Shown here: positions 1 through 50,290 of the stretch, in pieces
How the letters are laid out: each line of letters starts with the position of its first letter
Position numbering within the stretch: the first letter of the stretch is position 1
Origin: Escherichia phage JLBYU07
Sequence record: OK272485.1
Strand: one strand, 5' to 3'
DNA length: 50,290 bases
Position numbers and translations under genes: made by a program
The notes under the pieces: model-generated
What the model was told of the DNA's origin: nothing
Seen by the model: the letters and a program-made list of their open reading frames with translations, nothing else
The model's database searches: none

Positions 1-930
1 TTATAGCAGTGATTCGGGCTTGTAGAGTTTTCTTTCTACGCCCTGTTTAAAATTATCGTTAACAGGCATCATTATGTCAAGCCCTCTTTCCTCTGCCGCG
101 ATTATCACATCACGATCATCTTTCCGGCAGACTACGCGCATTCTTCTTTCTCCTTTATATCTATGCGCAACCATTTCAAGATTTGAAGGAGTAAAACAGG
201 CCCACACCTCTTGACCAGTTGATAAATGAACATGCTGAGAATCAACCCAATCAAGGCACAAATAGATCGTCTTATCTGTGCTACCTGTTTTAACAACAGA
301 TCCGCGCGTGTAGTCGCGAGCTAAAAACCAATCCTTTCCATCCTCATCAATGAAAAGCACGTTACACATTTCATCATCCAGCCCGTCATCATGCACCAGG
401 TGACAAGGTAGCGCGTGAATGTATCGACCATCCTTGACGCCGCAATCATAATGACAATCTTCCGGCGGATATATCCCCTCATAAACGCTTAAAGGTGTGC
501 GATCGAATTTTAATGTTTTTGCCATCACTTTTTCGCAACATTCATGACTTGCCTGTTTCCCGAACGAGTAACCAGAAGAACGCGAAGCGCGTTTGTTTGC
601 TCTGATCCTGTAATCTTGTGGCACTTTTCCGAGGAAGCGACCCAAAATGTTGATGGCCTCGCTGTAAGGTTCGCCAGTTAATTTCATTAACCAACCGATC
701 CCCGTGTCGTTGCCGCATACGTTGCAGATCGCGCCGCCGTCGCCCTCTTCATTTAGCTTATCAGTCCATCTAAAACGATCCTTGCCGCCGCAGTGTGGGC
801 AAGGTTGATGCTTTTTGTTGAAAACATCGCTATGCAGTCCGCAAATGCTTTGTAGTGCTTCACGCCATAACCCCTTCATATATGGCAAAACATCTTCTTT
901 CTGATAGGTCATAAAGTTTTCAGTATTCAT
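1..930 (-). CDS. DNA primase (zinc-ribbon plus TOPRIM-like)
   Basis: 309 aa; zinc ribbon CPHCGG...CNVCG near N-terminus, acidic DxD/E clusters (FIDEDG, RKDDRD); GAGG RBS before ATG at 930; track ORF start at 1008 overlaps upstream gene and lacks RBS. Confidence 0.6.
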   Translation of the reverse strand: MNTENFMTYQKEDVLPYMKGLWREALQSICGLHSDVFNKKHQPCPHCGGKDRFRWTDKLNEEGDGGAICNVCGNDTGIGWLMKLTGEPYSEAINILGRFLGKVPQDYRIRANKRASRSSGYSFGKQASHECCEKVMAKTLKFDRTPLSVYEGIYPPEDCHYDCGVKDGRYIHALPCHLVHDDGLDDEMCNVLFIDEDGKDWFLARDYTRGSVVKTGSTDKTIYLCLDWVDSQHVHLSTGQEVWACFTPSNLEMVAHRYKGERRMRVVCRKDDRDVIIAAEERGLDIMMPVNDNFKQGVERKLYKPESLL

Positions 931-985
931 GGCAAACCTCAATAAAAAAGCCCAGCAAATATTATCATTTCGCTGAGCCTTATCA

Positions 986-1462
986 TTAGCTATTTGTGCT
1001 GTTATCACCTTTGTAGAATCGTCCGCCTGGTTCGTAGTCTGAATTTTTGACTACGCGCAACATCTCGTATTTGTCGCAACGGGTAGTAAGAGGCTTACCG
1101 TTAGAATCAAACCGCAGATCTGGACGACAAAATGATGCGCGGTATCCTTTGCATCCATTATATTTGTAGTCGTTATGCACCTTTTGTGCTCCAGCGGCTG
1201 AAATCATACCACGCTTTCGCCATTGGTTAACGACTTGCTGAGATACGCGTAGACGTCGAGCCATAGCAGGAACACCGCCATAATACTCGATCAGAATATC
1301 CAAGCGAGATTTCAGGCTTGCTTTTACCTCATCTCGCAGGATAAGAAATCCGGTTCGGTGTTTTCGTGGCTTTTTGTCTTTACCTCGTCGCGTTCCGTTG
1401 TTACCGTTAATAGTGCGCTTGTCGATCTCACCCGTAGACACCGCAATTCGTGCATCTTTCAT
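986..1462 (-). CDS. HTH-containing DNA-binding protein
   Basis: 158 aa; GAGGTG RBS; helix-turn-helix-like segment AMARRLRVSQQVVNQWRKRG; basic N-terminus. Confidence 0.5.
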   Translation of the reverse strand: MKDARIAVSTGEIDKRTINGNNGTRRGKDKKPRKHRTGFLILRDEVKASLKSRLDILIEYYGGVPAMARRLRVSQQVVNQWRKRGMISAAGAQKVHNDYKYNGCKGYRASFCRPDLRFDSNGKPLTTRCDKYEMLRVVKNSDYEPGGRFYKGDNSTNS

Positions 1463-1473
1463 CTAGTCACCTC

Positions 1474-1493
1474 ATAGCATTTTTTGTTAAAAC
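1474..1493 (+). promoter_or_regulatory. conserved intergenic box copy (variant ATAGCATTTTTTGTTAAAAC)
   Basis: divergent region between 986-1462 and helicase; antisense copy abuts RBS of minus gene. Confidence 0.6.
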
Positions 1494-1549
1494 AGTTTAT
1501 TGTAATGAGTCTATTATATACTCCAAATGGCATTTTTTAAAGGTTTAAG

Positions 1550-3547
1550 ATGATTCCAAATATCGAAAAACAAATATCAGCGTTAGGCGAGGCAGTAATA
1601 AAAAGCATCCAAGAGCGATTCACGGTTGGCAATATAGTGCCTTATCCTTATCAGTGCGTTGCGTATGCCGAGATCGCAAAGCGCATGAAAAACTATGAGC
1701 ATCCTTTCTTTGTTAAGGCTTCTGTGTCGGCTGGCAAAACATTGATGTTTGCGATGGTTGCGGCGCAATGCCGCAAAATGGGATTGAAAATGATGGTCCT
1801 TGCTCGCCAGGCTGAAATTGTTGATCAGGATTCGGAAGAGATCAGCAATCTTGGCGTGCCAAACTCAATCTATTGCGCCGGACTGAAAACAAAAAGCGCA
1901 TACTTTCCGATCGTGGTCGGTTCTGAGGGCACTGTAGTAAACGGATTGTTTAAGTCGTTAGGTGATTATGTTCCGCACGTTATCGGTATTGATGAATGTC
2001 ACCAGGTGGATTGGGAGGATCTCGCCGACGCGATAGAAAATAATGAATCTTACCAGCAGATGACCACTAAGAAGGATTTGCCTGTACTGATTGGAGAAGA
2101 ACAGCAATTTGATTCCAATGGCGATCCAATGTTCGGAACAGGGCGCACACAGTACACCGTAATAATCATGGAAATGATGCGCAGGTGTCGCGAGGCATAC
2201 GGGCACGAATTGCGAATATTCGGTATGACTGGATCTGAATTTCGCGGCGTTGTTCCAATACTGGTTGAAGATAAGAACAAAAAGGGATTCTGGCGTGAGC
2301 AGGTGACTAACATAGACACAAACTACTTAATCAAATTCGGTTCGGTAGTGCCAACAAACTTCGGCGACGTAGGCGACCTGGGTTATGACCTTTCAGAGTT
2401 CGAAGCCAGTAGCGAGGATGGCGTTTCAGACTTTGACGCTAAAACATTGCGCAAGATGGAAGAAAAGATCCATCAAGACGCAACAATGACACAGAAAATC
2501 ATGGCTAAAGTCCATGAGATATGCAAAGACAGGAACGGAGTTTTAGTTACATGCGCAGGGGAAAGACACTGCAAGGAGGCCGCCGCCGCACTGCCGCCAG
2601 GCGTTGAATACAGGATCATAACTGGCAAGACTGGAGATAATCAGCGTAAAGAGTGGCTGAGGGAGGCATACGAGGGAAAAGTAAAATACATCTTCCAGGT
2701 ACAGGCGCTTACCACTGGCGTTAACGTTCCGTTTTGGGATACTTCGGTAATACTGAGAAAGATAGGATCTCTAACATTGCTTATCCAGCTTTTGGGGCGC
2801 GGTATGCGACTGCTTAAGCAATGGCACATTGAGCAGGGATTCAAGAAAAAAGACCATCTTGTATTGGATTTTGCCGGTACTATGGATGAGTTAGGGGATT
2901 TGTATTTCGATCCAATCCTTGAGCAAGCGCAATTCCAAAAGAGATTTACAAACGGGAAAGAGCCTAAGACTTGTCCGATATGTGGAACGCTAAACAGCTT
3001 TTACGCTCGCCGATGTATGCACGTAGACGATAACGGGAAGAGATGCGAGCATTTTTGGACTTACAGAATTTGCGAGGACCAGGTAGATCCGAGAACGAAA
3101 AAGATAATCAAGCGCGGTTGCGGAACAAAAAACGACGTAGTGGCGAGAGTATGCCGTTGTTGCGATATTTCTCTTGTCGATCCTAACGAGAAGTTAAGCG
3201 GTAAGCACTACACCAAAAACGATTGGTGCAACGTTAAATCTTTCCGCGTTGATATGACGAAAAACCAGAAAGGAATTATTTTTTGCTATGAGCTTGAGGC
3301 CAACGGCGACACGTTCAAGGCATACGAAAGATTTTTCCCTGAGTCAGAAAGCAACATTTGCAGGACGATATGGAGAAAAATAGCATTGCAGCACATACCG
3401 GATCGCAAGATTGCTGGTATGGTGGCGAGCTATAGAAATGCGCGTAAAATAATGTCATACGCTCATCACATCATGCCGCCTGTACGCGTAACGCATCGCA
3501 AAAACGGCAAAGGTGAGGATAACATTGCAAAACGGGAGTTTGTTTAA
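1550..3547 (+). CDS. SF2 (DEAD/DEAH-type) DNA helicase
   Basis: 665 aa; Walker A SVSAGKT, DECH box (GIDECHQ), C-terminal Cys clusters (CPICG, CRCC). Confidence 0.8.
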   Translation: MIPNIEKQISALGEAVIKSIQERFTVGNIVPYPYQCVAYAEIAKRMKNYEHPFFVKASVSAGKTLMFAMVAAQCRKMGLKMMVLARQAEIVDQDSEEISNLGVPNSIYCAGLKTKSAYFPIVVGSEGTVVNGLFKSLGDYVPHVIGIDECHQVDWEDLADAIENNESYQQMTTKKDLPVLIGEEQQFDSNGDPMFGTGRTQYTVIIMEMMRRCREAYGHELRIFGMTGSEFRGVVPILVEDKNKKGFWREQVTNIDTNYLIKFGSVVPTNFGDVGDLGYDLSEFEASSEDGVSDFDAKTLRKMEEKIHQDATMTQKIMAKVHEICKDRNGVLVTCAGERHCKEAAAALPPGVEYRIITGKTGDNQRKEWLREAYEGKVKYIFQVQALTTGVNVPFWDTSVILRKIGSLTLLIQLLGRGMRLLKQWHIEQGFKKKDHLVLDFAGTMDELGDLYFDPILEQAQFQKRFTNGKEPKTCPICGTLNSFYARRCMHVDDNGKRCEHFWTYRICEDQVDPRTKKIIKRGCGTKNDVVARVCRCCDISLVDPNEKLSGKHYTKNDWCNVKSFRVDMTKNQKGIIFCYELEANGDTFKAYERFFPESESNICRTIWRKIALQHIPDRKIAGMVASYRNARKIMSYAHHIMPPVRVTHRKNGKGEDNIAKREFV

Positions 3548-3966
3548 TGGCTATAACTGATAAAGGAGATTATCTTGAGTTTTACGAAAGAGATCCAACC
3601 GACACTAGAAAGGAAGTTAATCACCAGATAGATAGCTTTCAGTGGTTGACTTATACTCATCCTTACTTGCTGGCGTGGCATACGGTAAACGAGAATGAGA
3701 AGTCTAAAGCAACGGCGATGATTGATCAGCAGTCCGGCTTGGTTAAGGGTGTAAGCGATTTCATCATCCTGATTGGTTTAAACGGAAAATACCCATTTGC
3801 AGCGATTGAGATCAAACGAGTGAATAAATCAGGCAAGGGTAAAGCATCACCAGTCAGCGATGAACAAAAGGCTTTTTTGCGTCGAGTTCGCAGCTTAGGA
3901 GGATTCGCTGCGGTCGCCTACGGATTTAATCAGTTTAAGTTGGCTATTGAATACATGCTTAAATAG
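3547..3966 (+). CDS. VRR-NUC domain nuclease
   Basis: 139 aa; PD-(D/E)XK-type pattern GVSDFIIL...AIEIK...SDEQ typical of VRR-NUC; ATGA-coupled to helicase; stop TAG lies in conserved box. Confidence 0.75.
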   Translation: MAITDKGDYLEFYERDPTDTRKEVNHQIDSFQWLTYTHPYLLAWHTVNENEKSKATAMIDQQSGLVKGVSDFIILIGLNGKYPFAAIEIKRVNKSGKGKASPVSDEQKAFLRRVRSLGGFAAVAYGFNQFKLAIEYMLK

Positions 3967-3982
3967 CACTTTTTGTTAAAAC
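3962..3982 (+). promoter_or_regulatory. conserved intergenic box AATAGCACTTTTTGTTAAAAC
   Basis: exact copy; TAG is stop of VRR-NUC gene; followed by hairpin TGGCGCGATGGATTGCGCCA and ATAATT. Confidence 0.65.
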
Positions 3983-4045
3983 TGGCGCGATGGATTGCGC
4001 CATAATTCAATAACACGAGATAGCTTTTAATAGCGGAGAAATGAA

Positions 4046-4771
4046 ATGGCTAAAGATATTTTAGATAAAGACACCCATGACGCATTCGTTAGCTTTGAGC
4101 AGTTGGAGAGAGAAACATTTATAGGGAATGCCCTTGCAACTGGAGGCCATTACCAGGCAGTAAAGCCAAATCAATATTATAAGGTAAGCGGCAACCGATA
4201 CGCTGGAAGCACTACGCCGGACGTTGTGCGCGATATGTGGAGCACACCTCAAGAGATCGTGGAGTGGATGGAATCAGAATTTGGCGAATACGATCTCGAC
4301 GCGGCAGCAAGCCAGGAAAACGCAGTTTGCGAGAAGTTCTATAGCAAGGAAACAAACTGCTTAAAGCGTTGGTGGGGTAGCAACAAGCACGTATGGCTTA
4401 ACCCGCCGTACAGCAACCCAACTCCATTTATCAAGAAAGCAATTGAGCAAATGGAGCACAACAACCAAATTGATGTTTTGTTGCCATCCGACAACTCTAC
4501 AGCATGGTTTTATGAGGCGCAGAAAAACGCGGCTGAAATCATCTGGATCACTGGCGAGGTTTACGAAGAGGGGGGAGTGGAATATTCCAGCACCGGAAGA
4601 ATCGCCTTTGTGTCTGGATTGACTGGCGAGCCTGTACAGGGCAACAATAAGGGGAGCGTGATTTTTGTCATGCGTAAACTTAAAGAAGGCGAAGAGCAGA
4701 AAACGCGATACGTTAAGATCAGCGATATTTGTCCTTCTGTTACCGAACGCCGAGCACGCAAACGGAGTTAA
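4046..4771 (+). CDS. dam: DNA N6-adenine methyltransferase (phage Dam family)
   Basis: 241 aa; catalytic NPPY motif (WLNPPYSNP), FxxYDLDAAAS SAM-binding region; GGAG RBS. Confidence 0.8.
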   Translation: MAKDILDKDTHDAFVSFEQLERETFIGNALATGGHYQAVKPNQYYKVSGNRYAGSTTPDVVRDMWSTPQEIVEWMESEFGEYDLDAAASQENAVCEKFYSKETNCLKRWWGSNKHVWLNPPYSNPTPFIKKAIEQMEHNNQIDVLLPSDNSTAWFYEAQKNAAEIIWITGEVYEEGGVEYSSTGRIAFVSGLTGEPVQGNNKGSVIFVMRKLKEGEEQKTRYVKISDICPSVTERRARKRS

Positions 4772-4775
4772 TACG

Positions 4776-5015
4776 ATGGAAAAAGAGAGAAGCGTTTTAC
4801 TTAATGAGGATGGCGAATTTCTTTTATATCGCGCTATGGTGTGCGACTGTATGGAAAAAAATTCGTTCGTTAAGCCATATATTGATTGCGATTTGTGGGA
4901 GTTTTCCGGCTGCCTGGATATGAGTTTTGAGGAAACTAGAAAACATCCTCTTGAAAAATGGCATGAAATAATTGCTAAAGACCTGCAAGAATTTTACGAT
5001 TCAGCGATCAAATAG
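4776..5015 (+). CDS. hypothetical Cys-rich protein
   Basis: 79 aa; GGAG RBS 8 nt upstream of ATG 4776; track ORF 4665 start lies inside dam; stop TAG in conserved box. Confidence 0.55.
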   Translation: MEKERSVLLNEDGEFLLYRAMVCDCMEKNSFVKPYIDCDLWEFSGCLDMSFEETRKHPLEKWHEIIAKDLQEFYDSAIK

Positions 5016-5031
5016 CACTTTTTGTTAAAAC
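5011..5031 (+). promoter_or_regulatory. conserved intergenic box AATAGCACTTTTTGTTAAAAC
   Basis: exact copy; TAG is stop of gene 4776-5015; followed by hairpin and ATAATT. Confidence 0.65.
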
Positions 5032-5087
5032 GCCCAGCCTAGTGTCGGGCATAATTATTTCAACGAAACAAACATGAGGAAATAAAA

Positions 5088-5267
5088 ATGGTAGTATTCG
5101 ATAAACGCGCTTTTAATCTTGCTCAAGAGGTGGCAAAAGGTTCAGTGGATGGCGATTCAAAGGAAGGATTCCAGTTTGATTGGGAGATCGCAATGTTTTT
5201 ACTGAAAGTTGCATACGGTCACGCACCAATTGAACAAGCGGAGGCATATTATAAGCATGAAGGTTGA
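5088..5267 (+). CDS. hypothetical small protein
   Basis: 59 aa, below ORF-track threshold; GAGGA RBS; hand-translated MVVFDKRAFNLAQEV... Confidence 0.5.
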   Translation: MVVFDKRAFNLAQEVAKGSVDGDSKEGFQFDWEIAMFLLKVAYGHAPIEQAEAYYKHEG

Positions 5268-5499
5268 GCAAGGAAGAGATGCGGTATGGAATCACGCTAA
5301 AGAATGCGGTATTGCCGACGACATAAAGAAGATCGCGCAATACTTTGATATTGCAGATGTGAGCATAATTAGCGGCGACAAGATGACTTTCCTCAAGGAA
5401 AGGCCGCGAAAAATGGTAAGAGTTCCAGCAGTTCCAACAAAAATTGATTTCAAAGAGGCAATGGCTAAAATCCGAGAGCCTCGCAAATATTATAAATGA
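5257..5499 (+). CDS. hypothetical protein
   Basis: 80 aa; ATG 5257 overlaps stop of upstream small gene; GGAGG RBS. Confidence 0.5.
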   Translation: MKVEQGRDAVWNHAKECGIADDIKKIAQYFDIADVSIISGDKMTFLKERPRKMVRVPAVPTKIDFKEAMAKIREPRKYYK

Positions 5500-5593
5500 T
5501 GATAGTTATCATGTGGCGCTTGTTTGTTCTACCGTTACCCGTTATCATCGCTGTTACAGTTATGTACCATATAGTGATGAGATAGGTAGCAGA

Positions 5594-6709
5594 ATGAAAA
5601 ATGTAAAAATTACAGATGAGCAATTCAAGATCGAACGGGCGGCGGGTAAGACATATAAACAGATCGCTCAAGAGTACGGAATGAATGTTAGAAGCGTCGA
5701 GCGTCGCGCGGCGCGTCTTGCAAAGCAAGGCCAGGTATCCACCATTGGAGCGCCTGGTTTTGGAGTTCATGGTGAGTCAGTAATGACTGACAAAGAAGGC
5801 AACATAATCCTAAAGTGGACTAAAACCAGCAAGGATAAAGAGCAATTAGAAGCATTAATGCGCGCAGCAATGGAGGCATTTAGCGAGGAAGTGCCGCGAT
5901 TAGATCCGGTCCCATTACAGGAGCGCGACTATAACGAAACGCTTTCCTTGTATCCGATCTTTGACATGCACTTAGGCGCTATGGCCCATAAGCACGAATG
6001 CGGCGAAAATTGGGATACTGCCACGGCAGAGCGCGTTATGAATAACTTTATCGACTATGCTTTAATGTGCGCACCGGATAGCGAAAAGGCTGTCATCCTG
6101 ATTGGTGGCGATATGCTGCATAGCGACGGCCTGGAGGCGGTTACACCTGCAAGCGGTCACGTACTGGATCAAGATAGTCGATATGCAAAATTGGTTTACG
6201 TTGCCATCCGTGCAATGCGACGCGCAATCAATAAAATGTTGTTAAAGCATAAACATGTTGAAGTCCAGATCGTAGAGGGAAATCATGACCAATCAGGAAT
6301 GATTTGGCTGCGCGCAGCAATGGCGGCAGCATATGAAAACGAGCCGCGCGTTTACGTTGATGTTTCACCTCGCGTTGTGCACCACACGCAATACGGAAAA
6401 ACTTTCCTTGCGTACCATCACGGGCACACAGTGCGTAAACCGGAGACTTTGCTAATGATGTGCGCGTCAGATTGGCGGGAGGACTTCGGAAACTCAAAAA
6501 CGATGTATGCGCACGTAGGGCACTGGCATCACCAGACCGTGACAGAAACGTCGCTTGGCATCGTTGAGGTGCATAGCACCCTGGCGGCAAAAGACGCATA
6601 CGCCGCGCGCGGTGGCTGGAGATCTCGACGCCGTGCGGCGGTTATCATTTACGACAAAGAGCATGGAGAGGTGGGGCGATTTGTTCACTATCCAGAAATG
6701 ATGAATTGA
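5594..6709 (+). CDS. HTH - calcineurin-like metallophosphoesterase fusion protein (SbcD/Mre11-like motifs)
   Basis: 371 aa from ATG 5594; N-terminal HTH KTYKQIAQEYGMNVRSVERRAARLAKQ; motifs FDMHLG, LIGGDMLHSDG, VEGNHDQ, YHHGH, VGHWHHQ. Confidence 0.65.
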   Translation: MKNVKITDEQFKIERAAGKTYKQIAQEYGMNVRSVERRAARLAKQGQVSTIGAPGFGVHGESVMTDKEGNIILKWTKTSKDKEQLEALMRAAMEAFSEEVPRLDPVPLQERDYNETLSLYPIFDMHLGAMAHKHECGENWDTATAERVMNNFIDYALMCAPDSEKAVILIGGDMLHSDGLEAVTPASGHVLDQDSRYAKLVYVAIRAMRRAINKMLLKHKHVEVQIVEGNHDQSGMIWLRAAMAAAYENEPRVYVDVSPRVVHHTQYGKTFLAYHHGHTVRKPETLLMMCASDWREDFGNSKTMYAHVGHWHHQTVTETSLGIVEVHSTLAAKDAYAARGGWRSRRRAAVIIYDKEHGEVGRFVHYPEMMN

Positions 6710-6755
6710 TGAATTTTTATTTAAATCAATGACAAATTAAATCAAAAACTTGCAA

Positions 6756-6788
6756 AGGGGCGGCGTTTGTCGCCTCTTTTTTTTGTTT
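6756..6788 (+). terminator. rho-independent terminator
   Basis: GC hairpin GGGGCGGCGTTTGTCGCCTC followed by T8. Confidence 0.6.
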
Positions 6789-6855
6789 AATTTTTTTACC
6801 ATGTACGTTTATCATGCGGTCAATATATTGACTTTAATTAATATGGAGAATAAAA

Positions 6856-7071
6856 ATGAAAGATTTTATTAACGCAGCTACCGCCGGATCTGGCGGTTCA
6901 TCTATCGCAAGCGCCGCTACAGGGCAGTTAACCATTGCTATTGCCAGTTTTGTTTTAATGGCTGCATTCGGTGCGTGGGGCGCTTACCTTCGCTGGCGTG
7001 ATAGTAAAAAATTCCACGAGGCGATCGAAAAAGGTGATATTCAAAAAGCTATTGAGATCAGGGGCAAGTAA
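6856..7071 (+). CDS. holin (single-TMD, pinholin-like)
   Basis: 71 aa; one hydrophobic helix [19 protein letters not shown], charged C-terminus; directly precedes endolysin. Confidence 0.6.
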
Positions 7072-7562
7072 TGAGCATAAAGAACATGGTAGCGGCGGCG
7101 GCCTTTGGCGTTGCGGTTGCCTTGACTTCTCCACTTCTTGAAGAGATCGAAGGGGTAAGATACAAGCCATACAAAGATATTGCGGGAGTATGGACGGTTT
7201 GCGCAGGAATCACCGGACCCGATGTTATCCTGGGGAAAACGTACACTAAAAAAGAGTGTGATGCTTTGTTGGCTAAGCATATCCAGGTTGCTAAAAAGGA
7301 AGTTGACAAGCAAGTTAAGGTTTACATTCCTGATAGTATGCGTGCAGCAATGTACTCATTCACTTACAATGCAGGTGTGGGAGCTTTCAGAAATTCAACA
7401 ATGCTGAAACTCATCAACCAGGGGAAATTAAACGAGGCTTGCGATCAGCTTTATCGTTGGGCTTATTACCATAACCCAAAAACAGGAAAGCGAGAGAAGT
7501 CTAAAGGCTTGCTTAACAGGCGCAAGGTCGAATACAAATATTGCACAATGGATCTTAAATGA
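7071..7562 (+). CDS. SAR endolysin (T4-lysozyme-like muramidase)
   Basis: 163 aa; N-terminal signal-anchor-release helix [14 protein letters not shown]; catalytic E-x8-D-x5-T ([19 protein letters not shown]). Confidence 0.75.
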
Positions 7563-7954
7563 TGAAGAAATTTTTACTTACACCAATCGCAATGGCGGTG
7601 ATCTTGTCTGGATGTTCAAGCGTTACGCCACTGACCGGATTAATCGGCAGTAAGCCGGAAATCACAGCGCAGGCTGGCGCGGAGAACGTGAAGCAGACAG
7701 TTGGCATTACAGCAAGGCAGGACGCCAGCACAAAACAGGAAACCACAATAAAGGAATCTGCGGTTGACAAGGTGGACACGTCCAGCAAGAAGGATTTCAC
7801 AACATCAACCATTCAGGCCAATACCATCAAGGCAGACAAAATTCAGGTCGTGCAGGGTAATAACGGCAGATGGTACGATCCAGTAATCATATGCGTGGTT
7901 GTGTTTCTTGTGCTGATTTGTCTTTACTGGATAGAAAAGAAAAAGGAGGCTTAA
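7559..7954 (+). CDS. unimolecular spanin (T1 gp11-type)
   Basis: 131 aa; lipobox LSGC after signal peptide plus C-terminal [20 protein letters not shown]; ATGA overlap with endolysin. Confidence 0.7.
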
Positions 7955-7972
7955 CGCCTCCTTTATTTTTAT
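7944..7972. terminator. bidirectional rho-independent terminator
   Basis: hairpin AGGAGGCTTAACGCCTCCT flanked by A-run upstream and T-run downstream; sits between convergent genes. Confidence 0.6.
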
Positions 7973-8193
7973 GCGTCGGGCCACATATGGCTTTCGTTTG
8001 TTGGCTTGTTCGATTCGTCGTACTTCCTTACTTCAATGCTGCAAGTGTCGCCGTATAGTCCTGCAATCTTGCGCTCATTTTCAACCGCCGATTGCTCACT
8101 CCAGCCTGAATCCTTATCGTAAACTGTCGGGATTTCAGAAGAAGATCCATTTGCATGATTGTATACGCGAACTACTAAAAACTTGCTGGACAT
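7969..8193 (-). CDS. hypothetical protein
   Basis: 74 aa from ATG 8193 with AAGGA RBS; track start 8244 is non-ATG. Confidence 0.5.
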   Translation of the reverse strand: MSSKFLVVRVYNHANGSSSEIPTVYDKDSGWSEQSAVENERKIAGLYGDTCSIEVRKYDESNKPTNESHMWPDA

Positions 8194-8254
8194 AATTTTT
8201 CCTTTTTGGTTGTTTCGTTTCGATGAAACAAATATACCCGACACTAGGCCGGGC

Positions 8255-8275
8255 GTTTTAACAAAAAATGCTATT
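8255..8275 (-). promoter_or_regulatory. conserved intergenic box copy (minus orientation, variant GCAT)
   Basis: followed on the minus strand by the same GCCCGGCCTAGTGTCGGG hairpin seen at 5032. Confidence 0.6.
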
Positions 8276-8390
8276 CAATACGCTTTAACGTAACCAGTAA
8301 TACACCATCATCATTGCATAAAACATGTTCAGTGGTGCTAAAAGCGCGCATATCTGAATAAAGCAGCGTAAGTAACGCATGAATAAAATC

Positions 8391-8786
8391 TCATGTGAGA
8401 TTGAATTTACGGCGCAGTGCTTCAAGATCTTGTCTATTAGCTTTTGCCTGGAACAATTCATCATCGCCCATCTCCCCTATTCTAGCCATATCCCTGATCC
8501 AGTCGTTGCGCATACCATCCAGGCTATACAATTCGAATCCGAAAGGCCGCTTTGACGATCCTTTGGACCAGTATTTTCCGCAGACTCCATCTATATAACC
8601 AGCCGTCATCATTCTTGCGCAAAATTCCTTAGATGCAAGGCTGGCGAACATTCGCGGCGTAAGTCCGGCGGCCCGTGCGAGCCGCTCACATTCTCTATGC
8701 TGATAGATAAATTTGGCTATGTGCTGCCTGTTAAACCAGTCGTATGACTCACACCATTTATACAGATCAAGCAAAAACATAATCAT
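8391..8786 (-). CDS. hypothetical protein
   Basis: 131 aa; ATGA-coupled to upstream ATPase gene. Confidence 0.5.
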   Translation of the reverse strand: MIMFLLDLYKWCESYDWFNRQHIAKFIYQHRECERLARAAGLTPRMFASLASKEFCARMMTAGYIDGVCGKYWSKGSSKRPFGFELYSLDGMRNDWIRDMARIGEMGDDELFQAKANRQDLEALRRKFNLT

Positions 8787-10363
8787 CCCAGCAGTATTGG
8801 ATTGACAAAAATAACACCATTAATCACACAAACATAATTTCTTTCTTCCAGCATTGGCAGCAAGTGCCCTTCTATCCTCTTCATTACGCCAGCCTGACCA
8901 ACGAAAGGTTTTACCTTTCTCGCTGATTCGTACAGGGCGCGAATATTCAGGATCCCTTTGTTGGCCTTGCCGTGCCTCGTGATCAATTCAATCAATTTAC
9001 CCATTTCAGCATCATCACCAGCATAACCAGAAGCATTGGCGGCGCTAATGTATGTTTTGCTCAATTCCTGAAACATGATCAACGCCTCTTGCATTGTTTC
9101 CACGTCGATCTCTTTCGACTTCTGCGGGTATCCGGCAGGATTAAACCAGTTACGGATAACATGCAGGACGGAAGCAAGCCTGATCACCTGTTTATCCATT
9201 TTACCAAGCGCACCGCGTAACATTGTATGAGAATACTTTCCTCCGTCTGCAAGATGCGGTTCCATATCCTGGCGAGCAATGTTGAGCACTCGCATAGCTG
9301 AACGGCTTATTTTCAGCGATATATTTGATTCGCTCATGATGTTATGCACCAATTGATAATATTGGGCTTTCAATTCAGAATCCACCGCCTCATAGGTAGA
9401 ATCACCATTTTCATCAATGAATGAGCGACGGCCTAAGAATGATTCCTCGCGGACCAACAAAAAACGCTCACTAACACCGATGCCTCGCGATCCAGCGTCC
9501 ATGATTCCGCTTATCGTTTCATCCTGGGCTATAACGCTCATACATCCAAGCGCGCGAAAACTCATATTATTGTCAGCATTAGCACGGGCAATTGATACGT
9601 GACCATTATCCCACGCCTTAAGCACTAGCTCACTGTTAGTCTTTCTTTCGCTATTTGCATAGGTCAAGCCTAACAGACTGTTAATACTTGTTGCTTCGTC
9701 AGATATTACGGCAAAGTTACCTTGCTTGTTGTTGATTTTCGCCAAGCCTTCTGGAGTTGTATCTGAAACAGGAAAAGTTATATCACACATTTTTTCCAGC
9801 TTTTCCTCCAGATCCTCTTTTTCCTGGTATAGAGATTCCATATCAGCGCCGGATCTTTCGCTTTTCATCTCCTTTGCAAGACCTGCCAGCTTTGCCTGTA
9901 TTTTCTTTCTTTCCTTGCGGCGTTGCTCGTTGATCTTCTCAACTTCCGCAATCATCGGAGCGATAGCCATGCTGTTGATCGCAGATTTACCAGTTGACGG
10001 CGGCTGGCTTGTAACGACGTAAAGCGCAGTCGGCTGATCGGTTCCGTGATAGTCAACCGTAAAACGTCCAAGCATAGCGGCAGAAATGCAGCCGATAAAG
10101 TGCATGTAAGCCGATGATTCAGGGAATTGAACGGATCGCGCAATGCTGCGTGATAACTTGCCGACAACATCAATATCATTACCAAGAGAAATAACGGGGT
10201 AGCGATCGTGACCGCTATTCACATCCTTTACGTCGCCCCAAAAGCTGGACGACTGGCGATAGCCGTTAGCCTGAATTGATACGCGAACTGGTGAGAGGTT
10301 CTGGCTTTCAGCCATAGCGATTATTTGCTGTGGAGTTAATTTGTTCGTTTCTAATGAAAACAT
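8783..10363 (-). CDS. P-loop NTPase, putative replication-associated ATPase (DUF3987-like by inference)
   Basis: 526 aa; Walker A PPSTGKS and Walker B FAVISDE separated by a Lys/Glu-rich coiled-coil insert; AGGAG RBS. Confidence 0.5.
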   Translation of the reverse strand: MFSLETNKLTPQQIIAMAESQNLSPVRVSIQANGYRQSSSFWGDVKDVNSGHDRYPVISLGNDIDVVGKLSRSIARSVQFPESSAYMHFIGCISAAMLGRFTVDYHGTDQPTALYVVTSQPPSTGKSAINSMAIAPMIAEVEKINEQRRKERKKIQAKLAGLAKEMKSERSGADMESLYQEKEDLEEKLEKMCDITFPVSDTTPEGLAKINNKQGNFAVISDEATSINSLLGLTYANSERKTNSELVLKAWDNGHVSIARANADNNMSFRALGCMSVIAQDETISGIMDAGSRGIGVSERFLLVREESFLGRRSFIDENGDSTYEAVDSELKAQYYQLVHNIMSESNISLKISRSAMRVLNIARQDMEPHLADGGKYSHTMLRGALGKMDKQVIRLASVLHVIRNWFNPAGYPQKSKEIDVETMQEALIMFQELSKTYISAANASGYAGDDAEMGKLIELITRHGKANKGILNIRALYESARKVKPFVGQAGVMKRIEGHLLPMLEERNYVCVINGVIFVNPILLG

Positions 10364-10415
10364 TCGTTAGCTTCTCCTTTGTGGGCCGTAAATTTTAACG
10401 GCCCAATACTACCCC

Positions 10416-10437
10416 GTTTTGTCAAAAAGTGCTATTT
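10416..10437 (-). promoter_or_regulatory. conserved intergenic box copy (minus orientation, TTGACA variant)
   Basis: TAG is stop of gene 10432-10653; followed by hairpin GGGCCGTTAAAATTTACGGCCC then RBS of ATPase gene. Confidence 0.6.
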
Positions 10438-10653
10438 GATCCGCTCTATTGCAACCAGAAGTCGATCAGGCTGGCGGTCGCTGTAGCATTCTCCTGTAAT
10501 CCCATCCTTAAACGTAAAGTAAAGCGCCTTATGATATGAAAAACCAATCAGCCAACCTACCGCCGTTTTTTTGATGGGCCTGACTATATCGCCAGGCTTG
10601 AAAGTCTTTGTGGTAGAATGCGTTACTTTATAACGGTTTTCACTGTTTATCAC
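10432..10653 (-). CDS. hypothetical protein
   Basis: 73 aa; stop TAG inside conserved box copy. Confidence 0.5.
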   Translation of the reverse strand: MINSENRYKVTHSTTKTFKPGDIVRPIKKTAVGWLIGFSYHKALYFTFKDGITGECYSDRQPDRLLVAIERIK

Positions 10654-11036
10654 AGATATTTGCCCTCAAACAGATAACAGCCGCCAGCAGAGAATCCGAC
10701 CTCTTCACGGTACAGGTTCCAGCGGTCGCCGCACTCATCAAAAACATAACCCGCAACGCTTCCAAGCGGTCGCCCTTTCTCGATCTGGTATCGCTTGCCC
10801 TGCTTAAAGTGCTTTTTGCACGGCATGTTATGATCTACAAACGTGCAAATAACGGTTTTTGTGTTAATGGCGCGGTAATCATCTCGGTTTGCTGGAAGCC
10901 AGCGGCTACCCTTAACAAGCGTCTTAACCTGGAATTCTTCCACCTCGATCACATCATCACTTCCTGCAATCTTCTGATAAACCGTTTTAAAACGGCCTTT
11001 CATCAATACGTTGGTTTCATTACAGATAACATTCAT
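10650..11036 (-). CDS. hypothetical protein
   Basis: 128 aa; AGGAG RBS. Confidence 0.5.
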   Translation of the reverse strand: MNVICNETNVLMKGRFKTVYQKIAGSDDVIEVEEFQVKTLVKGSRWLPANRDDYRAINTKTVICTFVDHNMPCKKHFKQGKRYQIEKGRPLGSVAGYVFDECGDRWNLYREEVGFSAGGCYLFEGKYL

Positions 11037-11089
11037 GATTAGATCTCCTTTGTTTGTTCGATGTGATTATGCCAGGTTTTTACACCTGG

Positions 11090-11110
11090 CTTTTAACAAA
11101 AAGTGCTATT
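11090..11110 (-). promoter_or_regulatory. conserved intergenic box copy (minus orientation)
   Basis: TAG is stop of MTase-like gene; followed by hairpin GCCAGGTGTAAAAACCTGGC and ATAATC. Confidence 0.65.
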
Positions 11111-11816
11111 TTGAATTTGACTCAAAGACGGCGCGAGCAAATCCGCGCGGAGTGAGGGAGCGTAGTTGCTTTGTTCTGGCAGACTTACCGCCTAAAAACT
11201 TCCAACCCCAAAAGAACATTACGCCATCATCATTGGATAACGGCTTGCGTTCCGGTTCGGTAAATCCGTTGCCGCACCAGATAGCCGTCCTTTTAGTGTA
11301 GCCATCCTTTAGCGGCATTTTGGGGTGAAATGACCCATCGGATTCGTCCAAGTAGTTACCAAAATCGCGCGGATTGAAATAAAAATCCGGCTTGCGCCAT
11401 AGCGTTGATAGTCGGCCTACCGGATTCTCAGCCATCCAGGGAACACCGAAATGATTTCCGACTTTTTCAACCATGATTGCATTTTGGAGCGCGATATGAA
11501 TATCGTCTTCGCTGCGCACATGCTTACTTCCTGATTGGGCGAACATGGTGCAGTCTGGAAAGCCAAATACAATATCAGGTTTTGGAATATCCATCTTAAT
11601 GATGTTTTCAATGAAATTTTCATCAATCCACATATTCACATAATGCAGATTTTCATGCTTCATTTTGATGAAATATTCTCCGTGATTGCCTTCGTCAGCG
11701 TTAAAGCAATAGCATTGATAACCAGCCTTCGCATATTCAAGCAACATGATTCCAGATCCATCAAACATTGAGTAAGCAACTTTATTTCCCATGATTTTTA
11801 TGATACCCCAATTCAT
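11106..11816 (-). CDS. compact C5-cytosine methyltransferase-like protein
   Basis: about 236 aa (start ambiguous 11792/11816/11852); motif I FDGSG, motif IV-like GFPDCTMFAQSG, motif VI ENP, motif VIII-like KRTAIWC; minimal TRD, no clear motif X; stop TAG in box. Confidence 0.45.
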   Translation of the reverse strand: MNWGIIKIMGNKVAYSMFDGSGIMLLEYAKAGYQCYCFNADEGNHGEYFIKMKHENLHYVNMWIDENFIENIIKMDIPKPDIVFGFPDCTMFAQSGSKHVRSEDDIHIALQNAIMVEKVGNHFGVPWMAENPVGRLSTLWRKPDFYFNPRDFGNYLDESDGSFHPKMPLKDGYTKRTAIWCGNGFTEPERKPLSNDDGVMFFWGWKFLGGKSARTKQLRSLTPRGFARAVFESNSK

Positions 11817-12309
11817 TCTCGGCTTTACGTTTTGCGGCAACAGCATCTCCAAAACTGGAGAAACAACCTATATAAATCCTACTTCCTCGCTTTCCGCTTC
11901 CAACCCTTACAATCCACTTGCCATGTTTATTTTTATGCACGCCTGGTATGCCACTTGTATTGTTTTTCTGCTTTGATGTGTTTCGCATATTTCCTTTGTG
12001 ATCTTTTAACTCAAAGTTTATTGCTCTGTTATCAGTCGTAATGTGATTTACGTGATCAACCTCCATTCCTTCCGGTATAGGCCCATAGTGCATTTCATAG
12101 CATATTCTATGAACTTTCAGGTTATAACGTTTTCCGTTTACAGTAAGTGCGGTTTCTAAATATCTGCCACCACTACCCAAAGAGCCAACCTCATTACCAG
12201 CATTACAAGCATTCCATTGTTTAACTCTTGATTGGTGAATATCTTTTCTTTCTTTCCAGAACAGCTTTCCGGTTTCTGGATTGTATGTAAAGTAATCGTG
12301 CCAATTCAT
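11782..12309 (-). CDS. HNH homing endonuclease (with AP2-like DNA-binding domain)
   Basis: 175 aa; HNH core EVDHVNHITTDNR; C-terminal GIPGVHKNKHGKWIVRV...YIGCFSSFGDAVAAKRKAE; GAGGT RBS. Confidence 0.8.
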   Translation of the reverse strand: MNWHDYFTYNPETGKLFWKERKDIHQSRVKQWNACNAGNEVGSLGSGGRYLETALTVNGKRYNLKVHRICYEMHYGPIPEGMEVDHVNHITTDNRAINFELKDHKGNMRNTSKQKNNTSGIPGVHKNKHGKWIVRVGSGKRGSRIYIGCFSSFGDAVAAKRKAENELGYHKNHGK

Positions 12310-12317
12310 TCATTACC

Positions 12318-12542
12318 TCAAAACGGAAAACAGCGCGCACAACCAGGATCGAAATCGCATCCACAATCATTAACAATCATAGTGGGATCTGCAAATATTG
12401 CGCTTGATTCAAGATCCATATCCATATCACCTAAAGCCTCATCAAGAGTCTTAATTTTATATGCCACTTCAAGCGCCGCCTCTTTATTTAGTCCGGCATC
12501 TTCTGCCATTTGAAGGCGCTCAAAAAATCCGTCTTGACTCAT
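12318..12542 (-). CDS. hypothetical acidic protein
   Basis: 74 aa; acidic, Cys cluster at C-terminus. Confidence 0.45.
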   Translation of the reverse strand: MSQDGFFERLQMAEDAGLNKEAALEVAYKIKTLDEALGDMDMDLESSAIFADPTMIVNDCGCDFDPGCARCFPF

Positions 12543-12655
12543 CGCATAATCCCCTTAATAACAGCCAAGATAATAGCCAGGCCAGCAGCAGTAACCAAAA
12601 AGCCAACCGCGCCAATAATCGAATAAAAAAAGAAATCAATAGCCTTATCTATCAT
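12539..12655 (-). CDS. small single-TMD membrane peptide
   Basis: 38 aa, below track threshold; GAGGTG RBS; MIDKAIDFFFYSIIGAVGFLVTAAGLAIILAVIKGIMR; stop overlaps next ATG. Confidence 0.5.
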   Translation of the reverse strand: MIDKAIDFFFYSIIGAVGFLVTAAGLAIILAVIKGIMR

Positions 12656-12697
12656 TTTCCACCTCATTTAAAAGGCGGCAAAACGCCGCCAGATTAA

Positions 12698-12925
12698 TTA
12701 AAGAGCACGCCAACTTTGAATATAGAAAGCGTTTTCTTCCAGTAATTCTTTTAACTGATCTTTATTGTATTTGCGCACCTTACCGCCTGGATGGATACCA
12801 ATAAGATAGCCGCCTTTGCCCTCGGTGATAGTGATTTGGCTAATTCCACAAGACTTATCAAGTTTTACAGCAACGCGGTGATGAGCGTCAATAGTTGACA
12901 TAATGTTTAAAACTTTTGCTTTCAT
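12698..12925 (-). CDS. hypothetical protein
   Basis: 75 aa; GAGGA RBS. Confidence 0.5.
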   Translation of the reverse strand: MKAKVLNIMSTIDAHHRVAVKLDKSCGISQITITEGKGGYLIGIHPGGKVRKYNKDQLKELLEENAFYIQSWRAL

Positions 12926-13033
12926 TTAAATATCCTCAATTGAAATATGAATGACGTGGCGCTCTTTTTCCGTCGCCGCCGTAATGGTCATTTGCAACCG
13001 CCACCATCCAAGCGTTTTTGAAAATAAATAGCC

Positions 13034-13246
13034 TCATTTCTTATTTTTCAGCTTAAATTTATGACCTGGAACACCAGCGCCAATATACCCATCGTTGTAT
13101 TCCATTAAATAAAGGTGAAGACCATTATCTGAAATTACATGAGGATCTTCTTTGAGATTTCCCATTAGTGGATATTCTTTTCCGCGCGTAAATTTCCAAA
13201 TTGAGTTATAAGTTTCTACGCATTTAAGTTTTAATTGCTTTGCCAT
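13034..13246 (-). CDS. hypothetical protein
   Basis: 70 aa; TAATG coupling with upstream gene. Confidence 0.5.
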   Translation of the reverse strand: MAKQLKLKCVETYNSIWKFTRGKEYPLMGNLKEDPHVISDNGLHLYLMEYNDGYIGAGVPGHKFKLKNKK

Positions 13247-13527
13247 TATGCGATCCCAGTTACGTTAAAACTTACAGCCTTTGTTGCGCTAAATACATAA
13301 GCATCAACAGCGCCGCCAAATACACGAATTTTACCCTGGCCGTACTGCGCATTCATATTTCGCCAAACCGTTCTATTAGAGCAGAATGCGCTACCAGTCT
13401 TAATAAGCGTATCCATCTCTTTTCTTAGATCGCGATAGTCCAGCCAGAATCTAAAGGCACGCTGTTTAATTCGCGCCGCCTTGATTTTTTCTCTTGCGCT
13501 ATTGAAATCATTCTTTTCGTATGCCAT
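13246..13527 (-). CDS. hypothetical protein
   Basis: 93 aa; TAATG coupling. Confidence 0.5.
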   Translation of the reverse strand: MAYEKNDFNSAREKIKAARIKQRAFRFWLDYRDLRKEMDTLIKTGSAFCSNRTVWRNMNAQYGQGKIRVFGGAVDAYVFSATKAVSFNVTGIA

Positions 13528-13724
13528 TAAATGATCTCCATGTATGTTTCAAAGCCATTTAACTTGAACAGTCCGTTTTCACATTTGCGCACGTTCCAAG
13601 TTAGCCCTGAGTGGTACGCCTCCATATCATCAAGGTCAATGGTGATTTCAGCACCTTTCTTAAACAAACCTTTTTCGTGAGACTTGTCGCGCTTAACAAC
13701 TTTAACATCAACCTGATTTTCCAT
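13527..13724 (-). CDS. hypothetical protein
   Basis: 65 aa from ATG 13724 with GAGGA RBS (track start 13775 non-ATG). Confidence 0.5.
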   Translation of the reverse strand: MENQVDVKVVKRDKSHEKGLFKKGAEITIDLDDMEAYHSGLTWNVRKCENGLFKLNGFETYMEII

Positions 13725-13778
13725 CTTTAAATCCTCGTTTGTTGTCGATGGGTGTAATATACCATTCAGGAGCACATC

Positions 13779-13800
13779 GTTTTTAACAAAAAGTGCTATT
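13779..13800 (-). promoter_or_regulatory. conserved intergenic box copy (minus orientation)
   Basis: between genes 13800-14063 and 13527-13724. Confidence 0.6.
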
Positions 13801-14063
13801 TAGTCCAGGAATTCGATTTCACGCTCTCCAGTTAACGGATCCACAAGCCAGAATCCGAGCGGTTCGCCGTGAACACCGCCATAGAATCCAAGCGCCGTCA
13901 GATCTTCACCTTTAACAAATACCAGTTTTCCGCTACGGCCTACGTGAGACACGTTAACGATAACCGGAAATGTGCGATCCTTAAATGCAGGACGCAGGGC
14001 GTAACATCCGTTGTTGAGCAAACGTGCTTTGCGCTTAACTGGAATAGGTGCATTAATTTTCAT
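13800..14063 (-). CDS. hypothetical protein
   Basis: 87 aa; AAGGAG RBS. Confidence 0.5.
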   Translation of the reverse strand: MKINAPIPVKRKARLLNNGCYALRPAFKDRTFPVIVNVSHVGRSGKLVFVKGEDLTALGFYGGVHGEPLGFWLVDPLTGEREIEFLD

Positions 14064-14075
14064 GGTTATTACTCC

Positions 14076-14288
14076 TTATCGTAAAGATTTAAAGACGTAT
14101 AGTTTATTGCGGTAACTATATATCCGCATTGTTATTTCTCGCAGTGCAATATATTCCTTCCTGTTTTCCGGCAGACTGGCGAGCAACAACAGGCAGTATT
14201 TATAAGCGCGGTCAAGATTTCTTTCCGTGCCCCTGCAATATCCCTTGTTGCGCCTGGAGCGGTACAGCCATAACAATTTCTTGAACAT
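14076..14288 (-). CDS. hypothetical Arg/Cys-rich protein
   Basis: 70 aa; ATG 2 nt after stop of upstream gene; upstream part of track ORF 14076-14474 rejected. Confidence 0.3.
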   Translation of the reverse strand: MFKKLLWLYRSRRNKGYCRGTERNLDRAYKYCLLLLASLPENRKEYIALREITMRIYSYRNKLYVFKSLR

Positions 14289-14289
14289 T

Positions 14290-14499
14290 TCAGATACGCC
14301 CATACAGATCGCAAACTTCGTTGATAAAACAGCGTTGAGACTCTTTATCCTGCTTCTCAAACATCGCACGGCACTCATAGCGGTGATTATGCACGATGAC
14401 AACAACCATATTTTCAGGCGCTGACGGGTGACGCGCGGAAGCGTCGCAGATTGAAACATCCATACCCATCTCATGTGCTTTCTTGATCACATCCAACAT
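14290..14499 (-). CDS. hypothetical protein
   Basis: 69 aa from ATG 14499 with AGGAG RBS. Confidence 0.45.
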   Translation of the reverse strand: MLDVIKKAHEMGMDVSICDASARHPSAPENMVVVIVHNHRYECRAMFEKQDKESQRCFINEVCDLYGRI

Positions 14500-14753
14500 T
14501 TTTTCTTCTCCTGCAATAAGCAAACATCATTGATAAAATCAGTGCGGCCCTTAATGTTGCTGATGTGGAACGTCTTTTCAGCGTACAGGCCATCACCTTC
14601 AATCACGATCATTACGCGAGTCGGTTTATTCACGGGCGCACATGAAAATAGTGGGCGCACCGGAAGAAATTTAGTAGCCACATCCAGGTTAGCCCTGGCG
14701 GCCCTGCAAAACGCCTCCGCCAGATCCAAATCATTTTCGGTAATCACCGCCAT
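14487..14753 (-). CDS. hypothetical protein
   Basis: 88 aa; TAATG coupling to upstream gene. Confidence 0.5.
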   Translation of the reverse strand: MAVITENDLDLAEAFCRAARANLDVATKFLPVRPLFSCAPVNKPTRVMIVIEGDGLYAEKTFHISNIKGRTDFINDVCLLQEKKKCWM

Positions 14754-15025
14754 TACTTCTTGATCTCCTTACTGATAAATTTCAGCACCTGGCGCAAGAA
14801 AACTTCGTTGTTGATAGTCGCTGGCAATTCTTCTTTCACTTCTTGCGGCAGATAGATATTACCGTGCCAGGTCAAGCAATCGTAGTTAATACGATAAGAG
14901 CAAAGCCACTCGCAATCGTTATCTGCTTCCCATATGCAGAGTTGCAGAACATCGCCAAAATCTTCAACAGTCAGATCCAGACCGTGACGCTTAGCGAAAT
15001 TGAAAGTGGTTTTGCTGATGTTCAT
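14753..15025 (-). CDS. hypothetical protein (first gene of leftward early operon)
   Basis: 90 aa; AGGAG RBS; downstream of divergent control region. Confidence 0.5.
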   Translation of the reverse strand: MNISKTTFNFAKRHGLDLTVEDFGDVLQLCIWEADNDCEWLCSYRINYDCLTWHGNIYLPQEVKEELPATINNEVFLRQVLKFISKEIKK

Positions 15026-15084
15026 TTACTATCTCCTGAGCGGTTCGTTTCGATGTGTGTAATGTACCCGATCAGGTGGCCTGA

Positions 15085-15106
15085 GTTTTAACAAAAAGTG
15101 CTATTT
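15085..15106 (-). promoter_or_regulatory. conserved intergenic box copy (minus orientation)
   Basis: at head of leftward early operon, about 60 nt upstream of gene 14753-15025. Confidence 0.6.
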
Positions 15107-15134
15107 GACGGTTATCGCCAGGATTGCGATCGAA

Positions 15135-15212
15135 ATAATCAAAAGTAATCATTCGTAATCAAATCACGTCAAAATGATGATTGCCTTTGCAAATTTGATG
15201 AGAAAAGTAATC
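15135..15212. promoter_or_regulatory. cluster of TAATCA iteron-like repeats in divergent control region
   Basis: AGTAATCATTCGTAATCAAATCACG ... AGTAATCACGTTTAATCATTGG; four or more TAATCA units. Confidence 0.45.
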
Positions 15213-15659
15213 ACGTTTAATCATTGGTTGCAGGGGAGATAGTGAAACCTTCCCCTCTTGCCTCACTTTTCCGCCTGGCTGTCAGTGGTTGTTGTCTTTT
15301 GTTCACCCCTGTTACCGATTTCAGGCGGCGTGTTTCCGCGCGGTTTTCCGGTGTAGCGAAAACGGAAAAAACAAAAAAAATCCTATATAATACATTGAAA
15401 ATAAAGATTATTTATTTATATATATCTATAATGTTTTCTTTTTGTTCTCACTGTTACAGTGCTTTTTGTTGGGTGTGGTGTGGTTGTGTGTTGGTATATA
15501 TGGATAGTTGCGCGCGCGGCGGATTGCATATGTATATATACTTTTTCCGGCGGATTGCGTTAACAGCGCGAACAGAAAAATAACAGCCCTGAAATCAACA
15601 ACTTGCGCATGATTTTGTAGTTTTTCGATATTGGTAACGTTTTGAATACAACAAAAACA

Positions 15660-15687
15660 TTGACACGCACCAAATAGCTTTTATAAT
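15660..15687 (+). promoter_or_regulatory. near-consensus sigma70 promoter (TTGACA-N16-TATAAT)
   Basis: TTGACA at 15660-15665, TATAAT at 15682-15687; about 30 nt upstream of GGAGG RBS of gene 15719. Confidence 0.6.
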
Positions 15688-15718
15688 GCGCCAACAGTCA
15701 ACAACTGGAGGAAAGGAA

Positions 15719-16183
15719 ATGGAACAGAAGACCACTAAGGACTATTGCGATTGGCTTCGCGAGCTTGGTCGCCGCCTGGCTAGTGGCGATATTGAAGAGT
15801 ATAAAATGTCACTAATTGACCTGGCCGGAATGTTAAGCGGTGACGACTGCTACAAGATCACGCGCAGTTCATCCTACAGCCGGACCATTATCAACCGCGT
15901 TCCAGAAGTAAGGGCCGCAGGTCGGGTAAGCATCAAGGTAGAGGAAACGGAAGATGATAAATTTTACGTTTTCCGCATGGTCCGCGAATCGAAAAGGAAA
16001 ATCATCACGCCAGAAGAATTGCCAGCCATCAAGGCAAGGGCGATCAAAAAGTTTGCCGATCGCTTACTGGCAGCAATCCCGAATATCGTTGACCTGGAAG
16101 GGGATAAACTGGCTGGGGCTTGCGAGGGCGTAAGCCGCTACCAGGATATGATCCGCGAAATCATCAAAGAGGAAGAGCAATGA
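15719..16183 (+). CDS. hypothetical early protein
   Basis: 154 aa from ATG 15719 (GGAGG RBS); track start 15686 lies inside the -10 hexamer. Confidence 0.55.
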   Translation: MEQKTTKDYCDWLRELGRRLASGDIEEYKMSLIDLAGMLSGDDCYKITRSSSYSRTIINRVPEVRAAGRVSIKVEETEDDKFYVFRMVRESKRKIITPEELPAIKARAIKKFADRLLAAIPNIVDLEGDKLAGACEGVSRYQDMIREIIKEEEQ

Positions 16184-16452
16184 AAAAGGCATTAATCAGC
16201 GTTTTGGCGGCAATGGCATTCCTGACCGGATGCAAAGAAGATGGCGCGCATGTTGGCAATGTGCAGATGGCTAACCCTGGCGATGCCTACAGCGTAAGGG
16301 AGCTATTCACCGCTGACGGTTGCACCGTTTACCGATTCTATGACGATCGCACTGTTTACTTCACCAACTGCAAGGGCGCTACTAGCTGGGAAGTGTCGAA
16401 AAGCAATGGCAAAGGCACGAAGACAGAACATATGACCGTCGAAACAAAATAG
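16180..16452 (+). CDS. lipoprotein (candidate receptor-blocking superinfection-exclusion protein)
   Basis: 90 aa from ATG 16180; signal peptide plus lipobox LTGC; stop TAG in conserved box. Confidence 0.55.
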   Translation: MKKALISVLAAMAFLTGCKEDGAHVGNVQMANPGDAYSVRELFTADGCTVYRFYDDRTVYFTNCKGATSWEVSKSNGKGTKTEHMTVETK

Positions 16453-16468
16453 CACTTTTTGTTAAAAC
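16448..16468 (+). promoter_or_regulatory. conserved intergenic box AATAGCACTTTTTGTTAAAAC
   Basis: exact copy; TAG is stop of lipoprotein gene; ATAATA 23 nt after TTGTTA. Confidence 0.65.
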
Positions 16469-16469
16469 T

Positions 16470-16694
16470 CAAAAGCGATAACCAGGCATAATACACACAT
16501 AGACGGGCGGCAAGGATTGCTGCGGGAGAGGAGTAACGCAGGGGCTTGATCGAAGTGTCAGGATTCCCAACCGTGAGGCCAGAACTATCACACTAGCCAC
16601 CAGGCAGAACGCTAGATAGGTCACTGAGCTGAGGCTACCGACGAAGTGAAGCCCGTCACCAAAGATTAAACGGTTATTTATGTGAAAGGGGTTA
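16470..16694 (+). ncRNA. candidate structured non-coding RNA or long structured leader
   Basis: 225 nt with no ORF in any plus frame, GC-rich; long-range pairing GACGGGC (16502-16508) with GCCCGTC (16651-16657); internal hairpins CTGCG...CGCAG and CTAGC...GCTAG. Confidence 0.3.
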
Positions 16695-16877
16695 ATGATG
16701 GATAAGATCATCAAAATGAGCGAAGTCAAGCCGGGAATGATGGTTAAGTTTGCTGGCAAATATCGCCTAGTGCTGGATAACTGCCGCAAAGAGAACATTC
16801 TTACCATTCGTGTAAATGGCAAGGCGCAGCTATTCGCCCCTAGCTCAGATATTGACGTTGAAGTTAGAATTAAGTAA
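16695..16877 (+). CDS. hypothetical protein
   Basis: 60 aa; AAAGGGG RBS. Confidence 0.45.
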   Translation: MMDKIIKMSEVKPGMMVKFAGKYRLVLDNCRKENILTIRVNGKAQLFAPSSDIDVEVRIK

Positions 16878-16892
16878 TTAGGAGGAAACACC

Positions 16893-17786
16893 ATGTTAAA
16901 ACTTGCTGACATTAAATTCCCGATCACCTTCGAATCTCGCGGCATTGGTCATTACATTTTTACCGATGAAAAAACATGCCATAAGGTTGATTTGTATAGC
17001 TACAAGCGTGAGCCATCAAGCATGGAGATTGAACACTTCATTGATGCACATAACAAGCACTACAACGCACTTAAAGACTATGGCTACGCAATGCCAGGAT
17101 ATACCAGCTTCCACTACAAGCCATACAAGGGCCAGGTGTTACCAGTTCGCTCACCGGAACGCGCAGAGATTCCGATGGTCAATATGAAAACCTGCGACTA
17201 CAAAAAGCTGTGGTGCTTAAGTGTGGACAATATCAAGTATCCGATCACGTTCCACACAACTGGTAACTCAACGATTCGCTTCACATCACGCGACAATGGC
17301 GTTTATAGCGATGGTCAGAAATCAGAGTTGAAAGTTGATTTCTTTGTCAACGGTCACAACAAATTCAATCCGCACAACGAAGAGGATAAAGTGTATTACG
17401 TGGAAGACATTACAAAACACTTGTTTGGAGAAACTCCATTCGGCGGCGGGAAGACGGCAGTTCAGAAAATCATTGGCGAGGAGATCCACAAAGCGGCTGT
17501 CGAAATGAAAGCGCCTGGAGGCTGGCGTATTGACAAGAGCGCCTTTGCCTATCAAGAAATCGTAACGCAGGGCGCGATTGAAGATATGCCAGTTACAGCC
17601 ACGCTAAAAGGAGTCCGGCTTGATGACGGCAGTTGGTATGAATTAACGGCTACACCAAAGACGATCGAAATTCATGATGATGTTGTTATCCTTCTGCTTC
17701 ACTACGGCGGCACTAAAAACCGGACTGTTGCAGGTGAGATCAGCATCAAGCGCGGAACGATGGTTAAGTGGAAGGTGAAGATTTGA
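16893..17786 (+). CDS. hypothetical protein with internal tandem domain duplication
   Basis: 297 aa; AGGAGG RBS; two related ~100-aa segments (ADIKFPITFESRGIGHYIFT / DNIKYPITFHTTGNSTIRFT; HFIDAHNKHYN / FFVNGHNKFNP). Confidence 0.55.
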   Translation: MLKLADIKFPITFESRGIGHYIFTDEKTCHKVDLYSYKREPSSMEIEHFIDAHNKHYNALKDYGYAMPGYTSFHYKPYKGQVLPVRSPERAEIPMVNMKTCDYKKLWCLSVDNIKYPITFHTTGNSTIRFTSRDNGVYSDGQKSELKVDFFVNGHNKFNPHNEEDKVYYVEDITKHLFGETPFGGGKTAVQKIIGEEIHKAAVEMKAPGGWRIDKSAFAYQEIVTQGAIEDMPVTATLKGVRLDDGSWYELTATPKTIEIHDDVVILLLHYGGTKNRTVAGEISIKRGTMVKWKVKI

Positions 17787-17862
17787 GTTTGTTCACTGCG
17801 GCGCACGTCGCCGCATGGATCGGATTGTTTGCCTACCTGTTTAGCTTTTATTGAGGTGAGAG

Positions 17863-18015
17863 ATGGCTACATGGATTTTGCTGATTCTTATGATTGATGG
17901 CGGCGTTGACCATATCGAAATGAATAGCCAGCAATCTTGCATTGAGGCACGAGAGCAGATCAAGAACAACAACAGGTTTTATGCGTACACTCGCACGCTA
18001 TGTATTAAGAAATAG
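17863..18015 (+). CDS. hypothetical small protein
   Basis: 50 aa, below track threshold; GAGGTGA RBS; stop TAG in conserved box. Confidence 0.45.
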   Translation: MATWILLILMIDGGVDHIEMNSQQSCIEAREQIKNNNRFYAYTRTLCIKK

Positions 18016-18031
18016 CACTTTTTGTTAAAAC
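18011..18031 (+). promoter_or_regulatory. conserved intergenic box AATAGCACTTTTTGTTAAAAC
   Basis: exact copy; TAG is stop of small gene 17863-18015. Confidence 0.65.
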
Positions 18032-18084
18032 TCAAATGTGGGGCCAGGTATAATGGCCTCACTTTCAACGAAGGAGATAAAACG

Positions 18085-18303
18085 ATGTACATTAAAAAGA
18101 AGATGAAATGCGTTTCCGTTAACTATGCTTGCTCTGGCATGTTCAAGCCTGGCGAAATCTATACGGCGCAAAAACTGAAAACATCAACCGGATCTTTTTA
18201 CGTGAGCAATAGTAAGGGACATCGCATGTTCCTGAACGGCGGCGAAGGCACTAAGGTTATGGCACACGCTATGGTAATGGCTGAATTTGAGGAAGTGAAA
18301 TAA
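18085..18303 (+). CDS. hypothetical protein
   Basis: 72 aa from ATG 18085 with AGGAG RBS. Confidence 0.5.
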   Translation: MYIKKKMKCVSVNYACSGMFKPGEIYTAQKLKTSTGSFYVSNSKGHRMFLNGGEGTKVMAHAMVMAEFEEVK

Positions 18304-18305
18304 TC

Positions 18306-18515
18306 ATGGATCAGAACAAAACAGCAAAATATAAATTCACTGACGACTACGGAGACACTATCGACGTTTATCAGCGTGGGAATCAGATCTTTATAGATGG
18401 CACTTTCGAATATGGCCGGATGCCAGACTTTCGGGGAATACTTTCGTCAGATAGCGCGCGACGCATGGCGAACGTGTTAAATGAACTGGCGGCAAAGATT
18501 GAGGCGATGCAATGA
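18306..18515 (+). CDS. hypothetical protein
   Basis: 69 aa; tightly spaced after upstream gene. Confidence 0.5.
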   Translation: MDQNKTAKYKFTDDYGDTIDVYQRGNQIFIDGTFEYGRMPDFRGILSSDSARRMANVLNELAAKIEAMQ

Positions 18516-18826
18516 AAAAATACACTTTCGAACTGTGGGGCAAGAAGTACGAATTAATCACCAGCAAGCCGATTGTTGTGTGCGATCTCGACGGCACACT
18601 ATCGGACGGCGCGCCTAGCTTCTTTGCTATCCATTCTATTGACGGCAAGGATATTGGGTACAACGTTATCCGTCGAGATGGAATATCAAAACTTAGTGAC
18701 CTGGTAGGCCATATTGTGTCAATCGGGAAATGCGCATGGCCCGATTCGCCACGAGAGCCGCGCCGCCGCGACATGGTAGATCCTGTTCTGCTTTACACCA
18801 TGGTAGTAGAAGGAGAAAATAAATGA
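18512..18826 (+). CDS. hypothetical protein with HAD-like DxDGT motif
   Basis: 104 aa; VVCDLDGTLSDG resembles HAD phosphatase motif I, other HAD motifs not evident. Confidence 0.4.
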   Translation: MKKYTFELWGKKYELITSKPIVVCDLDGTLSDGAPSFFAIHSIDGKDIGYNVIRRDGISKLSDLVGHIVSIGKCAWPDSPREPRRRDMVDPVLLYTMVVEGENK

Positions 18827-19008
18827 TTTGGTTACTTGCTTTTTTGGTTGTTTTTCTTTACATTTCAGGCTTGTTTACGTTCCGCGCGTTGGTGAAATAT
18901 TCTGACGCGACAGACAAAGACGATAAAATCGTTCTCGCTTTCTGGTTTGTTTGGGTGTGGTTAGCAATTTACGAGATCATCAGAGACAAACAGAAATTTG
19001 AGTGGTGA
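18823..19008 (+). CDS. small membrane protein (two predicted TMDs)
   Basis: 61 aa; hydrophobic helices WLLAFLVVFLYISGLF and LAFWFVWVWLAIY. Confidence 0.5.
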   Translation: MIWLLAFLVVFLYISGLFTFRALVKYSDATDKDDKIVLAFWFVWVWLAIYEIIRDKQKFEW

Positions 19009-19065
19009 TTCTTGCTATGGCGCATTCATGCAGTGCGCCATGTTGAGAAAACCTAAAGGGGGGAA

Positions 19066-19218
19066 ATGATGCGTAACTTTGAAAAAATCATTACCAAAAA
19101 GAAGCGTCGCGGGTACGATGAGCATGTGGAGCTTGTGAAAAAGCAACGCAAGAAGCGCAACGAAGACAAGAAGCGCGGGAAAAAATTTAATGCGATTTTT
19201 CGCTATGGAGATCATTAA
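19066..19218 (+). CDS. small highly basic protein
   Basis: 50 aa, below track threshold; GGGGGG RBS; Lys/Arg-rich (KKKRRG, KKQRKKRNEDKKRGKK); antisense track ORF 19015-19215 rejected. Confidence 0.45.
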   Translation: MMRNFEKIITKKKRRGYDEHVELVKKQRKKRNEDKKRGKKFNAIFRYGDH

Positions 19219-19220
19219 TC

Positions 19221-19811
19221 ATGAAACGAGACATTATCATCCTTAATGGGCCGCCAGGTTGCGGGAAGGACACTATTGCAGCTTACCTAACGGGCCATCG
19301 TTACCCTGCCGTCAAGGCGTCATTCAAACAGCCGATGTTCGATATTGCTTTTTCTATGCTGGGCGTGTACCGATACGATGAATTTATGGACCTGTACAAC
19401 GACCGAGAGCAAAAAGAAAAGCCTCAAGTTATCTTGGGCGGCAAGTCACCTCGACAATTCATGATCTGGATTAGCGAGGATGTAATGAAGCCAGTTTTTG
19501 GGGATCACTATTTCGGGCGTCGAATGGTTGAAGAGATTCACGAGATGTACCGAGATTTGGCGGTTGTGATCAGTGATGGCGGATTCCCCGAAGAAATAAA
19601 GCCGCTGGTTAAGGCAGGGCATGAAGTGCATATTTGCCGATTGCATCGCGACGGCTTCACGTTTGCTGGCGATTCGAGAGACTATATTGACCTGAGCGGT
19701 TATCACTATCGAATCCATCACTATGACTTCCAATTGCAGGACGGCAAGCCGGAACTGGCTGTAAACGAGATCGTCAATGCTGTCAAATGGAAACACACGC
19801 AGATTAAATAG
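19221..19811 (+). CDS. P-loop nucleotide/nucleoside kinase-like protein
   Basis: 196 aa; Walker A ILNGPPGCGKDT at N-terminus; stop TAG in variant box. Confidence 0.5.
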   Translation: MKRDIIILNGPPGCGKDTIAAYLTGHRYPAVKASFKQPMFDIAFSMLGVYRYDEFMDLYNDREQKEKPQVILGGKSPRQFMIWISEDVMKPVFGDHYFGRRMVEEIHEMYRDLAVVISDGGFPEEIKPLVKAGHEVHICRLHRDGFTFAGDSRDYIDLSGYHYRIHHYDFQLQDGKPELAVNEIVNAVKWKHTQIK

Positions 19812-19826
19812 CACGAATTGCTAAAC
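19807..19826 (+). promoter_or_regulatory. conserved intergenic box copy (variant AATAGCACGAATTGCTAAAC)
   Basis: TAG is stop of kinase gene; TATAAT 22 nt after TTGCTA. Confidence 0.55.
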
Positions 19827-19881
19827 GCGGGGCGCAATGCCTCGCTATAATGCAAACACCAATCAACGAGAGAAAATCACA

Positions 19882-20262
19882 ATGGTTAACATCAGAAAAA
19901 TCCGCGTCGGCACTAAATTCTTAGTTACTTATGCAATTCCAGATAGCGGAATGAAGAAGGGCCAGATTGTTAAGGTTGATAGCAAAAGATTCGGAATCCC
20001 TGGTGTCAATGGCTATCTAATCAATAGAGATCTTGGATTCGACGGCTTCGCTATCCGTGCGCTTGAGGGTATTGTTGCCACTCTTAAACGAATCACTAAT
20101 CATCGCGGCTGCCCAATCAAGACGATTAAAGCGCCAGTAAATTACGGCAAACTGGATAATCGTCGAATCCGCCGCCTGGCGCGTAACGCGTTAAAATTCC
20201 GTGGCGTAGGCGATGATTTCTACTATGGTTACAAGAGGATCGCGCGCAATGCTGGGAAATAA
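19882..20262 (+). CDS. hypothetical protein
   Basis: 126 aa from ATG 19882 (GAGAG RBS); track start overlaps TATAAT. Confidence 0.5.
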   Translation: MVNIRKIRVGTKFLVTYAIPDSGMKKGQIVKVDSKRFGIPGVNGYLINRDLGFDGFAIRALEGIVATLKRITNHRGCPIKTIKAPVNYGKLDNRRIRRLARNALKFRGVGDDFYYGYKRIARNAGK

Positions 20263-20303
20263 CAATAACGCAACGAATCCTAAGCCACCTTTTGATTTTC
20301 ATT

Positions 20304-20318
20304 CCGCAATGATTGCGG
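20304..20318. promoter_or_regulatory. 15-bp perfect palindrome CCGCAATGATTGCGG (candidate operator)
   Basis: 7-bp arms with 1-nt centre, cannot form an RNA hairpin; about 45 nt upstream of gene 20362. Confidence 0.4.
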
Positions 20319-20361
20319 TATTATCAATGCTACTTTTTCTTTATAGCATGAGGGCGCTACT

Positions 20362-20610
20362 ATGGTTTTTAACGCATTGAAACGACTGTTTAAGCCGGAA
20401 TACCGGATCGTATTTTGCCGAGACTGTTCTACTTATCATGTGCAGCGACGCAGCTTAGGCGGCAATTGGCACTATGTTACAGACGACTTTTTCGGCATCA
20501 TTGCCACTGAATTTAAGTATTACAGCGATGCTTATATGTACGTGAAGAAGCGCCACCGCTTACGCAAGTGTCGTTTTTCCGTACTGATTCACGTTAATGA
20601 TTGTTACTGA
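20362..20610 (+). CDS. hypothetical Cys-containing protein
   Basis: 82 aa; preceded by a 15-bp perfect palindrome. Confidence 0.45.
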   Translation: MVFNALKRLFKPEYRIVFCRDCSTYHVQRRSLGGNWHYVTDDFFGIIATEFKYYSDAYMYVKKRHRLRKCRFSVLIHVNDCY

Positions 20611-20617
20611 GGTGAAA

Positions 20618-20800
20618 ATGAAAACCTGTATTATTATTCTTTTCCTGATCCTTTTCGGCAGCCATTTAACCATTAACTATGAGGGCATTATGGCCTTTTG
20701 GGGCAACTTGATGGTTTTTGCCGCTGGTTCAATTACTGGCTACTCTGACGGGAAAAAGGACGGCGTTCGCAAGATGCTGATGGGACTTAAACAAAAATAA
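20618..20800 (+). CDS. small membrane protein
   Basis: 60 aa from ATG 20618 (GAGGTGA RBS); two hydrophobic segments. Confidence 0.5.
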   Translation: MKTCIIILFLILFGSHLTINYEGIMAFWGNLMVFAAGSITGYSDGKKDGVRKMLMGLKQK

Positions 20801-20811
20801 GGGGATCTGAA

Positions 20812-21105
20812 ATGGCAAACAAAACTTACCGCAAACTACTGGTTAACGCTTTTGAAAACATCGCGCAGTGTAACAAGTGGAACGACTCTAAACACTCGCC
20901 AGTCACAATGAAGCGGGCCGGATTCAAAAATGCTCGTTCATGGGCGCGAGCTTTCGCAGCTTGCTATATTCCGGATGGTGGACTAGGAGCGATGAACGAT
21001 TTTTTGATCAACATGATAGAGGAAGCGGCGCGAGAGGATCGACCGCTGACACAGCGAGATTTTGACGACTTCGCGCGCGATGAGCTTTACTATCTGAGCC
21101 AATAG
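20812..21105 (+). CDS. hypothetical protein
   Basis: 97 aa; stop TAG in conserved box. Confidence 0.5.
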   Translation: MANKTYRKLLVNAFENIAQCNKWNDSKHSPVTMKRAGFKNARSWARAFAACYIPDGGLGAMNDFLINMIEEAAREDRPLTQRDFDDFARDELYYLSQ

Positions 21106-21121
21106 CACTTTTTGTTAAAAC
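21101..21121 (+). promoter_or_regulatory. conserved intergenic box AATAGCACTTTTTGTTAAAAC
   Basis: exact copy; TAG is stop of gene 20812-21105; followed by hairpin GGGCATTTGGTAAAGTGCCC. Confidence 0.65.
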
Positions 21122-21177
21122 TTCCGCAAGGGCATTTGGTAAAGTGCCCTTATTGAAGCGAAACAGAGGAAAGCGCA

Positions 21178-21390
21178 ATGAAAATCAAAATTACCAAAAT
21201 CGACACTATCAACGGCGACGGATCAATCACTCTTGAGCAATGTGGCTTGGTTGTTGGTGATGTGCTGGAAGTTGACGGACATTTCAGCGACGGATCTTAT
21301 TGTGTTATTGCGCCGCGCAACAGCGAGTTTATCAAGGCTGGCGACAATATTAGTGTTAACCATGACGAATGCGAGGTAGTAGAAGAATGA
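21178..21390 (+). CDS. hypothetical acidic protein
   Basis: 70 aa; GAGGA RBS; acidic. Confidence 0.5.
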   Translation: MKIKITKIDTINGDGSITLEQCGLVVGDVLEVDGHFSDGSYCVIAPRNSEFIKAGDNISVNHDECEVVEE

Positions 21391-21650
21391 TCACGATTAA
21401 CCTGTCAGAGCAGCAAGCGCGCATTATGTTAGCGGCCTTTGGCTGGCGAGATGATGACGGCATCCAGGCAACGGTTAAAATTCCTGAGCCAGTGGCGCGT
21501 GAAGTTTTCAGCCAGCTAGAACACGCATTTGATCCTGCTGGGACTGAGCAAGCGGAAACTGCCGCATGGTTCGGAGAGAACGGATACAGAGATCAGCAAG
21601 TCGAAAACTGGAAGCGCATAAACGAGACTATGGAGGAATCAGGTTTATGA
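21387..21650 (+). CDS. hypothetical acidic protein
   Basis: 87 aa from ATG 21387 (ATGA overlap). Confidence 0.5.
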   Translation: MITINLSEQQARIMLAAFGWRDDDGIQATVKIPEPVAREVFSQLEHAFDPAGTEQAETAAWFGENGYRDQQVENWKRINETMEESGL

Positions 21651-21961
21651 TTTATATTCACTACTACCAAATCGGAACTAACGAGAACAAAAAAGAGCAT
21701 CGTTTCATCCACGATGATTTGGACAAGGCAAAGGTACAGCAACAGGTTTTAGGCGGCGTCATTCAGGCTTTTGAGCCTGTAGAAGATATTGAGTACCGCG
21801 AGCATTTAAAAGATGTTGTTATTGATGAGATCTCTTGCTTGATTGATGATATGACAAATCACGGCCCTGGTTCCCCGTGGGAAGATTCAGGATCTGTAAC
21901 GTGGGATAAGGCCAAAGTTAAGACGCTAAACAACTTTCGAGAGATTCTCGACGGTTTTTAA
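21647..21961 (+). CDS. hypothetical protein
   Basis: 104 aa from ATG 21647 (ATGA overlap). Confidence 0.5.
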   Translation: MIYIHYYQIGTNENKKEHRFIHDDLDKAKVQQQVLGGVIQAFEPVEDIEYREHLKDVVIDEISCLIDDMTNHGPGSPWEDSGSVTWDKAKVKTLNNFREILDGF

Positions 21962-22031
21962 TTAAAAACGCATAGCCGTTAGAGCGCCTAAATCGCATTC
22001 TAACGAGCTATTTTTCTGGTAAGGTGATTTA

Positions 22032-22160
22032 ATGGATGAGTACAAACAACCCTCGCAATGGTGCAAAGAGAAGCAGGAGGAAGCACTTGAGCGCGGAGAT
22101 GTAGAAGAAGCTATGAACTATTTCAAACTTGCGGAAGAATGGAAGGGGAGAGGATACTGA
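22032..22160 (+). CDS. hypothetical small protein
   Basis: 42 aa, below track threshold; AGGTGA RBS; stop overlaps next ATG. Confidence 0.4.
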   Translation: MDEYKQPSQWCKEKQEEALERGDVEEAMNYFKLAEEWKGRGY

Positions 22161-22390
22161 TGTTCGGCATGAACGAGGCGCAATTCAACGCAGCTAAACG
22201 CCAGGCTAAAAAGTGCGGCGAGGCAATGAAAGCGGATGTGGAAAAGCGCGGGAAGTATGTTGATGAAGTAATGAAGGGCATCATTGCAGAACACTACCAG
22301 CCAATCGCGCCAATGTTGACGATCACTCAATTCATTTGGCTATGTGGTTACTTGCGAGGACGTTGGGGGAACGCTTTCGACAGGGAATGA
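22160..22390 (+). CDS. hypothetical protein
   Basis: 76 aa from ATG 22160 with GGAGAGGA RBS. Confidence 0.5.
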   Translation: MFGMNEAQFNAAKRQAKKCGEAMKADVEKRGKYVDEVMKGIIAEHYQPIAPMLTITQFIWLCGYLRGRWGNAFDRE

Positions 22391-22553
22391 TTGACAACTC
22401 TTTCCTGATTGGTTAGCATGGCGTCGTTTACATAAGAGCGGCTTAGTCCGAACGCGTGACGCGATAGTCACACAACAACGGCGATATGCAGGAGGTTTTT
22501 GCAACGCAAAATAATCCATAAGACGTATCGCCTTTTTTTAATGGAGATCCAAA

Positions 22554-22787
22554 ATGATTAAATACAAATTAACCGTTTCTTTCCGTGATACCGTTATTCA
22601 TCCTTTCTACAATAGCTTTGTTAACAGCTTTACAGTAGAAGCGACAGAGGATCAGCTTGACGGTGACGAAACTTGCATTTCTATCGGCAATGTTGCTTAT
22701 CCGATTCACAACATTACCAGCATTAAGCGTGAGGTTGTCGCTGATGAATTACAAAGTGAAGATGACGATCAGGCGAATGGGGCGTAA
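22554..22787 (+). CDS. hypothetical acidic protein
   Basis: 77 aa; GGAG RBS; acidic C-terminus. Confidence 0.5.
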   Translation: MIKYKLTVSFRDTVIHPFYNSFVNSFTVEATEDQLDGDETCISIGNVAYPIHNITSIKREVVADELQSEDDDQANGA

Positions 22788-22929
22788 TTGCCAATCATGC
22801 AAACAGGAATATGAATGCGTAGTTGATGCTCTTGATGAACTGGAAGCAGTAGCAAAAGCAAAAGAGCAATCGGGCGCTAATCCTGAAACACATCAATTTT
22901 CAATTAATCTTGTGAGGGCTTTACAATGA
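22762..22929 (+). CDS. hypothetical small Cys-rich protein
   Basis: about 55 aa; start ambiguous (22762 or 22777), weak RBS; CQSCKQEYEC. Confidence 0.3.
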   Translation: MTIRRMGRNCQSCKQEYECVVDALDELEAVAKAKEQSGANPETHQFSINLVRALQ

Positions 22930-23150
22930 TCGCATTATCTTTCTGCATTGGTTTTATTATGGCTATCATTATCTTTTCCGTTGTCATGCGCTTTGCTTAT
23001 AAGTTCGTGATTAATAAAGGTTGGTACGCTTCTGCAATCTGGAGCGAAAAACAAAAGAAATGGCTTATCCGTGGTCAATACCTTATGATCGGCAGCAAGA
23101 TCCTAAATTCCATTCGAGCCAAAGATGGAAAAGTAAAATATACAGCTTAA
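22926..23150 (+). CDS. membrane protein (N-terminal TMD)
   Basis: 74 aa; hydrophobic N-terminus FCIGFIMAIIIFSVV; ATGA overlap. Confidence 0.5.
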   Translation: MIALSFCIGFIMAIIIFSVVMRFAYKFVINKGWYASAIWSEKQKKWLIRGQYLMIGSKILNSIRAKDGKVKYTA

Positions 23151-23156
23151 AAATTA

Positions 23157-23180
23157 CCCGCCGCACGGCGGGTTTTTTAT
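23157..23180 (+). terminator. rho-independent terminator
   Basis: hairpin CCCGCCGCACGGCGGG followed by T6. Confidence 0.65.
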
Positions 23181-23200
23181 TGCCCGTTGTCTGGTATAAT
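23172..23200 (+). promoter_or_regulatory. candidate extended -10 promoter of the late operon
   Basis: TGgTATAAT at 23192-23200, weak -35; immediately upstream of terminase small subunit RBS. Confidence 0.35.
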
Positions 23201-23228
23201 CAGGCATCTAACCAAAGGAGGATTAATA

Positions 23229-23756
23229 ATGGCTAAAAATGTTGAGCCTGCTGTAAAGGCATTAAATTTCAAAGAGTTATACAATAAAACTTATGGCGAT
23301 ATTGTCACGCTAAACAACCGCCACAAGTACACGCCGGAACAGGTTTTTGATATGGCGATCCGCTATTTCACTTGGGCCGAAGAGAATCACATCCAGGCGG
23401 CTGAAACTGCTTCCTTTCAGGGTGACGTGTACGAGAGCAGAGTTTACAAGCCTCGCGTTTTCACGGTTAACGGATTCAGCTTGTATCTCGGCGTGACTGA
23501 GGCTGCCGTAAGCAAATGGCGTAAAGAGCCTGGATTCTGCGATGTGATGGAGTTTGTTGATAAAGTAATTTACGAGCAAAAATTCCAGCTTGCGGCAAAT
23601 AACATGATTAACGCTGGATTTATCGGTAAAGAGATCGGAGTAGAGAAGCCAGCAACAGTGAGCGTTGAAGCGAGCGCGGCAGCTAATGCAAGCATTGACG
23701 CAGTAACTGCCGATGAGGTGAAAGAGGCTGTGATTGATATTCTGGAGCAACTTTAA
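23229..23756 (+). CDS. terminase small subunit
   Basis: 175 aa from ATG 23229 (AAGGAGG RBS); directly upstream of and ATGA-coupled to large terminase; HTH-like segment. Confidence 0.55.
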   Translation: MAKNVEPAVKALNFKELYNKTYGDIVTLNNRHKYTPEQVFDMAIRYFTWAEENHIQAAETASFQGDVYESRVYKPRVFTVNGFSLYLGVTEAAVSKWRKEPGFCDVMEFVDKVIYEQKFQLAANNMINAGFIGKEIGVEKPATVSVEASAAANASIDAVTADEVKEAVIDILEQL

Positions 23757-25324
23757 TGATCATATGGGAAGATTTGACGGCGGCGCAAAAGCGAGCCATT
23801 AAAGAAATCAGTGAGCATTCATTCGAAAAGATGATCAGAATCTGGTTTCAGTTATTGCAGGGGCAAAAATTCCAGAGCAACTGGCATTTTAGCTTATTGT
23901 GCAGTGAGGTAGAGAAGATCATCAATGGAGAGTCGCAGAATGTGATTTTCAACATTACGCCAGGTAGCGGTAAGACTGAGATTTTCTCGATCCACATGTC
24001 ACCCTACGCGTCATTGAAAAGTCGTAAGGTGAGAAACCTTAACCTTTCGTTTAGTGATGGACTTGTCCAGCAAAACAGCAATAGGATAAAGGAGATTATC
24101 GGTTCTCCTGAGTGGCAAGAGCTATGGCCAGGAAAACTGGCAAAGGCGAGCGCAAAAGATCTCATAGTTACGGATGGCGGCAAGGTTAAATTGCAAGTTA
24201 ACTCACGTTCTATTGGCGGACAGGTAACAGGTTTGCGTGGCGGCTATATGGACGATGGTTTTACTGGTATGCTGGTTCTGGACGATCCAGACAAGCCGGA
24301 TGATATGCTTTCTAAGGTCAAGCGTGAGGCGATCCACATGCGGTTAAAAAACACAGTGCGATCGCGTCGAATGAAAGACACTACGCCGATTGTTATGGTG
24401 CAACAGCGACTACACGTTAATGATTCCACCTGGTTTATGCTTAATGGCGGGATGGGTGGTATTGAGTTTAAAGTTGTGAGTATTCCGGCGCTGGTTACGA
24501 AAGAATACCGCGAAACGCTTCCTGATTGGTTGAAGCCTGAATTTGATCGTGATGTGTTGTCAAGTAAGCCAGTGATGATAGATGGCGTTGCTCATTATTC
24601 ATTTTGGCCTGCGAAGGAAAGCGCGGAGGAATTGCTTGCATTGCGCAATGCAGATCCTTATACGTTCGCCAGTCAGTACCAACAGCAACCCATCGCGCTT
24701 GGCGGCAACGTGTTTAAAACAGAGTGGTTCCAGTATTACGGCAGCGGCGAAAAATGCGCACTTCCTAAACCGGATCGCTTTGAATACACATTTATTACTG
24801 GTGATACCGCGCAGAAGGCCGGAGAGCTTAACGACTATTCAGTTTTTTGTTATTGGGGGATGTATAAGAATCGCGTTTACTTCATTGATGGCATTCGCGG
24901 AAAGTGGGAAGCGCCGGATCTTGAATTAAATTTTATTGCCTTCGTTAATCAGTGCTGGAAGCGCAATAAGGAGTGTGGCAGCTTGCGACGTATCCACATT
25001 GAGGATAAGGCCAGCGGCACGGGTTTGATTCAGGGGGCCAAAAAGAAGATCCCGATTGATATAAATCCCGTTCAGCGAAGCAATGACAAGGTAACGCGAG
25101 CAATGGACGCCGCGCCAGTAATGAGGGCAGGACGTGTGGCACTGCCAGAAAGTCATCCCATGTTACCTGAGATACTGGCAGAGGTTGCAGCGTTCACTTT
25201 TGACGATTCTCATCCCCATGATGATATTGTCGATAATATAGTTGATGCTGTTAACGTCGAAATGAACTTGGCAGATGATCCGGTAGCAAGGATGAAAAAG
25301 CTGGCTGGTCTACGCAATAAATAG
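23756..25324 (+). CDS. terminase large subunit
   Basis: 522 aa; Walker A NITPGSGKT, Walker B-like LVLDDPD, C-terminal nuclease-type acidic residues; stop TAG in variant box. Confidence 0.85.
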   Translation: MIIWEDLTAAQKRAIKEISEHSFEKMIRIWFQLLQGQKFQSNWHFSLLCSEVEKIINGESQNVIFNITPGSGKTEIFSIHMSPYASLKSRKVRNLNLSFSDGLVQQNSNRIKEIIGSPEWQELWPGKLAKASAKDLIVTDGGKVKLQVNSRSIGGQVTGLRGGYMDDGFTGMLVLDDPDKPDDMLSKVKREAIHMRLKNTVRSRRMKDTTPIVMVQQRLHVNDSTWFMLNGGMGGIEFKVVSIPALVTKEYRETLPDWLKPEFDRDVLSSKPVMIDGVAHYSFWPAKESAEELLALRNADPYTFASQYQQQPIALGGNVFKTEWFQYYGSGEKCALPKPDRFEYTFITGDTAQKAGELNDYSVFCYWGMYKNRVYFIDGIRGKWEAPDLELNFIAFVNQCWKRNKECGSLRRIHIEDKASGTGLIQGAKKKIPIDINPVQRSNDKVTRAMDAAPVMRAGRVALPESHPMLPEILAEVAAFTFDDSHPHDDIVDNIVDAVNVEMNLADDPVARMKKLAGLRNK

Positions 25325-25340
25325 CACTAATTGCTAAAAA
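25319..25340 (+). promoter_or_regulatory. conserved intergenic box copy (variant AATAGCACTAATTGCTAAAAAG)
   Basis: TAG is stop of large terminase; followed by TATAAT and terminator. Confidence 0.55.
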
Positions 25341-25353
25341 GTTATATAATCAA

Positions 25354-25380
25354 GGCTGGATTTTTCCAGCCTTTTTTATT
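25354..25380 (+). terminator. rho-independent terminator
   Basis: hairpin GGCTGGATTTTTCCAGCC followed by T6. Confidence 0.55.
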
Positions 25381-25394
25381 ATGGAGATTTGACG

Positions 25395-26687
25395 ATGAGC
25401 GAAAAAACAAGGCTAGTTAAGGCCGATGGATACAACGAGATTTTCAAGGGTAGTAAGGGCAATGGGCGTGTAGAGTTGCCTTTCTTTATGCAGGGGTTCG
25501 AATACACCACGCACGCTGATTTTTACATTCGTGACGGCCTAGCAAAACGAATCATCGACGTTGTTCCAGAAGAAATGGTGACGCCTGGATTTAATATTGA
25601 TGGCGTGGAAGATGAGGAAAGTTTTAGATCTTTGTGGGATGAGAGGCGACTAAACGATAAAATCATTGATGCGCTTTGCTGGTCGCGTCTTTTTGGTGGC
25701 GCTGCAATCGTGGCAATCGTCCAGGATGGCAGGGCATTAAAGTCACCTGTAGCGCCTGGTGCAATCCTTGAAGATGTTCGCGTTTACGATCGCTTTCAGG
25801 TTCGCGTAGAAAAGCGCGAAACTAATCCACGTAAGGTACGATATGGCGAGCCATTAATTTACACCATTTCACCTGGTGCTGACCTGCCAGAATACCAGGT
25901 TCACTATTCGCGAGTCTGTATTATCGACGGTGAGCGGCTACCAAATCAGCGACGTCAATCAAATGATGGATGGGGTGAGTCGATCCTGAATAAGCGACTT
26001 GTTGAGGCTATTTGTGATTATAACTACTGCGAAAACTTGGCAACTCAATTGTTGCGACGTAAGCAACAGGCGGTATGGAAAGCTAAAGGTCTTGCTGATC
26101 TTTGTGATGATGATGATGGTGTTAACGCCGCACGTTTGCGCCTTGCTCAAGTTGATGATGAGGGTGGAGTGGGCCGTGCGATCGGCATTGATGCGGAAGA
26201 TGAGGAATATGATGTTTTAAATTCTGATATTTCCGGCGTCGATTCATTCCTGGAAAAGAAGATGGATCGCATTGTATCTCTTTCCGGCATCCATGAAATC
26301 ATCCTCAAAAACAAGAACGTTGGCGGTGTTAGCGCGAGCCAAAACACGGCGCTTGAAACCTTCTACAGGCTGATCGATCGAAAGCGAAAGGAAGAATACA
26401 AACCAATCCTTGAATTTCTGATCCCGTTCCTGATTCAAGAGGAAGAATGGAGTATTCAGTTTGCGCCGTTAAGCGTTCCCAGCGAAAAGGACCAGGCCGA
26501 GATCTTGAACAAGAATATTGATTCTTTGAGCAAGGCTATTGACGGTCAATTCATGGATACAGATGAGGCGCGCGACACATTGCGAGCCATTGCGCCTAAC
26601 GTTAAACTAAAAGACGGTAATGACATTAAACTACCTGAGCAGGACGTAGAGCCGGAGCCAGGAACAACCGAGGGTAGCAATCAATGA
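25395..26687 (+). CDS. portal protein
   Basis: 430 aa from ATG 25395 (GGAG RBS); position after terminase, size, acidic C-terminus. Confidence 0.65.
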   Translation: MSEKTRLVKADGYNEIFKGSKGNGRVELPFFMQGFEYTTHADFYIRDGLAKRIIDVVPEEMVTPGFNIDGVEDEESFRSLWDERRLNDKIIDALCWSRLFGGAAIVAIVQDGRALKSPVAPGAILEDVRVYDRFQVRVEKRETNPRKVRYGEPLIYTISPGADLPEYQVHYSRVCIIDGERLPNQRRQSNDGWGESILNKRLVEAICDYNYCENLATQLLRRKQQAVWKAKGLADLCDDDDGVNAARLRLAQVDDEGGVGRAIGIDAEDEEYDVLNSDISGVDSFLEKKMDRIVSLSGIHEIILKNKNVGGVSASQNTALETFYRLIDRKRKEEYKPILEFLIPFLIQEEEWSIQFAPLSVPSEKDQAEILNKNIDSLSKAIDGQFMDTDEARDTLRAIAPNVKLKDGNDIKLPEQDVEPEPGTTEGSNQ

Positions 26688-27439
26688 TAGTGAAAGGCGT
26701 CGTTAAACAATGGCGCTTTCCTGAAGCAAGTGAGCGGCAATTGCGCCGCTCAATTCAGGAGGCGGTAAGGGATCTTGTTGTGCTGATGCGCAGCAAAACA
26801 AAGGAAATGAAATTTGACGCGGACACCGAAGAAATCAACGCCGCAGAGGATGAGATTAGTAGCTTCGCGTTAAAGCTAATAGCTGGCATCGCCGCATCAC
26901 TTCCGGCTATCGGTCTTGCTGTTTATAAATTCAACGCGAAGCAATTTATTAACGTAGCCAAATCAACGGGAGGCAAGTCAAATTCAGCCGTTATCATCCT
27001 TATGGCTATTGGGGCCAATGCGAATGAGAGTTGGTATAGGACGCTATACGGTCAATGGCATGACATGACGATCGCATCTCTTCAAAAGCTATTTGGAAAC
27101 ATCGTGTCTGACTGGTCAACCAATATTAGATTGGCAAACTTTCGCGGAATGAGAGATAGCCAGGTTAATGAATTGGCTGGTAAGAGGTTCGCAGTGTATA
27201 GCTCTTGGGGTAAGACAAGGGCGGAAAACATCATAGGCGCTTGGAATAGTAGACTCATGCGCCAGCGTCTTTATGATTCAAAAGTAACTCATTATTTTTG
27301 GCATGGTATGCTTGATGACAGAGAGCGATTGCAGCATGTACAATGGGAAGGTAAGCGCATTGCGCTAGATTCTGAACATGATTTTCCTGGTGAGCCTTTC
27401 GGTTGTCGTTGTTGGGCCATACCAGATTGGAACAGTTAA
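26684..27439 (+). CDS. head morphogenesis protein (SPP1 gp7 / Mu F-like)
   Basis: 251 aa; C-terminal conserved HDFPGEPFGCRCW motif; ATGA overlap with portal. Confidence 0.7.
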   Translation: MIVKGVVKQWRFPEASERQLRRSIQEAVRDLVVLMRSKTKEMKFDADTEEINAAEDEISSFALKLIAGIAASLPAIGLAVYKFNAKQFINVAKSTGGKSNSAVIILMAIGANANESWYRTLYGQWHDMTIASLQKLFGNIVSDWSTNIRLANFRGMRDSQVNELAGKRFAVYSSWGKTRAENIIGAWNSRLMRQRLYDSKVTHYFWHGMLDDRERLQHVQWEGKRIALDSEHDFPGEPFGCRCWAIPDWNS

Positions 27440-27449
27440 GAGGTATTAA

Positions 27450-28565
27450 ATGAAGGCAAAACAAAGATTTGATAGCGCCAAAGTAAAGGCGCACTTTGAT
27501 GATAACGGGTTTTTAGTTGATCGCCCTATCGTGGCGCGAATTGGTTTACAAGTCTATCAGACTCCTTTCGGTGAGCGCAGAGAATTTCGTCCGGCGTCCG
27601 AAGTATTCAAGGCCGACTCGCTCGCCACCTTCGCAGGTAAGCCAGTCACGGTTGGTCACGTCACGGTAACGCCAGAAAACGCCGAAAAGGTTGTGGTTGG
27701 TTCTTGTGCTGGCGCTGGCGTGCCGAACGGGATCGGCGTAGAGGTTCCGTTAAGCATTTACTCAAAACGAGCAATCGAAAGCGCGAAGAAGCGAGACACG
27801 GCGGAAATTTCGGTTGGTTATACATCGGTTGATATTGATAAACCAGGCTGGGGCAATAATAAAACTGGTGAGTACGTTTTCGATGAGGATGTTAGCGAAG
27901 ACTGGAAACCTGATTCTCCTGATTGGGTTAAGTTTGATGCAATCCAGACTGAAATCAAGGTAAACCACATCGCGTTAGTTTTCCGAGGTCGAGCTGGCAT
28001 TGCAAAATTAAACCTTGATAGCCAGCAAGATTTTCCGTATAGTGACGACGTTATTAACAACAAAGAGGATCAAATCATGACTGTAAAAATTAAACTGGAT
28101 GGCGCTGTAGAGTTTGACGTGCCAAAAGCAGTTGCGGATCACATTGAAACGCTTAAAGCTGATGCCAAAGCACAGAAAGAAAAGGCGGATGGCCTGGAAG
28201 CTGAGCGCGATGCGCTGCAAACCAAAGTAGATGGCATTCAGGATCAGATTGATGCCGCAGTCAAGAAGGCCAAAGAAGATGCCGAGCAATATGCTCAATT
28301 AGTGGCAAACGCTAAAGAGTTAGGCATCAAGTGCGACGGCCTGGATGCGAAAGCAATCAAGGTTGCATACATCAAAGAAGTTATGGGTAATGACGTTTCT
28401 GATAAAGCTGATGCCTATATCGAAACAGCTTTCGACATCGCCAAAAACTCTGATAAAATGGCGGCGCAGCGTAAGAGCATTAAAGGTGACTCTTTCGCGA
28501 ATGAAAAGCAGGATGACGCAGGTTCTAAGCTGAATCCTAACGCTCGTTTTGATAAACTGAAATAA
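27450..28565 (+). CDS. putative scaffolding / head maturation protein
   Basis: 371 aa; C-terminal half is Lys/Glu/Ala-rich coiled coil; position between head morphogenesis and capsid genes. Confidence 0.4.
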   Translation: MKAKQRFDSAKVKAHFDDNGFLVDRPIVARIGLQVYQTPFGERREFRPASEVFKADSLATFAGKPVTVGHVTVTPENAEKVVVGSCAGAGVPNGIGVEVPLSIYSKRAIESAKKRDTAEISVGYTSVDIDKPGWGNNKTGEYVFDEDVSEDWKPDSPDWVKFDAIQTEIKVNHIALVFRGRAGIAKLNLDSQQDFPYSDDVINNKEDQIMTVKIKLDGAVEFDVPKAVADHIETLKADAKAQKEKADGLEAERDALQTKVDGIQDQIDAAVKKAKEDAEQYAQLVANAKELGIKCDGLDAKAIKVAYIKEVMGNDVSDKADAYIETAFDIAKNSDKMAAQRKSIKGDSFANEKQDDAGSKLNPNARFDKLK

Positions 28566-28577
28566 GGAGTAATTAAA

Positions 28578-29087
28578 ATGGCTAAAATTGGAGCAAGTTA
28601 TTTTGACACTATGGCGCGTGCGCTTCCTGGTCAGGTATCCGATACTTCGGCATATAACATCGACGGCGCTTGTGTTCTTGACAAGAAAGACGGCACCCCA
28701 ATCCTGGTTGGCGTGGCTGTTAAGCTAAAAGGCGTTGACTCAATGGGTAATAAGCTGATCGACGCTATTTCTGGTAGTGATGATGTTCCTTATGGCGTTG
28801 GCATCCGTTCGCACTTTCAAACTACGGCTGATAATGGACGAATGGTTTATGAGTCTGGCGGCGGAATCAACGTTATGACAGAGGGCCGCGTTTGGATGGT
28901 TGGCGATGATACCGACAAGAGCAAAGAACCATCGTATCGTAAGCCTGTAAAAATTGATGAAAACACTGGCAAGGTGAAAAGTGCTGGCACTATCAATACC
29001 AACTGGATTTACACGGGAGATAAAACCACATTTGGAACTGGCGATGATGTGTTGACTTTGTTTGAAGTTCAGGTCTTCCCAAGATAA
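28578..29087 (+). CDS. putative capsid-associated structural protein
   Basis: 169 aa; paralogous to next gene (shared YNIDG, INVMTEGRVWM/INILTRGVVWC, YTGD/FTGD). Confidence 0.4.
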   Translation: MAKIGASYFDTMARALPGQVSDTSAYNIDGACVLDKKDGTPILVGVAVKLKGVDSMGNKLIDAISGSDDVPYGVGIRSHFQTTADNGRMVYESGGGINVMTEGRVWMVGDDTDKSKEPSYRKPVKIDENTGKVKSAGTINTNWIYTGDKTTFGTGDDVLTLFEVQVFPR

Positions 29088-29091
29088 AATT

Positions 29092-29118
29092 AAGGCGCTC
29101 GCTTGAGCGCCTTTTTTA
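29092..29118 (+). terminator. rho-independent terminator
   Basis: hairpin AAGGCGCTCGCTTGAGCGCCTT followed by T-run. Confidence 0.7.
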
Positions 29119-29137
29119 TTATGTAAGGAGAAATGAA

Positions 29138-29920
29138 ATGGCTAAAGATTATTCATCTGTTATGGGTCTTTCTTGCCCTGGTTGTTTGGTTGATTCTACT
29201 CGCTACAATATTGATGGAACTGGCGTTTGCGGATCTGAGTCGATCATTGCTGGCAAAGTTGTTTTCTTCAAAGAGAGAGTGGAAGGTTATAACATATTTG
29301 TTGATCATAAAGAGTATGATGCTGTGGTTGCTGGTGTTGCTATAAGGAGCAATATCACGACAACGGTTAACGAGGAAGACGGATACTCTGACTATAAGGA
29401 AGGAGATTCTATCAATATTTTAACAAGAGGGGTTGTATGGTGCTTAACTCAAACGATTGAGTCTGCGCCTGAACATGGCGATCTTGTTTATGTTAACAAT
29501 GATGGTTTTGTAGCAAAAAGTGATGGCGATGAAATCGTCGATGGCTGGATTTTTACTGGTGACTTCTACAAGTTTGATGAAACAATGAACATAGTCGGAG
29601 TCAGAATAACGCCGCTTCATCATAGAAAATACCTTCTTACTGGTGCGATCATTGAGGCCGAAAATGGCTACATAGAGGGAACAGAGACGATTAATAACGT
29701 TCAATTAAAGGTAACGGTTGTTCCTACTTGGGCTGATGACAAAACGGGTCAGTGGACAATTACAAACGAGCAAGATCCAAAGGTTGCCAGCGTTAGCCGT
29801 ACAGGTCTTGTTGTTCCTACTGGTGTAGGAGGCAGAGTTAACGTCAACTGGACTGCTAATGATGGTTCTGGAGTTGCTTACCAGTTTGATATTGTATTTA
29901 CGAAAACCGCTGGCGAATAA
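29138..29920 (+). CDS. putative capsid decoration/structural protein with C-terminal Ig-like domain
   Basis: 260 aa; N-terminal paralogy with 28578-29087; C-terminal beta-rich Big_2-like region. Confidence 0.4.
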   Translation: MAKDYSSVMGLSCPGCLVDSTRYNIDGTGVCGSESIIAGKVVFFKERVEGYNIFVDHKEYDAVVAGVAIRSNITTTVNEEDGYSDYKEGDSINILTRGVVWCLTQTIESAPEHGDLVYVNNDGFVAKSDGDEIVDGWIFTGDFYKFDETMNIVGVRITPLHHRKYLLTGAIIEAENGYIEGTETINNVQLKVTVVPTWADDKTGQWTITNEQDPKVASVSRTGLVVPTGVGGRVNVNWTANDGSGVAYQFDIVFTKTAGE

Positions 29921-29945
29921 CTAATAGCATAAAAAAACATTGCAC

Positions 29946-29964
29946 GTTTAACAAAAAGTGCTAT
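29946..29964 (-). promoter_or_regulatory. conserved intergenic box copy (antisense within late operon)
   Basis: GTTTAACAAAAAGTGCTAT immediately before terminator and capsid gene RBS. Confidence 0.55.
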
Positions 29965-29969
29965 CATCT

Positions 29970-29997
29970 AGGCCGTTACATTTAACGGCCTTTTTTA
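29970..29997 (+). terminator. rho-independent terminator
   Basis: hairpin GGCCGTTACATTTAACGGCC followed by T6; lies between antisense box copy and capsid gene RBS. Confidence 0.7.
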
Positions 29998-30010
29998 TGG
30001 AGGAAGCAAA

Positions 30011-30982
30011 ATGGCTAAAAAATACGATGAATTAGATGCTACCATTGTAGCAAATCATTTACAGGTTCAGGGCGTTAAGGGTAATGCTTCTGATATGGGT
30101 ATTTGGACCGCTCAAGAGCTACACAAGATCCGCTCTACCGCATACGAGAAAGAGTATCCGGCAGGTTCCGCGCTTCGCGTATTCCCCGTAACAAACGAGC
30201 TTTCTGATACTGACAAGACTTTCGAGTATCAGACTTTTGATAAGGTTGGCTACGCGAAAATTATCGCAGACTACACCGATGATCTGCCAACTGTGGACGC
30301 GCTGATGACTTCTGAGTTTGGCAAAGTGTTCCGCCTGGGTAACGCTTTCCTGATCTCAATTGACGAAATCAAAGCAGGTCAGCGAACTGGTAAAAGCCTT
30401 TCTACTCGCAAGGCTAACGCAGCGCAGAATGCACATGATCAGCTTATTAACTTCCTGGTTTTCAAAGGTTCCAAGCCTCATAAGATCGTTTCCGTTTTCG
30501 ATCATCCAAACCTGACTAAAATCACGTCAAAAGGATGGCTGAGTAACGACGGAAACACCAAGTTTCCAGAAGTTGCAAGCGATGAACTGGAGGCCGCAAT
30601 CGAAACGATCGAGGAAGTAACAAGAGGCCAGCACCGCGCGACTAACATCCTGATCCCGCCGTCCATGCGCAAAGTCCTGACGGTTCGAATGAAAAATACC
30701 ACTGAAAGTTATCTGGAATACTTCCAGAAGCAAAACGGCGGTATCACTATCGACTCTATCGCAGAGCTTGAGGATATTGACGGCGAAGGTACGAAAGGTT
30801 GCTTGGTTTACGAAAAAGATCCAATGAACATGAGCATTGAGATTCCAGAAGCGTTTAACATGCTTCCGGCGCAGCCAAAAGACCTTCACTTCAAGGTTCC
30901 TTGCACTTCCAAGTGTACTGGCCTTACGATTTACCGTCCGTTTACGATGGTGCTTATTACTGGCTTGAAAAAGTCAGATTAA
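30011..30982 (+). CDS. major capsid protein
   Basis: 323 aa; strong GGAGGAAG RBS, flanked by terminators, position and size typical of the HK97-fold capsid gene. Confidence 0.6.
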   Translation: MAKKYDELDATIVANHLQVQGVKGNASDMGIWTAQELHKIRSTAYEKEYPAGSALRVFPVTNELSDTDKTFEYQTFDKVGYAKIIADYTDDLPTVDALMTSEFGKVFRLGNAFLISIDEIKAGQRTGKSLSTRKANAAQNAHDQLINFLVFKGSKPHKIVSVFDHPNLTKITSKGWLSNDGNTKFPEVASDELEAAIETIEEVTRGQHRATNILIPPSMRKVLTVRMKNTTESYLEYFQKQNGGITIDSIAELEDIDGEGTKGCLVYEKDPMNMSIEIPEAFNMLPAQPKDLHFKVPCTSKCTGLTIYRPFTMVLITGLKKSD

Positions 30983-30993
30983 TTAGATAACAT

Positions 30994-31022
30994 GGGGAGC
31001 CTTAAGGGTTCCCCTTTTTTAT
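30994..31022 (+). terminator. rho-independent terminator
   Basis: hairpin GGGGAGCCTTAAGGGTTCCCC followed by T8. Confidence 0.75.
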
Positions 31023-31038
31023 TTATGGAGTACACAAA

Positions 31039-31305
31039 ATGAGCAAAACTTTAAAACTTAAAGTAACTGGCGTTTGCATGATTATTATGGACGGTAAGCG
31101 TTATCATCCTGGTGATGAAATTGAAATTGAATCAGATCGCATTAATGATTCCGCAATTGAATACCTGATCGCTCGCGGCGATGTGGAAGTTAAAGACAAT
31201 TCCGAAATTAACGAGCAAATCAAGGAGAAAGCGGAGAAGAAGCGCAAAAAAGATCCTACCGAGGGCAAGAGCCGCAAAGAGCTAGAGGATGGCGGCGAAT
31301 ATTAA
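31039..31305 (+). CDS. hypothetical protein
   Basis: 88 aa; Lys/Glu-rich C-terminus. Confidence 0.5.
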
Positions 31306-31351
31306 TAATTGGGGCGCTTATGCGCCCCTTGTCATATCTGGAGAAAACAAA

Positions 31352-31771
31352 ATGGTAGATGAATTTTACACAGACGCTGAAATCGTTCAGCAAATCGTAA
31401 AGTTGGCCCCACCAATGCAGCAGGTTGATCACGATTTAATTGTGGCATGGATTGAGCTTGCTAAAGAATTTGTTTGCAAAAAACGGTTTAAAAACTCATA
31501 CCCGAAAGCGGTTGCGCTTTACACTCTTCACCTTATGACCTTAGACGGGGCAATGAAACAGGAAGGTGAAAGCGTAGAAAGCTATTCCCGCCGCGTTGCC
31601 TCGTTCACTCTGACTGGTGAGTTTAGTCAGACTTTTGATCGAATTTCTTCCGATACAAGCGGAAAGCAGATCCGACAAACGCCGTGGGGCAAAATGTACG
31701 AAGTGTTAAACCGTAAGCACGGTGGCGGCTTTGGACTTGTAACTGGATTGCGCCGGAGATGTTGCCGATGA
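31352..31771 (+). CDS. putative head-tail connector / DNA-packaging adaptor
   Basis: 139 aa from ATG 31352 (GGAG RBS); position between capsid and neck genes. Confidence 0.4.
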
Positions 31772-32142
31772 ATTACAATGAGATTGCAAGAATGGCTACT
31801 GCTGGGATTAACTTTTTCAGCGACGCTAACGGTATGTTTAAGTGCATCACGCAGCAGGGAGGGGTTGAGATTATCGGCGGAGAGGAAGTTACCAAGCCTG
31901 AGATTTCAGTGATGATAAAGGGGCTTGTTAGATCTCCGAGGACTAGAGAGGTTGACGGTGAAACAATCCGAGTAACCGACAAGTTGGGGATATTCACCAA
32001 TGAAACTGAGATCAAAAATGGTTATCAGATTGAAATTGATGGCGATCGTTACGTTGTCGTTGAAGCAAGACCAGTCAGGCAGACTAACATCACGGCAGCT
32101 TATCGTCCGATATTAAGGAGGATTGCAGTGCATGGCGGATAA
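31768..32142 (+). CDS. putative head closure / head-tail joining protein
   Basis: 124 aa from ATG 31768; overlaps previous stop. Confidence 0.4.
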
Positions 32143-32575
32143 TTATAAGATCAGGGAATTTCACGGTGATATAAGCAGGTGGATTGATTCAGTAAGCAGC
32201 GGCCTTGTTGATTGCGTTGAAATGTTCGCGACAAACGTCCACGAGGATCTTGTAAAGCGTTCGCCAGTTGATACGGGCCGATATAAAGCTAACTGGCAGG
32301 TAACAGCAAACAAGCCGCCGCTATATGCTCTCAATCAATACGATCGCGATGGTAGTAAAACCATTGCAGAAGGCAAGCGAGCAATATATGCAATCATGCG
32401 GGGCGGTGGCGCGGTGCGGTCAATCTATTTTTCAAACATGCTTATTTACGCCAATGCGCTTGAATACGGGCATTCAAAACAAGCGCCGTCCGGCGTGCTG
32501 GGAATCGTGGCGGTAAAGCTGCGATCCTATATGACTAAGGCAATAAAGGATTCGAGGGCAAAAAATGCACTATGA
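32132..32575 (+). CDS. HK97 gp10-like neck/tail component
   Basis: 147 aa from ATG 32132 (AAGGAGG RBS); conserved NMLIYANALEYGHS motif. Confidence 0.55.
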   Translation: MADNYKIREFHGDISRWIDSVSSGLVDCVEMFATNVHEDLVKRSPVDTGRYKANWQVTANKPPLYALNQYDRDGSKTIAEGKRAIYAIMRGGGAVRSIYFSNMLIYANALEYGHSKQAPSGVLGIVAVKLRSYMTKAIKDSRAKNAL

Positions 32576-32966
32576 TTTAATGTTAGCGGCAAGAAAGGCG
32601 CTGGCGGCGGAATATGAATCACGATTCAAGATCGCCTATGAAAACGTTGATTTTGTTCCGCCTGGTGATGGTTCGACGTGGTTAAAATTTGACTACATGG
32701 AAGCCGACACAGATCGCATATCTCTTGATAGAAAATGCGTTTCTTATATCGGATTGGTTCAGGTTGGAATTGTTATGCCTCCTGGCGGCGGCACTGATAA
32801 AGCGCGTTTACTGGCTAAAGAGATTGCGAGATTTTTCTATGATGGTAGAATGCTTGAAACTGGCTATATTAGCGAGGGGGCAAACGTCCACAAATTACTA
32901 AAAAGTGAAACAGGTTGGTTATTGCCGATCCGTTTCAGTGTTAGGCTTGATACAAAGGAGGAATAA
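32565..32966 (+). CDS. putative tail terminator / tail completion protein
   Basis: 133 aa; position immediately upstream of major tail protein. Confidence 0.4.
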   Translation: MHYDLMLAARKALAAEYESRFKIAYENVDFVPPGDGSTWLKFDYMEADTDRISLDRKCVSYIGLVQVGIVMPPGGGTDKARLLAKEIARFFYDGRMLETGYISEGANVHKLLKSETGWLLPIRFSVRLDTKEE

Positions 32967-32968
32967 TC

Positions 32969-33631
32969 ATGCACTTGCCTAATGGTTCTCAAATTTTCAT
33001 CGGCGTTAATATGGGTGAGCCAATTAGCGCGACTAAAATCAGCAATGCTGATAATCCTGTTTTTACAACCAAAAACACTCAAAGCATCAAAAAAGGCGCT
33101 TATGTTCTTATTGAAACATCTTCTTGGGGCAAACTTGTTAGTCGAGTGCTTCGAGTTAAGGAAGTATCAGATAATGTAAGTGTTACTCTTGAGGGTGTTA
33201 GCACTAAAGATACAAACGTATTTCCAGAAGGACGGAGCACAGCAACTTTCCGAGAAGTGAAATCTTGGGTAGAGGTTCCTTGCGTACAGGATCTTGCGCA
33301 GGACGGCGGCGAGCAACAGTATTACACTTATCAGTGTTTGGCTGATGACCAGGAGCAGCAGTTACCGACCTATAAGAGCGCCGTTTCTCTTACCTACACT
33401 TTCGCGCATGAATATGATAACCCTATTTATCCGATCTTGCGCGAGGCTGAGGAATCCGGCGACGTAACCGCTTTGCGTATGTACGTTCCGAAAGCTAAAG
33501 AGATGCGTTGCTGGGCTGGTGTATTGTCCTTTAATGACATTCCGCAAACCACTATGAACGAAATGGAAACTGTTTCCCTTTCCGTATTTCTGAAAGGTCG
33601 ATTTACGTTCTTATCTTCCGACATCAATTAA
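32969..33631 (+). CDS. major tail protein
   Basis: 220 aa; AGGAGG RBS; followed by strong terminator and then the G/G-T chaperone pair and tape measure. Confidence 0.6.
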   Translation: MHLPNGSQIFIGVNMGEPISATKISNADNPVFTTKNTQSIKKGAYVLIETSSWGKLVSRVLRVKEVSDNVSVTLEGVSTKDTNVFPEGRSTATFREVKSWVEVPCVQDLAQDGGEQQYYTYQCLADDQEQQLPTYKSAVSLTYTFAHEYDNPIYPILREAEESGDVTALRMYVPKAKEMRCWAGVLSFNDIPQTTMNEMETVSLSVFLKGRFTFLSSDIN

Positions 33632-33636
33632 AACAA

Positions 33637-33657
33637 GGGGCGTTGCGCCCCTTTTTT
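33637..33657 (+). terminator. rho-independent terminator
   Basis: hairpin GGGGCGTTGCGCCCC followed by T6. Confidence 0.75.
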
Positions 33658-33696
33658 CATTCCTGTAAAATCAATCTATCAAATAAATCAATCCCA

Positions 33697-33716
33697 CTTT
33701 TAACAAAAAGTGCTAT
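33697..33716 (-). promoter_or_regulatory. conserved intergenic box copy (antisense within late operon)
   Basis: CTTTTAACAAAAAGTGCTAT directly abuts AAGGAG RBS of G chaperone gene. Confidence 0.6.
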
Positions 33717-33730
33717 AAGGAGATCTTGAG

Positions 33731-34048
33731 ATGGCAAAGATGAAACTAACGCTAGGCCCGCTGCCTGATTTTAAGCTACCTGTTTCTTTCGTGCTTCCAA
33801 ATGGTGATGAGCAAGTTATTGTTTTCACAGTACGCCACAAGAAGGCAAGCGAAATTCACGAACGATACACGGCAGAAAAGCCGATGAGTGACGTAGAAAT
33901 GATCACCTTCCTTGCTTCCGGTTGGGATCTGGAAGATGAATTTAACGAGGAAAACGTTGCTAAATTGCTGGATTATTACCCTTCTGCGTCATTATCGCTG
34001 ACTGGTCATTATATGAAAGCACTTGCGGGGCAGCGGGTAAAAAACTAA
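33731..34048 (+). CDS. tail assembly chaperone (lambda G-like)
   Basis: 105 aa; AAGGAG RBS; ends just past slippery A AAA AAC heptamer. Confidence 0.65.
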   Translation: MAKMKLTLGPLPDFKLPVSFVLPNGDEQVIVFTVRHKKASEIHERYTAEKPMSDVEMITFLASGWDLEDEFNEENVAKLLDYYPSASLSLTGHYMKALAGQRVKN

Positions 34049-34365
34049 AGCGGGCGGTTTACCTGTTTTACCTCAAGCCGCCAACTGACGCACAATTAGA
34101 GGCCGTCGGCCTATCCCGTTCAGACTACGAAGGGGAGGAGCCGCCGGAGGTAATTTTTGATGAATCAATGTTTCAATCTTGGGATCTGTTTTGCGCTATG
34201 CAGACGCAATGGAGATCGACTAGCGGCAGTGTGTATGGGTTCGACTATAACGTTTTGCCTATGCTTTTTGACATTTACAAGATTGAGGATCGGGAGATGG
34301 CGCTAAATGATTTGCGCATCATGGAACAAAAGGCGCTAGAAATGATTCATTCAAACAAAACATAA
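33731..34365 (+). CDS. tail assembly chaperone G-T fusion via programmed -1 ribosomal frameshift
   Basis: slippery A AAA AAC at 34039-34045; -1 frame open from 34045 to stop 34363-34365 and matches track ORF 34168-34365. Confidence 0.55.
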
Positions 34366-34386
34366 GCGCCGCGAGGCGCTTTTTTA
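34364..34386 (+). terminator. rho-independent terminator
   Basis: hairpin AAGCGCCGCGAGGCGCTT followed by T5. Confidence 0.55.
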
Positions 34387-34404
34387 ATATCTGGAGGTTT
34401 TAAA

Positions 34405-37086
34405 ATGGCTGAAAAATACGCTGGCCTAACGCTAGGCGTTGACGTGTCGCAGGTCAACAATGCTGTTAAATCATTGCAGCAATTCAAGAAGGCAAACGAC
34501 GACGCAAAAAAAAGCGTTAATGAATTTGTTGATTCTGAGGTTGTGGCCCGACAGCAAGCAAAACAGCTTGCCGAAGAACTGGCGCGCCAGAAAGCAGAAT
34601 TTAAGAAAATCCAGGAGTCAATTGATCCCACCGCATCAAAGGTGGATAAGCTGAGAAAGGCAGCGACACAGCTTGATGCGCTATGGAAAAAGGGCGTTGT
34701 TCCTGATCAGACTTTTTTTGAGCTTGGGGCAATTCTTGAGACGCAGCAAAACAAGCTGATCGCAACAAAAAAAGCGATGACAGAGGAAGGCCGCGCGGCG
34801 CTTGAGGAATCAAAGAACAAGGCGCGCGCAGCGGAAGAGGCTAAAAAATTCGTCCAGGCTTTGCGTGAGCAGGAAGAAGCAGCAGGAAAAAGCAAGTCTG
34901 AATTGCTGGAAATGAAAGCGGCACAGCTTGGAGTTAGCCAGGAGGCAGCACCTTACATCGCAAGGCTGAAAGAGCAGGAAAAGCAGATCCAGAAACTTGG
35001 GATTTCTACAGGCCAATACAAACAAGCAATGCAGCAATTGCCAATGCAGATCACAGACGTGGTGACTTCACTTGCTTCTGGTATGCCCGTTTGGTTGGTC
35101 GCAGTCCAGCAGGGTGGACAGATCAAGGATTCTTTTGGTGGTGCATCCAATGCTTTAAAAGCGTTGCTATCTTTCCTGAATCCGGTAAACGTGGCGTTTG
35201 GTTTGCTTTCCGGCACGCTGGCAATTGCTGCATATAATGCCCACAAAGCACAGACAGAGCTTGAGGCAATTAAAAAAACCGTTCAGGAAACAACTGGCTT
35301 GACTGGTGATTTTGCCGAAAAGATTGCTACCGGAATACAGGAGCTTTCCGACAAGACAGGCGAAAGCGCCGAAGATCTTGCAAAGGCTTACATCACCACG
35401 AAAGACGGCGCGAGCGAGGCGATTAAAAAACTGGTTGACGTTGGCATGACTTATGATGACGCAAAAAAGAAAGTCAACGAGTACAAGGGCGCGTCTAGCT
35501 TTGTCAGCTTGAATAACGAAATTGCAAACCACAAAAACAAAGTCCTTGAGTTGGGCGATTCGTGGTATGAGGTTTTGAAAGCGAAGCGTGATTACGCTTC
35601 CCCGTCCGGCGGCCTGTTAGGTAAGGAGCTTGGCTATGTTAACCCTATGCTTAAGTTTGCACTTAACACTTATGAAGACATTGGAAAGGTCGTAAAAGAT
35701 GCGAATAAGGACATGGCGGAACGAGCGGAAAGGATCGACAAAGAAAACCTGGCCTTAAACAGAGTGCGCGCAGCACAGGAGGCTTTAAACAAAGCCATTG
35801 AGGATCAGAAAAATGTGGCGCGTTCGGCTGATGAAGAACTGAAAAAGCGCGCGGCTGAAAACGTGGAGTTGAGGCGCAAAGAGCTTGAGGAAATCAAGAA
35901 GCAGGAGCAGAAAAAGAAAGAGGCTAAAGGTGGAATAGTTCGCGGCCCGACTGAGCAGCTTGATAAAGAGTTGTACGTTTTAAAAGCGCAACTGGAGATG
36001 CTTAAAGAGCATCGCACTGTTAACGATGTTATTTCTCGCCAGCGTAAATCATTATGGAGTATCGAAAAGCAGATCGAGATCCTGGAGGATGCGAAGAGCA
36101 AGCGTAAATTGACCGGAGCGGAACAGGCGCTACTAAACGAGCAAAAAGCCGTTCTTGAAATGGCAAGGCAAAAAGCTGAGCTAGGGGATCAGATTGTTTT
36201 ACAGGAGCGCAAAAACAAGCTGGAGCAAGATAGCATTAAGTTTATCCGTGAAACTCAGGCGGCTATTGATGCGATTGGCCTTAAGCAACTTGGCTACACT
36301 GAAAAGCAGATCGAGCGTGAGCTAGAGTTACGCAAGCTGCGCACCGACTACGAGGCGCAAGGCAGAAGCGTTAGCGACGAAGTTTTTCAGCAAATGGAGA
36401 CGAAACTTAAGCTGTATTACCAGGCACAAGACGAGGCGCAAGGCAACTGGTTAGCCGGAGCAAAGAACGCATGGGAGCTATTCGCGGAAGATGCAAACAA
36501 TGCCTATGGCAATGTTCAGCAGATTGCAAGCGAGGCGTTAAACGGCCTTACAAACCAATTAGCGAATTTTATCGCTACTGGCAAGGCAAACTTTAAAGAC
36601 TTCTCGACGGCTATCATCAAAATGATTATTCAGATGATCACGAAAATGGTTGTCTTTAATGCGTTATCTGGCCTGATGGGTGGTCAAACCTGGACGATGG
36701 GGAGCTTGCTTAAGAATATTGGCGGATTTGCTGGCGGTGGATACACTGGCGATGGCGGGAAGTATGAGCCAGCCGGAATTGTTCATAAGGGTGAATTTGT
36801 CATGACGAAGGAGGCAACGCAGCGTATCGGAGTAGGCAACTTGTACCGCATGATGCGAGGCTATGCTAACGGCGGCGTTGTTGGTGGTTCCGGCTATACT
36901 GGCGGTGGCACTGTCACTGGTGGAGCACCTCAATTTAACATCGGTGGGATTGATGTTAGCATCAATAACGGCAATGATCCGAAGGGTATCGAAACTGGTG
37001 TTAAGATGATCTTTACTGATATGATTAGACGTTCCTGTATGCAGGGCGGGGAGGTTTACGAATTTGTTATGAGCAAGCGAGGTTGA
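34405..37086 (+). CDS. tape measure protein
   Basis: 893 aa; long coiled-coil Lys/Glu/Ala-rich body, Gly-rich C-terminal region, position after G/G-T. Confidence 0.85.
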   Translation: MAEKYAGLTLGVDVSQVNNAVKSLQQFKKANDDAKKSVNEFVDSEVVARQQAKQLAEELARQKAEFKKIQESIDPTASKVDKLRKAATQLDALWKKGVVPDQTFFELGAILETQQNKLIATKKAMTEEGRAALEESKNKARAAEEAKKFVQALREQEEAAGKSKSELLEMKAAQLGVSQEAAPYIARLKEQEKQIQKLGISTGQYKQAMQQLPMQITDVVTSLASGMPVWLVAVQQGGQIKDSFGGASNALKALLSFLNPVNVAFGLLSGTLAIAAYNAHKAQTELEAIKKTVQETTGLTGDFAEKIATGIQELSDKTGESAEDLAKAYITTKDGASEAIKKLVDVGMTYDDAKKKVNEYKGASSFVSLNNEIANHKNKVLELGDSWYEVLKAKRDYASPSGGLLGKELGYVNPMLKFALNTYEDIGKVVKDANKDMAERAERIDKENLALNRVRAAQEALNKAIEDQKNVARSADEELKKRAAENVELRRKELEEIKKQEQKKKEAKGGIVRGPTEQLDKELYVLKAQLEMLKEHRTVNDVISRQRKSLWSIEKQIEILEDAKSKRKLTGAEQALLNEQKAVLEMARQKAELGDQIVLQERKNKLEQDSIKFIRETQAAIDAIGLKQLGYTEKQIERELELRKLRTDYEAQGRSVSDEVFQQMETKLKLYYQAQDEAQGNWLAGAKNAWELFAEDANNAYGNVQQIASEALNGLTNQLANFIATGKANFKDFSTAIIKMIIQMITKMVVFNALSGLMGGQTWTMGSLLKNIGGFAGGGYTGDGGKYEPAGIVHKGEFVMTKEATQRIGVGNLYRMMRGYANGGVVGGSGYTGGGTVTGGAPQFNIGGIDVSINNGNDPKGIETGVKMIFTDMIRRSCMQGGEVYEFVMSKRG

Positions 37087-37088
37087 TA

Positions 37089-37439
37089 ATGAAGCTGGAT
37101 CAGTTTAAGTGGTGTACGCAGGTTCAGAACGGCGGCGGGGCAATGACGTCATCGAATAACGATCGAGAGATTGCATTCGGTAACGGATACACACAGGTAG
37201 CATCTGGAGGTTTTAACACAATCCGGCGAGAGTTTAGCATTGTTTACGCTGGGATTGATTACAGAGATGTTGTCAAGTTCCTGAATGAGCACAGGCTAAA
37301 GCCTTTCTTGTGGATCATGCCTGATGGAAGCCCTGGATTGTTCAGGGTGAAAAGCGGCAGCGTCGGCCTTACTCCACTGTCGCCAACCGTTCAGGAAGTA
37401 AAAGCTACTTTTACGGAGCAATTTACATCAATGCAATAA
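37089..37439 (+). CDS. minor tail protein (lambda M-like)
   Basis: 116 aa from ATG 37089; immediately after tape measure, first of M-L-K-I-J order. Confidence 0.65.
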   Translation: MKLDQFKWCTQVQNGGGAMTSSNNDREIAFGNGYTQVASGGFNTIRREFSIVYAGIDYRDVVKFLNEHRLKPFLWIMPDGSPGLFRVKSGSVGLTPLSPTVQEVKATFTEQFTSMQ

Positions 37440-37443
37440 TTTA

Positions 37444-37468
37444 AAGCCGCCTTTGTGCGGCTTTTTTC
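37444..37468 (+). terminator. rho-independent terminator
   Basis: hairpin AAGCCGCCTTTGTGCGGCTT followed by T6. Confidence 0.7.
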
Positions 37469-37501
37469 TTGATGTTACAATGAACAAAAAGGAGGTAGAA
37501 A

Positions 37502-38263
37502 ATGGCTAATAAAGAATCAGGTAGAGTTGAATTTGAGAACTGCCTACAAAGTTTGTACCCAGGAGAAATTATAACGCTTGTAGAGATTGACGGGACGAAG
37601 TTCGGGGCAAATATTTACCGATTTCACAATGAGAACATTTCTTATACTGCCGAAGAATTAATGCAAGCGCAGCAAACCGGAATCTTGCCGCCGAAAGATA
37701 TTATTTTTCAGGGTGAGGTTTACGGAGCGCGGCCTTTCGGTGTGAGCGGGATTAACTTCACAAGTAACGGCAGGGCAGATAAGCCTCAACTTATAGTGTC
37801 AAACCTTGACAGCAGGGTTAGCGCCATGATCAGAAATTACAATGGCATGATGCAAGCAAAGGTGACTTTCTGGATTACGGCAAAGGAATTTATAGGAGAA
37901 GGCGGAGCAATCAAAGATGGCGCTTACAGAAAATTGGTTTATTACATTGAGCGCCCAAGCCAGTATAATAGAGAGGTGGCGAAATTTGATCTGACGTCGC
38001 CTTACGATATGGATGGATTGATGATCCCGCCGCGCATCACTCAAAGCGTTTGCTATTGGGCGCAAAGGGGGTGGTACAGGAGCGGAAAGGGTTGCTCTTA
38101 TAACGGATCGGCAATTTTCGATAAAGACAATAAGCCAGTAACAGATCCATCACAAGACTATTGCGCAGGAACTGTAACGGCTTGCAAATTGAGATTCGGT
38201 CAGCAAAACGAGTTGGATTTCGGCGGTTGCGCGGTGGCGTCACTGCTACGGAGGAATCAATAA
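37502..38263 (+). CDS. minor tail protein (lambda L-like)
   Basis: 253 aa; AAGGAGG RBS; C-terminal Cys residues (CYWAQ, CSYNG, CAG, CKL) as in L-family. Confidence 0.7.
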   Translation: MANKESGRVEFENCLQSLYPGEIITLVEIDGTKFGANIYRFHNENISYTAEELMQAQQTGILPPKDIIFQGEVYGARPFGVSGINFTSNGRADKPQLIVSNLDSRVSAMIRNYNGMMQAKVTFWITAKEFIGEGGAIKDGAYRKLVYYIERPSQYNREVAKFDLTSPYDMDGLMIPPRITQSVCYWAQRGWYRSGKGCSYNGSAIFDKDNKPVTDPSQDYCAGTVTACKLRFGQQNELDFGGCAVASLLRRNQ

Positions 38264-38994
38264 TGATTAGTGCAAAAATTAAACTTGAAATAATGCAGCA
38301 CGTTAAAGAGGAATACCCTAAAGAGGCTTGCGGCGTCATAACTCAAAAGTCACGGGTACAGAAATATCACCGCATAACCAACGTGCATGACGATCCAGAA
38401 AATCATTTTGAAATGGACGCCGTAGAATACGCTGAATCGCTCGACAAAGGCGAATTAATCGCGGTGGTGCATTCCCATTGCGGGGATGGTGCTAGTACGA
38501 TACCGAGCGCGCACGACTCATGTATGTGCGATGAAATGGGTGTGTCGTGGATTATAGTTTCATGGCCAGAAGGTGATATGAGAATTGTCGAGCCGCAGGA
38601 GAGGCCGCTTATCGGTCGCCCGTGGTCGCTGGGGTCGTTCGATTGCTGGGGTCTTATCATGGCGTGGCATAAACAGCACGGAGTAGTATTGAATGACTTC
38701 CGAAAGCCTTACGAGTGGTGGAAGTCAGAATATGGTGAAAATCTTTACCAGGATAATTATTTGAAAGAGGGATTTGTTGAAACTAACGAGCCTCCAAAAC
38801 CTGGTGATATGGTGATTATGCAGCTATCATCGCCAGTCTGGAATCATGCGGGGATTTATTTGGGTAACAATCAGCTATTACATCATGCGTTTGGAAAGCT
38901 ATCTCGCATTGACTTGTATTCTGGATGGTATCAGGAGCACACTGTAAAAATTTGCCGACATAAGGATCTGAAATATGACATTGAAAGTAATTAA
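38263..38994 (+). CDS. tail assembly protein (lambda K-like; MPN/JAB plus NlpC/P60)
   Basis: 243 aa from ATG 38263; JAMM motif VVHSHCGDGASTIPSAHD; C-terminal Cys/His papain-like segment (DCWGL...H). Confidence 0.8.
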   Translation: MISAKIKLEIMQHVKEEYPKEACGVITQKSRVQKYHRITNVHDDPENHFEMDAVEYAESLDKGELIAVVHSHCGDGASTIPSAHDSCMCDEMGVSWIIVSWPEGDMRIVEPQERPLIGRPWSLGSFDCWGLIMAWHKQHGVVLNDFRKPYEWWKSEYGENLYQDNYLKEGFVETNEPPKPGDMVIMQLSSPVWNHAGIYLGNNQLLHHAFGKLSRIDLYSGWYQEHTVKICRHKDLKYDIESN

Positions 38995-39571
38995 GCTATC
39001 TGGTTCCCTGGGGCGTAGATTTGGCGTCTTTCACAAAATGGCGGTTGACTCATACCCCGAAGCAATACGCGCGCTATCTTCCCAGGTTGAAGGATTCAAA
39101 GACTACATGCAAAGCGAAGTAGGATCGCGAATGAAGTATGCTGTATTCGTTGACGGTAAAAACATTGGTCAGCATGATGAAAAATCATGGAAGTGCGCGC
39201 GAGAGGTTAGAATAGTTCCTGTTCCAACTGGTTCTAAGTCCGGCGGCTTGTTCAATGTTGTTGTTGGTGCTGTAATTATGGCTACTGCGTTCATTACTAA
39301 CGGTGCAAGCCTGGCGGCTATGGGCGCTTTTGCATCTTCCGCATTTATGATGGGTGGTGCTATCGCGCTTGGCGGTGTCATGCAAATGATCTCGCCGCAG
39401 CAGGGTGGAATGAAACTGCAAAGCCAATCAGCAGAAAACAAGCCTTCTTACGCTTTCGGCGGCGCAGTAAATACCACGGCGGCAGGTTATCCGGTTCCTT
39501 TACCATATGGATATAGGACAGTAGGCGGCGCGATCTGGTCGGCTGGCAGCTACGCAGAAGATAAAGCATAA
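38975..39571 (+). CDS. tail assembly protein (lambda I-like)
   Basis: 198 aa; overlaps end of K; Gly/Ala-rich hydrophobic C-terminal half. Confidence 0.7.
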   Translation: MTLKVIKLSGSLGRRFGVFHKMAVDSYPEAIRALSSQVEGFKDYMQSEVGSRMKYAVFVDGKNIGQHDEKSWKCAREVRIVPVPTGSKSGGLFNVVVGAVIMATAFITNGASLAAMGAFASSAFMMGGAIALGGVMQMISPQQGGMKLQSQSAENKPSYAFGGAVNTTAAGYPVPLPYGYRTVGGAIWSAGSYAEDKA

Positions 39572-39578
39572 AAAAAAT

Positions 39579-39601
39579 ACCCGCCTTGCGCGGGTTTTTT
39601 T
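39579..39601 (+). terminator. rho-independent terminator
   Basis: hairpin ACCCGCCTTGCGCGGGT followed by T7. Confidence 0.7.
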
Positions 39602-39650
39602 GTGCCTTTATAATGTTCAAACCAAGAAACAGCACAAAAGGTTAAAAGTC

Positions 39651-42600
39651 ATGGCTAAATATATGATAAGCGGCAGTAAGGGCGGAAGCAAAAAGCCATA
39701 CGTGCCAAAAGAGATGGAAGATAACCTGATCTCGATAAACAAGATTAAAGTTTTGCTGGCTGTATCTGATGGCGAGTGCGATCCAGATTTCACGTTGCGT
39801 GATCTTTATCTTGATGATGTTCCTGTTATTGCCAGCGATGGCACTGTTAACTATGAGGGTGTAACGGCTGAATATAGGCCAGGCACACAGACGCAAGATT
39901 ACATCCAAGGGTTTACTGACACATCAAGCGAGGTGACAGTTTCGCGAGATATTACAACAGACAATCCCTATATTATCTCTGTGACAAACAAAAATCTTTC
40001 TGCAATCAGAATCAAGATTCTGATGCCAGTTGGCATGAAGCAGGAGGATAACGGCGATCTTGTTGGCGTAAGGGTTCAATATGCCGTAGATATGGCTGTT
40101 GATGGCGGTTCTTATAACGAGGTTATGAGAGATGTAATTGACGGCAAGACGAGATCAGGATATGACCGCAGCAGAAGGATTGATCTTCCTAAGTTTGAGG
40201 AGCGCGTTTTAATCAGAGTCAAGCGACTGACTCCAGACAGCACACCTTCAAAGGTGACTGATAAAATCAAACTGCAAAGTTACGCTGAGGTTGTGGATGC
40301 AAAATTCCGTTATCCTCTGACTGGACTTGTATTCGTAGAATTTGACAGCGAATTGTTTCCTACGCAAATCCCTAACATTTCTATAAAAAAGAAATGGAAG
40401 ATTATTAATGTTCCAAGCAACTATGATCCAATATCAAGAAAATATCACGGGTCATGGGATGGGACTTTTAAAAAAGCGTGGTCAAATAATCCTGCTTGGG
40501 TTCTTTATGATCTGGTAACGAATCAGCGTTATGGGCTTGACCAGCGAGAGTTAGGAATACAGATCGACAAGTGGAGCTTATACGAGGCTGGCGTTTACTG
40601 TGATCAGAAAGTTCCAGACGGTAAGGGCGGTACAGAGCCTCGCTACCTATGCGATGTAGTTATCCAGAATCAGGTTGAGGCTTATCAGCTAATCCGTGAC
40701 ATTTGCTCAATCTTTCGCGGAATGAGCTTTTGGAATGGTGAGAGTTTATCAATCGTGATTGATAAGCCGCGCGATCCATCATACGTGTTTACTAATGAAA
40801 ACGTCATCAACGGTGATTTTCAGTACACAACCGCAAGCGAAAAAAGCATGTACACGCAGTGTAACGTGACGTTTGACGACGAACAAAACATGTATCAGCA
40901 GGACGTAGAGGGGGTTTTTGATACTGAGGCTGCATTACGATTTGGATACAATCCAACAAGCATTACAGCGATCGGGTGCACACGCAGGAGCGAAGCGAAT
41001 CGTCGCGGTAGGTGGGTTTTGAAAACAAACCTTAGAAGCACTACTGTAAACTTTGCTACCGGACTAGAGGGGATGATTCCATCAATAGGTGATGTGATTG
41101 CTATCGCTGATAATTTTCAGAGCAGCAACCTAACGTTAAACCTATCGGGCCGAGTGATGGAAGTTTCAGGATTGCAGGTTTTCGTTCCGTTTAAGGTTGA
41201 TGCTCGTCCTGGTGATTTTATTATCATCAACAAGCCGGACGGCAAGCCAGTTAAGCGCACGATCTCAAAGGTTAGCGCAGACGGAAAAACCATTGAGTTA
41301 AATATTGGATTTGGTTTTGATGTTAAGCCTGACACTGTTTTTGCGATTGACCGTACTGACCTTGCGTTGCAGCAATACGTTGTGACAACTATCAGCAAGG
41401 GTGATGACGAAAACGAGTTTACCTATTCAATCACGGCTGTAGAGTACGATCCGAACAAATACGACGAGATTGATTATGGCGTAAACATTGATGACAGACC
41501 AACTTCAATTGTTCAGCCTGACGTGATGGTAGCGCCGGAGAACGTGCAGATCTCATCTTATTCTCGCGTCGTGCAGGGCGTTAGCGTTGAGACTATGGTT
41601 GTTTCATGGGATAAGGTTCCTTACGCATCTCTTTATGAAATGCAGTGGCGAAAAGGTGATGGCAACTGGCTGAATACGCCGCAGACAGCTAACAAAGAGA
41701 TAGAGGTAGAAGGAATTTATTCAGGGAACTATCAAGTAAGGGTTAGATCTGTTTCTGCAAGCGGTAACACCTCCCCGTGGTCAAAGATTGCAACCGCCAC
41801 CCTGACAGGTAAAGTTGGCGAGCCAGGAGCGCCGATTAATCTTACAGCTTCTGATAATGAAGTTTTTGGCATTCGTGTCAAATGGGGTATGCCGGAAGGA
41901 TCAGGCGATACGGCTTACATTGAGCTTCACCAATCTCCAGACGGAACGGTTGAAAACTCAAGCCTGCTTACGCTGATTCCATATCCTCAATATGAGTATT
42001 GGCATAGCACGTTACCAGCGGGTCAAGTTGTATGGTATAGAATCCGTAGCGTTGACAGGATCGGCAACGTTTCCGGCTGGACTGACTTTGTTCGTGGCAT
42101 GGCGTCAGATGATGTTGAATCTGTTTTAGGCGACATTCTGGACAAGATTTTTGATACCGAAGCGGGTCAAGAAATCAAAGAGAACGCCATAGACAGTGCC
42201 AACAAAATCAAAGACCAAGCGCAATCAATCATCCAGAACGCATTAGCAAACGATGCTGATGTGAAGTGGACGCGAGTACAAAACGGAAAGCGTAAGGCTG
42301 AATATGGTCATGCTCTTGAGCTTATCGCCAACGAAACTGAGGCGCGCGTAACTCAAATCGAAGAGTTAAGGGCGTCAATTGATGAAGATATAGTTTCAAG
42401 TATCAAAACCGTTCAGGAAGCGATTGCCAACGAATCAGAGACGCGAGCTACTCAAGTTCAGCAGCTTGATTCTAAATTTACGAAGGAAATAGACGGCGTA
42501 AAACGAGATACGGCTGCAAGTATTGGTGAGGTAAGGCAAACCATTACCAATGAATCAGAAGCGCGCGCTCAGGCCGTTCAGCAGCTTGACGCTAAGTTCA

Positions 42601-43229
42601 CGAAAGAGATAAACGACCTTGACGGAGTTATCAAAACAGAAGTCGAGGCTAACATCTCAGAAGTGAAACAGGCGATCGCCAATGAGACAGAGGCAAGGGT
42701 TCAGGCTGACCAGGCTTTAACAGCTAAATTCGGAGACGTTGAATCAGCACTAGCAGAAAAACTTGATTCGTGGGCTAACGTTGATTCGGTTGGCGCTAAG
42801 TACGCTATGAAATTGGGCCTTACTTACAATGGGCAGAAGTACAGCGCAGGAATGGTAATGCAGCTATCGCAATCGTCGCAGGGGTTGATCTCACAAATCC
42901 TTTTCGATGCTAACCGATTTGCAATTATGACCAGTTCGTCAGGTGGCGTTTACACATTGCCGTTTGTAGTAGAAAATAACCAGGTTTTTATCAACAGTTT
43001 GTTGGTGAAAAACGGGTCCATTACTAACGCAATGATTGGCAACGTTATTCAGTCAAATAACTTTGTTCAGAATCAGCAAGGATGGAGGCTTGATAAAAAT
43101 GGTAACTTTGAGAACTACGGAACTAGAGCGGGAGAAGGAGCTACAAAATTCACTAACGAAGGCTTAAAGGTGAAAGATGCAAATGGACGATTGAGAGTTG
43201 AGATAGGGAGAATAACCGGAAGTTGGTAA
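39651..43229 (+). CDS. tail tip host-specificity protein (lambda J-like central fibre)
   Basis: 1192 aa from ATG 39651; size and position after I; four ~35-aa tandem repeats IANE[ST]E[AT]R...Q[QE]L near C-terminus. Confidence 0.85.
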   Translation: MAKYMISGSKGGSKKPYVPKEMEDNLISINKIKVLLAVSDGECDPDFTLRDLYLDDVPVIASDGTVNYEGVTAEYRPGTQTQDYIQGFTDTSSEVTVSRDITTDNPYIISVTNKNLSAIRIKILMPVGMKQEDNGDLVGVRVQYAVDMAVDGGSYNEVMRDVIDGKTRSGYDRSRRIDLPKFEERVLIRVKRLTPDSTPSKVTDKIKLQSYAEVVDAKFRYPLTGLVFVEFDSELFPTQIPNISIKKKWKIINVPSNYDPISRKYHGSWDGTFKKAWSNNPAWVLYDLVTNQRYGLDQRELGIQIDKWSLYEAGVYCDQKVPDGKGGTEPRYLCDVVIQNQVEAYQLIRDICSIFRGMSFWNGESLSIVIDKPRDPSYVFTNENVINGDFQYTTASEKSMYTQCNVTFDDEQNMYQQDVEGVFDTEAALRFGYNPTSITAIGCTRRSEANRRGRWVLKTNLRSTTVNFATGLEGMIPSIGDVIAIADNFQSSNLTLNLSGRVMEVSGLQVFVPFKVDARPGDFIIINKPDGKPVKRTISKVSADGKTIELNIGFGFDVKPDTVFAIDRTDLALQQYVVTTISKGDDENEFTYSITAVEYDPNKYDEIDYGVNIDDRPTSIVQPDVMVAPENVQISSYSRVVQGVSVETMVVSWDKVPYASLYEMQWRKGDGNWLNTPQTANKEIEVEGIYSGNYQVRVRSVSASGNTSPWSKIATATLTGKVGEPGAPINLTASDNEVFGIRVKWGMPEGSGDTAYIELHQSPDGTVENSSLLTLIPYPQYEYWHSTLPAGQVVWYRIRSVDRIGNVSGWTDFVRGMASDDVESVLGDILDKIFDTEAGQEIKENAIDSANKIKDQAQSIIQNALANDADVKWTRVQNGKRKAEYGHALELIANETEARVTQIEELRASIDEDIVSSIKTVQEAIANESETRATQVQQLDSKFTKEIDGVKRDTAASIGEVRQTITNESEARAQAVQQLDAKFTKEINDLDGVIKTEVEANISEVKQAIANETEARVQADQALTAKFGDVESALAEKLDSWANVDSVGAKYAMKLGLTYNGQKYSAGMVMQLSQSSQGLISQILFDANRFAIMTSSSGGVYTLPFVVENNQVFINSLLVKNGSITNAMIGNVIQSNNFVQNQQGWRLDKNGNFENYGTRAGEGATKFTNEGLKVKDANGRLRVEIGRITGSW
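42324..42780 (+). repeat. four tandem ~105-bp coding repeats in J C-terminal region
   Basis: repeated GCCAA[CT]GA[AG]... units encoding IANETEARVTQ / IANESETRATQ / ITNESEARAQA / IANETEARVQA. Confidence 0.7.
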
Positions 43230-43235
43230 AAAAAA

Positions 43236-43253
43236 GGGGGCATAGCCCCCTTT
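43236..43253. terminator. bidirectional rho-independent terminator
   Basis: hairpin GGGGGCATAGCCCCC with A8 upstream and T-run downstream, between convergent J and minus-strand operon. Confidence 0.7.
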
Positions 43254-43257
43254 AATT

Positions 43258-43872
43258 TTAATCATAGTGTGATGAATTTATAACCAAAACAGATGAAGCC
43301 GTGTAAATACCAACAGGACCAGAAGTTTGTGCAACCTGCCTAGATAAAGAATATACCCCGTTGCCATACGCGGCAGCTTGAGACTCAAATATCATGAATC
43401 CACCTAAAGACGGATTACGCACAGAGTTTAAAGCTGTTAGTGATGGCATGATGGCGCAAGGGTATCCCAAGTTAACGTCAAAAGTGATCCCGCTTACAGA
43501 TACAAGTTTTGCATCTAAAGGCTTCATCTTTCCATGATAAACCATCTCACCATTAGCATTATAAAAAGCTATTCCGTGACTACCAGGAGGAGTAACAATA
43601 TTGCTAAAAGCATAAACAAATACCTCACCTTGATTGTCGGACTTTTCTATCTTTATTGCGTGCTTACCACCATTATTAAATTGAGTAAATGCTATGTATG
43701 ATTTTGATGTTAACCTTACAAAAAAGAAGCACGGTCTATTTATTGGTATAGAAGTATTAAAAACGGTTCCTGTTTTTGCTGATATTTTACCTTTATCTAT
43801 AAGGTTAACAGGAGTGAAATCTGGACTTAACCACAATGATCCGTCTGGTTTTTTTATGCTCATCCCGTACAT
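43258..43872 (-). CDS. hypothetical protein (lipoprotein operon)
   Basis: 204 aa from ATG 43872 (GGGGG RBS), 1 nt after stop of upstream gene. Confidence 0.5.
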   Translation of the reverse strand: MYGMSIKKPDGSLWLSPDFTPVNLIDKGKISAKTGTVFNTSIPINRPCFFFVRLTSKSYIAFTQFNNGGKHAIKIEKSDNQGEVFVYAFSNIVTPPGSHGIAFYNANGEMVYHGKMKPLDAKLVSVSGITFDVNLGYPCAIMPSLTALNSVRNPSLGGFMIFESQAAAYGNGVYSLSRQVAQTSGPVGIYTASSVLVINSSHYD

Positions 43873-43874
43873 TA

Positions 43875-44153
43875 TTACCCCCAAAAAGTATATATATATC
43901 TTGAGTCAGATCCAGAAAGTCCGCTCCATGTAACGGTATCACCACTTACACCTAAACTTGGAGCGCCTGGATCGCCTCCGCGCCACGAACTCATTCCAAC
44001 ATATATTGCTTTCAACGACTTACCTGGCGGCCTGTTTGAGTAGGTCTTACTGCCAGATGATTGAGTAAATTTATCCAAGAAAAAAACTGGAGTTAAAAGG
44101 CCAGTAACATTTCTACCTTGCTCATCATATATTGCATACCCATATTCAGCCAT
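43875..44153 (-). CDS. hypothetical protein (lipoprotein operon)
   Basis: 92 aa; overlaps end of lipoprotein gene. Confidence 0.5.
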   Translation of the reverse strand: MAEYGYAIYDEQGRNVTGLLTPVFFLDKFTQSSGSKTYSNRPPGKSLKAIYVGMSSWRGGDPGAPSLGVSGDTVTWSGLSGSDSRYIYTFWG

Positions 44154-44421
44154 TTTTGCACCTCAAATCAATGAATTTTCTTTCATCTTGCCAACGGTTG
44201 ATAAATTTAACTTCTTTATTGTCAACGCTCAACCTGTATTGCTTTTGGCTGAATCTGTTTTCGCGGACCGCATTAATTTTAACTTCATGGAATCCGTTAA
44301 CAGGGAATGTTTTAACGTTAAATTTTGCCGTGCAATCGATCTCCTTGAAGTTGCCAGTAGGCGAAGAAGAACATCCGGTCAGAGCGGCTACGGTGGCTAT
44401 AACTGCGATTAATTTTTTCAT
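44146..44421 (-). CDS. lipoprotein (candidate Cor/Llp-like superinfection-exclusion protein)
   Basis: 91 aa from ATG 44421 (AGGAG RBS); signal peptide MKKLIAVIATVAALTGC with lipobox. Confidence 0.55.
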   Translation of the reverse strand: MKKLIAVIATVAALTGCSSSPTGNFKEIDCTAKFNVKTFPVNGFHEVKINAVRENRFSQKQYRLSVDNKEVKFINRWQDERKFIDLRCKNG

Positions 44422-44476
44422 CTTCAATACTCCTTAGTTGTTGTTGACTGTAACTATACACGATCCGGCAAGCCGA

Positions 44477-44495
44477 GTTTAGCAAAAAGTGCTAC
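44477..44495 (-). promoter_or_regulatory. conserved intergenic box copy (minus orientation, variant)
   Basis: GTTTAGCAAAAAGTGCTAC about 55 nt upstream of lipoprotein gene start. Confidence 0.5.
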
Positions 44496-44864
44496 TTGTT
44501 ATTTTTTGTTTTCCGGTGTTATCTGATTTAAGACGGCGTAAATTTAGCGCAAATTTTAGCCAACATAAGAACAATAAATAATCAATAAAATAGGTATATA
44601 CATATAAAATCAATAGTTTATTTATTTATGTATGTGTATTTGTTTTTTCTTGTTATCTGTGTTTCTTGTGGTTTTGGTTGTTTGTGGTGATTTTTCTTTC
44701 TGAGTATCTGTATGTGCCATCATTCATGTGTATGTATATAATCCGGCGTATCTGAGAGAACAAGGGAACAAGAAAAATAACATATATTAATCATTAACTT
44801 ACGCGTCAAATTTGTTTTATTGCCATCTTAGAACGTTTAGAAAACAGAAAAAACAAAACAACTA

Positions 44865-44892
44865 TTGACTAAATCAACCAAATGGCTACAAT
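44865..44892 (+). promoter_or_regulatory. near-consensus sigma70 promoter (TTGACT-N16-TACAAT)
   Basis: TTGACT 44865-44870, TACAAT 44887-44892; spacer ACCAAATGGC resembles that of promoter at 15660. Confidence 0.55.
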
Positions 44893-44922
44893 GCACACAC
44901 AAAGCAACGAGGAGCATTAAAG

Positions 44923-45978
44923 ATGAGTGATTTTAACGCCTACACTAGCGAAGAAATGAGCAACGAGCTTTATCATGATCCTAACGCATGGACGGCTGAA
45001 TATGTCAGCGGTTCCAGCCTGGCGGAGATTTACAGCACTTGCCCGGCGTACTGGAAGTACAAGCCTCGCCAGGAAACCAAAGCACTTGTTTTCGGTACGC
45101 AGTCGCATACCAATTTTGAAAGCAAGGAGTTATTCGAAAAAACATATCGCCGCGCACCGTCGCAGGATGATTTTAAAGATCTGATCACAAGTCAAACGGC
45201 GTTGGCCTCAAAGCTGAAATCTTTTGGCCTGAAAGGTACAACGGGTAAGCAATACCCCGAATTGCTGGAAATGCTGTACAAGTGCGGTGAGGATCTCAAT
45301 GTATGGTGGCTTATCGAAATGATGGCAGAATGCCAGGCCGCAGCGGACGGCGTGCAGTTAATCGACGCGAAAGATTATGACGCCTGTGTAGCGATGCGGC
45401 GCGTACTTGAGGCAATACCTGAGCATAATGCTTGCATGAATAGCCCAACCGCGCAGCGTGAAATGTCAATATTCGGGATCATCAATGGCGTAAAAGTTAA
45501 AGTGCGCCTTGATCACGTTGACGTAAACAAGGATGTAAAGGCCACAATCATTAACGGTTACGACGAAAAAGGCCGACCGATTTATGAAGAAGTCATCTAT
45601 CCAGAAGCTGTGATTATCACTGACTATAAAACAACGGTTAGCGCAAATCCGGTTGACTTCCAGCGCCTGGCTTACAATCACGGCTATTATCTCAAAATGG
45701 CTTTGCAGCATGATTTATTTAAAAAGGCGTATCCAGACGAGGAAAGGCCAGTAATTGTGAGATTGCTTGCTCAAGAGAAGAAAGAGCCTTACTTGCCGCT
45801 CGCATTCCGCATGAACATTGAGCAATTGAAGATCGGTCGCATCCAGTACATGAGCGTGATCAACAAGTTCAACGTTTGCCAACAGTTAGATGAATGGCCT
45901 TCGTATGCAAACGGGCAACCAGAAATTGATCTTGATACTCCTGATTGGGTACGCGCTCAATTCAGGCAGTATCTATGA
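44923..45978 (+). CDS. PD-(D/E)XK recombination exonuclease (RecE/exonuclease VIII-like)
   Basis: 351 aa; GAGGAG RBS; nuclease motifs VRLDHVD and ITDYKTT; upstream of Erf and SSB. Confidence 0.6.
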   Translation: MSDFNAYTSEEMSNELYHDPNAWTAEYVSGSSLAEIYSTCPAYWKYKPRQETKALVFGTQSHTNFESKELFEKTYRRAPSQDDFKDLITSQTALASKLKSFGLKGTTGKQYPELLEMLYKCGEDLNVWWLIEMMAECQAAADGVQLIDAKDYDACVAMRRVLEAIPEHNACMNSPTAQREMSIFGIINGVKVKVRLDHVDVNKDVKATIINGYDEKGRPIYEEVIYPEAVIITDYKTTVSANPVDFQRLAYNHGYYLKMALQHDLFKKAYPDEERPVIVRLLAQEKKEPYLPLAFRMNIEQLKIGRIQYMSVINKFNVCQQLDEWPSYANGQPEIDLDTPDWVRAQFRQYL

Positions 45979-46039
45979 CAAACCAAATAAATAGCTAAAC
46001 TTTTATAATGGTTGGTGATATAATTCGCCAACCAGATAA

Positions 46040-46708
<669 letters not shown>

Positions 46709-46713
46709 TAAAC

Positions 46714-46734
46714 GGGGCGCTTGCGCCCCTTTTG
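46714..46734 (+). terminator. rho-independent terminator (possibly attenuating)
   Basis: hairpin GGGGCGCTTGCGCCCC followed by TTTTGT. Confidence 0.5.
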
Positions 46735-46751
46735 TCATAGGAGAAAACAAA

Positions 46752-47204
46752 ATGCACGTTATTACAGGTGAGATCAGAAAAGAGCCAAAAGTAAAGCAAA
46801 TGCCTAACGGCAGCACGCTATATGTTGTTGAGCTTTCCGAGCGATACAAAGACCGAGAGGGAAATTGGCAGTATACAAACTATGTGTTTTTCTTTAACGC
46901 GAAAACAGACGGCCTGAATGGTTGGTATGCTGAGGCTTTCCAAGTAGGAAAGGTTATTTCTGTTTCCTGCGATACCTTGCGAGTTGAAACGCGAGAATAC
47001 AACGGAAAGATTTACAGCACCGTGCAGCCTGGCGGATTTGCAAACCTGCTATTTAGCCAGCGCGGAGAAAGCCAGCAACAATATCAGCAGCGAACGCAAG
47101 GAGGCTGGGGGCAACCACAACAGCAACAGCAACAAAATACTCAACAGCAGCCACAGCAAAGCAATCAGCCGCCGATTGACTTTGACGACGATATACCATT
47201 CTGA
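46752..47204 (+). CDS. ssb: single-stranded DNA-binding protein
   Basis: 150 aa from ATG 46752 (AGGAG RBS); Gln/Gly-rich linker and canonical acidic tail DFDDDIPF. Confidence 0.85.
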   Translation: MHVITGEIRKEPKVKQMPNGSTLYVVELSERYKDREGNWQYTNYVFFFNAKTDGLNGWYAEAFQVGKVISVSCDTLRVETREYNGKIYSTVQPGGFANLLFSQRGESQQQYQQRTQGGWGQPQQQQQQNTQQQPQQSNQPPIDFDDDIPF

Positions 47205-47213
47205 TAACAAAAA

Positions 47214-47238
47214 GCCCCGCATATGCGGGGCATTTTTT
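47214..47238. terminator. bidirectional rho-independent terminator
   Basis: hairpin GCCCCGCATATGCGGGGC with A-run upstream and T6 downstream; between convergent ssb and S74-domain gene. Confidence 0.7.
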
Positions 47239-47449
47239 AGTCTAACGTGGTTGGTTTGTTTACCAGTGCCGCTACAACCGCTTTTAGCTCGTCAATTTCT
47301 TTTCTCATCTCATCGTTTTCCGCTTTCAGTTTCTTAACGTGGTGAATCAGTGGAACAGTGAGGCGGTCATACATAACGCCTTCCGCCACCATGCCATTAC
47401 TTGAAGCAATGGCAGGATCTTCTCCTTCTTGCAGCGGTCGCCAGTGAAC
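47237..47449 (-). pseudogene. in-frame continuation of the S74 chaperone domain downstream of the TAA
   Basis: same frame stays open 70 codons and encodes the conserved distal S74 part ...VMYDRLTVPLIHHVKKLKAENDEMRKEIDELKAVVAALV. Confidence 0.5.
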
Positions 47450-47932
47450 TTACTCCGGCGCAACCTCTCCAACTTCCTCTGCAATCAGTCCGTACCATCC
47501 CCAATCTTTACGGTCGCTTTCACAAGTTGACCGATACCACACAGGACGCATTTCAAGCATCAGATCCGCATATTCATCAATAACCGATTCTACGCTGCGC
47601 TTATAACGAGAAGAGGAAGTTGAGCGTAAAACTTGCGACACTCCAGCATTTGGATCAAGCCATAAGTTTGCTGATTGAGCGGTTGTGTTAATATTAAATA
47701 AATAAAATGCATCGTTACCAGTTAGGGGGTAAAAACTCCCACTATACCTTCCGCTACCCAACTCGGATGATAGATCAGTTTGTTTTAGATACGGTTTCAA
47801 CTTATTGTCAACATCAGTAGTTGATGCTTTTCCGGCAACATCCTGCTTTAGTGTCGAAACATCCTGATTTATCGTAGAAACATCATTTTTCAGCTTCGTT
47901 ATATCACTAGGTATAACAGTTACTGTAGCCAT
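47450..47932 (-). CDS. fibre-like protein with C-terminal intramolecular chaperone (peptidase S74) domain, terminated by in-frame TAA
   Basis: 160 aa; AAGGAG RBS; N-terminal coiled coil; S74 signature SSRYKRSVESV...LEMRPVWYRS...GLIAEEVGEVAPE then TAA. Confidence 0.6.
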   Translation of the reverse strand: MATVTVIPSDITKLKNDVSTINQDVSTLKQDVAGKASTTDVDNKLKPYLKQTDLSSELGSGRYSGSFYPLTGNDAFYLFNINTTAQSANLWLDPNAGVSQVLRSTSSSRYKRSVESVIDEYADLMLEMRPVWYRSTCESDRKDWGWYGLIAEEVGEVAPE

Positions 47933-47944
47933 TTTCCTAACTCC

Positions 47945-48223
47945 TTAAGCCCATTCTCTAATCGGCTGATCTAACTCAACCACGTAGCCGTTAAAAATTA
48001 CGGCATCAAACTTATCATCAATGATTCGCACATTGACGAAATAGCCGTCGTTCTTTCGCGCAATCTCATCGCCATCGTCAGATCGTGCAATTACTGTGTA
48101 AGTATTGCCGATTACATCGAGCAGGATTGCATCCTGAATGGATTCGTTTTCGTTCCATTCAATTTCTTCCAGAAAGGCGGAAAACTCCGCCTTGTCTACA
48201 AATTTCAGTGTTAAATCACGCAT
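47945..48223 (-). CDS. hypothetical protein (tail-fibre operon)
   Basis: 92 aa from ATG 48223 overlapping tail-fibre stop (TAATG). Confidence 0.5.
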   Translation of the reverse strand: MRDLTLKFVDKAEFSAFLEEIEWNENESIQDAILLDVIGNTYTVIARSDDGDEIARKNDGYFVNVRIIDDKFDAVIFNGYVVELDQPIREWA

Positions 48224-50184
48224 TATACAATTTCCCCCAATTGATGATCTGTTAGTGCCTTGTGCCATATACGGAAGTTTCTAACGTGCCCGAAAAGATG
48301 ACGTTCTCCCGTAGTTGTTTGTCCGCCAATCCTTATAGTAGCCGTTGATACTATATATCTCCATTCCGTTTTTGTTTCGCTTGATATTCTGGCATTACTT
48401 ACACAGCAATTTTTGTAATCACTCTTTACTCTCATTCCCATGATCATCTTTTTTAGTTTTGCATTCTCGTAAACCCTTCTGTTTGATCCACCTATATCGC
48501 AATAATGGAATCCATCATTATCGCCCTCGGCAGACCCGAAAGCAAGAATAATTGCCGCACCATATTGATGACCACCAGTATCGAAAACGCGAGGCGCAGC
48601 ATTTGGTGTTCTACTCCAGTTTTTATGAGCCTCCACAAGAATTGTAAACGGCAAATTGTAAAGGTTGTTTTTTATTGGCACTGTAACCATATCGCTTGCC
48701 CTTGTAGTCGGTGACGGACCTGATTGAATATAAGAAGAAGCACAAGACCCCAATTCAACTTGAGGGGTTGACAATTCAATATAATCCCCATCTGAATAAG
48801 CAGACACTGGAGATATTTGAAACTGAGCGTTTACCTTATTTTCTATTGCCTTGAATGTAACAATGGCAATATTCCATCCTGTAACATCATCCGTGTAAAC
48901 CTCAACATTAATTCTGTTTGCAGCACCCCCAGTTTTCTGGACTGAAAGATCCTTAAGTTTTATGTAAACACCTCCAGCGAATGCGATACTCCCAATATCA
49001 GCGCCAGCGGCAAATCTTACCCTCAATCTAACATCTTTATCTGATCTAAATCTGCATGAAGCAGTAACATTTTTTTCATTGCCAGATGTATCAAGGCTGT
49101 GAGCAGAAATAACAGATGCAAGGTTTAGCGCATCTGTTCCGCCAACATTAGACTGATCTGGAGCGAAGCGACCATAAAGAAATCCAAATGAATCTGTATT
49201 CGCTGTCACTTGCACAGAAGCTGAGCAACCCCAACCAGCAGGAGTTGAAGCATTAATCATATGGTTTGTTCTCTGCCCTTCAATCAGCAATCCATCTCTT
49301 TCAAAACGTGGTTCATCAATTGCTGCAACTGTAAAAACACCTGATTTGTTAATGTAAGTAGCGGTTGATGCTCGTTTAAACTTAACTATCTTGTCACCTG
49401 GCATCGTGATCTCATCGTCACCTATAACAATCTTTTTGTATGACGGCGAGAATCCGGTAATCATATCCAGGGAGTCATTAAATGGTATCCACACGTCCGG
49501 CAACGGTTGCAATAAGTCCTTGTAAGGTTCTGCGGCCTGATTTGCGTATTCCTCCGCTTGATCTCGCGCACTTTCAGCTCCTGCCTTTGCAGTGTTCGCA
49601 GCGTCACGCGCGGATTCAGCGCCTTTTCTTGCAGTTTCAGCGCCAGTCTTTGCAGTGTTTGCAGCGTCGCGCGCGGATTCAGCGGCAGCCTTTGCAGTGT
49701 CAGCACCTTTCTTGCTATTCTCTGCATTTGTTGCGCTTGTCTTTGCGTTATTCTCGCTAGTTTTAGCTGCCTTCTGACTTGCTGCGGCTGCGTCAGCATT
49801 TGTCTTTACGTCTTCCTGGATCTTCTGTAGCTTATCCCAATCAAAATCCTTGATGATCTCAATAAATCCAGCAAGCTCCGACTCCTTTCCCTGGTAATAA
49901 CGCAACGTTTCCGCTACGTCTTGCGCAAGACCATCAACCGTTAACGAGTCATGAAGCAAGATCAGGTAATTTGTCTTCTTGACTACCGCGCCGCCAGTAG
50001 TAATTGCGCGAATGCTTGTATCGCTAATCACTTCTGTAATCACAGCAGCTTGCAAAGGTTGAGCAAGAAAGAAAATAGTTGCGCCTGGGCGAATCAAGGT
50101 TAATTGCTCACGCCATTTTGTACCGTAACCAGTTACATAACCTTGCGCGTCCATAGACGCTTGGCCTTGTCTGTAAATCGCCAT
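48223..50184 (-). CDS. side tail fibre protein
   Basis: 653 aa from ATG 50184 (AGGAGG RBS); Ala/Lys/Ser-rich AxxSA repeats (AESARDAANTAKTGAETARKGAESARDAANTAKAGAESARD), Gly/Ser/Thr-rich distal domain. Confidence 0.75.
   Translation of the reverse strand: MAIYRQGQASMDAQGYVTGYGTKWREQLTLIRPGATIFFLAQPLQAAVITEVISDTSIRAITTGGAVVKKTNYLILLHDSLTVDGLAQDVAETLRYYQGKESELAGFIEIIKDFDWDKLQKIQEDVKTNADAAAASQKAAKTSENNAKTSATNAENSKKGADTAKAAAESARDAANTAKTGAETARKGAESARDAANTAKAGAESARDQAEEYANQAAEPYKDLLQPLPDVWIPFNDSLDMITGFSPSYKKIVIGDDEITMPGDKIVKFKRASTATYINKSGVFTVAAIDEPRFERDGLLIEGQRTNHMINASTPAGWGCSASVQVTANTDSFGFLYGRFAPDQSNVGGTDALNLASVISAHSLDTSGNEKNVTASCRFRSDKDVRLRVRFAAGADIGSIAFAGGVYIKLKDLSVQKTGGAANRINVEVYTDDVTGWNIAIVTFKAIENKVNAQFQISPVSAYSDGDYIELSTPQVELGSCASSYIQSGPSPTTRASDMVTVPIKNNLYNLPFTILVEAHKNWSRTPNAAPRVFDTGGHQYGAAIILAFGSAEGDNDGFHYCDIGGSNRRVYENAKLKKMIMGMRVKSDYKNCCVSNARISSETKTEWRYIVSTATIRIGGQTTTGERHLFGHVRNFRIWHKALTDHQLGEIV
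49470..49800 (-). repeat. tandem coding repeats in tail-fibre gene
   Basis: repeated units TTTGCAGTGTT[CT]GCAGCGTC[AG]CGCGCGGATTCAGCG on the plus strand. Confidence 0.65.
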
Positions 50185-50200
50185 TTGTAAAATCCTCCTA

Positions 50201-50220
50201 AATAGCACTTTTTGCTAATG
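50201..50220 (+). promoter_or_regulatory. conserved intergenic box copy (variant AATAGCACTTTTTGCTAATG)
   Basis: antisense to and abutting the AGGAGG RBS of the tail-fibre gene; partial second copy at 50232-50248. Confidence 0.55.
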
Positions 50221-50249
50221 ACCATGCAGATAATAGCATTTTCAAGTGC

Positions 50250-50275
50250 AAAAAAAAACCCCGCATAAGCGGGGC
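50250..50275 (-). terminator. rho-independent terminator (minus strand)
   Basis: hairpin CCCCGCATAAGCGGGG; on the minus strand followed by T9. Confidence 0.65.
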
Positions 50276-50290
50276 AATACTAGCGGAGTT

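What the first reader, a model, noticed from the sequence alone, without database searches (positions are those of the whole stretch)
15026..15718. Long divergent non-coding control region A with consensus promoter, GT-rich tract and TAATCA repeats
Seen in sequence: about 690 bp without a credible ORF separates the leftward early operon from the rightward early genes. It holds a box copy (15085-15106), at least four TAATCA repeats (15135-15212), the 12-mer GTTTTCCGGTGT, an A-tract, TTTATTTATTTAT, a GT-rich tract (GTTGGGTGTGGTGTGGTTGTGTGTTGG) and a near-perfect sigma70 promoter TTGACA-N16-TATAAT (15660-15687). The same ingredients recur in region B (44428-44922). Inference: a primary early control region for host RNA polymerase, possibly also a replication origin or iteron site.
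Basis: partly seen in the sequence, partly recalled or inferred. Interest (0 to 1): 0.55.

Follow-up and report, generated by a model that had tools for sequence, protein, structure and literature searches.

The report
T1-like phage packaging, origin-like, promoter hub
This 690-base gene-free stretch of a T1-like coliphage genome holds a known repeat element, the likely DNA-packaging start site, a duplicated module that looks like a replication origin, and a strong early promoter, and it gives a testable candidate for the still unknown origin of this phage family.

Summary
The window is a complete Warwickvirus (Drexlerviridae, T1-like) genome. Region 15026-15718 is non-coding and holds every listed motif. 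It aligns with region B far above chance (z = 27).

It has three parts.

(1) 15086-15106 is the published 21-nt Drexlerviridae intergenic repeat, facing the leftward operon.

(2) 15107-15290 occurs only in region A. It carries five TAATCA copies in 10-bp phase. It lies where position 1 of the T1 and TLS genome records falls, and that position marks their mapped pac site. So these repeats are more likely packaging (small terminase) sites than replication iterons.

(3) 15291-15718 is a roughly 430-bp module paralogous with region B and conserved across the family. Phased TGT-hexamer repeats, whose last bases differ by lineage, flank the most AT-rich DNA of the genome. An IHF-like site follows, then a consensus sigma-70 promoter.

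The early-promoter reading is well supported. The upstream part of the module has the anatomy of an iteron-plus-unwinding-element origin, like P4 ori/crr, but no binding protein was identified and function is untested. The phage encodes a P4-alpha-like primase and an MCM-like helicase. RNA gene, protein gene and DnaA-dependent origin readings were all rejected.

The parts
15026..15085 (-). 5' untranslated leader and ribosome-binding site of the leftward gene 14753..15025
   Evidence: Sequence read. About 64 bp including the box recur upstream of other genes (13737-13801 and 8214-8275, about 78% identity).
15086..15106 (-). 21-nt Drexlerviridae intergenic direct repeat (AAATAGCACTTTTTGTTAAAA on the minus strand), facing the leftward operon
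   Evidence: At least 12 copies in the genome, 0 expected, always oriented with the local genes. Identical to TLS DR1 and matches the consensus aaATAGCACnnnTTGnTAAAA.
15107..15290 (.). Block found only in region A: candidate pac (packaging initiation) region
   Evidence: Absent from region B in the alignment. Position 1 of the T1 and TLS records, which is the pac-defined start, lies in the equivalent block. TGATT/AATCA is enriched in this block in all nine lineages examined, 39 observed against 5.5 expected. The block is 97.4% identical in phage atuna although the adjacent module is only 62.9% identical.
15136..15161 (+). Three TAATCA repeats in 10-bp phase
15208..15223 (+). Two TAATCA repeats in 10-bp phase
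15233..15255 (.). GGGGAG...GTGAAAC...CTTCCCC element at the boundary between the block and the module; function unknown
   Evidence: A GGGGA..G.GAAAC sequence is conserved at the same place in W011D, L061/L063 and T1.
15290..15335 (+). Left set of phased TGTT repeats; includes TTGTTCACC, which contains the P4 type 1 iteron TGTTCACC
   Evidence: TGTT at 15290, 15300, 15310 and 15331. Phased pairs are counted.
15343..15354 (+). 12-mer GTTTTCCGGTGT, shared only with region B
15366..15434 (.). A-tract plus AT-rich core (candidate DNA unwinding element); holds TATATAAT and TTATTTATTTAT
   Evidence: Together with its counterpart in region B, this is among the most AT-rich 100-bp windows of the genome (80%). 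It is the segment most widely conserved across genera.
15432..15494 (+). Middle set of TGTT repeats (15432, 15443, 15452, 15467, 15489) running into the GT-rich tract
   Evidence: The same position and polarity are kept in all aligned modules. T1 and L034 have TGTAAC and TGTAAT there instead.
15495..15558 (.). Alternating purine-pyrimidine stretch and GGCGGATTGC direct repeat (15518, 15549)
   Evidence: 15525-15541 is the longest alternating purine-pyrimidine run in the genome. The second longest is at the homologous place in region B.
15560..15586 (-). Right set of TGTT repeats on the opposite strand (TAACAGCGCGAACAGAAAAATAACAG)
   Evidence: Conserved GTGAACA..GAACA..AACA block.
15593..15605 (+). 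IHF-like site AATCAACAACTTG
   Evidence: One of 7 strict WATCAANNNNTTR matches in the genome. AATCA(A/T)NNACTTA is kept at the same place in most aligned A and B modules; the atuna, L065 and L075 type has CATTGATTTATAAGGA there instead.
15648..15687 (+). A-rich UP-like stretch and the sigma-70 early promoter TTGACA-16-TATAAT
   Evidence: 12 of 12 match. TTGAC is invariant in 19 of 19 modules. It corresponds to TLS P01.
15707..15721 (+). Ribosome-binding site GGAGGAAAGG and ATG (15719) of the first rightward early gene (DUF7174)
44428..44922 (+). Region B: a paralogous module without the pac block, upstream of the recE-like, erf and ssb genes; promoter TTGACT-16-TACAAT at 44865-44892

Best explanation
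Region A is a composite cis-acting hub with three separable parts.

(1) At the left edge is one copy of the family's 21-nt intergenic repeat. It points into the leftward operon and probably belongs to that operon's promoter or control system. Its function is unknown in the literature.

(2) A 184-bp block occurs only in region A. It has 3 + 2 TAATCA repeats in 10-bp phase and an inverted TGATGATTG. It is most likely the pac region, where the P22-gp3-like small terminase assembles and the first headful cut is made.

(3) A roughly 430-bp module is duplicated as region B. Its right end is a consensus sigma-70 promoter that host RNA polymerase uses immediately after infection. Its upstream 370 bp most likely acts as one of two replication origins. 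Sets of TGT-hexamer repeats at 9-11 bp spacing lie in opposite polarity on either side of the most AT-rich and most easily deformed DNA of the genome. An IHF-like bend site lies beside them. A phage protein, not identified here, would bind the repeats. Divergent transcription from the flanking promoters would supply negative supercoiling to open the AT core. The MCM-like helicase and P4-alpha-like primase would then start synthesis.

Shown: the sequence anatomy, its significance, its conservation, the paralogy with region B, and the positional match to the T1 and TLS genome starts. Inferred: terminase binding, origin activity, the role of IHF, and the supercoiling step.
For: Identity and map: 98.9% identical to Warwickvirus phages.

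Non-coding: the internal ORF is not conserved.

A/B paralogy: z = 27.

Pac block: it is absent from region B. T1 record position 1 is the start of the annotated 2.8-kb terminal repeat. TLS position 1 is the pac site mapped by submolar restriction fragments. Both fall 160-195 bp right of the leftward gene, inside the TGATT-rich block. The SU57 paper places pac in the same untranslated region. TAATCA occurs 5 times against 0.18 expected. TGATT/AATCA occurs 39 times against 5.5 expected over nine lineages. The small terminase matches GP3_package.

Promoter: 12 of 12 match; conserved in 19 of 19 modules; TLS P01 and P51 correspond.

Origin-like module: 11 of the genome's 17 TGTT pairs with 9-11 bp spacing lie in A and B, which make up 2.4% of the genome. 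TGTT occurs 15 and 16 times against 4.3 expected, with the same strand pattern in A and B. A and B hold the most AT-rich 100-bp windows and the two longest alternating purine-pyrimidine runs of the genome. The architecture is kept family-wide while the hexamer changes by lineage: TGTTC or TGTTA, TGTAAC in T1, TGTAAT in L034. The third early promoter has no such module, so the module is not needed for early promoters in general. The module is exchanged as a unit: in atuna it is 62.9% identical against 97.4% for the pac block. P4 ori and crr use TGTTCACC iterons in pairs 9-11 bp apart around AT-rich DNA, and the window has TTGTTCACC. The primase is homologous to the P4 alpha primase domain (E = 2e-15). 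The helicase model (pLDDT 87) matches MCM subunits.
Against: No experiment on this phage exists. The pac assignment is by position only. Restriction mapping in T1 and TLS has a resolution of perhaps 100-200 bp, and TLS position 1 was finally chosen by resemblance to the P22 pac sequence.

The repeated core of the module is short (TGT plus three variable bases).

No binding protein was identified. The recognition helix of the conserved Cro-like regulator does not track the hexamer classes. The C-terminal domain of the helicase is conserved across classes. No homologue of the P4 alpha origin-binding domain is encoded.

GC skew follows gene direction and gives no independent support. There are no DnaA boxes. 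The TLS authors reported finding no iterons anywhere in that genome.
Confidence: 0.5

Rival explanations
1. The shared module is purely transcriptional. It would be an extended upstream control region of the two strongest early promoters. The TGT-hexamers would be operators for a phage regulator, for example the conserved Cro-like protein encoded at 986..1462, that shuts off or times early transcription. The AT-rich and curved DNA plus IHF would act as an UP-like enhancer or an H-NS target. No replication role.
For: The module always ends in the conserved promoter. A Cro/YdaS-like regulator is a core gene of the family. The A-rich stretch next to the -35 hexamer and an IHF-like site are typical promoter accessories. 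No initiator was found.
Against: The third early promoter works in an 88-bp intergenic space without any module. About 370 bp of conserved upstream architecture, with repeat sets up to 370 bp from the -35 hexamer, is far more than known sigma-70 control regions need. The regulator's recognition helix does not co-vary with the hexamer class.
Confidence: 0.3
2. The TAATCA repeats are replication iterons or operators for the leftward operon rather than terminase sites, and pac lies elsewhere, for example in the AT core or in the small terminase gene as in P22.
For: The pac position in T1 and TLS is known only at low resolution and was refined by sequence resemblance. The small terminase is P22-gp3-like, and in P22 pac lies inside gene 3 (from memory). 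The repeats lie 30-115 bp upstream of the leftward 21-nt repeat.
Against: The block is unique in the genome, as a pac site must be, whereas the origin-like features are duplicated. T1 and TLS position 1 both lie inside the equivalent TGATT-rich block and not in the AT core, which is about 200 bp further right. The TGATT/AATCA enrichment is family-wide in this block only.
Confidence: 0.15
3. The region encodes a structured non-coding RNA or a small protein.
For: Some GenBank records annotate hypothetical proteins here. TATAAT-like hexamers lie inside the AT core.
Against: No Rfam family and no tRNA. RNAalifold gives no consensus structure in any 120-column window on either strand (SCI 0). The ORFs differ in position, frame and strand between lineages.
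Confidence: 0.03

Closest known systems
Satellite phage P4 ori and crr (type 1 iterons TGTTCACC bound by the alpha primase-helicase)
   Same: Two separate cis elements per genome carry the same short repeat. The repeats lie in pairs or triplets 9-11 bp apart, in both orientations, around AT-rich DNA. The window even contains TTGTTCACC. The primase is homologous to the alpha primase domain.
   Different: No homologue of the alpha SF3 helicase or its C-terminal origin-binding domain is encoded. The helicase is a separate DUF3987, MCM-like protein. The repeat core is shorter and varies by lineage. Each module is fused to an early promoter. Function is untested.
Published T1 and TLS genome features: pac at record position 1, 21-nt intergenic direct repeats, promoters P01 and P51 (PMC11447400; NC_005833)
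   Same: Same genomic position and gene context. The 21-nt repeat is identical. The promoters are homologous. The pac-proximal DNA is TGATT-rich.
   Different: Those papers do not describe the duplicated 430-bp module or its phased repeats. They state that no iterons were found and that the origin is unknown. The repeat of the pac block differs by genus: TAATCA here, ATTATTCC/GGAATAA in T1 and Hanrivervirus, and AGACCGATTGGTCT in TLS.
Phage pac sites built from phased short repeats, such as P1 pac (TGATCA/G hexamers, 4 + 3, flanking the cut) and SPP1 pacL/pacR (recalled from memory, not checked here)
   Same: There are 3 + 2 hexamer repeats in 10-bp phase on either side of a roughly 45-bp spacer, and the site is unique in the genome.
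   Different: The hexamers have no GATC, so Dam control as in P1 is not expected. The cut site is not mapped in this phage.
Iteron plus AT-rich origins of lambda and of staphylococcal pathogenicity islands; the paired SPP1 origins oriL and oriR (recalled from memory)
   Same: Repeat sets flank an unwinding element. Repeat sequence is lineage-specific at fixed positions. Two copies lie far apart in one genome. There is adjacent transcription.
   Different: The cognate initiator is not identified. The origin is not inside or next to an initiator gene.

Membership tests
Sigma-70 (host RNA polymerase) promoter | -35 TTGACA and -10 TATAAT hexamers with 16-18 bp spacing | tested here: met
   12 of 12 match with a 16-bp spacer at 15660-15687.
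Sigma-70 (host RNA polymerase) promoter | Conservation of the hexamers at the same position in relatives | tested here: met
   TTGAC is invariant and TAnAAT is kept in 19 of 19 modules. Corresponds to TLS P01 and P51.
Sigma-70 (host RNA polymerase) promoter | Transcript 5' end mapped downstream of the -10 hexamer early in infection | not testable with these tools
   No transcriptome of a T1-like phage was found in the library.
Drexlerviridae 21-nt intergenic direct repeat | Match to aaATAGCACnnnTTGnTAAAA, oriented with transcription, about 76 nt upstream of a start codon | tested here: met
   15086-15106 on the minus strand is identical to TLS DR1. It lies 61-81 nt from the ATG at 15025. All copies are oriented with the local genes.
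Headful pac site | Position homologous to an experimentally mapped pac site in relatives | tested here: met
   T1 and TLS position 1 fall in the equivalent block. This holds at region level only.
Headful pac site | Unique in the genome, with repeated short motifs suited to small terminase binding | tested here: met
   The block is absent from region B. TAATCA occurs five times in phase.
Headful pac site | Physical DNA end or submolar fragment at this position in this phage | not testable with these tools
   No read data. GenBank records that end inside the AT cores (ityhuna, BEC3) are more likely assembly breaks.
Iteron-type replication origin (P4, lambda, SaPI kind) | Several copies of a short repeat in helical phase | tested here: met
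   11 of the genome's 17 phased TGTT pairs lie in A and B. The lag-9 periodicity of the middle set counts related sequences against mononucleotide shuffles, so its size is inflated.
Iteron-type replication origin (P4, lambda, SaPI kind) | Adjacent AT-rich unwinding element | tested here: met
   The most AT-rich 100-bp windows of the genome are at 44551 (83%) and 15351-15371 (80%).
Iteron-type replication origin (P4, lambda, SaPI kind) | A cognate initiator whose DNA-binding part co-varies with the repeat | tested here: inconclusive
   Neither the helix-turn-helix regulator nor the C-terminal domain of the helicase tracks the hexamer classes. Other early proteins were not tested. The DUF7174 model was too poor to use.
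Iteron-type replication origin (P4, lambda, SaPI kind) | Origin activity (bubble arcs, copy-number peak, autonomous replication) | not testable with these tools
   GC skew follows gene orientation and is uninformative.
P4 ori/crr system specifically | An alpha-type protein with SF3 helicase and C-terminal origin-binding domain | tested here: not met
   Only the primase domain is homologous. BLASTP and tblastn find no helicase or origin-binding-domain match.
DnaA-dependent origin | DnaA boxes TTWTNCACA | tested here: not met
   None in A or B, even with a relaxed pattern.
Structured non-coding RNA | Rfam match or conserved secondary structure | tested here: not met
   No Rfam hit. RNAalifold SCI is 0 on both strands.

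The most novel reading that the evidence does not exclude
The two paralogous modules (15291-15659 and 44495-44864) are the long-sought replication origins of T1-like phages. Each would be a bidirectional origin in which lineage-specific TGT-hexamer iterons flank an unwinding element. They would be opened with help from divergent early transcription and IHF, and served by an MCM-like AAA+ helicase and a P4-alpha-like primase. This would be a bacterial-virus origin system with an archaeal or eukaryotic-type helicase fold and two origins per 50-kb genome.
Probability: 0.35. Interest if true: 0.7.

Novelty: new member of a known kind. Interest (0 to 1): 0.5.

Why it matters
T1 is one of the seven classic T phages, yet its origin of replication has never been located. 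The most recent TLS paper states that no iterons were found, and it lists the function of the 21-nt repeat among the open questions. This analysis separates the packaging block from a duplicated, family-wide conserved module and gives base-level candidates for the origin(s), the unwinding element and the repeats. Each can be tested directly by marker-frequency sequencing, gel-shift assays and deletion mutants. It also helps annotation of the many Drexlerviridae genomes: several records place spurious hypothetical proteins in this region. It matters as well for engineering or rebooting these phages, where pac, origin and early promoters must be kept intact.

Tried and rejected
- **Coding ORF.** The 119-aa TTG ORF is not conserved in other lineages.
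- **Non-coding RNA.** No Rfam family, no tRNA and no consensus structure.
- **DnaA boxes.** None found. GATC clustering as in oriC is also absent; the modules lack GATC altogether.
- **GC skew as origin evidence.** It simply follows gene direction.
- **Cro-like regulator as repeat reader.** Its recognition helix groups TLS with T1, whereas the hexamer class groups TLS with the window.
- **Helicase C-terminal domain as repeat reader.** It is conserved across hexamer classes.
- **Homologue of the P4 alpha origin-binding domain or helicase.** None found.
- **Sequence search of the helicase against solved structures.** Nothing found with the single sequence or with the profile.
- **Structure of the DUF7174 early protein.** The single-sequence model was unusable (pLDDT 47).
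- **Literature.** Searches for a T1-like transcriptome, for precise termini of Warwickvirus or Hanrivervirus, or for an origin gave nothing specific.
- **GenBank records that start or end inside the AT cores (ityhuna, BEC3, LL5).** I considered them as physical ends. I judged them to be assembly breaks or a copied T1 numbering convention.
- **Co-variation of the small terminase with the repeat type of the pac block.** Loci were fetched, but I did not pursue this because phylogeny confounds the test.

Full report
**What the window is.** The 50,290-base window is a complete, circularly permuted genome of a T1-like coliphage (Drexlerviridae, Tempevirinae, Warwickvirus). Bases 14900-15850 are 98-99% identical to phages JLBYU19, tonn and tinuso. 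Region A (15026-15718) lies between two gene sets. To the left is a leftward operon that starts at 15025 and runs on to the methylase and DUF3987 helicase genes. To the right are the rightward small early genes (ATG at 15719), which lead to the terminase and structural genes. Region B (44428-44922) lies between leftward lipoprotein-type genes and the rightward recE-like exonuclease, erf and ssb genes.

**Check of the observation.** Every listed feature is present.
- The box is at 15086-15106.
- TAATCA occurs five times, all on the plus strand (15136, 15146, 15156, 15208, 15218), against 0.18 expected.
- GTTTTCCGGTGT occurs only at 15343 and 44508.
- The GT tract is at 15468-15494.
- TTGACA-16-TATAAT at 15660-15687 is a 12 of 12 match.
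- The 13-mer TTTATTTATTTAT is exact only in region B. Region A has TTATTTATTTAT.
- The longest internal ORF (15224-15583, TTG start) has no counterpart in nine other lineages, where ORFs differ in position, frame and strand. The region is therefore non-coding, although several GenBank records annotate hypothetical proteins in it.
- The similarity to region B is far beyond composition. The local alignment score is 103, against 23 +/- 3 for dinucleotide shuffles (z = 27) and at most 57 for random genome segments.

**Part 1, the box.** The box is the 21-nt intergenic direct repeat described for TLS. Its consensus is aaATAGCACnnnTTGnTAAAA. [quoted passage not shown] The repeat is also seen in T1, Rtp and Rogue1, and its function is unknown. 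The copy in region A is identical to TLS DR1 and faces the leftward operon. At least 12 copies occur in the window against 0 expected, each oriented with the local genes. About 64 bp including the downstream leader are repeated as well.

**Part 2, a block found only in region A.** The A/B alignment shows that 15105-15288 has no counterpart in region B. In every region A examined, a block of 150-250 bp sits between the box and the shared module. This holds for W011D, Hanrivervirus, 2019SD1, three metagenomic lineages, TLS and T1. The repeats in the block are genus-specific, but TGATT/AATCA is always enriched: 39 observed against 5.5 expected from shuffles, and 7 in the window against about 1 at the genome-wide rate.

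The T1 reference record starts 162 bp to the right of the leftward gene, at the beginning of its annotated 2.8-kb terminal repeat. The TLS record starts 195 bp to the right. Both positions are inside this TGATT-rich block. For TLS, pac was mapped from a submolar HindIII fragment and then fixed by resemblance to the P22 pac sequence. The SU57 paper also places pac of T1-like phages in this untranslated region. The small terminase matches the P22 gp3 family.

In the window the five TAATCA copies form 3 + 2 sets in exact 10-bp phase, separated by about 45 bp that contain an inverted TGATGATTG. I therefore read this block as the pac region, not as replication iterons. The assignment is by position and anatomy only.

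**Part 3, the shared module.** The last 430 bp or so of region A correspond to region B. I aligned 19 modules, A and B copies from different genera. The same order of blocks appears in all:
- a left pair or triplet of TGTT repeats;
- CCGGCGTAAAT;
- AACA..GAACA on the other strand;
- cTATATAATAcat;
- an AT core (..TTATTTAT..TATATATCTAT);
- three TGTT repeats;
- a variable GT-rich stretch;
- an alternating purine-pyrimidine block;
- CCGGCGTAAAT again;
- GTGAACA..GAACA..AACA on the other strand;
- AAATCAa..ACTTAc (replaced by CATTGATTTATAAGGA in the atuna, L065 and L075 type of module);
- an A-rich stretch;
- TTGAC(a/t) and TAnAATGC.

Several counts support this architecture.
- TGTT pairs with 9-11 bp start-to-start spacing occur 17 times in the genome on both strands, and 11 of them lie in A and B, which make up 2.4% of the sequence.
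- TGTT occurs 15 and 16 times in the two modules against 4.3 expected, with the same strand pattern in both.
- The most AT-rich 100-bp windows of the genome are at 44551 (83%) and 15351-15371 (80%).
- The two longest alternating purine-pyrimidine runs are at homologous places, 15525-15541 and 44725-44740.
- One of only seven strict IHF consensus matches in the genome is at 15593-15605. Its counterpart in region B (44789) is a relaxed match, and AATCA(A/T)NNACTTA is kept there in most of the aligned lineages.

**Behaviour across the family.** The region upstream of the exonuclease gene keeps this architecture in all 43 Drexlerviridae loci fetched, including T1 and TLS. The repeated hexamer changes by lineage: TGTTC or TGTTA in Tempevirinae, TGTAAC in T1 region B (region A of T1 also has CGATTAACA three times in tandem), and TGTAAT in lineage L034. 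Its positions and polarity stay the same.

The core of window region A finds its best distant matches in region B of Tlsvirus phages. In phage atuna the box and pac block are 97.4% identical to the window, but the module is only 62.9% identical. The module is therefore an exchangeable unit with its own boundary near 15292.

**What the module does.** The promoter reading is solid as far as sequence can show. The TLS authors found only three intergenic sigma-70 promoters. These are the equivalents of A (P01), B (P51) and the regulator-primase operon (P57). The third one lies in the window in an 88-bp intergenic space with no module. The upstream 370 bp are therefore not a general requirement of early promoters.

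The anatomy of those 370 bp is that of an iteron-type origin: phased short repeats in opposite polarity around the most easily opened DNA, a bend site, and flanking divergent transcription. The closest checked example is satellite phage P4. Its record annotates type 1 repeats TGTTCACC in both ori and crr, in pairs 9-11 bp apart around AT-rich DNA. The window contains TTGTTCACC at 15299-15307.

The window primase (1..1008, minus strand) is homologous to the primase domain of P4 alpha (E = 2e-15), and the T1 record notes the same relationship. The helicase (8783..10363, minus strand, DUF3987) gave a confident model with a 27-sequence alignment (pLDDT 86.8). Its best structural matches are all MCM2-7 subunits (E between 3e-6 and 6e-4, TM about 0.35). 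It also has a small C-terminal helix-strand domain that looks like a winged helix.

**What argues against the origin reading.** No binding protein was identified. The recognition helix of the family-wide Cro/YdaS-like regulator groups TLS with T1, whereas the hexamer class groups TLS with the window. The C-terminal domain of the helicase is conserved across hexamer classes. No homologue of the alpha SF3 helicase or its origin-binding domain is encoded. The system is therefore not a member of the P4 ori/crr family, although it may work like it. GC skew only mirrors gene direction. There are no DnaA boxes. The TLS paper states that no iterons were found, and the SU57 paper that no origin was found. 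The main rival, a purely transcriptional control region with operators for a phage regulator, cannot be excluded.

**Other readings tested and rejected.** An RNA gene is unlikely: there is no Rfam family, no tRNA, and RNAalifold finds no consensus structure in any window on either strand. A protein gene is ruled out by the lack of ORF conservation.

**Verdict.** The origin or iteron idea is plausible but was attached to the wrong repeats.
- Already in the literature: the 21-nt repeat, pac at region level, and the predicted promoters.
- New here: the separation of a pac block found only in region A from a duplicated, family-wide, exchangeable module, and the phased, lineage-specific TGT-hexamer sets around the AT core, which give a concrete candidate for the unknown origin(s) of T1-like phages.

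My confidence is about 0.85 for the promoter, 0.6 for pac in the A-only block, 0.4 for origin function, and about 0.5 for the composite statement.

Noticed in passing
window 8783-10363 (minus strand): The DUF3987 helicase of this T1-like phage gives a confident model (pLDDT 86.8). Its best PDB matches are all MCM2-7 subunits (E down to 3e-6, TM about 0.35), and it has a small C-terminal domain that looks like a winged helix. Sequence searches against solved structures find nothing.
   Followed up: partly
window 1-1008 (minus strand): The 335-aa primase (Zn ribbon) is homologous to the N-terminal primase domain of P4 alpha (24% identity, E = 2e-15). It lacks the alpha helicase and origin-binding parts.
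   Followed up: yes
window, at least 12 sites (e.g. 1475, 3964, 5013, 8253, 11088, 13778, 15083, 16450, 18013, 21103, 29943, 33695): The 21-nt intergenic repeat is always oriented with the local genes. About 64 bp including the downstream leader are repeated too. A -10-like hexamer (TACATT, TATAGT or CATAAT) lies 21-22 nt downstream of the TTGnTA part in several lineages, which is too far for a normal -35/-10 pair.
   Followed up: partly
window 1462-1550: A third divergent intergenic space of only 88 bp holds a rightward 21-nt repeat and a leftward TTTAAA-17-TATAAT promoter homologous to TLS P57. It drives the Cro-like regulator and primase genes and has no AT-rich module.
   Followed up: partly
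window 986-1462 (minus strand): A Cro/YdaS-like helix-turn-helix protein (158 aa) is encoded just upstream of the primase. It has a strongly conserved basic N-terminus (STGEIDKRTINGNNGTRRGKDKK) and a C-terminal GYRASFCRPDLRFDSNGKPL motif. tblastn finds it in 849 phage records.
   Followed up: partly
L056 (phage atuna) 701-1378 compared with window 15026-15718: There is a sharp mosaic breakpoint near window 15292. The box and pac block are 97.4% identical, while the module and the first downstream gene are replaced by another variant (62.9% identity).
   Followed up: yes
window 15129-15718 and 44466-44922: The genome has about 302 GATC sites (one per 166 bp) and encodes a Dam methylase, yet both modules contain no GATC at all.
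   Followed up: no
window 15233-15255: A GGGGA..G.GAAAC element, an imperfect hairpin in the window, is conserved at the boundary between the pac block and the module in several genera and in T1. No function is evident.
   Followed up: no
GenBank records matched: 15-18 records named 'Campylobacter phage' (about 47-50 kb, unannotated) and one named 'Streptococcus phage MBBL140' carry this coliphage-type region. T1-like phages are known laboratory contaminants, so these may be mislabelled or contaminant genomes.
   Followed up: no
records MN850582 (ityhuna) and MN158217 (BEC3); window equivalents 15431 and 44633: Two independent genome records end or start within a few bases of homologous positions just after the AT cores of regions A and B. 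This is probably an assembly or coverage break in very AT-rich DNA, but a physical discontinuity was not excluded.
   Followed up: partly
window 47450-47932 and 48223-50208 (minus strand): The 661-aa ORF has no Pfam match. It is followed by a 160-aa ORF with an endosialidase-chaperone domain, so the pair looks like a side tail fibre with its chaperone rather than a replication gene.
   Followed up: no

What the first reader, a model, noticed from the sequence alone, without database searches (positions are those of the whole stretch)
16180..16452. Early lipoprotein, candidate receptor-blocking exclusion factor
Seen in sequence: 90-aa protein with signal peptide and lipobox (AMAFLTGC) encoded second in the rightward early operon driven by the consensus promoter. 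Established knowledge: T5 Llp and T1/phi80 Cor are small lipoproteins that inactivate the phage receptor. Inference: this is one of two such candidates in the genome.
Basis: partly seen in the sequence, partly recalled or inferred. Interest (0 to 1): 0.45.

Follow-up and report, generated by a model that had tools for sequence, protein, structure and literature searches.

The report
Early phage lipoprotein of unknown function
The gene is a real, probably early-expressed small lipoprotein of a T1-like coliphage, but it belongs to a widespread uncharacterised phage family (DUF4884) that is unrelated to the known receptor-blocking lipoproteins and does not track receptor choice, so its role is probably something else in the cell envelope.

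Summary
Observation confirmed. ORF 16180-16452 (+) encodes a 90-aa protein with a textbook lipoprotein signal peptide (lipobox LTGC, Cys18, Lys at +2). It is the second gene behind a 12/12 sigma-70 consensus promoter (15660-15687) and overlaps the upstream DUF7174 gene by ATGA.

Interpretation only partly supported. The mature domain shows no sequence or fold similarity to T5 Llp, T1 Cor, the window's own RBP-cassette lipoprotein (44146-44421) or Rtp45; only the signal peptides align. It belongs to Pfam DUF4884 / phrog_6360, a large family (1,771 clusters at 50% identity) of stand-alone lipoproteins in very diverse phages and prophages. These genes have no conserved neighbour and none sits next to a recognisable tail or receptor-binding gene.

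Alleles are decoupled from receptor. BtuB-specific FritzSarasin and FhuA-specific PeterMerian share a 98.6% identical mature protein. JLBYU26 has an RBP cassette 100% identical to the window's but a mature domain only 44% identical. Homology breakpoints show the mature domain was exchanged as a cassette behind a retained signal peptide.

Best reading: a periplasm-facing, outer-membrane-anchored accessory factor acting on something other than the phage's own receptor, possibly heterotypic exclusion. Function is untested. The sequence is already catalogued; interest is moderate-low.

The parts
15660..15687 (+). Sigma-70 consensus promoter (TTGACA, 16-nt spacer, TATAAT) driving the rightward operon
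   Evidence: 12/12 matches, the only hit in 15000-17000; sequence
15719..16183 (+). First gene of the operon, a DUF7174 protein (154 aa, no signal peptide). Its stop overlaps the lipoprotein start (ATGA).
   Evidence: PF23796, E 3.2e-51; phrog_4841. The alternative ATG at 15686 lies inside the -10 hexamer. FritzSarasin is annotated from the 15719-equivalent start.
16180..16452 (+). DUF4884-family prolipoprotein gene (90 aa plus stop): the finding
   Evidence: PF16225, 29.2 bits, E 7.7e-7; phrog_6360, E 5.9e-9
16180..16230 (+). Signal peptide (aa 1-17), including lipobox residues L15-T16-G17. It is retained at 96-97% DNA identity in phages that carry a different mature domain.
   Evidence: homology with FritzSarasin/JLBYU26 runs from 15483 to 16236
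16231..16449 (+). Mature domain (Cys18 to Lys90): linker aa 19-39, then a predicted 5-stranded antiparallel beta-meander (40-45, 48-54, 58-62, 66-75, 80-89). It is the exchangeable cassette.
   Evidence: pLDDT 87.5; breakpoints near 16236 and 16447; 42-44% identity to allele B
16297..16371 (+). Conserved family core, aa 40-64 (RELFTADGCTVYRFYDDRTVYFTNC), with near-invariant L42 F43 G47 C48 Y51 R52 F53 D55 Y60 C64. C48 and C64 are a candidate periplasmic disulfide.
   Evidence: invariant columns; the disulfide itself is inferred

Best explanation
The gene encodes a DUF4884-family prolipoprotein. It is transcribed by host RNA polymerase from a consensus promoter soon after infection and is probably translationally coupled to the upstream DUF7174 gene. 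The product should be exported by Sec, lipidated at Cys18, cleaved by signal peptidase II and carried by Lol to the inner leaflet of the outer membrane. There a roughly 70-residue, probably disulfide-stabilised beta-sheet domain would face the periplasm. It is a stand-alone accessory ('moron-like') gene, and its mature domain is exchanged between closely related phages as a cassette behind a constant signal peptide. It most likely acts on an envelope component or an incoming competitor, not on the phage's own terminal receptor. The most probable role is receptor-independent (heterotypic) superinfection exclusion or envelope protection at a post-adsorption, periplasmic step. The phage's cognate receptor blocker, if it has one, is the RBP-cassette lipoprotein at 44146-44421. 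Shown: ORF, lipobox, promoter pattern, family membership, distribution, decoupling from receptor, cassette exchange. Inferred: early timing, lipidation, outer-membrane location, disulfide, and the exclusion or protection role.
For: Lipoprotein features and promoter. Family: Pfam DUF4884 E 7.7e-7; 144 of 146 aligned relatives hit DUF4884; 1,771 clusters at 50% identity at E<=1e-3; 153 of 169 retrieved proteins have a lipobox and only 8 of those 153 have Asp at +2. Phage-borne and stand-alone: homologues lie in contigs of 4-358 kb, in Drexlerviridae, in Serratia, Erwinia, Pantoea, Pseudomonas and Xanthomonas phages, and in a Pseudomonas chromosomal region with phage-type genes (RT, C5-methylase, NinX). 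There is no conserved neighbour (at most 7 of 86 loci). Flanking genes with a Pfam match are of DNA-metabolism or nin type, never tail or RBP. Accessory status: absent from T1, present in Rtp. Decoupling from receptor: the mature allele of FritzSarasin (BtuB) is 98.6% identical to PeterMerian (FhuA) and 97.1% to JakobBernoulli (FhuA). JLBYU26 has an RBP cassette 100% identical to the window's but a mature domain only 44% identical. tunus-type phages share the gene at 99.3% DNA identity but have an RBP cassette only 86.4-86.6% identical. Cassette exchange: 96-97% DNA identity from 15483 to 16236, then only about 75% over the core, resuming at 16447. Precedent for early periplasmic exclusion that does not target the receptor: T4 Spackle (PMC7677548, listed).
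Against: No experiment or publication addresses this family; full-text searches found only annotation mentions. The fold has no informative structural neighbour, so no mechanism can be read from structure. The strongly conserved core could reflect folding constraints rather than a conserved ligand. FhuA and BtuB are both TonB-dependent transporters, so sharing one allele does not exclude a generic transporter or TonB blocker. Early expression, lipidation and localisation are unverified. The receptor of the window phage itself is not known.
Confidence: 0.4

Rival explanations
1. Cognate receptor blocker. Like T5 Llp, T1 Cor or Rtp45, the lipoprotein binds the periplasmic face of the phage's own outer-membrane receptor and prevents RBP binding. 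This would exclude homotypic superinfection and protect progeny from cell debris.
For: It is a small outer-membrane-type lipoprotein behind a strong host-type promoter. All well-characterised non-lysis lipoproteins of E. coli siphophages act this way (PMC9586334; PMC12685063, read as its preprint; PMC13164509).
Against: There is no homology beyond the signal peptide to Llp, Cor, the window's Cor-position protein or Rtp45, and no fold match although Llp is in the PDB. The gene is not linked to an RBP here or in 86 other loci. The same allele occurs in BtuB and FhuA phages, and different alleles occur with an identical RBP cassette. Rtp and the window each already carry an RBP-linked lipoprotein. 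The family also occurs in 68-kb Serratia phages named as myophages (vB_SmaM_Hera, MyoSmar) and in a 200-kb Xanthomonas phage.
Confidence: 0.1
2. Generic blocker of the TonB-dependent uptake system. The conserved core binds a feature common to TonB-dependent transporters or TonB itself. This would shut entry of the many phages and colicins that use this route, whichever transporter they bind.
For: One allele serves both FhuA- and BtuB-specific phages. The core is highly conserved across hosts that all have TonB systems.
Against: Homologues occur in LptD-specific phages (Rtp, JeanPiccard). They also occur in 68-kb Serratia phages named as myophages and in large (93-200 kb) Pseudomonas and Xanthomonas phages, where self-protection through TonB-dependent transporters is not an obvious need, although their receptors were not looked up here. 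The three or more divergent mature alleles within one phage family are unexplained by an invariant target. There is no direct evidence.
Confidence: 0.1
3. Envelope housekeeping or counter-defence. The lipoprotein modulates a host envelope process during infection, for example outer-membrane-peptidoglycan tethering, vesiculation, envelope-stress signalling, lysis timing, or an envelope-located host or prophage defence. It would not exclude other phages.
For: It is a stand-alone accessory gene in early or nin-type regions of very different phages. The core is conserved across host genera, which suits a conserved host target.
Against: It is not in the lysis cassette; the u-spanin is at 7562-7954. 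It has no PADLOC hit. It is absent from T1, so it is dispensable for the basic cycle. Allelic cassette exchange within one species looks more like a specificity arms race than housekeeping.
Confidence: 0.2
4. Host-benefit moron. Like lambda Bor (from memory), the lipoprotein would change host surface properties such as serum or bacteriocin resistance or adhesion. Virulent phages would carry it as a passenger.
For: Homologues sit in the nin-like region of a Pseudomonas chromosomal locus with phage-type genes.
Against: Most homologous loci are in virulent-type phage genomes: Drexlerviridae and large phage contigs carrying RNA ligase or NAMPT genes. There are no copies in 5,426 complete E. coli genomes by DNA search, and none in plasmids. 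Placement behind a strong early promoter in a lytic phage argues for a role during infection.
Confidence: 0.08

Closest known systems
T5 Llp (lytic conversion lipoprotein; PDB 8A60 chain B, 7QJF)
   Same: A small (77 vs 90 aa) phage-encoded prolipoprotein with a classical lipobox, expressed from its own or an early promoter, and presumably anchored in the outer membrane facing the periplasm.
   Different: No similarity in the mature domain (BLASTP found none; hhalign aligns only 20 signal-peptide columns). No fold match. llp lies next to the RBP gene (from memory; not checked here) and is specific for FhuA, whereas this gene is unlinked to the RBP and its alleles ignore receptor type.
Cor (T1 ST30, phi80, N15) and the cor cassette downstream of gpJ
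   Same: A lipoprotein of a T1-like phage of similar size.
   Different: The Cor position in this window is occupied by another gene, 44146-44421(-). That gene hits phrog_1119 (E 2e-6) and is flanked by phrog_557 and phrog_425 membrane proteins. The finding does not hit phrog_1119, and its profile matches the Cor profiles only in the signal peptide. T1 has Cor but no DUF4884 gene.
Rtp45 / SE_Oeko (LptDE-binding superinfection-exclusion lipoproteins, PMC12685063)
   Same: A small lipoprotein of a Drexlerviridae phage with a disulfide-containing mature domain.
   Different: There is no homology. Rtp45 is encoded next to RBP gene rtp44, whereas the Rtp homologue of the finding is rtp3 in the left-end early region. 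Rtp therefore has both.
T4 Spackle (Sp), an early periplasmic exclusion protein that inhibits the gp5 lysozyme of incoming phage (PMC7677548)
   Same: A possible functional analogy: an early-made periplasmic accessory protein that acts after adsorption and independently of the receptor.
   Different: Spackle is not a lipoprotein and shows no detected similarity. This is a mechanistic lead only and was not tested.
Pfam DUF4884 (PF16225) / phrog_6360
   Same: This is the family the protein belongs to. It shares the core motif LFTxDGCTVYRFxD...YFTNC and the N-terminal lipobox.
   Different: The window protein scores 29.2 bits, 0.8 below the Pfam gathering threshold. Like about a quarter of the retrieved members, it lacks the second Cys pair (SCGKxC) of the majority. 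No function is known for the family.

Membership tests
Bacterial lipoprotein precursor (Lgt/LspA substrate) | N-terminal signal peptide with a basic n-region and hydrophobic h-region ending in a lipobox [LVI][ASTVI][GAS]C | tested here: met
   MKK-ALISVLAAMAF-LTGC, Cys18. The lipobox is conserved in 153 of 169 retrieved proteins.
Bacterial lipoprotein precursor (Lgt/LspA substrate) | Actual diacylglyceryl modification and signal peptidase II cleavage; outer-membrane localisation | not testable with these tools
   Lys at +2 (not Asp) predicts Lol-dependent outer-membrane sorting by the E. coli +2 rule (established knowledge). Confirmation needs palmitate labelling, globomycin treatment and membrane fractionation.
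Pfam DUF4884 (PF16225) | Score at or above the curated gathering threshold (30 bits) | tested here: inconclusive
   29.2 bits, E 7.7e-7, just under the cut-off. However, 144 of 146 aligned relatives match DUF4884, and GenBank annotates the 95.6%-identical JLBYU16 protein as DUF4884.
Pfam DUF4884 (PF16225) | Conserved core LFTxDGCTVYRFxD...YFTNC with the Cys48/Cys64 pair | tested here: met
   Alignments A1 and A2; hmmsearch of the A2 profile against window ORFs gives 95.6 bits.
T5 Llp family | Sequence homology of the mature domain | tested here: not met
   BLASTP finds no alignment. hhalign aligns only signal-peptide columns 1-20. The Llp sequence used was verified as 100% identical to X75922.
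T5 Llp family | Fold similarity to Llp (8A60_B, 7QJF_A) | tested here: not met
T5 Llp family | Binds FhuA and abolishes pb5 binding | not testable with these tools
   Requires a binding or exclusion assay.
Cor family / cor cassette | Sequence homology to Cor (phrog_1119; T1 ST30) | tested here: not met
   No phrog_1119 hit at E<=0.01. hhalign against T1 Cor and against the window's Cor-position family aligns only the signal peptide. BLASTP against the window's Cor-position protein gives E 0.022 with a gapped, low-quality alignment.
Cor family / cor cassette | Location immediately downstream of the gpJ tail-tip gene with the membrane-protein partners | tested here: not met
   gpJ is at 39600-43229, and the cassette at 43258-44421(-) holds phrog_425, phrog_557 and a lipoprotein. 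The finding is more than 20 kb away.
Receptor-cognate exclusion lipoproteins in general (Llp, Cor, Rtp45) | The allele co-varies with the RBP and receptor type | tested here: not met
   BtuB phage FritzSarasin and FhuA phage PeterMerian share a 98.6% identical mature protein. JLBYU26 has an RBP cassette 100% identical to the window's but a mature domain only 44% identical.
Rtp45 / SE_Oeko family | Sequence homology | tested here: not met
   hhalign probability 32% over 18 signal-peptide columns. Rtp carries both rtp45 and the DUF4884 gene rtp3.
Spanins (Rz1 / u-spanin) | Lysis-cassette location and spanin profile match | tested here: not met
   The finding has no spanin hit. The window's u-spanin is 7562-7954 (phrog_1804, E 4e-46).

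The most novel reading that the evidence does not exclude
DUF4884 lipoproteins would be a previously unrecognised, very widespread class of phage envelope effectors with a fold not represented in the PDB. A constant signal-peptide/lipobox 'handle' would carry an exchangeable mature domain whose alleles set the specificity of a receptor-independent, periplasmic block. The target could be incoming competitor phages or an envelope-based host defence. This would be a second, modular layer of exclusion alongside the RBP-linked Cor, Llp and Rtp45 system.
Probability: 0.25. Interest if true: 0.65.

Novelty: already known. Interest (0 to 1): 0.33.

Why it matters
Small phage lipoproteins are routinely annotated by analogy as Cor/Llp-type receptor blockers. 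This case shows the analogy fails for a family with well over a thousand sequence clusters. That family is carried by many virulent phages, including BASEL collection members and therapy-type coliphages. The data give a concrete, cheap experiment. Alleles A and B occur in otherwise near-identical phages: tonnikala versus FritzSarasin, and the window phage versus JLBYU26, which share an identical RBP cassette. Swapping or expressing the alleles should reveal what specificity they encode. If the family proves to be a receptor-independent exclusion or envelope factor, it would add a new layer to phage-phage competition and would matter for designing phage cocktails. If no phenotype is found, it remains an ordinary hypothetical accessory gene.

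Tried and rejected
- WD40 hits: phmmer of the protein against PDB sequences gave WD40-repeat hits with E down to 5e-17. This is an artefact of summing 8-14 individually insignificant repeat matches (each i-Evalue above 200), and they vanish with the family profile.
- Lipoprotein_15: the Pfam PF03640 hit (E 0.0056) is below threshold and is matched by only 2 of 146 relatives. Rejected.
- NCBIfam: hits to the SA0632, entericidin, EexN and LptM families all cover only residues 1-20, the signal peptide.
- PADLOC: nothing.
- Structure: the first AlphaFold model from 21 sequences was unusable (pLDDT 58). The 146-sequence alignment fixed this. The afdb50 fold library was unavailable. BFVD returned only other DUF4884 or 'Lipoprotein' phage proteins.
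- Conserved partner gene: a search in 86 loci found none.
- Domain fusions: the longer family members look like mis-called starts with an internal signal peptide.
- Other collections: no copies in E. coli genomes by DNA search and none in plasmids by protein search.
- Literature: searches for DUF4884, and for Drexlerviridae with lipoprotein and early genes, found no functional study.
- Downstream spacer: the 242-nt region after the gene has no tRNA, no Rfam match and no excess fold stability (z = +1.0).
- PHROG Cor caution: the Cor profile (phrog_1119) also hits the u-spanin at E 1e-5. Weak hits to it are partly driven by the signal peptide and should not be over-read.

Full report
**What is there.** The window is a roughly 50-kb T1-like coliphage genome (Drexlerviridae, Tempevirinae, Warwickvirus). 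The 1.1-kb region around the finding is 98.5-98.7% identical to phages JLBYU16, swan01 and tunus. ORF 16180-16452 (+) encodes 90 aa beginning MKKALISVLAAMAFLTGC. This is a canonical prolipoprotein signal peptide with lipobox L-T-G-C and Lys at +2. By the E. coli +2 rule (established knowledge), that predicts Lol-mediated sorting to the outer membrane.

The ATG has a GAGGA Shine-Dalgarno and overlaps the stop of the upstream gene (ATGA). That upstream gene is a cytoplasmic-looking DUF7174 protein (15719-16183). A perfect TTGACA-16-TATAAT promoter lies at 15660-15687 and is the only consensus hit in 2 kb. 'Early' remains an inference from the promoter type and the gene's context.

A strict lipobox scan found two ORFs. 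A looser scan added a third at 7562-7954, the u-spanin (phrog_1804, E 4e-46).

**Family.** The protein matches Pfam DUF4884 (29.2 bits, E 7.7e-7, gathering threshold 30) and phrog_6360, which has no known function. A word-indexed search found 20 clusters. An exhaustive profile search found 1,771 clusters at 50% identity with E<=1e-3, and 720 with E<=1e-10. Of 146 aligned relatives, 144 hit DUF4884.

The family consists of 77-100-aa lipoproteins. A lipobox is present in 153 of 169 retrieved proteins, and only 8 of those 153 have Asp at +2. The core is strongly conserved: LFTxDGCTVYRFxD...YFTNC. Most members have four Cys after the lipid Cys. The window protein, like about a quarter of the retrieved members, keeps only the near-invariant C48/C64 pair.

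**Is it Llp/Cor-like?** No detectable homology.
- T5 Llp (sequence verified 100% against X75922; present in the PDB as 8A60_B and 7QJF_A) gives no BLASTP alignment.
- Profile comparisons with Llp, T1 Cor, the family of the window's own RBP-cassette lipoprotein, and Rtp45 align only the signal peptide and lipobox.
- The Cor position in this genome, downstream of gpJ (39600-43229), is occupied by a three-gene minus-strand cassette: lipoprotein 44146-44421 (phrog_1119 'Cor', E 2e-6), phrog_557 'outer membrane protein', and phrog_425 'membrane associated protein'.
- That Cor assignment is itself partly positional. The lipoprotein matches T1 Cor only over the N-terminal 33 residues, and the spanin also hits phrog_1119 at E 1e-5.

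**Context and distribution.** Homologues lie in very different phages:
- other Drexlerviridae, including Rtp (rtp3) and four BASEL phages;
- 68-kb Serratia and Erwinia phages, and Pantoea phages;
- a 93-kb Pseudomonas phage and a 200-kb Xanthomonas phage;
- metagenomic phage contigs of 4-358 kb;
- Pseudomonas chromosomes; one locus examined sits among a reverse transcriptase, a C5-methylase and a NinX homologue, which I read as prophage-like.

In 86 loci no neighbouring gene family is shared by more than 7 loci. Among 150 immediately flanking proteins, the few with Pfam hits are of early or DNA-metabolism type: NinG, RdgC, ASCH, ParB_N, HNH and GTP cyclohydrolase I. None is a tail or RBP protein. 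T1 itself lacks the gene, so it is accessory. No copies were found in 5,426 complete E. coli genomes or in plasmids.

**Decoupling from the receptor.** Terminal receptors from the BASEL S5 table (PMC8594841) are LptD for JeanPiccard, BtuB for FritzSarasin, and FhuA for PeterMerian and JakobBernoulli. Mature-domain identities are:

| Comparison | Mature-domain identity |
|---|---|
| FritzSarasin vs PeterMerian | 98.6% |
| FritzSarasin vs JakobBernoulli | 97.1% |
| FritzSarasin vs JLBYU26 | 100% |
| FritzSarasin/JLBYU26 vs the LptD pair (Rtp, JeanPiccard) | 58-59% |
| PeterMerian/JakobBernoulli vs the LptD pair | 56-58% |
| Window vs all of the above | 42-44% |

Conversely, the window's RBP cassette (43230-44450) is 100% identical in JLBYU26 and 99.1% in vB_EcoS-95, yet those phages carry the other allele (49.5% and 47.3% full-length identity). 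Phages with 99.3% identical DUF4884 DNA (tunus, ExeQuayColi) have an RBP cassette only 86.4-86.6% identical.

Phage Rtp encodes both Rtp45 and rtp3. Rtp45 is RBP-linked and has been shown structurally to block LptDE (PMC12685063; read as the preprint; locus). rtp3 is the DUF4884 homologue. A cognate receptor blocker would be expected to co-vary with the RBP module, and this gene does not.

**Cassette exchange.** Against FritzSarasin and JLBYU26, the window is 96-97% identical from 15483 to 16236. That stretch covers the promoter, the DUF7174 gene and the signal peptide through the lipid Cys. Only the core (16303-16382) then aligns, at about 75%. Similarity resumes at 16447-16515, around the stop codon. 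The mature domain has therefore been replaced precisely, behind a retained export and lipidation signal.

This replacement occurs even within one ICTV species. FritzSarasin is classified as Warwickvirus tonnikala, yet tonnikala carries the window's allele at 97.1% DNA identity. Such modular allele turnover suggests that the mature domain encodes a specificity under diversifying pressure.

**Mechanism.** Shown: the ORF, lipobox and promoter pattern; family membership; stand-alone phage-borne distribution; independence from RBP and receptor; and the domain swap. Inferred: early expression, lipidation, outer-membrane anchoring facing the periplasm, and a C48-C64 disulfide.

My best-supported reading (confidence 0.4) is an envelope-acting accessory factor whose target is not the phage's own receptor. 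The most plausible role is a receptor-independent, post-adsorption exclusion or protection function, analogous in logic to T4 Spackle (PMC7677548). That analogy is a lead, not a test.

Rivals, with confidence:
- cognate receptor blocker, 0.10;
- generic blocker of TonB-dependent transporters or TonB, 0.10. This would explain the allele shared by FhuA and BtuB phages, but not its presence in LptD phages and in large phages that look unrelated to TonB-dependent entry;
- envelope housekeeping or counter-defence, 0.20;
- host-benefit moron, 0.08.

No literature on the family's function was found.

**Verdict.** The feature is real and correctly described. The functional analogy to Llp and Cor is not supported by homology, fold, synteny or co-variation. 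The sequence is already in public databases, 98.9% identical at the protein level to tunus, SECphi27 and SLUR29 and annotated as hypothetical or DUF4884. It is therefore not new as an object, and its function is simply unknown. The decoupling from receptor and the mature-domain cassette exchange make it a reasonable, inexpensive experimental target, but nothing here is very surprising. Interest 0.33.

Noticed in passing
window 43258-44421 (-), downstream of gpJ at 39600-43229: A three-gene RBP/exclusion-type cassette: lipoprotein 44146-44421 (phrog_1119 'Cor', E 2e-6), 43875-44153 (phrog_557, outer membrane protein) and 43258-43884 (phrog_425, membrane-associated protein). It is 100% identical in JLBYU26 and 86.7% identical to BtuB-specific FritzSarasin. 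The lipoprotein resembles T1 Cor only in its first 33 residues or so. All three genes are on the minus strand, unlike in T1.
   Followed up: partly
window 7562-7954 (+): A third lipobox ORF (130 aa, [18 protein letters not shown]...) is the u-spanin (phrog_1804, E 4e-46). It also hits the PHROG 'Cor' profile at E 1e-5, which shows that weak phrog_1119 hits are largely driven by the signal peptide.
   Followed up: yes
window 16453-16694: A 242-nt non-coding spacer follows the lipoprotein gene. FritzSarasin and JLBYU26 have two 61-aa genes at this position. In tunus, XY3 and ExeQuayColi the match to window 15600-16700 is split into two pieces spanning about 460 bp more than the query, so they carry an insertion somewhere in that interval (not localised). 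Only the first 60 nt or so (to 16515) are conserved across alleles. No tRNA, no Rfam hit, and fold z = +1.0.
   Followed up: yes
window 15686-15721: GenBank records differ in the start of the upstream DUF7174 gene. The 15686 ATG, used for example in JLBYU16, lies inside the -10 hexamer of the consensus promoter. The 15719 ATG, with a GGAGG Shine-Dalgarno and as annotated in FritzSarasin, is the more likely start.
   Followed up: partly
P0003 (84 aa, 46-kb contig) and phage EC195 (ON185588): Two apparently disrupted copies of the allele. P0003 matches residues 1-39 closely and then diverges, which looks like a frameshift. In EC195 the match stops at residue 84 (251 of 273 nt). These are either sequencing errors or natural loss of function, and the latter would bear on dispensability.
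   Followed up: no
phage database hits: Seven to eleven 'Campylobacter phage' records of 49,946 bp (E6, C4, A139 and others) match this T1-like coliphage region and carry a DUF4884 gene. Their host labels look doubtful.
   Followed up: no
L016 2414-7183 (Pseudomonas sp. NUPR-001 chromosome): This DUF4884 homologue lies among a reverse transcriptase (RVT_1), a C5 cytosine methylase and a NinX homologue, with a host queD-like gene about 2.3 kb downstream of it. It may be a prophage accessory island carrying a retron-like RT.
   Followed up: partly
L007 and the P0006 contig: In two large-phage contexts the DUF4884 gene lies one to five genes from a Lar-like restriction-alleviation gene (PF14354), within long runs of small early genes. 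This was not seen generally.
   Followed up: no

What the first reader, a model, noticed from the sequence alone, without database searches (positions are those of the whole stretch)
16470..16694. GC-rich 225-nt non-coding segment with long-range pairing, candidate structured RNA
Seen in sequence: between the lipoprotein gene (ends 16452) and gene 16695 there is a 225-nt segment with no ATG-initiated ORF in any plus frame. It is GC-rich relative to neighbouring intergenic DNA, with complementary ends GACGGGC (16502-16508) and GCCCGTC (16651-16657) and internal hairpins CTGCG-GGAGAGGAGTAA-CGCAG and CTAGC-CACCAGGCAGAAC-GCTAG. Intergenic space this long is unusual in this tightly coupled genome. 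Inference: a structured 5' leader, small RNA or cis-acting element. A tRNA cloverleaf or T-loop was looked for and not found.
Basis: partly seen in the sequence, partly recalled or inferred. Interest (0 to 1): 0.5.

Follow-up and report, generated by a model that had tools for sequence, protein, structure and literature searches.

The report
Conserved structured leader RNA in coliphages
The gap holds a real, about 155-nucleotide folded RNA at the start of a phage transcript; it is shared almost letter for letter by more than 170 otherwise unrelated enterobacterial phages, matches no catalogued RNA family, and its job is still unknown.

Summary
In this sequence alone the signal is at chance level. 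A 7-bp long-range inverted repeat occurs in 39% of shuffles, and the folding z-score is +1.2.

Comparison rescues it. Window 16498-16663 (+) is an island of conservation found in 171 phage records: Warwickvirus, Dhillonvirus, Jilinvirus, Sortsnevirus, Serratia MQ-4 and others. It is absent from E. coli genomes and plasmids, and its flanks cannot be aligned between lineages.

- **Covariation:** in 35 distinct copies, 95% of model pairs are standard pairs, against 30-42% in slid controls. 27 of 48 pairs show double-sided changes.
- **Strand:** G-U versus A-C counts place the fold on the + strand.
the end pairing (P1) is confirmed. The two inner hairpins are not.
- **Context:** every copy sits 7-10 nt after a -10 hexamer and is followed by an A/C-rich spacer, a ribosome-binding site and cargo genes that differ by lineage.
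- **Known families:** no Rfam, tRNA or tmRNA match, and no conserved ORF.

Function is inferred only. It is most likely a promoter-proximal leader domain that binds some partner and acts in cis. I rank RNA-polymerase read-through of the put/EAR/canT type first, narrowly ahead of 5'-end stabilisation or CsrA control, a riboswitch, and a trans-acting decoy.

The parts
16459..16492 (+). Promoter-like stretch: TTGTTA (16459-64), a 22-nt spacer, then the -10-like CATAAT (16487-92). It scores weakly as a sigma-70 promoter in this lineage.
   Evidence: Read directly. The strict scan does not call it. A -10-like hexamer lies 7-10 nt before P1 in every lineage, with consensus TTGACA -35 boxes in several. 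The same stretch is conserved in Hanrivervirus and Webervirus relatives that lack the element.
16498..16663 (+). The whole structured RNA element, about 155 nt between the outer ends of P1.
   Evidence: Covariance model R1 gives 142 bits, E = 1e-39, and a single copy in the window. The aligned island is shown.
16502..16508 (+). P1, 5' strand (GACGGGC). It pairs with 16651-16657.
   Evidence: 7 of 8 P1 pairs show double-sided changes across lineages and 91% of cells are paired.
16509..16521 (+). P2 hairpin GGCAA-GGA-UUGCU. The GGA in the loop is invariant. The loop reads CAGGAUG or CAGGACG in other lineages.
   Evidence: 100% of cells are paired with three stem types. The loop resembles CsrA sites, which have GGA in apical loops (PMC5207318). 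This is a resemblance only.
16525..16545 (+). Nearly invariant purine-rich core strand GGAGAGGAGUAACGCAGGGGC. It contains GGRGY (16530-34), the proposed 5' strand of helix PX.
   Evidence: Invariant columns. The PX pairing is 100% compatible but rests on one clade-confounded double change.
16536..16574 (+). P6, a long irregular hairpin: ACG..GGGGCUUGAU-CGAAGU-GUCAGG-AU-UCCC..CGU. It includes a second CAGGAU.
   Evidence: RNAalifold with constraints. 96% of cells are paired, but 7 of 10 pairs never vary. The support is U-A / G-U / U-G variation at three pairs.
16577..16631 (+). The P3-P4-P5 arm. P3 is 16577-82 with 16624-30. P4 is 16585-89 with 16615-19. A closing A-U pair joins 16590 and 16613. 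P5 is 16596-98 with 16603-05, capped by a 4-nt loop that is GNRA in most relatives. The strands CACU and AGAACGC flanking P5 are conserved.
   Evidence: P4 has ten different helix versions and 100% of cells paired. P5 has four versions and 100% paired. The closing pair is A-U in 18 copies and C-G in 17. P3 is 85% paired on a hand-fitted register.
16632..16646 (+). Nearly invariant core strand AGGCUACCGACGAAG. GCUACC (16634-39) is the proposed 3' strand of PX; GGCUACC (16633-39) can alternatively pair with GGGGCU (16541-46).
   Evidence: Both pairings are 100% compatible and they are mutually exclusive.
16651..16657 (+). P1, 3' strand (GCCCGUC).
16658..16694 (+). Unstructured spacer, A/C-rich and G-poor in most lineages, with a Shine-Dalgarno AAAGGGG at 16685-91. 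It also holds a minimal ATG-TGA at 16680-85.
   Evidence: Sequence. Spacers of the other lineages are shown.
16695..16877 (+). First downstream gene, 60 aa, PHROG 8121, function unknown. It is cargo and not part of the RNA.
   Evidence: The same gene occurs without the element in 144 Klebsiella phages.

Best explanation
What it is (shown): a conserved structured RNA domain of about 155 nt, encoded on the + strand at 16498-16663.
- It is closed by helix P1.
- It carries a GGA-loop hairpin (P2), a long invariant hairpin (P6) and a three-helix arm (P3-P4-P5).
- The parts are joined by about 50 nearly invariant purine-rich junction nucleotides.
- It is made as the very first part of a phage transcript, and one copy occurs per genome.
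- It behaves as a portable module: a promoter, the element, an A/C-rich spacer and a ribosome-binding site, followed by whatever cargo genes the lineage has.

How it most likely works (inferred): the folded domain binds a conserved enterobacterial partner and acts in cis on the transcript that carries it. My first choice is that it binds the RNA polymerase that has just made it, as the put, EAR and canT RNAs do. Transcription then continues through the intrinsic terminators that lie 0.5-1.4 kb downstream in several lineages, while the closed 5' end also shields the mRNA from decay.

Layered confidence:
- Real + strand structured RNA: about 0.93.
- 5' leader that acts in cis: about 0.55-0.6.
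- Read-through (antitermination) as the mechanism: about 0.3, which is the figure entered below.
For: Conservation:
- The island covers query positions 86-230 only, in phages whose flanks do not align.
- It is present in 171 phage records, 15 metagenome contigs and 20 IMG/VR contigs.

Structure:
- 95.5% of cells are paired, against 30-42% when partners are slid.
- 27 of 48 pairs have double-sided changes, and 0 of 500 shuffles reach the observed values.
- Within the closely related Dhillonviruses, one P4 pair runs A-U, U-A and C-G.

Strand: G-U occurs at 12 pair positions (93 cells) and A-C at 2 positions (27 cells).

Position:
- A -10 hexamer lies 7-10 nt before P1 in all lineages.
- The HK578 record annotates that promoter.

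Cargo independence: the downstream genes belong to six different PHROGs.

Read-through context:
- In HK578 the element heads the 12-kb replication operon.
- A 7-GC-pair terminator follows its first gene, and the next gene starts 20 nt later.
- Strong terminators followed by co-directional genes also occur in Motto, in L016 (same terminator in L190) and in L192.
- In PT1 the next + gene starts about 400 nt after the terminator and a weak promoter-like site lies in that gap, so PT1 does not require read-through.

Precedent: RNA-only cis antiterminators of unrelated sequence and of 70 to about 450 nt exist in mobile elements (PMC9378689; PMC11658703).
Against: - No transcript, 5' end, binding or read-through was measured. 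Every functional step is inference.
- The Warwickvirus of this window has no + strand terminator for 6.5 kb after the element.
- Sister genera with the same gene order lack the core. Hanrivervirus keeps only a plain hairpin and Webervirus has nothing. The element is therefore dispensable there.
- In L021 and L026 the cassette ends at a terminator facing a convergent 711-aa gene. Read-through would be harmful there.
- There is no similarity to put (about 70 nt, two stem-loops).
- The central helices PX and P6 are mostly invariant and so are untested by covariation. The one PX double change is confounded by clade structure.
- The consensus fold is 8-13 kcal/mol above each sequence's own predicted minimum free energy.
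Confidence: 0.3

Rival explanations
1. A 5'-UTR expression module. The P1-closed domain at +3/+4 protects the 5' end from RppH and RNase E. The unstructured A/C-rich spacer serves as a ribosome landing site. The invariant GGA hairpin (P2) and the second CAGGAU recruit CsrA or another host RNA-binding protein to set stability or translation.
For: - P1 starts a few nt after the predicted transcription start in all lineages.
- Hanriverviruses keep a plain 5' hairpin at exactly this place.
- The cassettes look like morons: promoter, element, 1-3 small genes, terminator.
- The P2 loop reads CAGGA(U/C)G with GGA in the apical loop, as in CsrA sites. CsrA acts on 5' UTRs, can mask RNase E sites and can promote Rho termination (PMC5207318).
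Against: - A simple hairpin suffices for 5' protection, so about 90 invariant nucleotides and a two-junction fold are left unexplained.
- The second GGA is inside a stem.
- The CsrA resemblance is post hoc.
Confidence: 0.22
2. A riboswitch-type aptamer for a small molecule or ion, for example a nucleotide, an alarmone or an immune-signal nucleotide. It would gate expression of the early or replication operon.
For: - The architecture is typical of aptamers: a closing P1, multi-helix junctions with invariant unpaired nucleotides, and a GNRA-capped peripheral helix.
- There are two mutually exclusive, fully conserved pairings for the strand GGCYAYC.
- It lies next to replication genes in Dhillonvirus, MQ-4 and PT1.
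Against: - No terminator/antiterminator or SD-sequestering platform was found. The spacer is unstructured and G-poor.
- The downstream genes are functionally incoherent.
- No Rfam aptamer matches even at E <= 10.
Confidence: 0.15
3. A trans-acting RNA cut out of the 5' UTR. It would act as a decoy, sponge or inhibitor for a host factor or an anti-phage defence component, or as a new ribozyme. On this reading the downstream genes are irrelevant.
For: - The distribution is patchy and points to horizontal transfer across unrelated phage genera. The element is dispensable in sister genera and is expressed from strong early promoters, like accessory or anti-defence genes.
- Sequence-level invariance of paired and unpaired core nucleotides fits recognition of a partner.
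- The A/U-containing single-stranded spacer after P1 could be an RNase E site.
Against: - No copy has its own terminator directly after P1. It is always fused to an mRNA at 20-45 nt, though PT1 has about 115 nt.
- No partner has been identified.
- No similarity to known decoy RNAs, C4/CI RNAs or ribozymes.
Confidence: 0.2
4. A DNA-level element. It would be a folded single-stranded + strand DNA, or an R-loop primer, acting as a replication priming or origin signal.
For: It lies next to helicase or primase genes in three lineages. The RNA-sense strand is G-rich, with positive GC skew.
Against: - Invariant G-U wobble pairs and GNRA loops are RNA features.
- It is always co-oriented with, and directly behind, a promoter and directly before a translated gene.
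- It is not near replication genes in Warwickvirus.
Confidence: 0.04
5. No RNA function. It would be a hidden small protein gene, or a recently transferred DNA stretch conserved only because it is young.
For: - Some records annotate hypothetical proteins over it.
- The window's - strand frame is open.
- The single-sequence statistics are at chance level.
Against: - No frame is open in all lineages, and starts and frames differ.
- Variable columns show no codon periodicity: 34/31/27.
- Variation is concentrated in helices and is compensated, which recency cannot explain.
Confidence: 0.03

Closest known systems
HK022 put RNAs (putL/putR), RNA-only processive antiterminators
   Same: Both are phage-encoded and promoter-proximal. 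Both fold so that the 5' and 3' ends pair. Both would act independently of downstream gene identity, in phages that rely on host RNA polymerase. An early operon with a terminator after the first gene(s) is seen in HK578, Motto and L016 (PMC9378689).
   Different: put is about 70 nt with two stem-loops. This element is about 155 nt with two junctions and five to seven helices. There is no sequence similarity. Activity on RNA polymerase is untested. The element is absent from sister phages with the same operon layout.
canT of Tn916 and EAR of Bacillus (other cis-acting antiterminator RNAs)
   Same: These show that mobile elements use unrelated, larger structured RNAs (from about 120 to about 450 nt) for the same task (PMC11658703).
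   Different: They occur in Gram-positive hosts. There is no homology, and canT is not at the 5' end.
Riboswitch aptamers
   Same: A 5' UTR location, a closing P1, invariant junction nucleotides, covarying peripheral helices and a GNRA-capped stem.
   Different: No expression platform, no coherent regulon, no Rfam match, and it spreads without its cargo genes.
5'-terminal stabiliser stem-loops (ompA type; from general knowledge)
   Same: A base-paired structure within a few nucleotides of the transcription start. A plain hairpin occupies the same site in Hanriverviruses.
   Different: Stabilisers need no conserved sequence. Here about 90 nt are invariant.
CsrA-binding hairpins (CsrB repeats, CsrA-regulated leaders)
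   Same: The P2 loop reads CAGGA(U/C)G with GGA in an apical loop, and a second CAGGAU lies about 45 nt downstream.
   Different: There are only one or two candidate sites, and the rest of the fold is unexplained by CsrA. Binding is not tested.
Unnamed candidates in large catalogues of viral structured RNAs (PMC10690425)
   Same: That survey mined IMG/VR for covarying motifs upstream of genes, so this element may be one of its 10,006 entries.
   Different: This could not be checked because the supplements are not held. No named or characterised motif in the text matches.

Membership tests
Any Rfam 15 family (riboswitches, ribozymes, sRNAs, leaders, C4/CI, 6S, SRP, RNase P and others) | A covariance-model match at the gathering score or at a permissive E-value. 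| tested here: not met
   No hit in the whole window at gathering score. No hit at E <= 10 on 16300-16900. No hit on the element in five other lineages at E <= 10.
tRNA / tmRNA / tRNA-like | A cloverleaf or tRNA-like domain detectable by ARAGORN, with a 3' CCA after the acceptor stem. | tested here: not met
   ARAGORN finds none. ACCA follows P1 in some lineages, but ACCU, UACC and CAUC occur in others.
HK022 put-type antiterminator RNA | About 70 nt, two stem-loops forming a V, with conserved put sequence. | tested here: not met
   This element is about 155 nt with a different helix plan. The put description comes from PMC9378689.
HK022 put-type antiterminator RNA | Lies between an early promoter and downstream terminators, in the sense orientation. 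| tested here: met
   This is met in Dhillonvirus, Motto, PT1, L016 and L192, but not in this window's lineage.
HK022 put-type antiterminator RNA | Cis-acting modification of RNA polymerase that suppresses termination. | not testable with these tools
   This needs reporter or in-vitro transcription assays.
Riboswitch | A conserved aptamer with covariation in a 5' UTR. | tested here: met
Riboswitch | An expression platform: a terminator/antiterminator or SD sequestration overlapping the aptamer. | tested here: inconclusive
   No terminator or anti-SD was found after P1 in most lineages. GC hairpins without a U-tract occur in MQ-4 and PT1 only. An alternative core pairing exists.
Riboswitch | Association with genes of one pathway. 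| tested here: not met
   Six unrelated PHROGs of unknown function, and no Pfam domains.
Riboswitch | Specific ligand binding. | not testable with these tools
   -
CsrA-bound leader or sponge | GGA (A(N)GGA) in an apical hairpin loop. | tested here: met
   GGA in the P2 loop is invariant in 35 copies. The criterion comes from PMC5207318.
CsrA-bound leader or sponge | Two or more accessible sites, and CsrA binding. | tested here: inconclusive
   The second CAGGAU is base-paired in P6. Binding cannot be tested here.
Protein-coding gene | An ORF conserved in frame across relatives, with codon-periodic variation. | tested here: not met
Self-cleaving ribozyme (known classes) | A match to the hammerhead, twister, twister-sister, pistol, hatchet, HDV-like or glmS cores. 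| tested here: not met
   No Rfam hit. The nested P1 topology is unlike the HDV double pseudoknot (own reading). A new class cannot be excluded.

The most novel reading that the evidence does not exclude
This is a new class of phage riboregulator with a specific molecular partner. The partner could be the host RNA polymerase (an RNA-only antiterminator twice the size of put), a small-molecule or immune-signal ligand (an orphan riboswitch or RNA sponge), or a host or defence protein (a decoy). It spreads horizontally as a promoter-plus-RNA module among virulent enterobacterial phages, including the Dhillonvirus and Drexlerviridae models of the BASEL collection.
Probability: 0.4. Interest if true: 0.8.

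Novelty: new member of a known kind. Interest (0 to 1): 0.62.

Why it matters
**What sets it apart:** structured RNAs of this size, with about 90 invariant nucleotides and clean covariation, are usually riboswitches, ribozymes or protein- or polymerase-binding regulators. This one matches none of the 4,227 Rfam families.

**Where it sits:** in Dhillonviruses it heads the main replication operon. In several other coliphage groups it heads accessory cassettes.

**How testable it is:**
- It occurs in phages that grow on E. coli K-12: tunus, swan01, HK578, and BASEL phages such as GeorgBuechner, TheodorHerzl, PaulFeyerabend, Oekolampad and HeidiAbel.
- Natural minus variants exist. Hanrivervirus has a plain hairpin and Webervirus has nothing.

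**What it could show:** it could reveal how T1-like and HK578-like phages, which have no known antiterminator and no polymerase of their own, control long operons studded with terminators. It could also reveal a new RNA-based host-manipulation or counter-defence device.

**A methodological point:** thermodynamic screening (z-score) would have discarded this element. Only comparison found it.

Tried and rejected
- **Rfam:** gathering and permissive scans on the window and on five other lineages found nothing on the element.
- **ARAGORN:** nothing.
- **Single-sequence folding, both strands:** not better than shuffles.
rejected by comparison.
- **MAFFT plus RNAalifold on unaligned sequences:** indels mis-align P3 and P4, and only P5 and a long-range core helix are recovered. 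I replaced this with a hand-built, N-padded structural alignment.
- **14- to 18-nt pattern scans of IMG/VR:** almost all extra hits were chance. nhmmer kept only true copies plus L182.
- **Genome scan:** one hit, in a phage-like MAG contig.
- **E. coli genomes and plasmids:** no copy, so it is neither a host-RNA mimic at the sequence level nor prophage-borne.
- **Second diverged copy per genome (as putL/putR):** none with the covariance model.
- **IS200/TnpB omega-RNA idea, from HK578 'transposase' gp45:** gp45 has only HTH domains.
- **Obligate partnership with the 60-aa downstream gene:** rejected. 144 Klebsiella phages carry that gene without the element.
- **All-against-all mutual information for tertiary pairs:** dominated by the two-clade structure and not informative.
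- **Literature:** searches by sequence string, by taxon plus ncRNA terms, for phage ncRNA counter-defence and for CsrA plus phage found no description. The one sequence-string hit was a chance umuDC guide.
- **Resemblances I noticed by eye:** RNase P RNA, 4.5S RNA, the tRNA T-arm complement, GEMM-I and the k-turn. None was supported by any tool, and all are dropped.

Full report
**1. The observation.**

The window is a T1-like siphovirus of the genus Warwickvirus (Drexlerviridae). It is 96-98% identical to phages tunus and swan01.

- Between a DUF4884 lipoprotein-like gene (16180-16452) and a 60-aa gene (16695-16877) lie 242 nt with no + strand ORF of 25 aa or more.
- The complementary words GACGGGC and GCCCGTC are at the stated coordinates.
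- In swan01's annotation the equivalent gap is the fourth largest of about 80.

On this sequence alone, however, nothing exceeds chance.

- A perfect 7-bp inverted repeat at least 50 nt apart appears in 39% of shuffles and in 60% of real 225-nt windows of the same genome.
- The predicted folding energy is no better than that of dinucleotide shuffles: z = +1.23 on the + strand and -0.10 on the - strand.
- Rfam gives nothing at the gathering score for the whole window or at E <= 10 for the region. ARAGORN finds nothing.

**2. What comparison shows.**

A sensitive BLAST of the gap gave an unexpected pattern.

- The middle of the gap (window about 16525-16669) matches phages of quite different groups at 73-83%. 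These are Dhillonvirus (HK578, EP23, many BASEL phages), Jilinvirus PT1, Sortsnevirus sortkaff/IME279, Serratia phage MQ-4 and the Tempevirinae phage Motto.
- The match is usually in unannotated DNA, and the flanks do not align.
- The core alone is present in 171 of 50,697 phage records, in 20 IMG/VR contigs and in 15 metagenome contigs.
- One GTDB contig also has it, and that contig is itself a phage genome.
- It is absent from 5,426 complete E. coli genomes and from 72,556 plasmids.

The alignment shows long invariant blocks:

- GGAGAGGRGYRACGCAGGGGC
- GAUCGWAGURUCWGGAUUCCCAACCGUGA
- CACU..AGAACGC
- AGGCYAYCGACGAAG

These blocks are separated by short segments that differ completely between lineages yet stay complementary to each other.

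**3. Structure.**

Indels sit inside helices, so I built a structural alignment of the 35 distinct copies by hand and imported it unchanged. The model has these parts, in window coordinates:

- **P1:** 16502-08 with 16651-57.
- **P2:** a hairpin at 16509-21 with an invariant GGA loop.
- **PX:** a proposed helix, 16530-34 with 16634-39.
- **P6:** a long irregular hairpin, 16536-74.
- **P3-P4-P5 arm:** 16577-16631. It ends in a 3-bp helix capped by GAAA, GCAA or GAAC in most lineages.

The counts on the full 48-pair model are:

- 95.5% of 1,588 cells are standard pairs, against 30-42% when the 3' partners are slid by 1-3 columns.
- 27 pairs carry double-sided changes.
- None of 500 column shuffles reaches the observed pairing or covariation score.

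Support differs by helix.

- **P4** occurs in ten versions: CUAUC/GAUAG, CAUUGG/CCAAUG, CGCUGG/CCAGUG, CGCAC/GUGCG, CGUAC/GUGCG, CAUAAC/GUUAUG, CCAGGU/ACCUGG, CCUGGU/ACCAGG, CCCGGU/ACCGGG and CAUGAU/AUCAUG. The last four but one arose within the closely related Dhillonviruses, so they are independent events.
- **P5** has four versions. **P2** has three. **P1** has six or more.
- **The pair closing P4** is A-U in 18 copies and C-G in 17.
- **G-U** occurs at 12 pair positions (93 cells) and **A-C** at only 2 (27 cells), so the folded strand is the + strand.

Only 58% of cells are paired and the covariation score is 0.007, below all shuffles.

Several caveats apply.

- The registers of P1 and P3 were fitted by hand.
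- P6 and PX are mostly invariant, so covariation cannot test them.
- The single double change in PX coincides with the main clade split.
- The strand GGCYAYC can pair equally well with GGGGCY, an exclusive alternative.
- The consensus fold is 8-13 kcal/mol above each sequence's own predicted minimum.

**4. Not a gene and not a known RNA.**

- No reading frame is open in all lineages. ORF starts and frames differ, and variable columns show no codon periodicity.
- Rfam at E <= 10 finds nothing on the element in five further lineages.
- A covariance model built from the alignment finds exactly one copy per genome. In the window it is 16498-16663, at 142 bits. No diverged second copy appears.

**5. 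Context.**

In every lineage a -10-like hexamer (TATAGT, TATTAT, TAATAT, TATCAT or CATAAT) ends 7-10 nt before P1.

- Several lineages have consensus TTGACA -35 boxes.
- The HK578 record annotates this promoter.
- In the window's lineage the -35 is poor. The best TTGTTA lies 22 nt away and the strict scan does not call it.

After P1 come 20-45 nt of A/C-rich, G-poor spacer, a Shine-Dalgarno sequence and a gene. In PT1 the spacer is about 115 nt.

The downstream genes belong to six unrelated PHROGs of unknown function and have no Pfam domains. The upstream genes also differ.

The element is optional within Drexlerviridae.

- Hanriverviruses (KarlJaspers, pSf-1) have the same promoter followed by a plain GGGCG...CGCCC hairpin and no core.
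- Weberviruses (KLPN1 and 143 other Klebsiella phages) have the promoter and the 60-aa gene with no structure at all.
- tunus-type genomes have two extra ORFs inserted upstream, and the element stays with its downstream gene.

In HK578 the element heads the 12-kb leftward operon that carries the exonuclease, the annealing protein, the DNA polymerase, a helicase and the methylases. A 7-GC-pair intrinsic terminator follows the first gene, and the next gene starts 20 nt later.

Strong terminators 0.5-1.4 kb downstream also occur in other lineages.

- In Motto, in L016 (same terminator in L190) and in L192 they are followed by co-directional genes.
- In PT1 the next + gene starts about 400 nt after the terminator and a weak promoter-like site lies in that gap.
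- In L021 and L026 they face a convergent gene.
- In the window none occurs for 6.5 kb, although seven strong + strand terminators lie between 23 and 34 kb.

**6. Mechanism.**

*Shown:* a conserved, + strand, single-copy, non-coding, structured element placed directly behind a -10 box and before a translated gene, independent of cargo.

*Inferred:* it is the 5'-terminal domain of an mRNA and recognises a conserved partner. The reasons are that about 90 nt, paired ones included, are invariant across phages of Escherichia, Salmonella, Klebsiella, Enterobacter and Serratia.

Among mechanisms I rank cis-acting read-through control of the put/EAR/canT type first, at about 0.3.

- It best fits the promoter-proximal position, the cargo independence, the layout of element, first gene(s), terminator and further genes in four or more lineages, and the restriction to phages that depend on host polymerase.
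- Precedents of unrelated sequence and size exist.
- It is weakened by the dispensability of the element in sister genera and by the convergent-gene cassettes.

A 5'-UTR stability, translation or CsrA module follows at about 0.22.

- It is supported by the plain hairpin left in Hanriverviruses, by the moron-like cassettes and by the P2 loop CAGGA(U/C)G, which looks like a CsrA site.
- It leaves the complexity of the fold unexplained.

A processed trans-acting decoy or sponge comes next at about 0.2, favoured by the patchy, horizontally transferred, accessory-like distribution.

A riboswitch is at about 0.15. It has an aptamer-like build and two exclusive core pairings, but no platform and no regulon.

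A DNA-level role, a hidden peptide, or no function at all together get less than 0.1.

**7. Comparison with what is known.**

It works most like promoter-proximal regulatory RNAs (put, EAR, canT, riboswitch aptamers, 5' stabilisers). It is a member of none.

- Every family-defining sequence or structure test that could be run was not met.
- The functional tests cannot be run with these tools.
- The literature held here contains no description by sequence string or by topic.
- It may be one of 10,006 unnamed candidates in a 2023 catalogue whose supplements I could not read.

**8. Verdict.**

- The feature is a new, uncatalogued family of a known kind, a structured phage leader or non-coding RNA.
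- It is of above-average interest because it is large, sharply conserved, widespread in laboratory coliphages, and directly testable with natural minus variants.

Noticed in passing
window 15026-15687: A 660-nt gene-free stretch that ends in a perfect sigma-70 consensus promoter, TTGACA-16-TATAAT (15660-15687). The promoter heads the + strand operon and lies opposite - strand genes. This is probably the main early control region.
   Followed up: partly
window 23156-34381: Seven strong intrinsic-terminator hairpins on the + strand, four of them called on both strands, inside a long co-directional run of structural genes. How the phage reads through them is not known.
   Followed up: no
window 16680-16685: A minimal start-stop ORF (ATG TGA) immediately before the Shine-Dalgarno sequence of gene 16695. 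It is present in the Warwickvirus copies only.
   Followed up: no
L200 1255-1275 and L201 1256-1276 (KarlJaspers, pSf-1): Hanriverviruses have the same promoter but only a plain GGGCG...CGCCC 5' hairpin where this window has the 155-nt element plus the 60-aa gene. It looks like a deletion derivative that kept P1.
   Followed up: partly
L204 825-900 (Klebsiella phage KLPN1); window 16459-16492: The motif AGCACTTTTTGTTAAAAC lies a fixed 22 nt before the -10-like hexamer in Warwick-, Hanriver- and Weberviruses. That spacing is too wide for a sigma-70 -35 box. It may be a factor-dependent (middle?) promoter or a protein-binding site.
   Followed up: no
L182 1513-1677 (- strand): This copy has a B-type backbone but carries D-type letters at three separated spots: P6 positions 55-56, the P4-closing pair 101/124, and an A-to-U change at position 69. 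This hints at a tertiary contact between P6 and the P4 junction. There are only two independent events.
   Followed up: partly
window 16530-16534 / 16541-16546 / 16633-16639: The strand GGCYAYC can pair with either of two G-rich strands. Both pairings are kept in all 35 copies and they exclude each other. This may be a conformational switch.
   Followed up: partly
L202 34712-34731 (HK578, - strand): A strong terminator (GGCCCGC...GCGGGCC UCUUUUU) lies between the first and second genes of the replication operon, 20 nt before the next start codon. It is conserved in other Dhillonviruses (L009, L014, L017).
   Followed up: partly
phage records MG0656xx, ON843697.1, OQ221563.1; GTDB contig QFQS01000013.1 (L184): Several records are T1-like, Dhillonvirus-like or Sortsnevirus-like enterobacterial phage sequences by DNA identity, despite their names: Campylobacter phage A1xx, Pseudomonas phage Motto, Acinetobacter phage NJ01 and a 'Cereibacter sphaeroides' MAG contig. 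The host labels look doubtful.
   Followed up: no
L202 35575-36003 (HK578 gp45): This gene is annotated 'transposase' but matches only helix-turn-helix domains. It is transcribed divergently from the element's promoter and is probably a regulator.
   Followed up: partly
L001 2426-2812 (tunus): Two extra small ORFs are inserted between the lipoprotein gene and the element, relative to this window and swan01.
   Followed up: no

What the first reader, a model, noticed from the sequence alone, without database searches (positions are those of the whole stretch)
18512..19811. HAD-like motif protein, membrane protein, basic peptide and P-loop kinase cluster
Seen in sequence: gene 18512-18826 has a DxDGT motif (CDLDGTL) typical of HAD phosphatases; 19221-19811 has an N-terminal Walker A (GPPGCGKDT) typical of nucleotide or polynucleotide kinases; between them lie a two-TMD membrane protein and a 50-aa highly basic protein. 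Inference: kinase plus phosphatase activities are reminiscent of polynucleotide kinase-phosphatase RNA repair (used against anticodon nucleases), but no RNA ligase motif (KxDG) was found, so dNMP kinase is an equally plausible reading.
Basis: partly seen in the sequence, partly recalled or inferred. Interest (0 to 1): 0.4.

Follow-up and report, generated by a model that had tools for sequence, protein, structure and literature searches.

The report
Phosphatase gene remnant beside dNMP kinase
In this T1-like E. coli phage the "HAD-motif" gene is the in-frame scar of a ~1.1 kb deletion that destroyed a phosphatase gene, and the neighbouring P-loop protein is a T4/T5-type deoxynucleotide kinase, so this is an ordinary accessory-gene region and not an RNA-repair system.

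Summary
The window is a Warwickvirus-like (Drexlerviridae) coliphage, 97-98% identical to phage tunus.

The 104-aa ORF (18512-18826) is a chimera. Residues 1-33 are the start of the 178/236-aa HAD_PNKP phosphatase of close relatives. Residues 34-104 are residues 17-87 of a separate 87-aa protein. About 1.1 kb between them is missing, and the junction lies at a short direct repeat (GACGG within TATCG(G)ACGG). Only HAD motif I survives, so the product cannot be a phosphatase. No other public sequence carries this junction.

The 196-aa P-loop protein is a remote homologue of phage dNMP kinases:
- PHROG 139, E 1e-50
- best fold match T4 Dnk (1DEK), TM 0.70
- profile match to T5 Dnk, E 8e-9
It matches T4 Pnkp only at the P-loop. 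The closest annotated relative has no RNA ligase.

PNKP-type RNA repair is not supported; the dNMP kinase reading is.

Two relatives carry independent lesions of the same HAD gene, a second in-frame deletion and a nonsense codon, so the gene is dispensable. Interest is low.

The parts
18010..18054 (+). Likely sigma-70-type promoter, about 460 bp upstream of the chimeric ORF. It consists of the conserved 27-mer AAATAGCACTTTTTGTTAAAACTCAAA followed by TATAAT. It is one of four copies of this element in the window.
   Evidence: There are 4 copies (5010+, 15106-, 16447+, 18010+) against 0 expected by chance, and each is followed about 18 nt later by a -10-like hexamer. Promoter function is inferred, not shown.
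18306..18515 (+). Upstream 69-aa gene. Its stop codon overlaps the start of the chimeric ORF (ATGA).
   Evidence: It is homologous to MikeNSara CDS0077 and to phrog_14011, E 1.5e-8.
18512..18610 (+). 5' fragment (codons 1-33) of a HAD_PNKP phosphatase gene. It retains only HAD motif I (DLDGT, 18584-18598).
   Evidence: It is collinear with the starts of the intact 178-aa (MikeNSara), 236-aa (tonijn) and 236-aa (JLBYU26) genes. The intact proteins hit PF25109 at E 4e-21 and 2e-20 and align to T4 PseT residues 152-300 at E 3e-10.
18605..18609 (+). Deletion junction. It is a GACGG microhomology shared by the two parental genes, lying within the 10-of-11 tract TATCG(G)ACGG.
   Evidence: Base-level alignments. 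The junction 22-mer is absent from the phage, viral, metagenome and genome collections.
18611..18826 (+). 3' part (codons 17-87) of a conserved 87-aa gene of unknown function, fused in frame to the HAD fragment. Its stop codon overlaps the next gene's ATG (ATGA).
   Evidence: 52 protein clusters of 86-98 aa cover only the C-terminal 70% of the chimera. The model of the intact 87-aa protein shows that the missing residues 3-12 form strand beta-1.
18823..19008 (+). Conserved 61-aa protein with two transmembrane segments; function unknown.
   Evidence: phrog_9755, E 1e-22; hydropathy profile; present in all relatives examined.
19009..19049 (+). Conserved intergenic RNA hairpin with no T-run after it. 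It may be a processing or stability element.
   Evidence: MFE -22 kcal/mol, z = -3.1, with 0 of 200 shuffles folding as well. It is invariant in 5 phages, so there is no covariation evidence.
19066..19218 (+). Conserved 50-aa highly basic protein (pI 10.5); function unknown.
   Evidence: phrog_8176, E 7e-4. There is a sub-threshold resemblance to T7 gene 1.1 protein (PF08200, E 0.0027, 18.6 bits against a cut-off of 21).
19211..19215 (+). Site where some relatives (MikeNSara, tonijn, tunus, L004) carry an extra 63-aa gene. The window shares the gene-less arrangement with JLBYU26, so this is an ordinary presence/absence polymorphism.
19221..19811 (+). 196-aa P-loop kinase with an NMP-kinase fold. 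It is a remote homologue of the T4 gp1 and T5 Dnk deoxynucleoside monophosphate kinases. Walker A lies at 19248-19274.
   Evidence: phrog_139, E 1e-50. AF2 model with pLDDT 91.7. Foldseek top hit 1DEK, TM 0.70. hhalign to T5 Dnk at 95.8% probability, E 8e-9, and to T4 gp1 at E 7e-6. 99.5% identical to the vB_Eco_Sip 'ATP-binding protein'.

Best explanation
The cluster is part of the block of small accessory genes upstream of the terminase genes in a Warwickvirus-like (Drexlerviridae, T1-type) coliphage.

Shown: ORF 18512-18826 is a deletion scar. An ancestor carried, in order, a stand-alone HAD_PNKP-type phosphatase gene (178-236 aa), one or two small genes, and an 87-aa gene. About 1.1 kb was then lost: 1,104 bp by offset against JLBYU26, 1,115 bp against MikeNSara, 729 bp against tonijn. 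The loss lies between two short direct repeats, TATCGGACGG in the phosphatase gene and TATCGACGG in the 87-aa gene. It fused codon 33 of the phosphatase to codon 17 of the 87-aa gene, in frame. It also kept the ATGA stop/start overlaps with the genes on both sides.

Inferred: the mechanism was short-homology (slippage or illegitimate) recombination. The in-frame outcome was tolerated because translation of the downstream genes stays coupled. The product keeps only the nucleophile motif DxDGT, lacks HAD motifs II-IV, and also lacks the first beta-strand of the 87-aa protein. It is most likely an inert relic.

Shown: the 196-aa P-loop protein is an NMP-kinase-fold enzyme whose closest characterised relatives are the T4 and T5 dNMP kinases.

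Inferred: it phosphorylates dNMPs to dNDPs with ATP, feeding phage DNA synthesis. That T1 breaks down host DNA is my own recollection and was not checked here.

The 61-aa two-TM protein and the 50-aa basic protein are conserved neighbours of unknown function. No RNA end-healing system is present.
For: Source genome: (97.9% identity to tunus over 93% of 25 kb).

Deletion mapping: searches give collinear blocks 17800-18609 and 18605-19210 against three relatives, with base-level junctions and both parental frames preserved.

The chimera is unique:
- No record of 50,697 phage genomes spans the junction.
- The exact protein is not on record.
- No protein among 5.8 billion clusters covers more than 70% of it. 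Hits split into 87-aa proteins and 167-179-aa HAD_PNKP proteins.
- The junction 22-mer is absent from three DNA collections.
- All relatives have the wild-type 5' end of the 87-aa gene at this site.

Loss of phosphatase features:
- The chimera has no Pfam hit at E<=1.
- It shares only 10 residues with T4 PseT.
- The intact protein aligns over PseT 152-300, including the TGR, K and DD motif positions, and hits PF25109.
- The remainder of the HAD gene is nowhere else in the window.

Kinase.

No ligase is annotated in the closest relative.

Dispensability of the HAD gene: there is an independent in-frame deletion in L006 and a nonsense codon in L004/L005.
Against: - The kinase family does not reach Pfam's curated DNMK threshold (1 of 43 members, E 0.001). 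Sequence searches against PDB chains find only weak, sub-significant matches, not including T4 Dnk or Pnkp. Homology to T4/T5 Dnk is detectable only over the N-terminal ~70 residues. Substrate specificity is therefore inferred, not shown.
- HAD phosphatase and kinase genes are tightly linked across Drexlerviridae. They overlap in Klebsiella phage Sanco. The two may therefore cooperate in a way not explained here.
- I have no reads, so an assembly error or a minority variant cannot be formally excluded.
- Inertness of the chimeric protein is an inference from missing motifs and a missing strand.
Confidence: 0.85

Rival explanations
1. One reading: the HAD protein and the P-loop kinase together form a split polynucleotide kinase-phosphatase. 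It would heal broken tRNA/RNA ends (3'-phosphate removal, 5'-OH phosphorylation) to counter host anticodon nucleases.
For: - The ancestor of the 5' fragment is homologous to the phosphatase domain of T4 Pnkp.
- HAD and P-loop genes are linked throughout Drexlerviridae and overlap in Webervirus Sanco.
- Many GenBank records label the HAD gene 'polynucleotide kinase'.
Against: - In this window the phosphatase is destroyed: motifs II-IV are absent.
- The kinase matches T4 Pnkp only over the 25-column P-loop.
- None of 43 family members hits AAA_33, the Pnkp kinase-domain family.
- T4 Pnkp is not among the top 50 fold matches, whereas T4 Dnk ranks first.
- The closest annotated relative has no RNA ligase to seal healed ends.
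- The 'polynucleotide kinase' label on relatives is a misnomer, because those proteins have no P-loop domain.
Confidence: 0.03
2. The chimera is a functional protein. It either retains the activity of the 87-aa protein, with the HAD N-terminus substituting for the lost strand, or has gained a new function.
For: - The fusion is in frame, keeps the native start context and both translational couplings, and shows no further decay. Its two halves are within the normal variation of the parental genes.
- 71 of 87 residues of the C-terminal parent are retained, including most invariant positions.
Against: - The lost residues 3-12 form a confidently predicted edge strand of the small sheet (block pLDDT 87). 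Residues 1-16 include 11 of the family's invariant columns.
- The lack of decay is equally expected for a recent deletion.
- The allele is found nowhere else.
Confidence: 0.1
3. The deletion is not biological. It is an assembly artefact, or a minority variant that the assembler happened to follow.
For: - The allele is unique among all collections searched.
- I have no read data.
Against: - A 5-bp repeat is far too short to collapse an assembly.
- The junction has the classic signature of a real short-homology deletion: one repeat copy is retained.
- An independent deletion of the same type is present in an unrelated sample (L006; the product is on 4 contigs). This shows such events do occur in this region.
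Confidence: 0.04

Closest known systems
Phosphatase domain of bacteriophage T4 polynucleotide kinase-phosphatase (PseT/Pnkp; Pfam PF25109 HAD_PNKP)
   Same: The intact gene of close relatives is homologous to T4 PseT residues 152-300: 29% identity, E 3e-10, with the DxDGT, (S/T)GR, K and DD positions aligned. It also passes the Pfam threshold. The window's ORF retains its first 33 codons, including DxDGT.
   Different: The relatives' protein is phosphatase-only (178-236 aa) and has no N-terminal P-loop kinase domain. T4 PseT, by contrast, has AAA_33 plus HAD_PNKP. In the window everything after residue 33 is replaced by another gene's sequence, so it is a gene fragment and not a family member.
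Deoxynucleoside monophosphate kinases of phages T4 (gp1, PDB 1DEK, Pfam PF21448) and T5 (Dnk)
   Same: - GKDT-type Walker A.
- NMP-kinase fold, with T4 Dnk as the best structural match (TM 0.70).
- Sequence homology that extends past the P-loop into the SF-x-x-P...LG segment (T5: 95.8% probability, E 8e-9; T4: E 7e-6).
- Same PHROG (139, E 1e-50).
   Different: - Shorter: 196 aa against 241 (T4) and 250 (T5).
- 15-18% identity to T4 Dnk in the structural alignment.
- Below Pfam's DNMK threshold.
- Homology is undetectable by sequence in the C-terminal half.
- No member of this T1-type subfamily came up as biochemically characterised in the literature I searched.
Short-direct-repeat (illegitimate / slippage) deletions, as classically described for E. 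coli lacI and phage genomes (own knowledge, not checked here)
   Same: The deletion end-points fall in short direct repeats: 5 bp exact within a 10-of-11 tract in the window, and a 10-of-12 tract in L006. One copy is retained at the junction.
   Different: Nothing unusual. The only notable point is that both independent deletions are in frame and preserve translational coupling. By chance that has a probability of about 1/9.

Membership tests
HAD phosphatase, HAD_PNKP type (PF25109) | Motif I, DxDG[TV], containing the nucleophile Asp | tested here: met
   D25-L-D27-G-T29 is present in the 104-aa ORF and aligns with T4 PseT D165-V-D167-G-T.
HAD phosphatase, HAD_PNKP type (PF25109) | Motif II (S/T of the (S/T)GR element), motif III (Lys) and motif IV (DD) | tested here: not met
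   In the intact relatives these are T85-G-R, K124 and D150-D151, aligned to T4 PseT. In the window the sequence after residue 33 derives from the 87-aa gene. The missing part is not encoded elsewhere in the window.
HAD phosphatase, HAD_PNKP type (PF25109) | Domain-length match to the family profile above the curated threshold | tested here: not met
   The chimera has 0 Pfam families at E<=1 and matches phrog_415 only over residues 7-34 (E 0.002). The intact relatives score 76 and 73.6 bits against a cut-off of 27.6.
Bifunctional / split polynucleotide kinase-phosphatase RNA-repair system (T4 Pnkp + Rnl type) | A 5'-OH polynucleotide kinase domain of the Pnkp type (Pfam AAA_33) | tested here: not met
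   T4 PseT hits AAA_33 at E 5e-23. None of 43 members of the window kinase's family hits AAA_33 at E<=0.01. hhalign to PseT covers only the 25-column P-loop. Pnkp structures are not in the top 50 fold matches.
Bifunctional / split polynucleotide kinase-phosphatase RNA-repair system (T4 Pnkp + Rnl type) | A functional 3'-phosphatase | tested here: not met
   The gene is truncated after codon 33.
Bifunctional / split polynucleotide kinase-phosphatase RNA-repair system (T4 Pnkp + Rnl type) | An RNA ligase partner in the genome | tested here: not met
   No ligase is among the 84 annotated features listed for the closest relative, tunus, which covers 50.0 of its 51.1 kb. This rests on annotation: I did not run profile scans on every ORF of the window.
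Phage dNMP kinase (T4 gp1 / T5 Dnk; PHROG 139; Pfam PF21448 DNMK) | N-terminal Walker A of the G-x-x-x-x-GKD-T type | tested here: met
   GPPGCGKDT at residues 10-18. G15, K16, D17 and T18 are invariant in 43 homologues and align to T4 GVKRSGKDT and T5 GEAGSGKDT.
Phage dNMP kinase (T4 gp1 / T5 Dnk; PHROG 139; Pfam PF21448 DNMK) | NMP-kinase fold closest to T4 Dnk | tested here: met
Phage dNMP kinase (T4 gp1 / T5 Dnk; PHROG 139; Pfam PF21448 DNMK) | Sequence homology to characterised enzymes beyond the P-loop | tested here: met
   hhalign to T5 Dnk: 95.8% probability, E 7.8e-9, 66 columns. BLASTP to T5 Dnk: E 4e-6. hhalign to T4 gp1: 84% probability, E 7.3e-6, 73 columns. phrog_139: E 1.1e-50.
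Phage dNMP kinase (T4 gp1 / T5 Dnk; PHROG 139; Pfam PF21448 DNMK) | Match to Pfam DNMK above the gathering score | tested here: not met
   The window protein has no hit at E<=1. Only 1 of 43 homologues hits, at E 0.0011. T4 gp1 itself scores 357.9 bits. The protein is therefore a remote relative, outside Pfam's current family boundary.
Phage dNMP kinase (T4 gp1 / T5 Dnk; PHROG 139; Pfam PF21448 DNMK) | ATP-dependent phosphorylation of dNMPs to dNDPs | not testable with these tools
   This needs an enzyme assay.

The most novel reading that the evidence does not exclude
Loss of the HAD_PNKP phosphatase gene is selected rather than neutral. Three independent lesions occur among near-identical Warwickvirus genomes: this window's in-frame deletion, the L006 in-frame deletion that also removes two thirds of the dNMP kinase, and the Ser62 stop codon in L004/L005. 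The reason could be that the phosphatase, or the whole phosphatase-to-kinase block, is a liability on some hosts, for instance as a trigger sensed by a defence system. It could also be costly during propagation on laboratory E. coli. The in-frame character of both deletions would then reflect selection to keep downstream genes translationally coupled.
Probability: 0.1. Interest if true: 0.45.

Novelty: already known. Interest (0 to 1): 0.12.

Why it matters
The value is mainly corrective.

1. A DxDGT motif plus a Walker A within 1 kb looked like a kinase-phosphatase repair module. Comparison with relatives shows that one partner is a gene scar and the other a nucleotide kinase.
2. The widespread GenBank label 'polynucleotide kinase' or '3'-phosphatase, 5'-polynucleotide kinase' on the T1-like gene is misleading. 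The protein is phosphatase-only.
3. This genome, L006 and L004/L005 are natural knock-outs. They show that the HAD phosphatase, and in L006 also the dNMP kinase and the three small genes between them, are dispensable for phage viability. That gives ready-made material for asking what these conserved accessory genes do.

Tried and rejected
- **PDB sequence searches.** Searches with the kinase alone and with its family profile gave only weak matches (best E 0.069 and 0.005), mostly over the Walker A region. T4 Dnk and T4 Pnkp were not among them.
- **Curated family scans.** Pfam and NCBIfam gave nothing above threshold for the kinase.
- **The 87-aa parent protein.** The model is moderately confident (pLDDT 78), but no fold match in the PDB is significant (best E 0.24, TM below 0.33). 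Pfam finds nothing. Its function remains unknown.
- **Literature searches**. These found only a genomic remark that 'polynucleotide kinase' and dNMP kinase genes in Drexlerviridae may extend the replication module by enhancing nucleotide supply (PMC13164509). I found no biochemistry on either T1-type protein.
- **Promoter/terminator scan of 16.5-21 kb.** There was no enrichment over shuffles. The only convincing promoter-like site is the repeated 27-mer element.
- **Phosphomevalonate-kinase reading of the P-loop protein.** This label is used in some Klebsiella phage records, and silkworm PMK 7xnd is a fold hit at TM 0.59. I rejected it because animal-type PMK simply shares the NMP-kinase fold, and the sequence-level homology is to T4/T5 Dnk.
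- **IMG/VR scan for the junction.** It is weak as a negative, because only 2 contigs there carry the wild-type flank. The strong negatives are.
Full report
**What the window is.** Megablast of 17800-20300 and of 1-25000 against 50,697 phage genomes shows a T1-like E. coli siphophage of the genus Warwickvirus (Drexlerviridae, Tempevirinae). It is 97.9% identical to phage tunus over 93% of the first 25 kb. Other close relatives are MikeNSara, tonijn, JLBYU26, SECphi27 and FritzSarasin. The finding lies in the long run of small + strand genes upstream of the terminase genes.

**Observation check.** All four ORFs exist as described.
- The 104-aa ORF carries CDLDGTL.
- The 196-aa ORF carries GPPGCGKDT.
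- The 61-aa ORF has two strongly hydrophobic segments, residues 1-24 and 35-53.
- The 50-aa ORF has 19 K+R and a pI of 10.5.

**The 104-aa ORF is a deletion scar.** In relatives the same 2.5 kb stretch occupies 3.4-3.8 kb. Alignment with three annotated relatives shows two collinear blocks, 17800-18609 and 18605-19210, that abut inside the ORF. Between them the window lacks 1,115 bp relative to MikeNSara, 729 bp relative to tonijn, and about 1,104 bp relative to JLBYU26.

The left block ends in codon 33 of the gene that relatives annotate as 'polynucleotide kinase' or 'kinase-phosphatase' (178 or 236 aa). The right block begins in codon 15-17 of a separate 87-aa hypothetical gene. Both are in the same frame. 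The product is therefore HAD residues 1-33 followed by residues 17-87 of the 87-aa protein: 33 + 71 = 104.

The junction is GACGG. With JLBYU26-type alleles the parental sequences are CTATCGGACGG|TTCGCA and TTATCGACGG|CGCGCC. That is a 5-bp exact repeat inside a 10-of-11 tract, with one copy retained. This is the signature of a short-direct-repeat deletion.

What was lost is HAD residues 34 to the end, one or two whole small genes (99 aa, plus a 63-aa gene in MikeNSara), and the first 16 codons of the 87-aa gene. The fusion keeps the ATGA stop/start overlaps with the upstream 69-aa gene and the downstream 61-aa gene.

**The allele is private.**
- None of the 70 phage records that match the ORF spans the junction.
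- The exact protein is not in the 15-billion-protein collection.
- Among 60 homologues, none covers more than 70% of it. They fall into two disjoint classes, 86-98-aa proteins matching the C-terminal part and 167-179-aa HAD_PNKP proteins matching the N-terminal part.
- The junction 22-mer is absent from the viral, metagenome and genome collections.
- Every relative examined has the wild-type ATGGCTAACAAGATCGA... start of the 87-aa gene at this site.

**What the ancestor gene was, and what remains.** The intact proteins pass Pfam's HAD_PNKP model (PF25109, E 4e-21 and 2e-20). They align with T4 PseT residues 152-300 at E 3e-10, with DxDGT, (S/T)GR, Lys and DD in register. They have no P-loop domain, whereas T4 PseT has AAA_33 plus HAD_PNKP. 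The common label 'polynucleotide kinase' is therefore a misnomer for a phosphatase-only protein. Homologues of this protein occur in 2,464 phage records.

The window's chimera has no Pfam hit at E<=1. It shares just ten residues with PseT. The rest of the HAD gene is nowhere else in the window. With motifs II-IV gone it cannot be a HAD phosphatase.

The C-terminal parent has no known family. A moderately confident model (pLDDT 78) shows a four-stranded sheet with one helix, and the chimera lacks strand beta-1, residues 3-12. No significant fold relative was found. I infer that the chimera is an inert relic. Retained or new function is a minor rival.

**The kinase.** The 196-aa protein is 99.5% identical to an annotated 'ATP-binding protein' of phage vB_Eco_Sip. 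Its family occurs in 1,452 phage records of many types, where it is often annotated dNMP kinase and once sits beside a dUTPase.

Evidence for the assignment:
- It scores E 1.1e-50 against PHROG 139, deoxynucleoside monophosphate kinase.
- A 43-sequence alignment shows invariant GKDT, SF-K, R78/F80/S85/E86, GGF-x-x-E and DSR-x-Y motifs.
- The AlphaFold model is confident (pLDDT 91.7, pTM 0.84).
- Foldseek against the PDB ranks T4 deoxynucleotide monophosphate kinase first (1DEK: E 6.8e-7, TM 0.70, rmsd 4.3). Adenylate kinases follow at TM 0.35-0.55. T4 Pnkp is not in the top 50.
- The family profile aligns with T5 Dnk at 95.8% probability (E 7.8e-9, 66 columns) and with T4 gp1 at E 7.3e-6 (73 columns). 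Both alignments extend beyond the P-loop.
- The alignment to T4 PseT covers only the 25-column P-loop, and no family member hits AAA_33.

Caveats:
- The family falls below Pfam's DNMK threshold.
- PDB sequence searches are uninformative.
- Only the N-terminal third shows sequence homology.

The protein is therefore best described as a remote homologue of T4/T5 dNMP kinases. Its substrate range is inferred, not shown.

**RNA repair.** The phosphatase is broken, the kinase is of the nucleotide type, and the closest annotated relative has no ligase.

One point in favour of a functional link between the two gene families remains. They are neighbours throughout Drexlerviridae, and in Klebsiella phage Sanco the kinase gene (42% identical to the window's) overlaps the stop codon of the HAD gene. 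A recent genomic paper suggests that both extend the replication module by enhancing nucleotide supply (PMC13164509). That fits a nucleotide-pool role better than end-healing, but it is untested.

**Recurrent loss.** The protein search turned up two further lesions of the same HAD gene.
- P0180 (L006) is MKKYTFELWGKKYELITSKPIV fused in frame to the last 66 residues of the dNMP kinase. This is a larger deletion, between AAGCCGATTGTT and AAGCCGCTGGTT. It removes the HAD gene, the 87-aa, 61-aa and 50-aa genes and two thirds of the kinase.
- L004/L005 carry a Ser62 TCA-to-TAA nonsense codon.

The whole block is therefore dispensable for viability. Whether loss is neutral or selected is open. This is the only mildly novel reading, and I give it about 0.1.

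**Verdict.** The PNKP reading is not supported, and the dNMP kinase reading is. The components are already-known kinds, annotated (partly mis-annotated) in dozens of near-identical genomes. Interest is low at 0.12. The value lies in correcting a motif-based inference and in flagging natural knock-outs.

Noticed in passing
L006:4001-4267 (Logan SRR20632248 contig; protein P0180): This is an independent in-frame deletion in a close relative. It fuses codon 22 of the HAD phosphatase gene to the last 66 codons of the dNMP kinase gene, at the 10-of-12 homology AAGCCGnTnGTT. It removes the HAD, 87-aa, 61-aa and 50-aa genes and two thirds of the kinase. The product was seen on 4 contigs.
   Followed up: yes
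L004:3001-3714 and L005:963-1676 (Logan ERR3986691, SRR4423028): The HAD phosphatase gene carries a Ser62 TCA->TAA nonsense codon, so it is called as 61-aa and 161-aa ORFs. The two loci are 100% identical over 4.1 kb, so this is one event seen in several samples.
   Followed up: yes
window 5010-5036 (+), 15080-15106 (-), 16447-16473 (+), 18010-18036 (+): The 27-mer AAATAGCACTTTTTGTTAAAACTCAAA occurs four times with at most 3 mismatches, against 0 expected by chance. Each copy is followed about 18 nt later by CATAAT, TACATT or TATAAT. This is probably a family of phage promoters with a conserved upstream element. The 18010 copy probably drives the transcription unit that contains the cluster.
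   Followed up: partly
window 19009-19049: A stable hairpin (-22 kcal/mol, z = -3.1) sits in the only sizeable intergenic gap of the cluster, between the 61-aa and 50-aa genes. It is invariant in five related phages and has no T-run after it. It may be an RNA processing or stability element. No covariation is available.
   Followed up: partly
window 19211-19215 vs L001:4039-4230: A 63-aa gene lies between the basic 50-aa gene and the kinase gene in MikeNSara, tonijn, tunus and L004. It is absent from the window and from JLBYU26, which share an identical junction. This is an ordinary presence/absence polymorphism.
   Followed up: yes
window 19066-19218: The 50-aa basic protein has a sub-threshold resemblance to the T7 gene 1.1 protein (PF08200, E 0.0027, 18.6 bits against a cut-off of 21). 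T7 gp1.1 is likewise a small basic early protein of unknown function (own knowledge).
   Followed up: no
GenBank records hit (e.g. MG065638.1 'Campylobacter phage A15a', 22,680 bp): About 20-39 records labelled Campylobacter phage, with host C. jejuni, match this E. coli T1-like phage DNA. Their kinase is 83% identical to the window's. The host label looks doubtful and may reflect contaminating coliphage contigs.
   Followed up: no
L009:1822-2888 (Klebsiella phage Sanco, Webervirus): The HAD phosphatase gene ('acid phosphatase') and the P-loop kinase gene (42% identical to the window's) are directly adjacent, with overlapping stop and start codons. In Warwickviruses three to five small genes lie between them. 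This linkage of the two families, seen here in two Drexlerviridae genera, is unexplained.
   Followed up: partly
L002:2417-3127 and L003:1412-2122 vs L001:2213-2749: The intact HAD phosphatase comes in two lengths. The 236-aa form (tonijn, JLBYU26) has an extra C-terminal extension of about 60 aa (SIKITKRARFVGSKD...DGDFVNA). The 178-aa form (MikeNSara) lacks it. The extension has no Pfam match.
   Followed up: no
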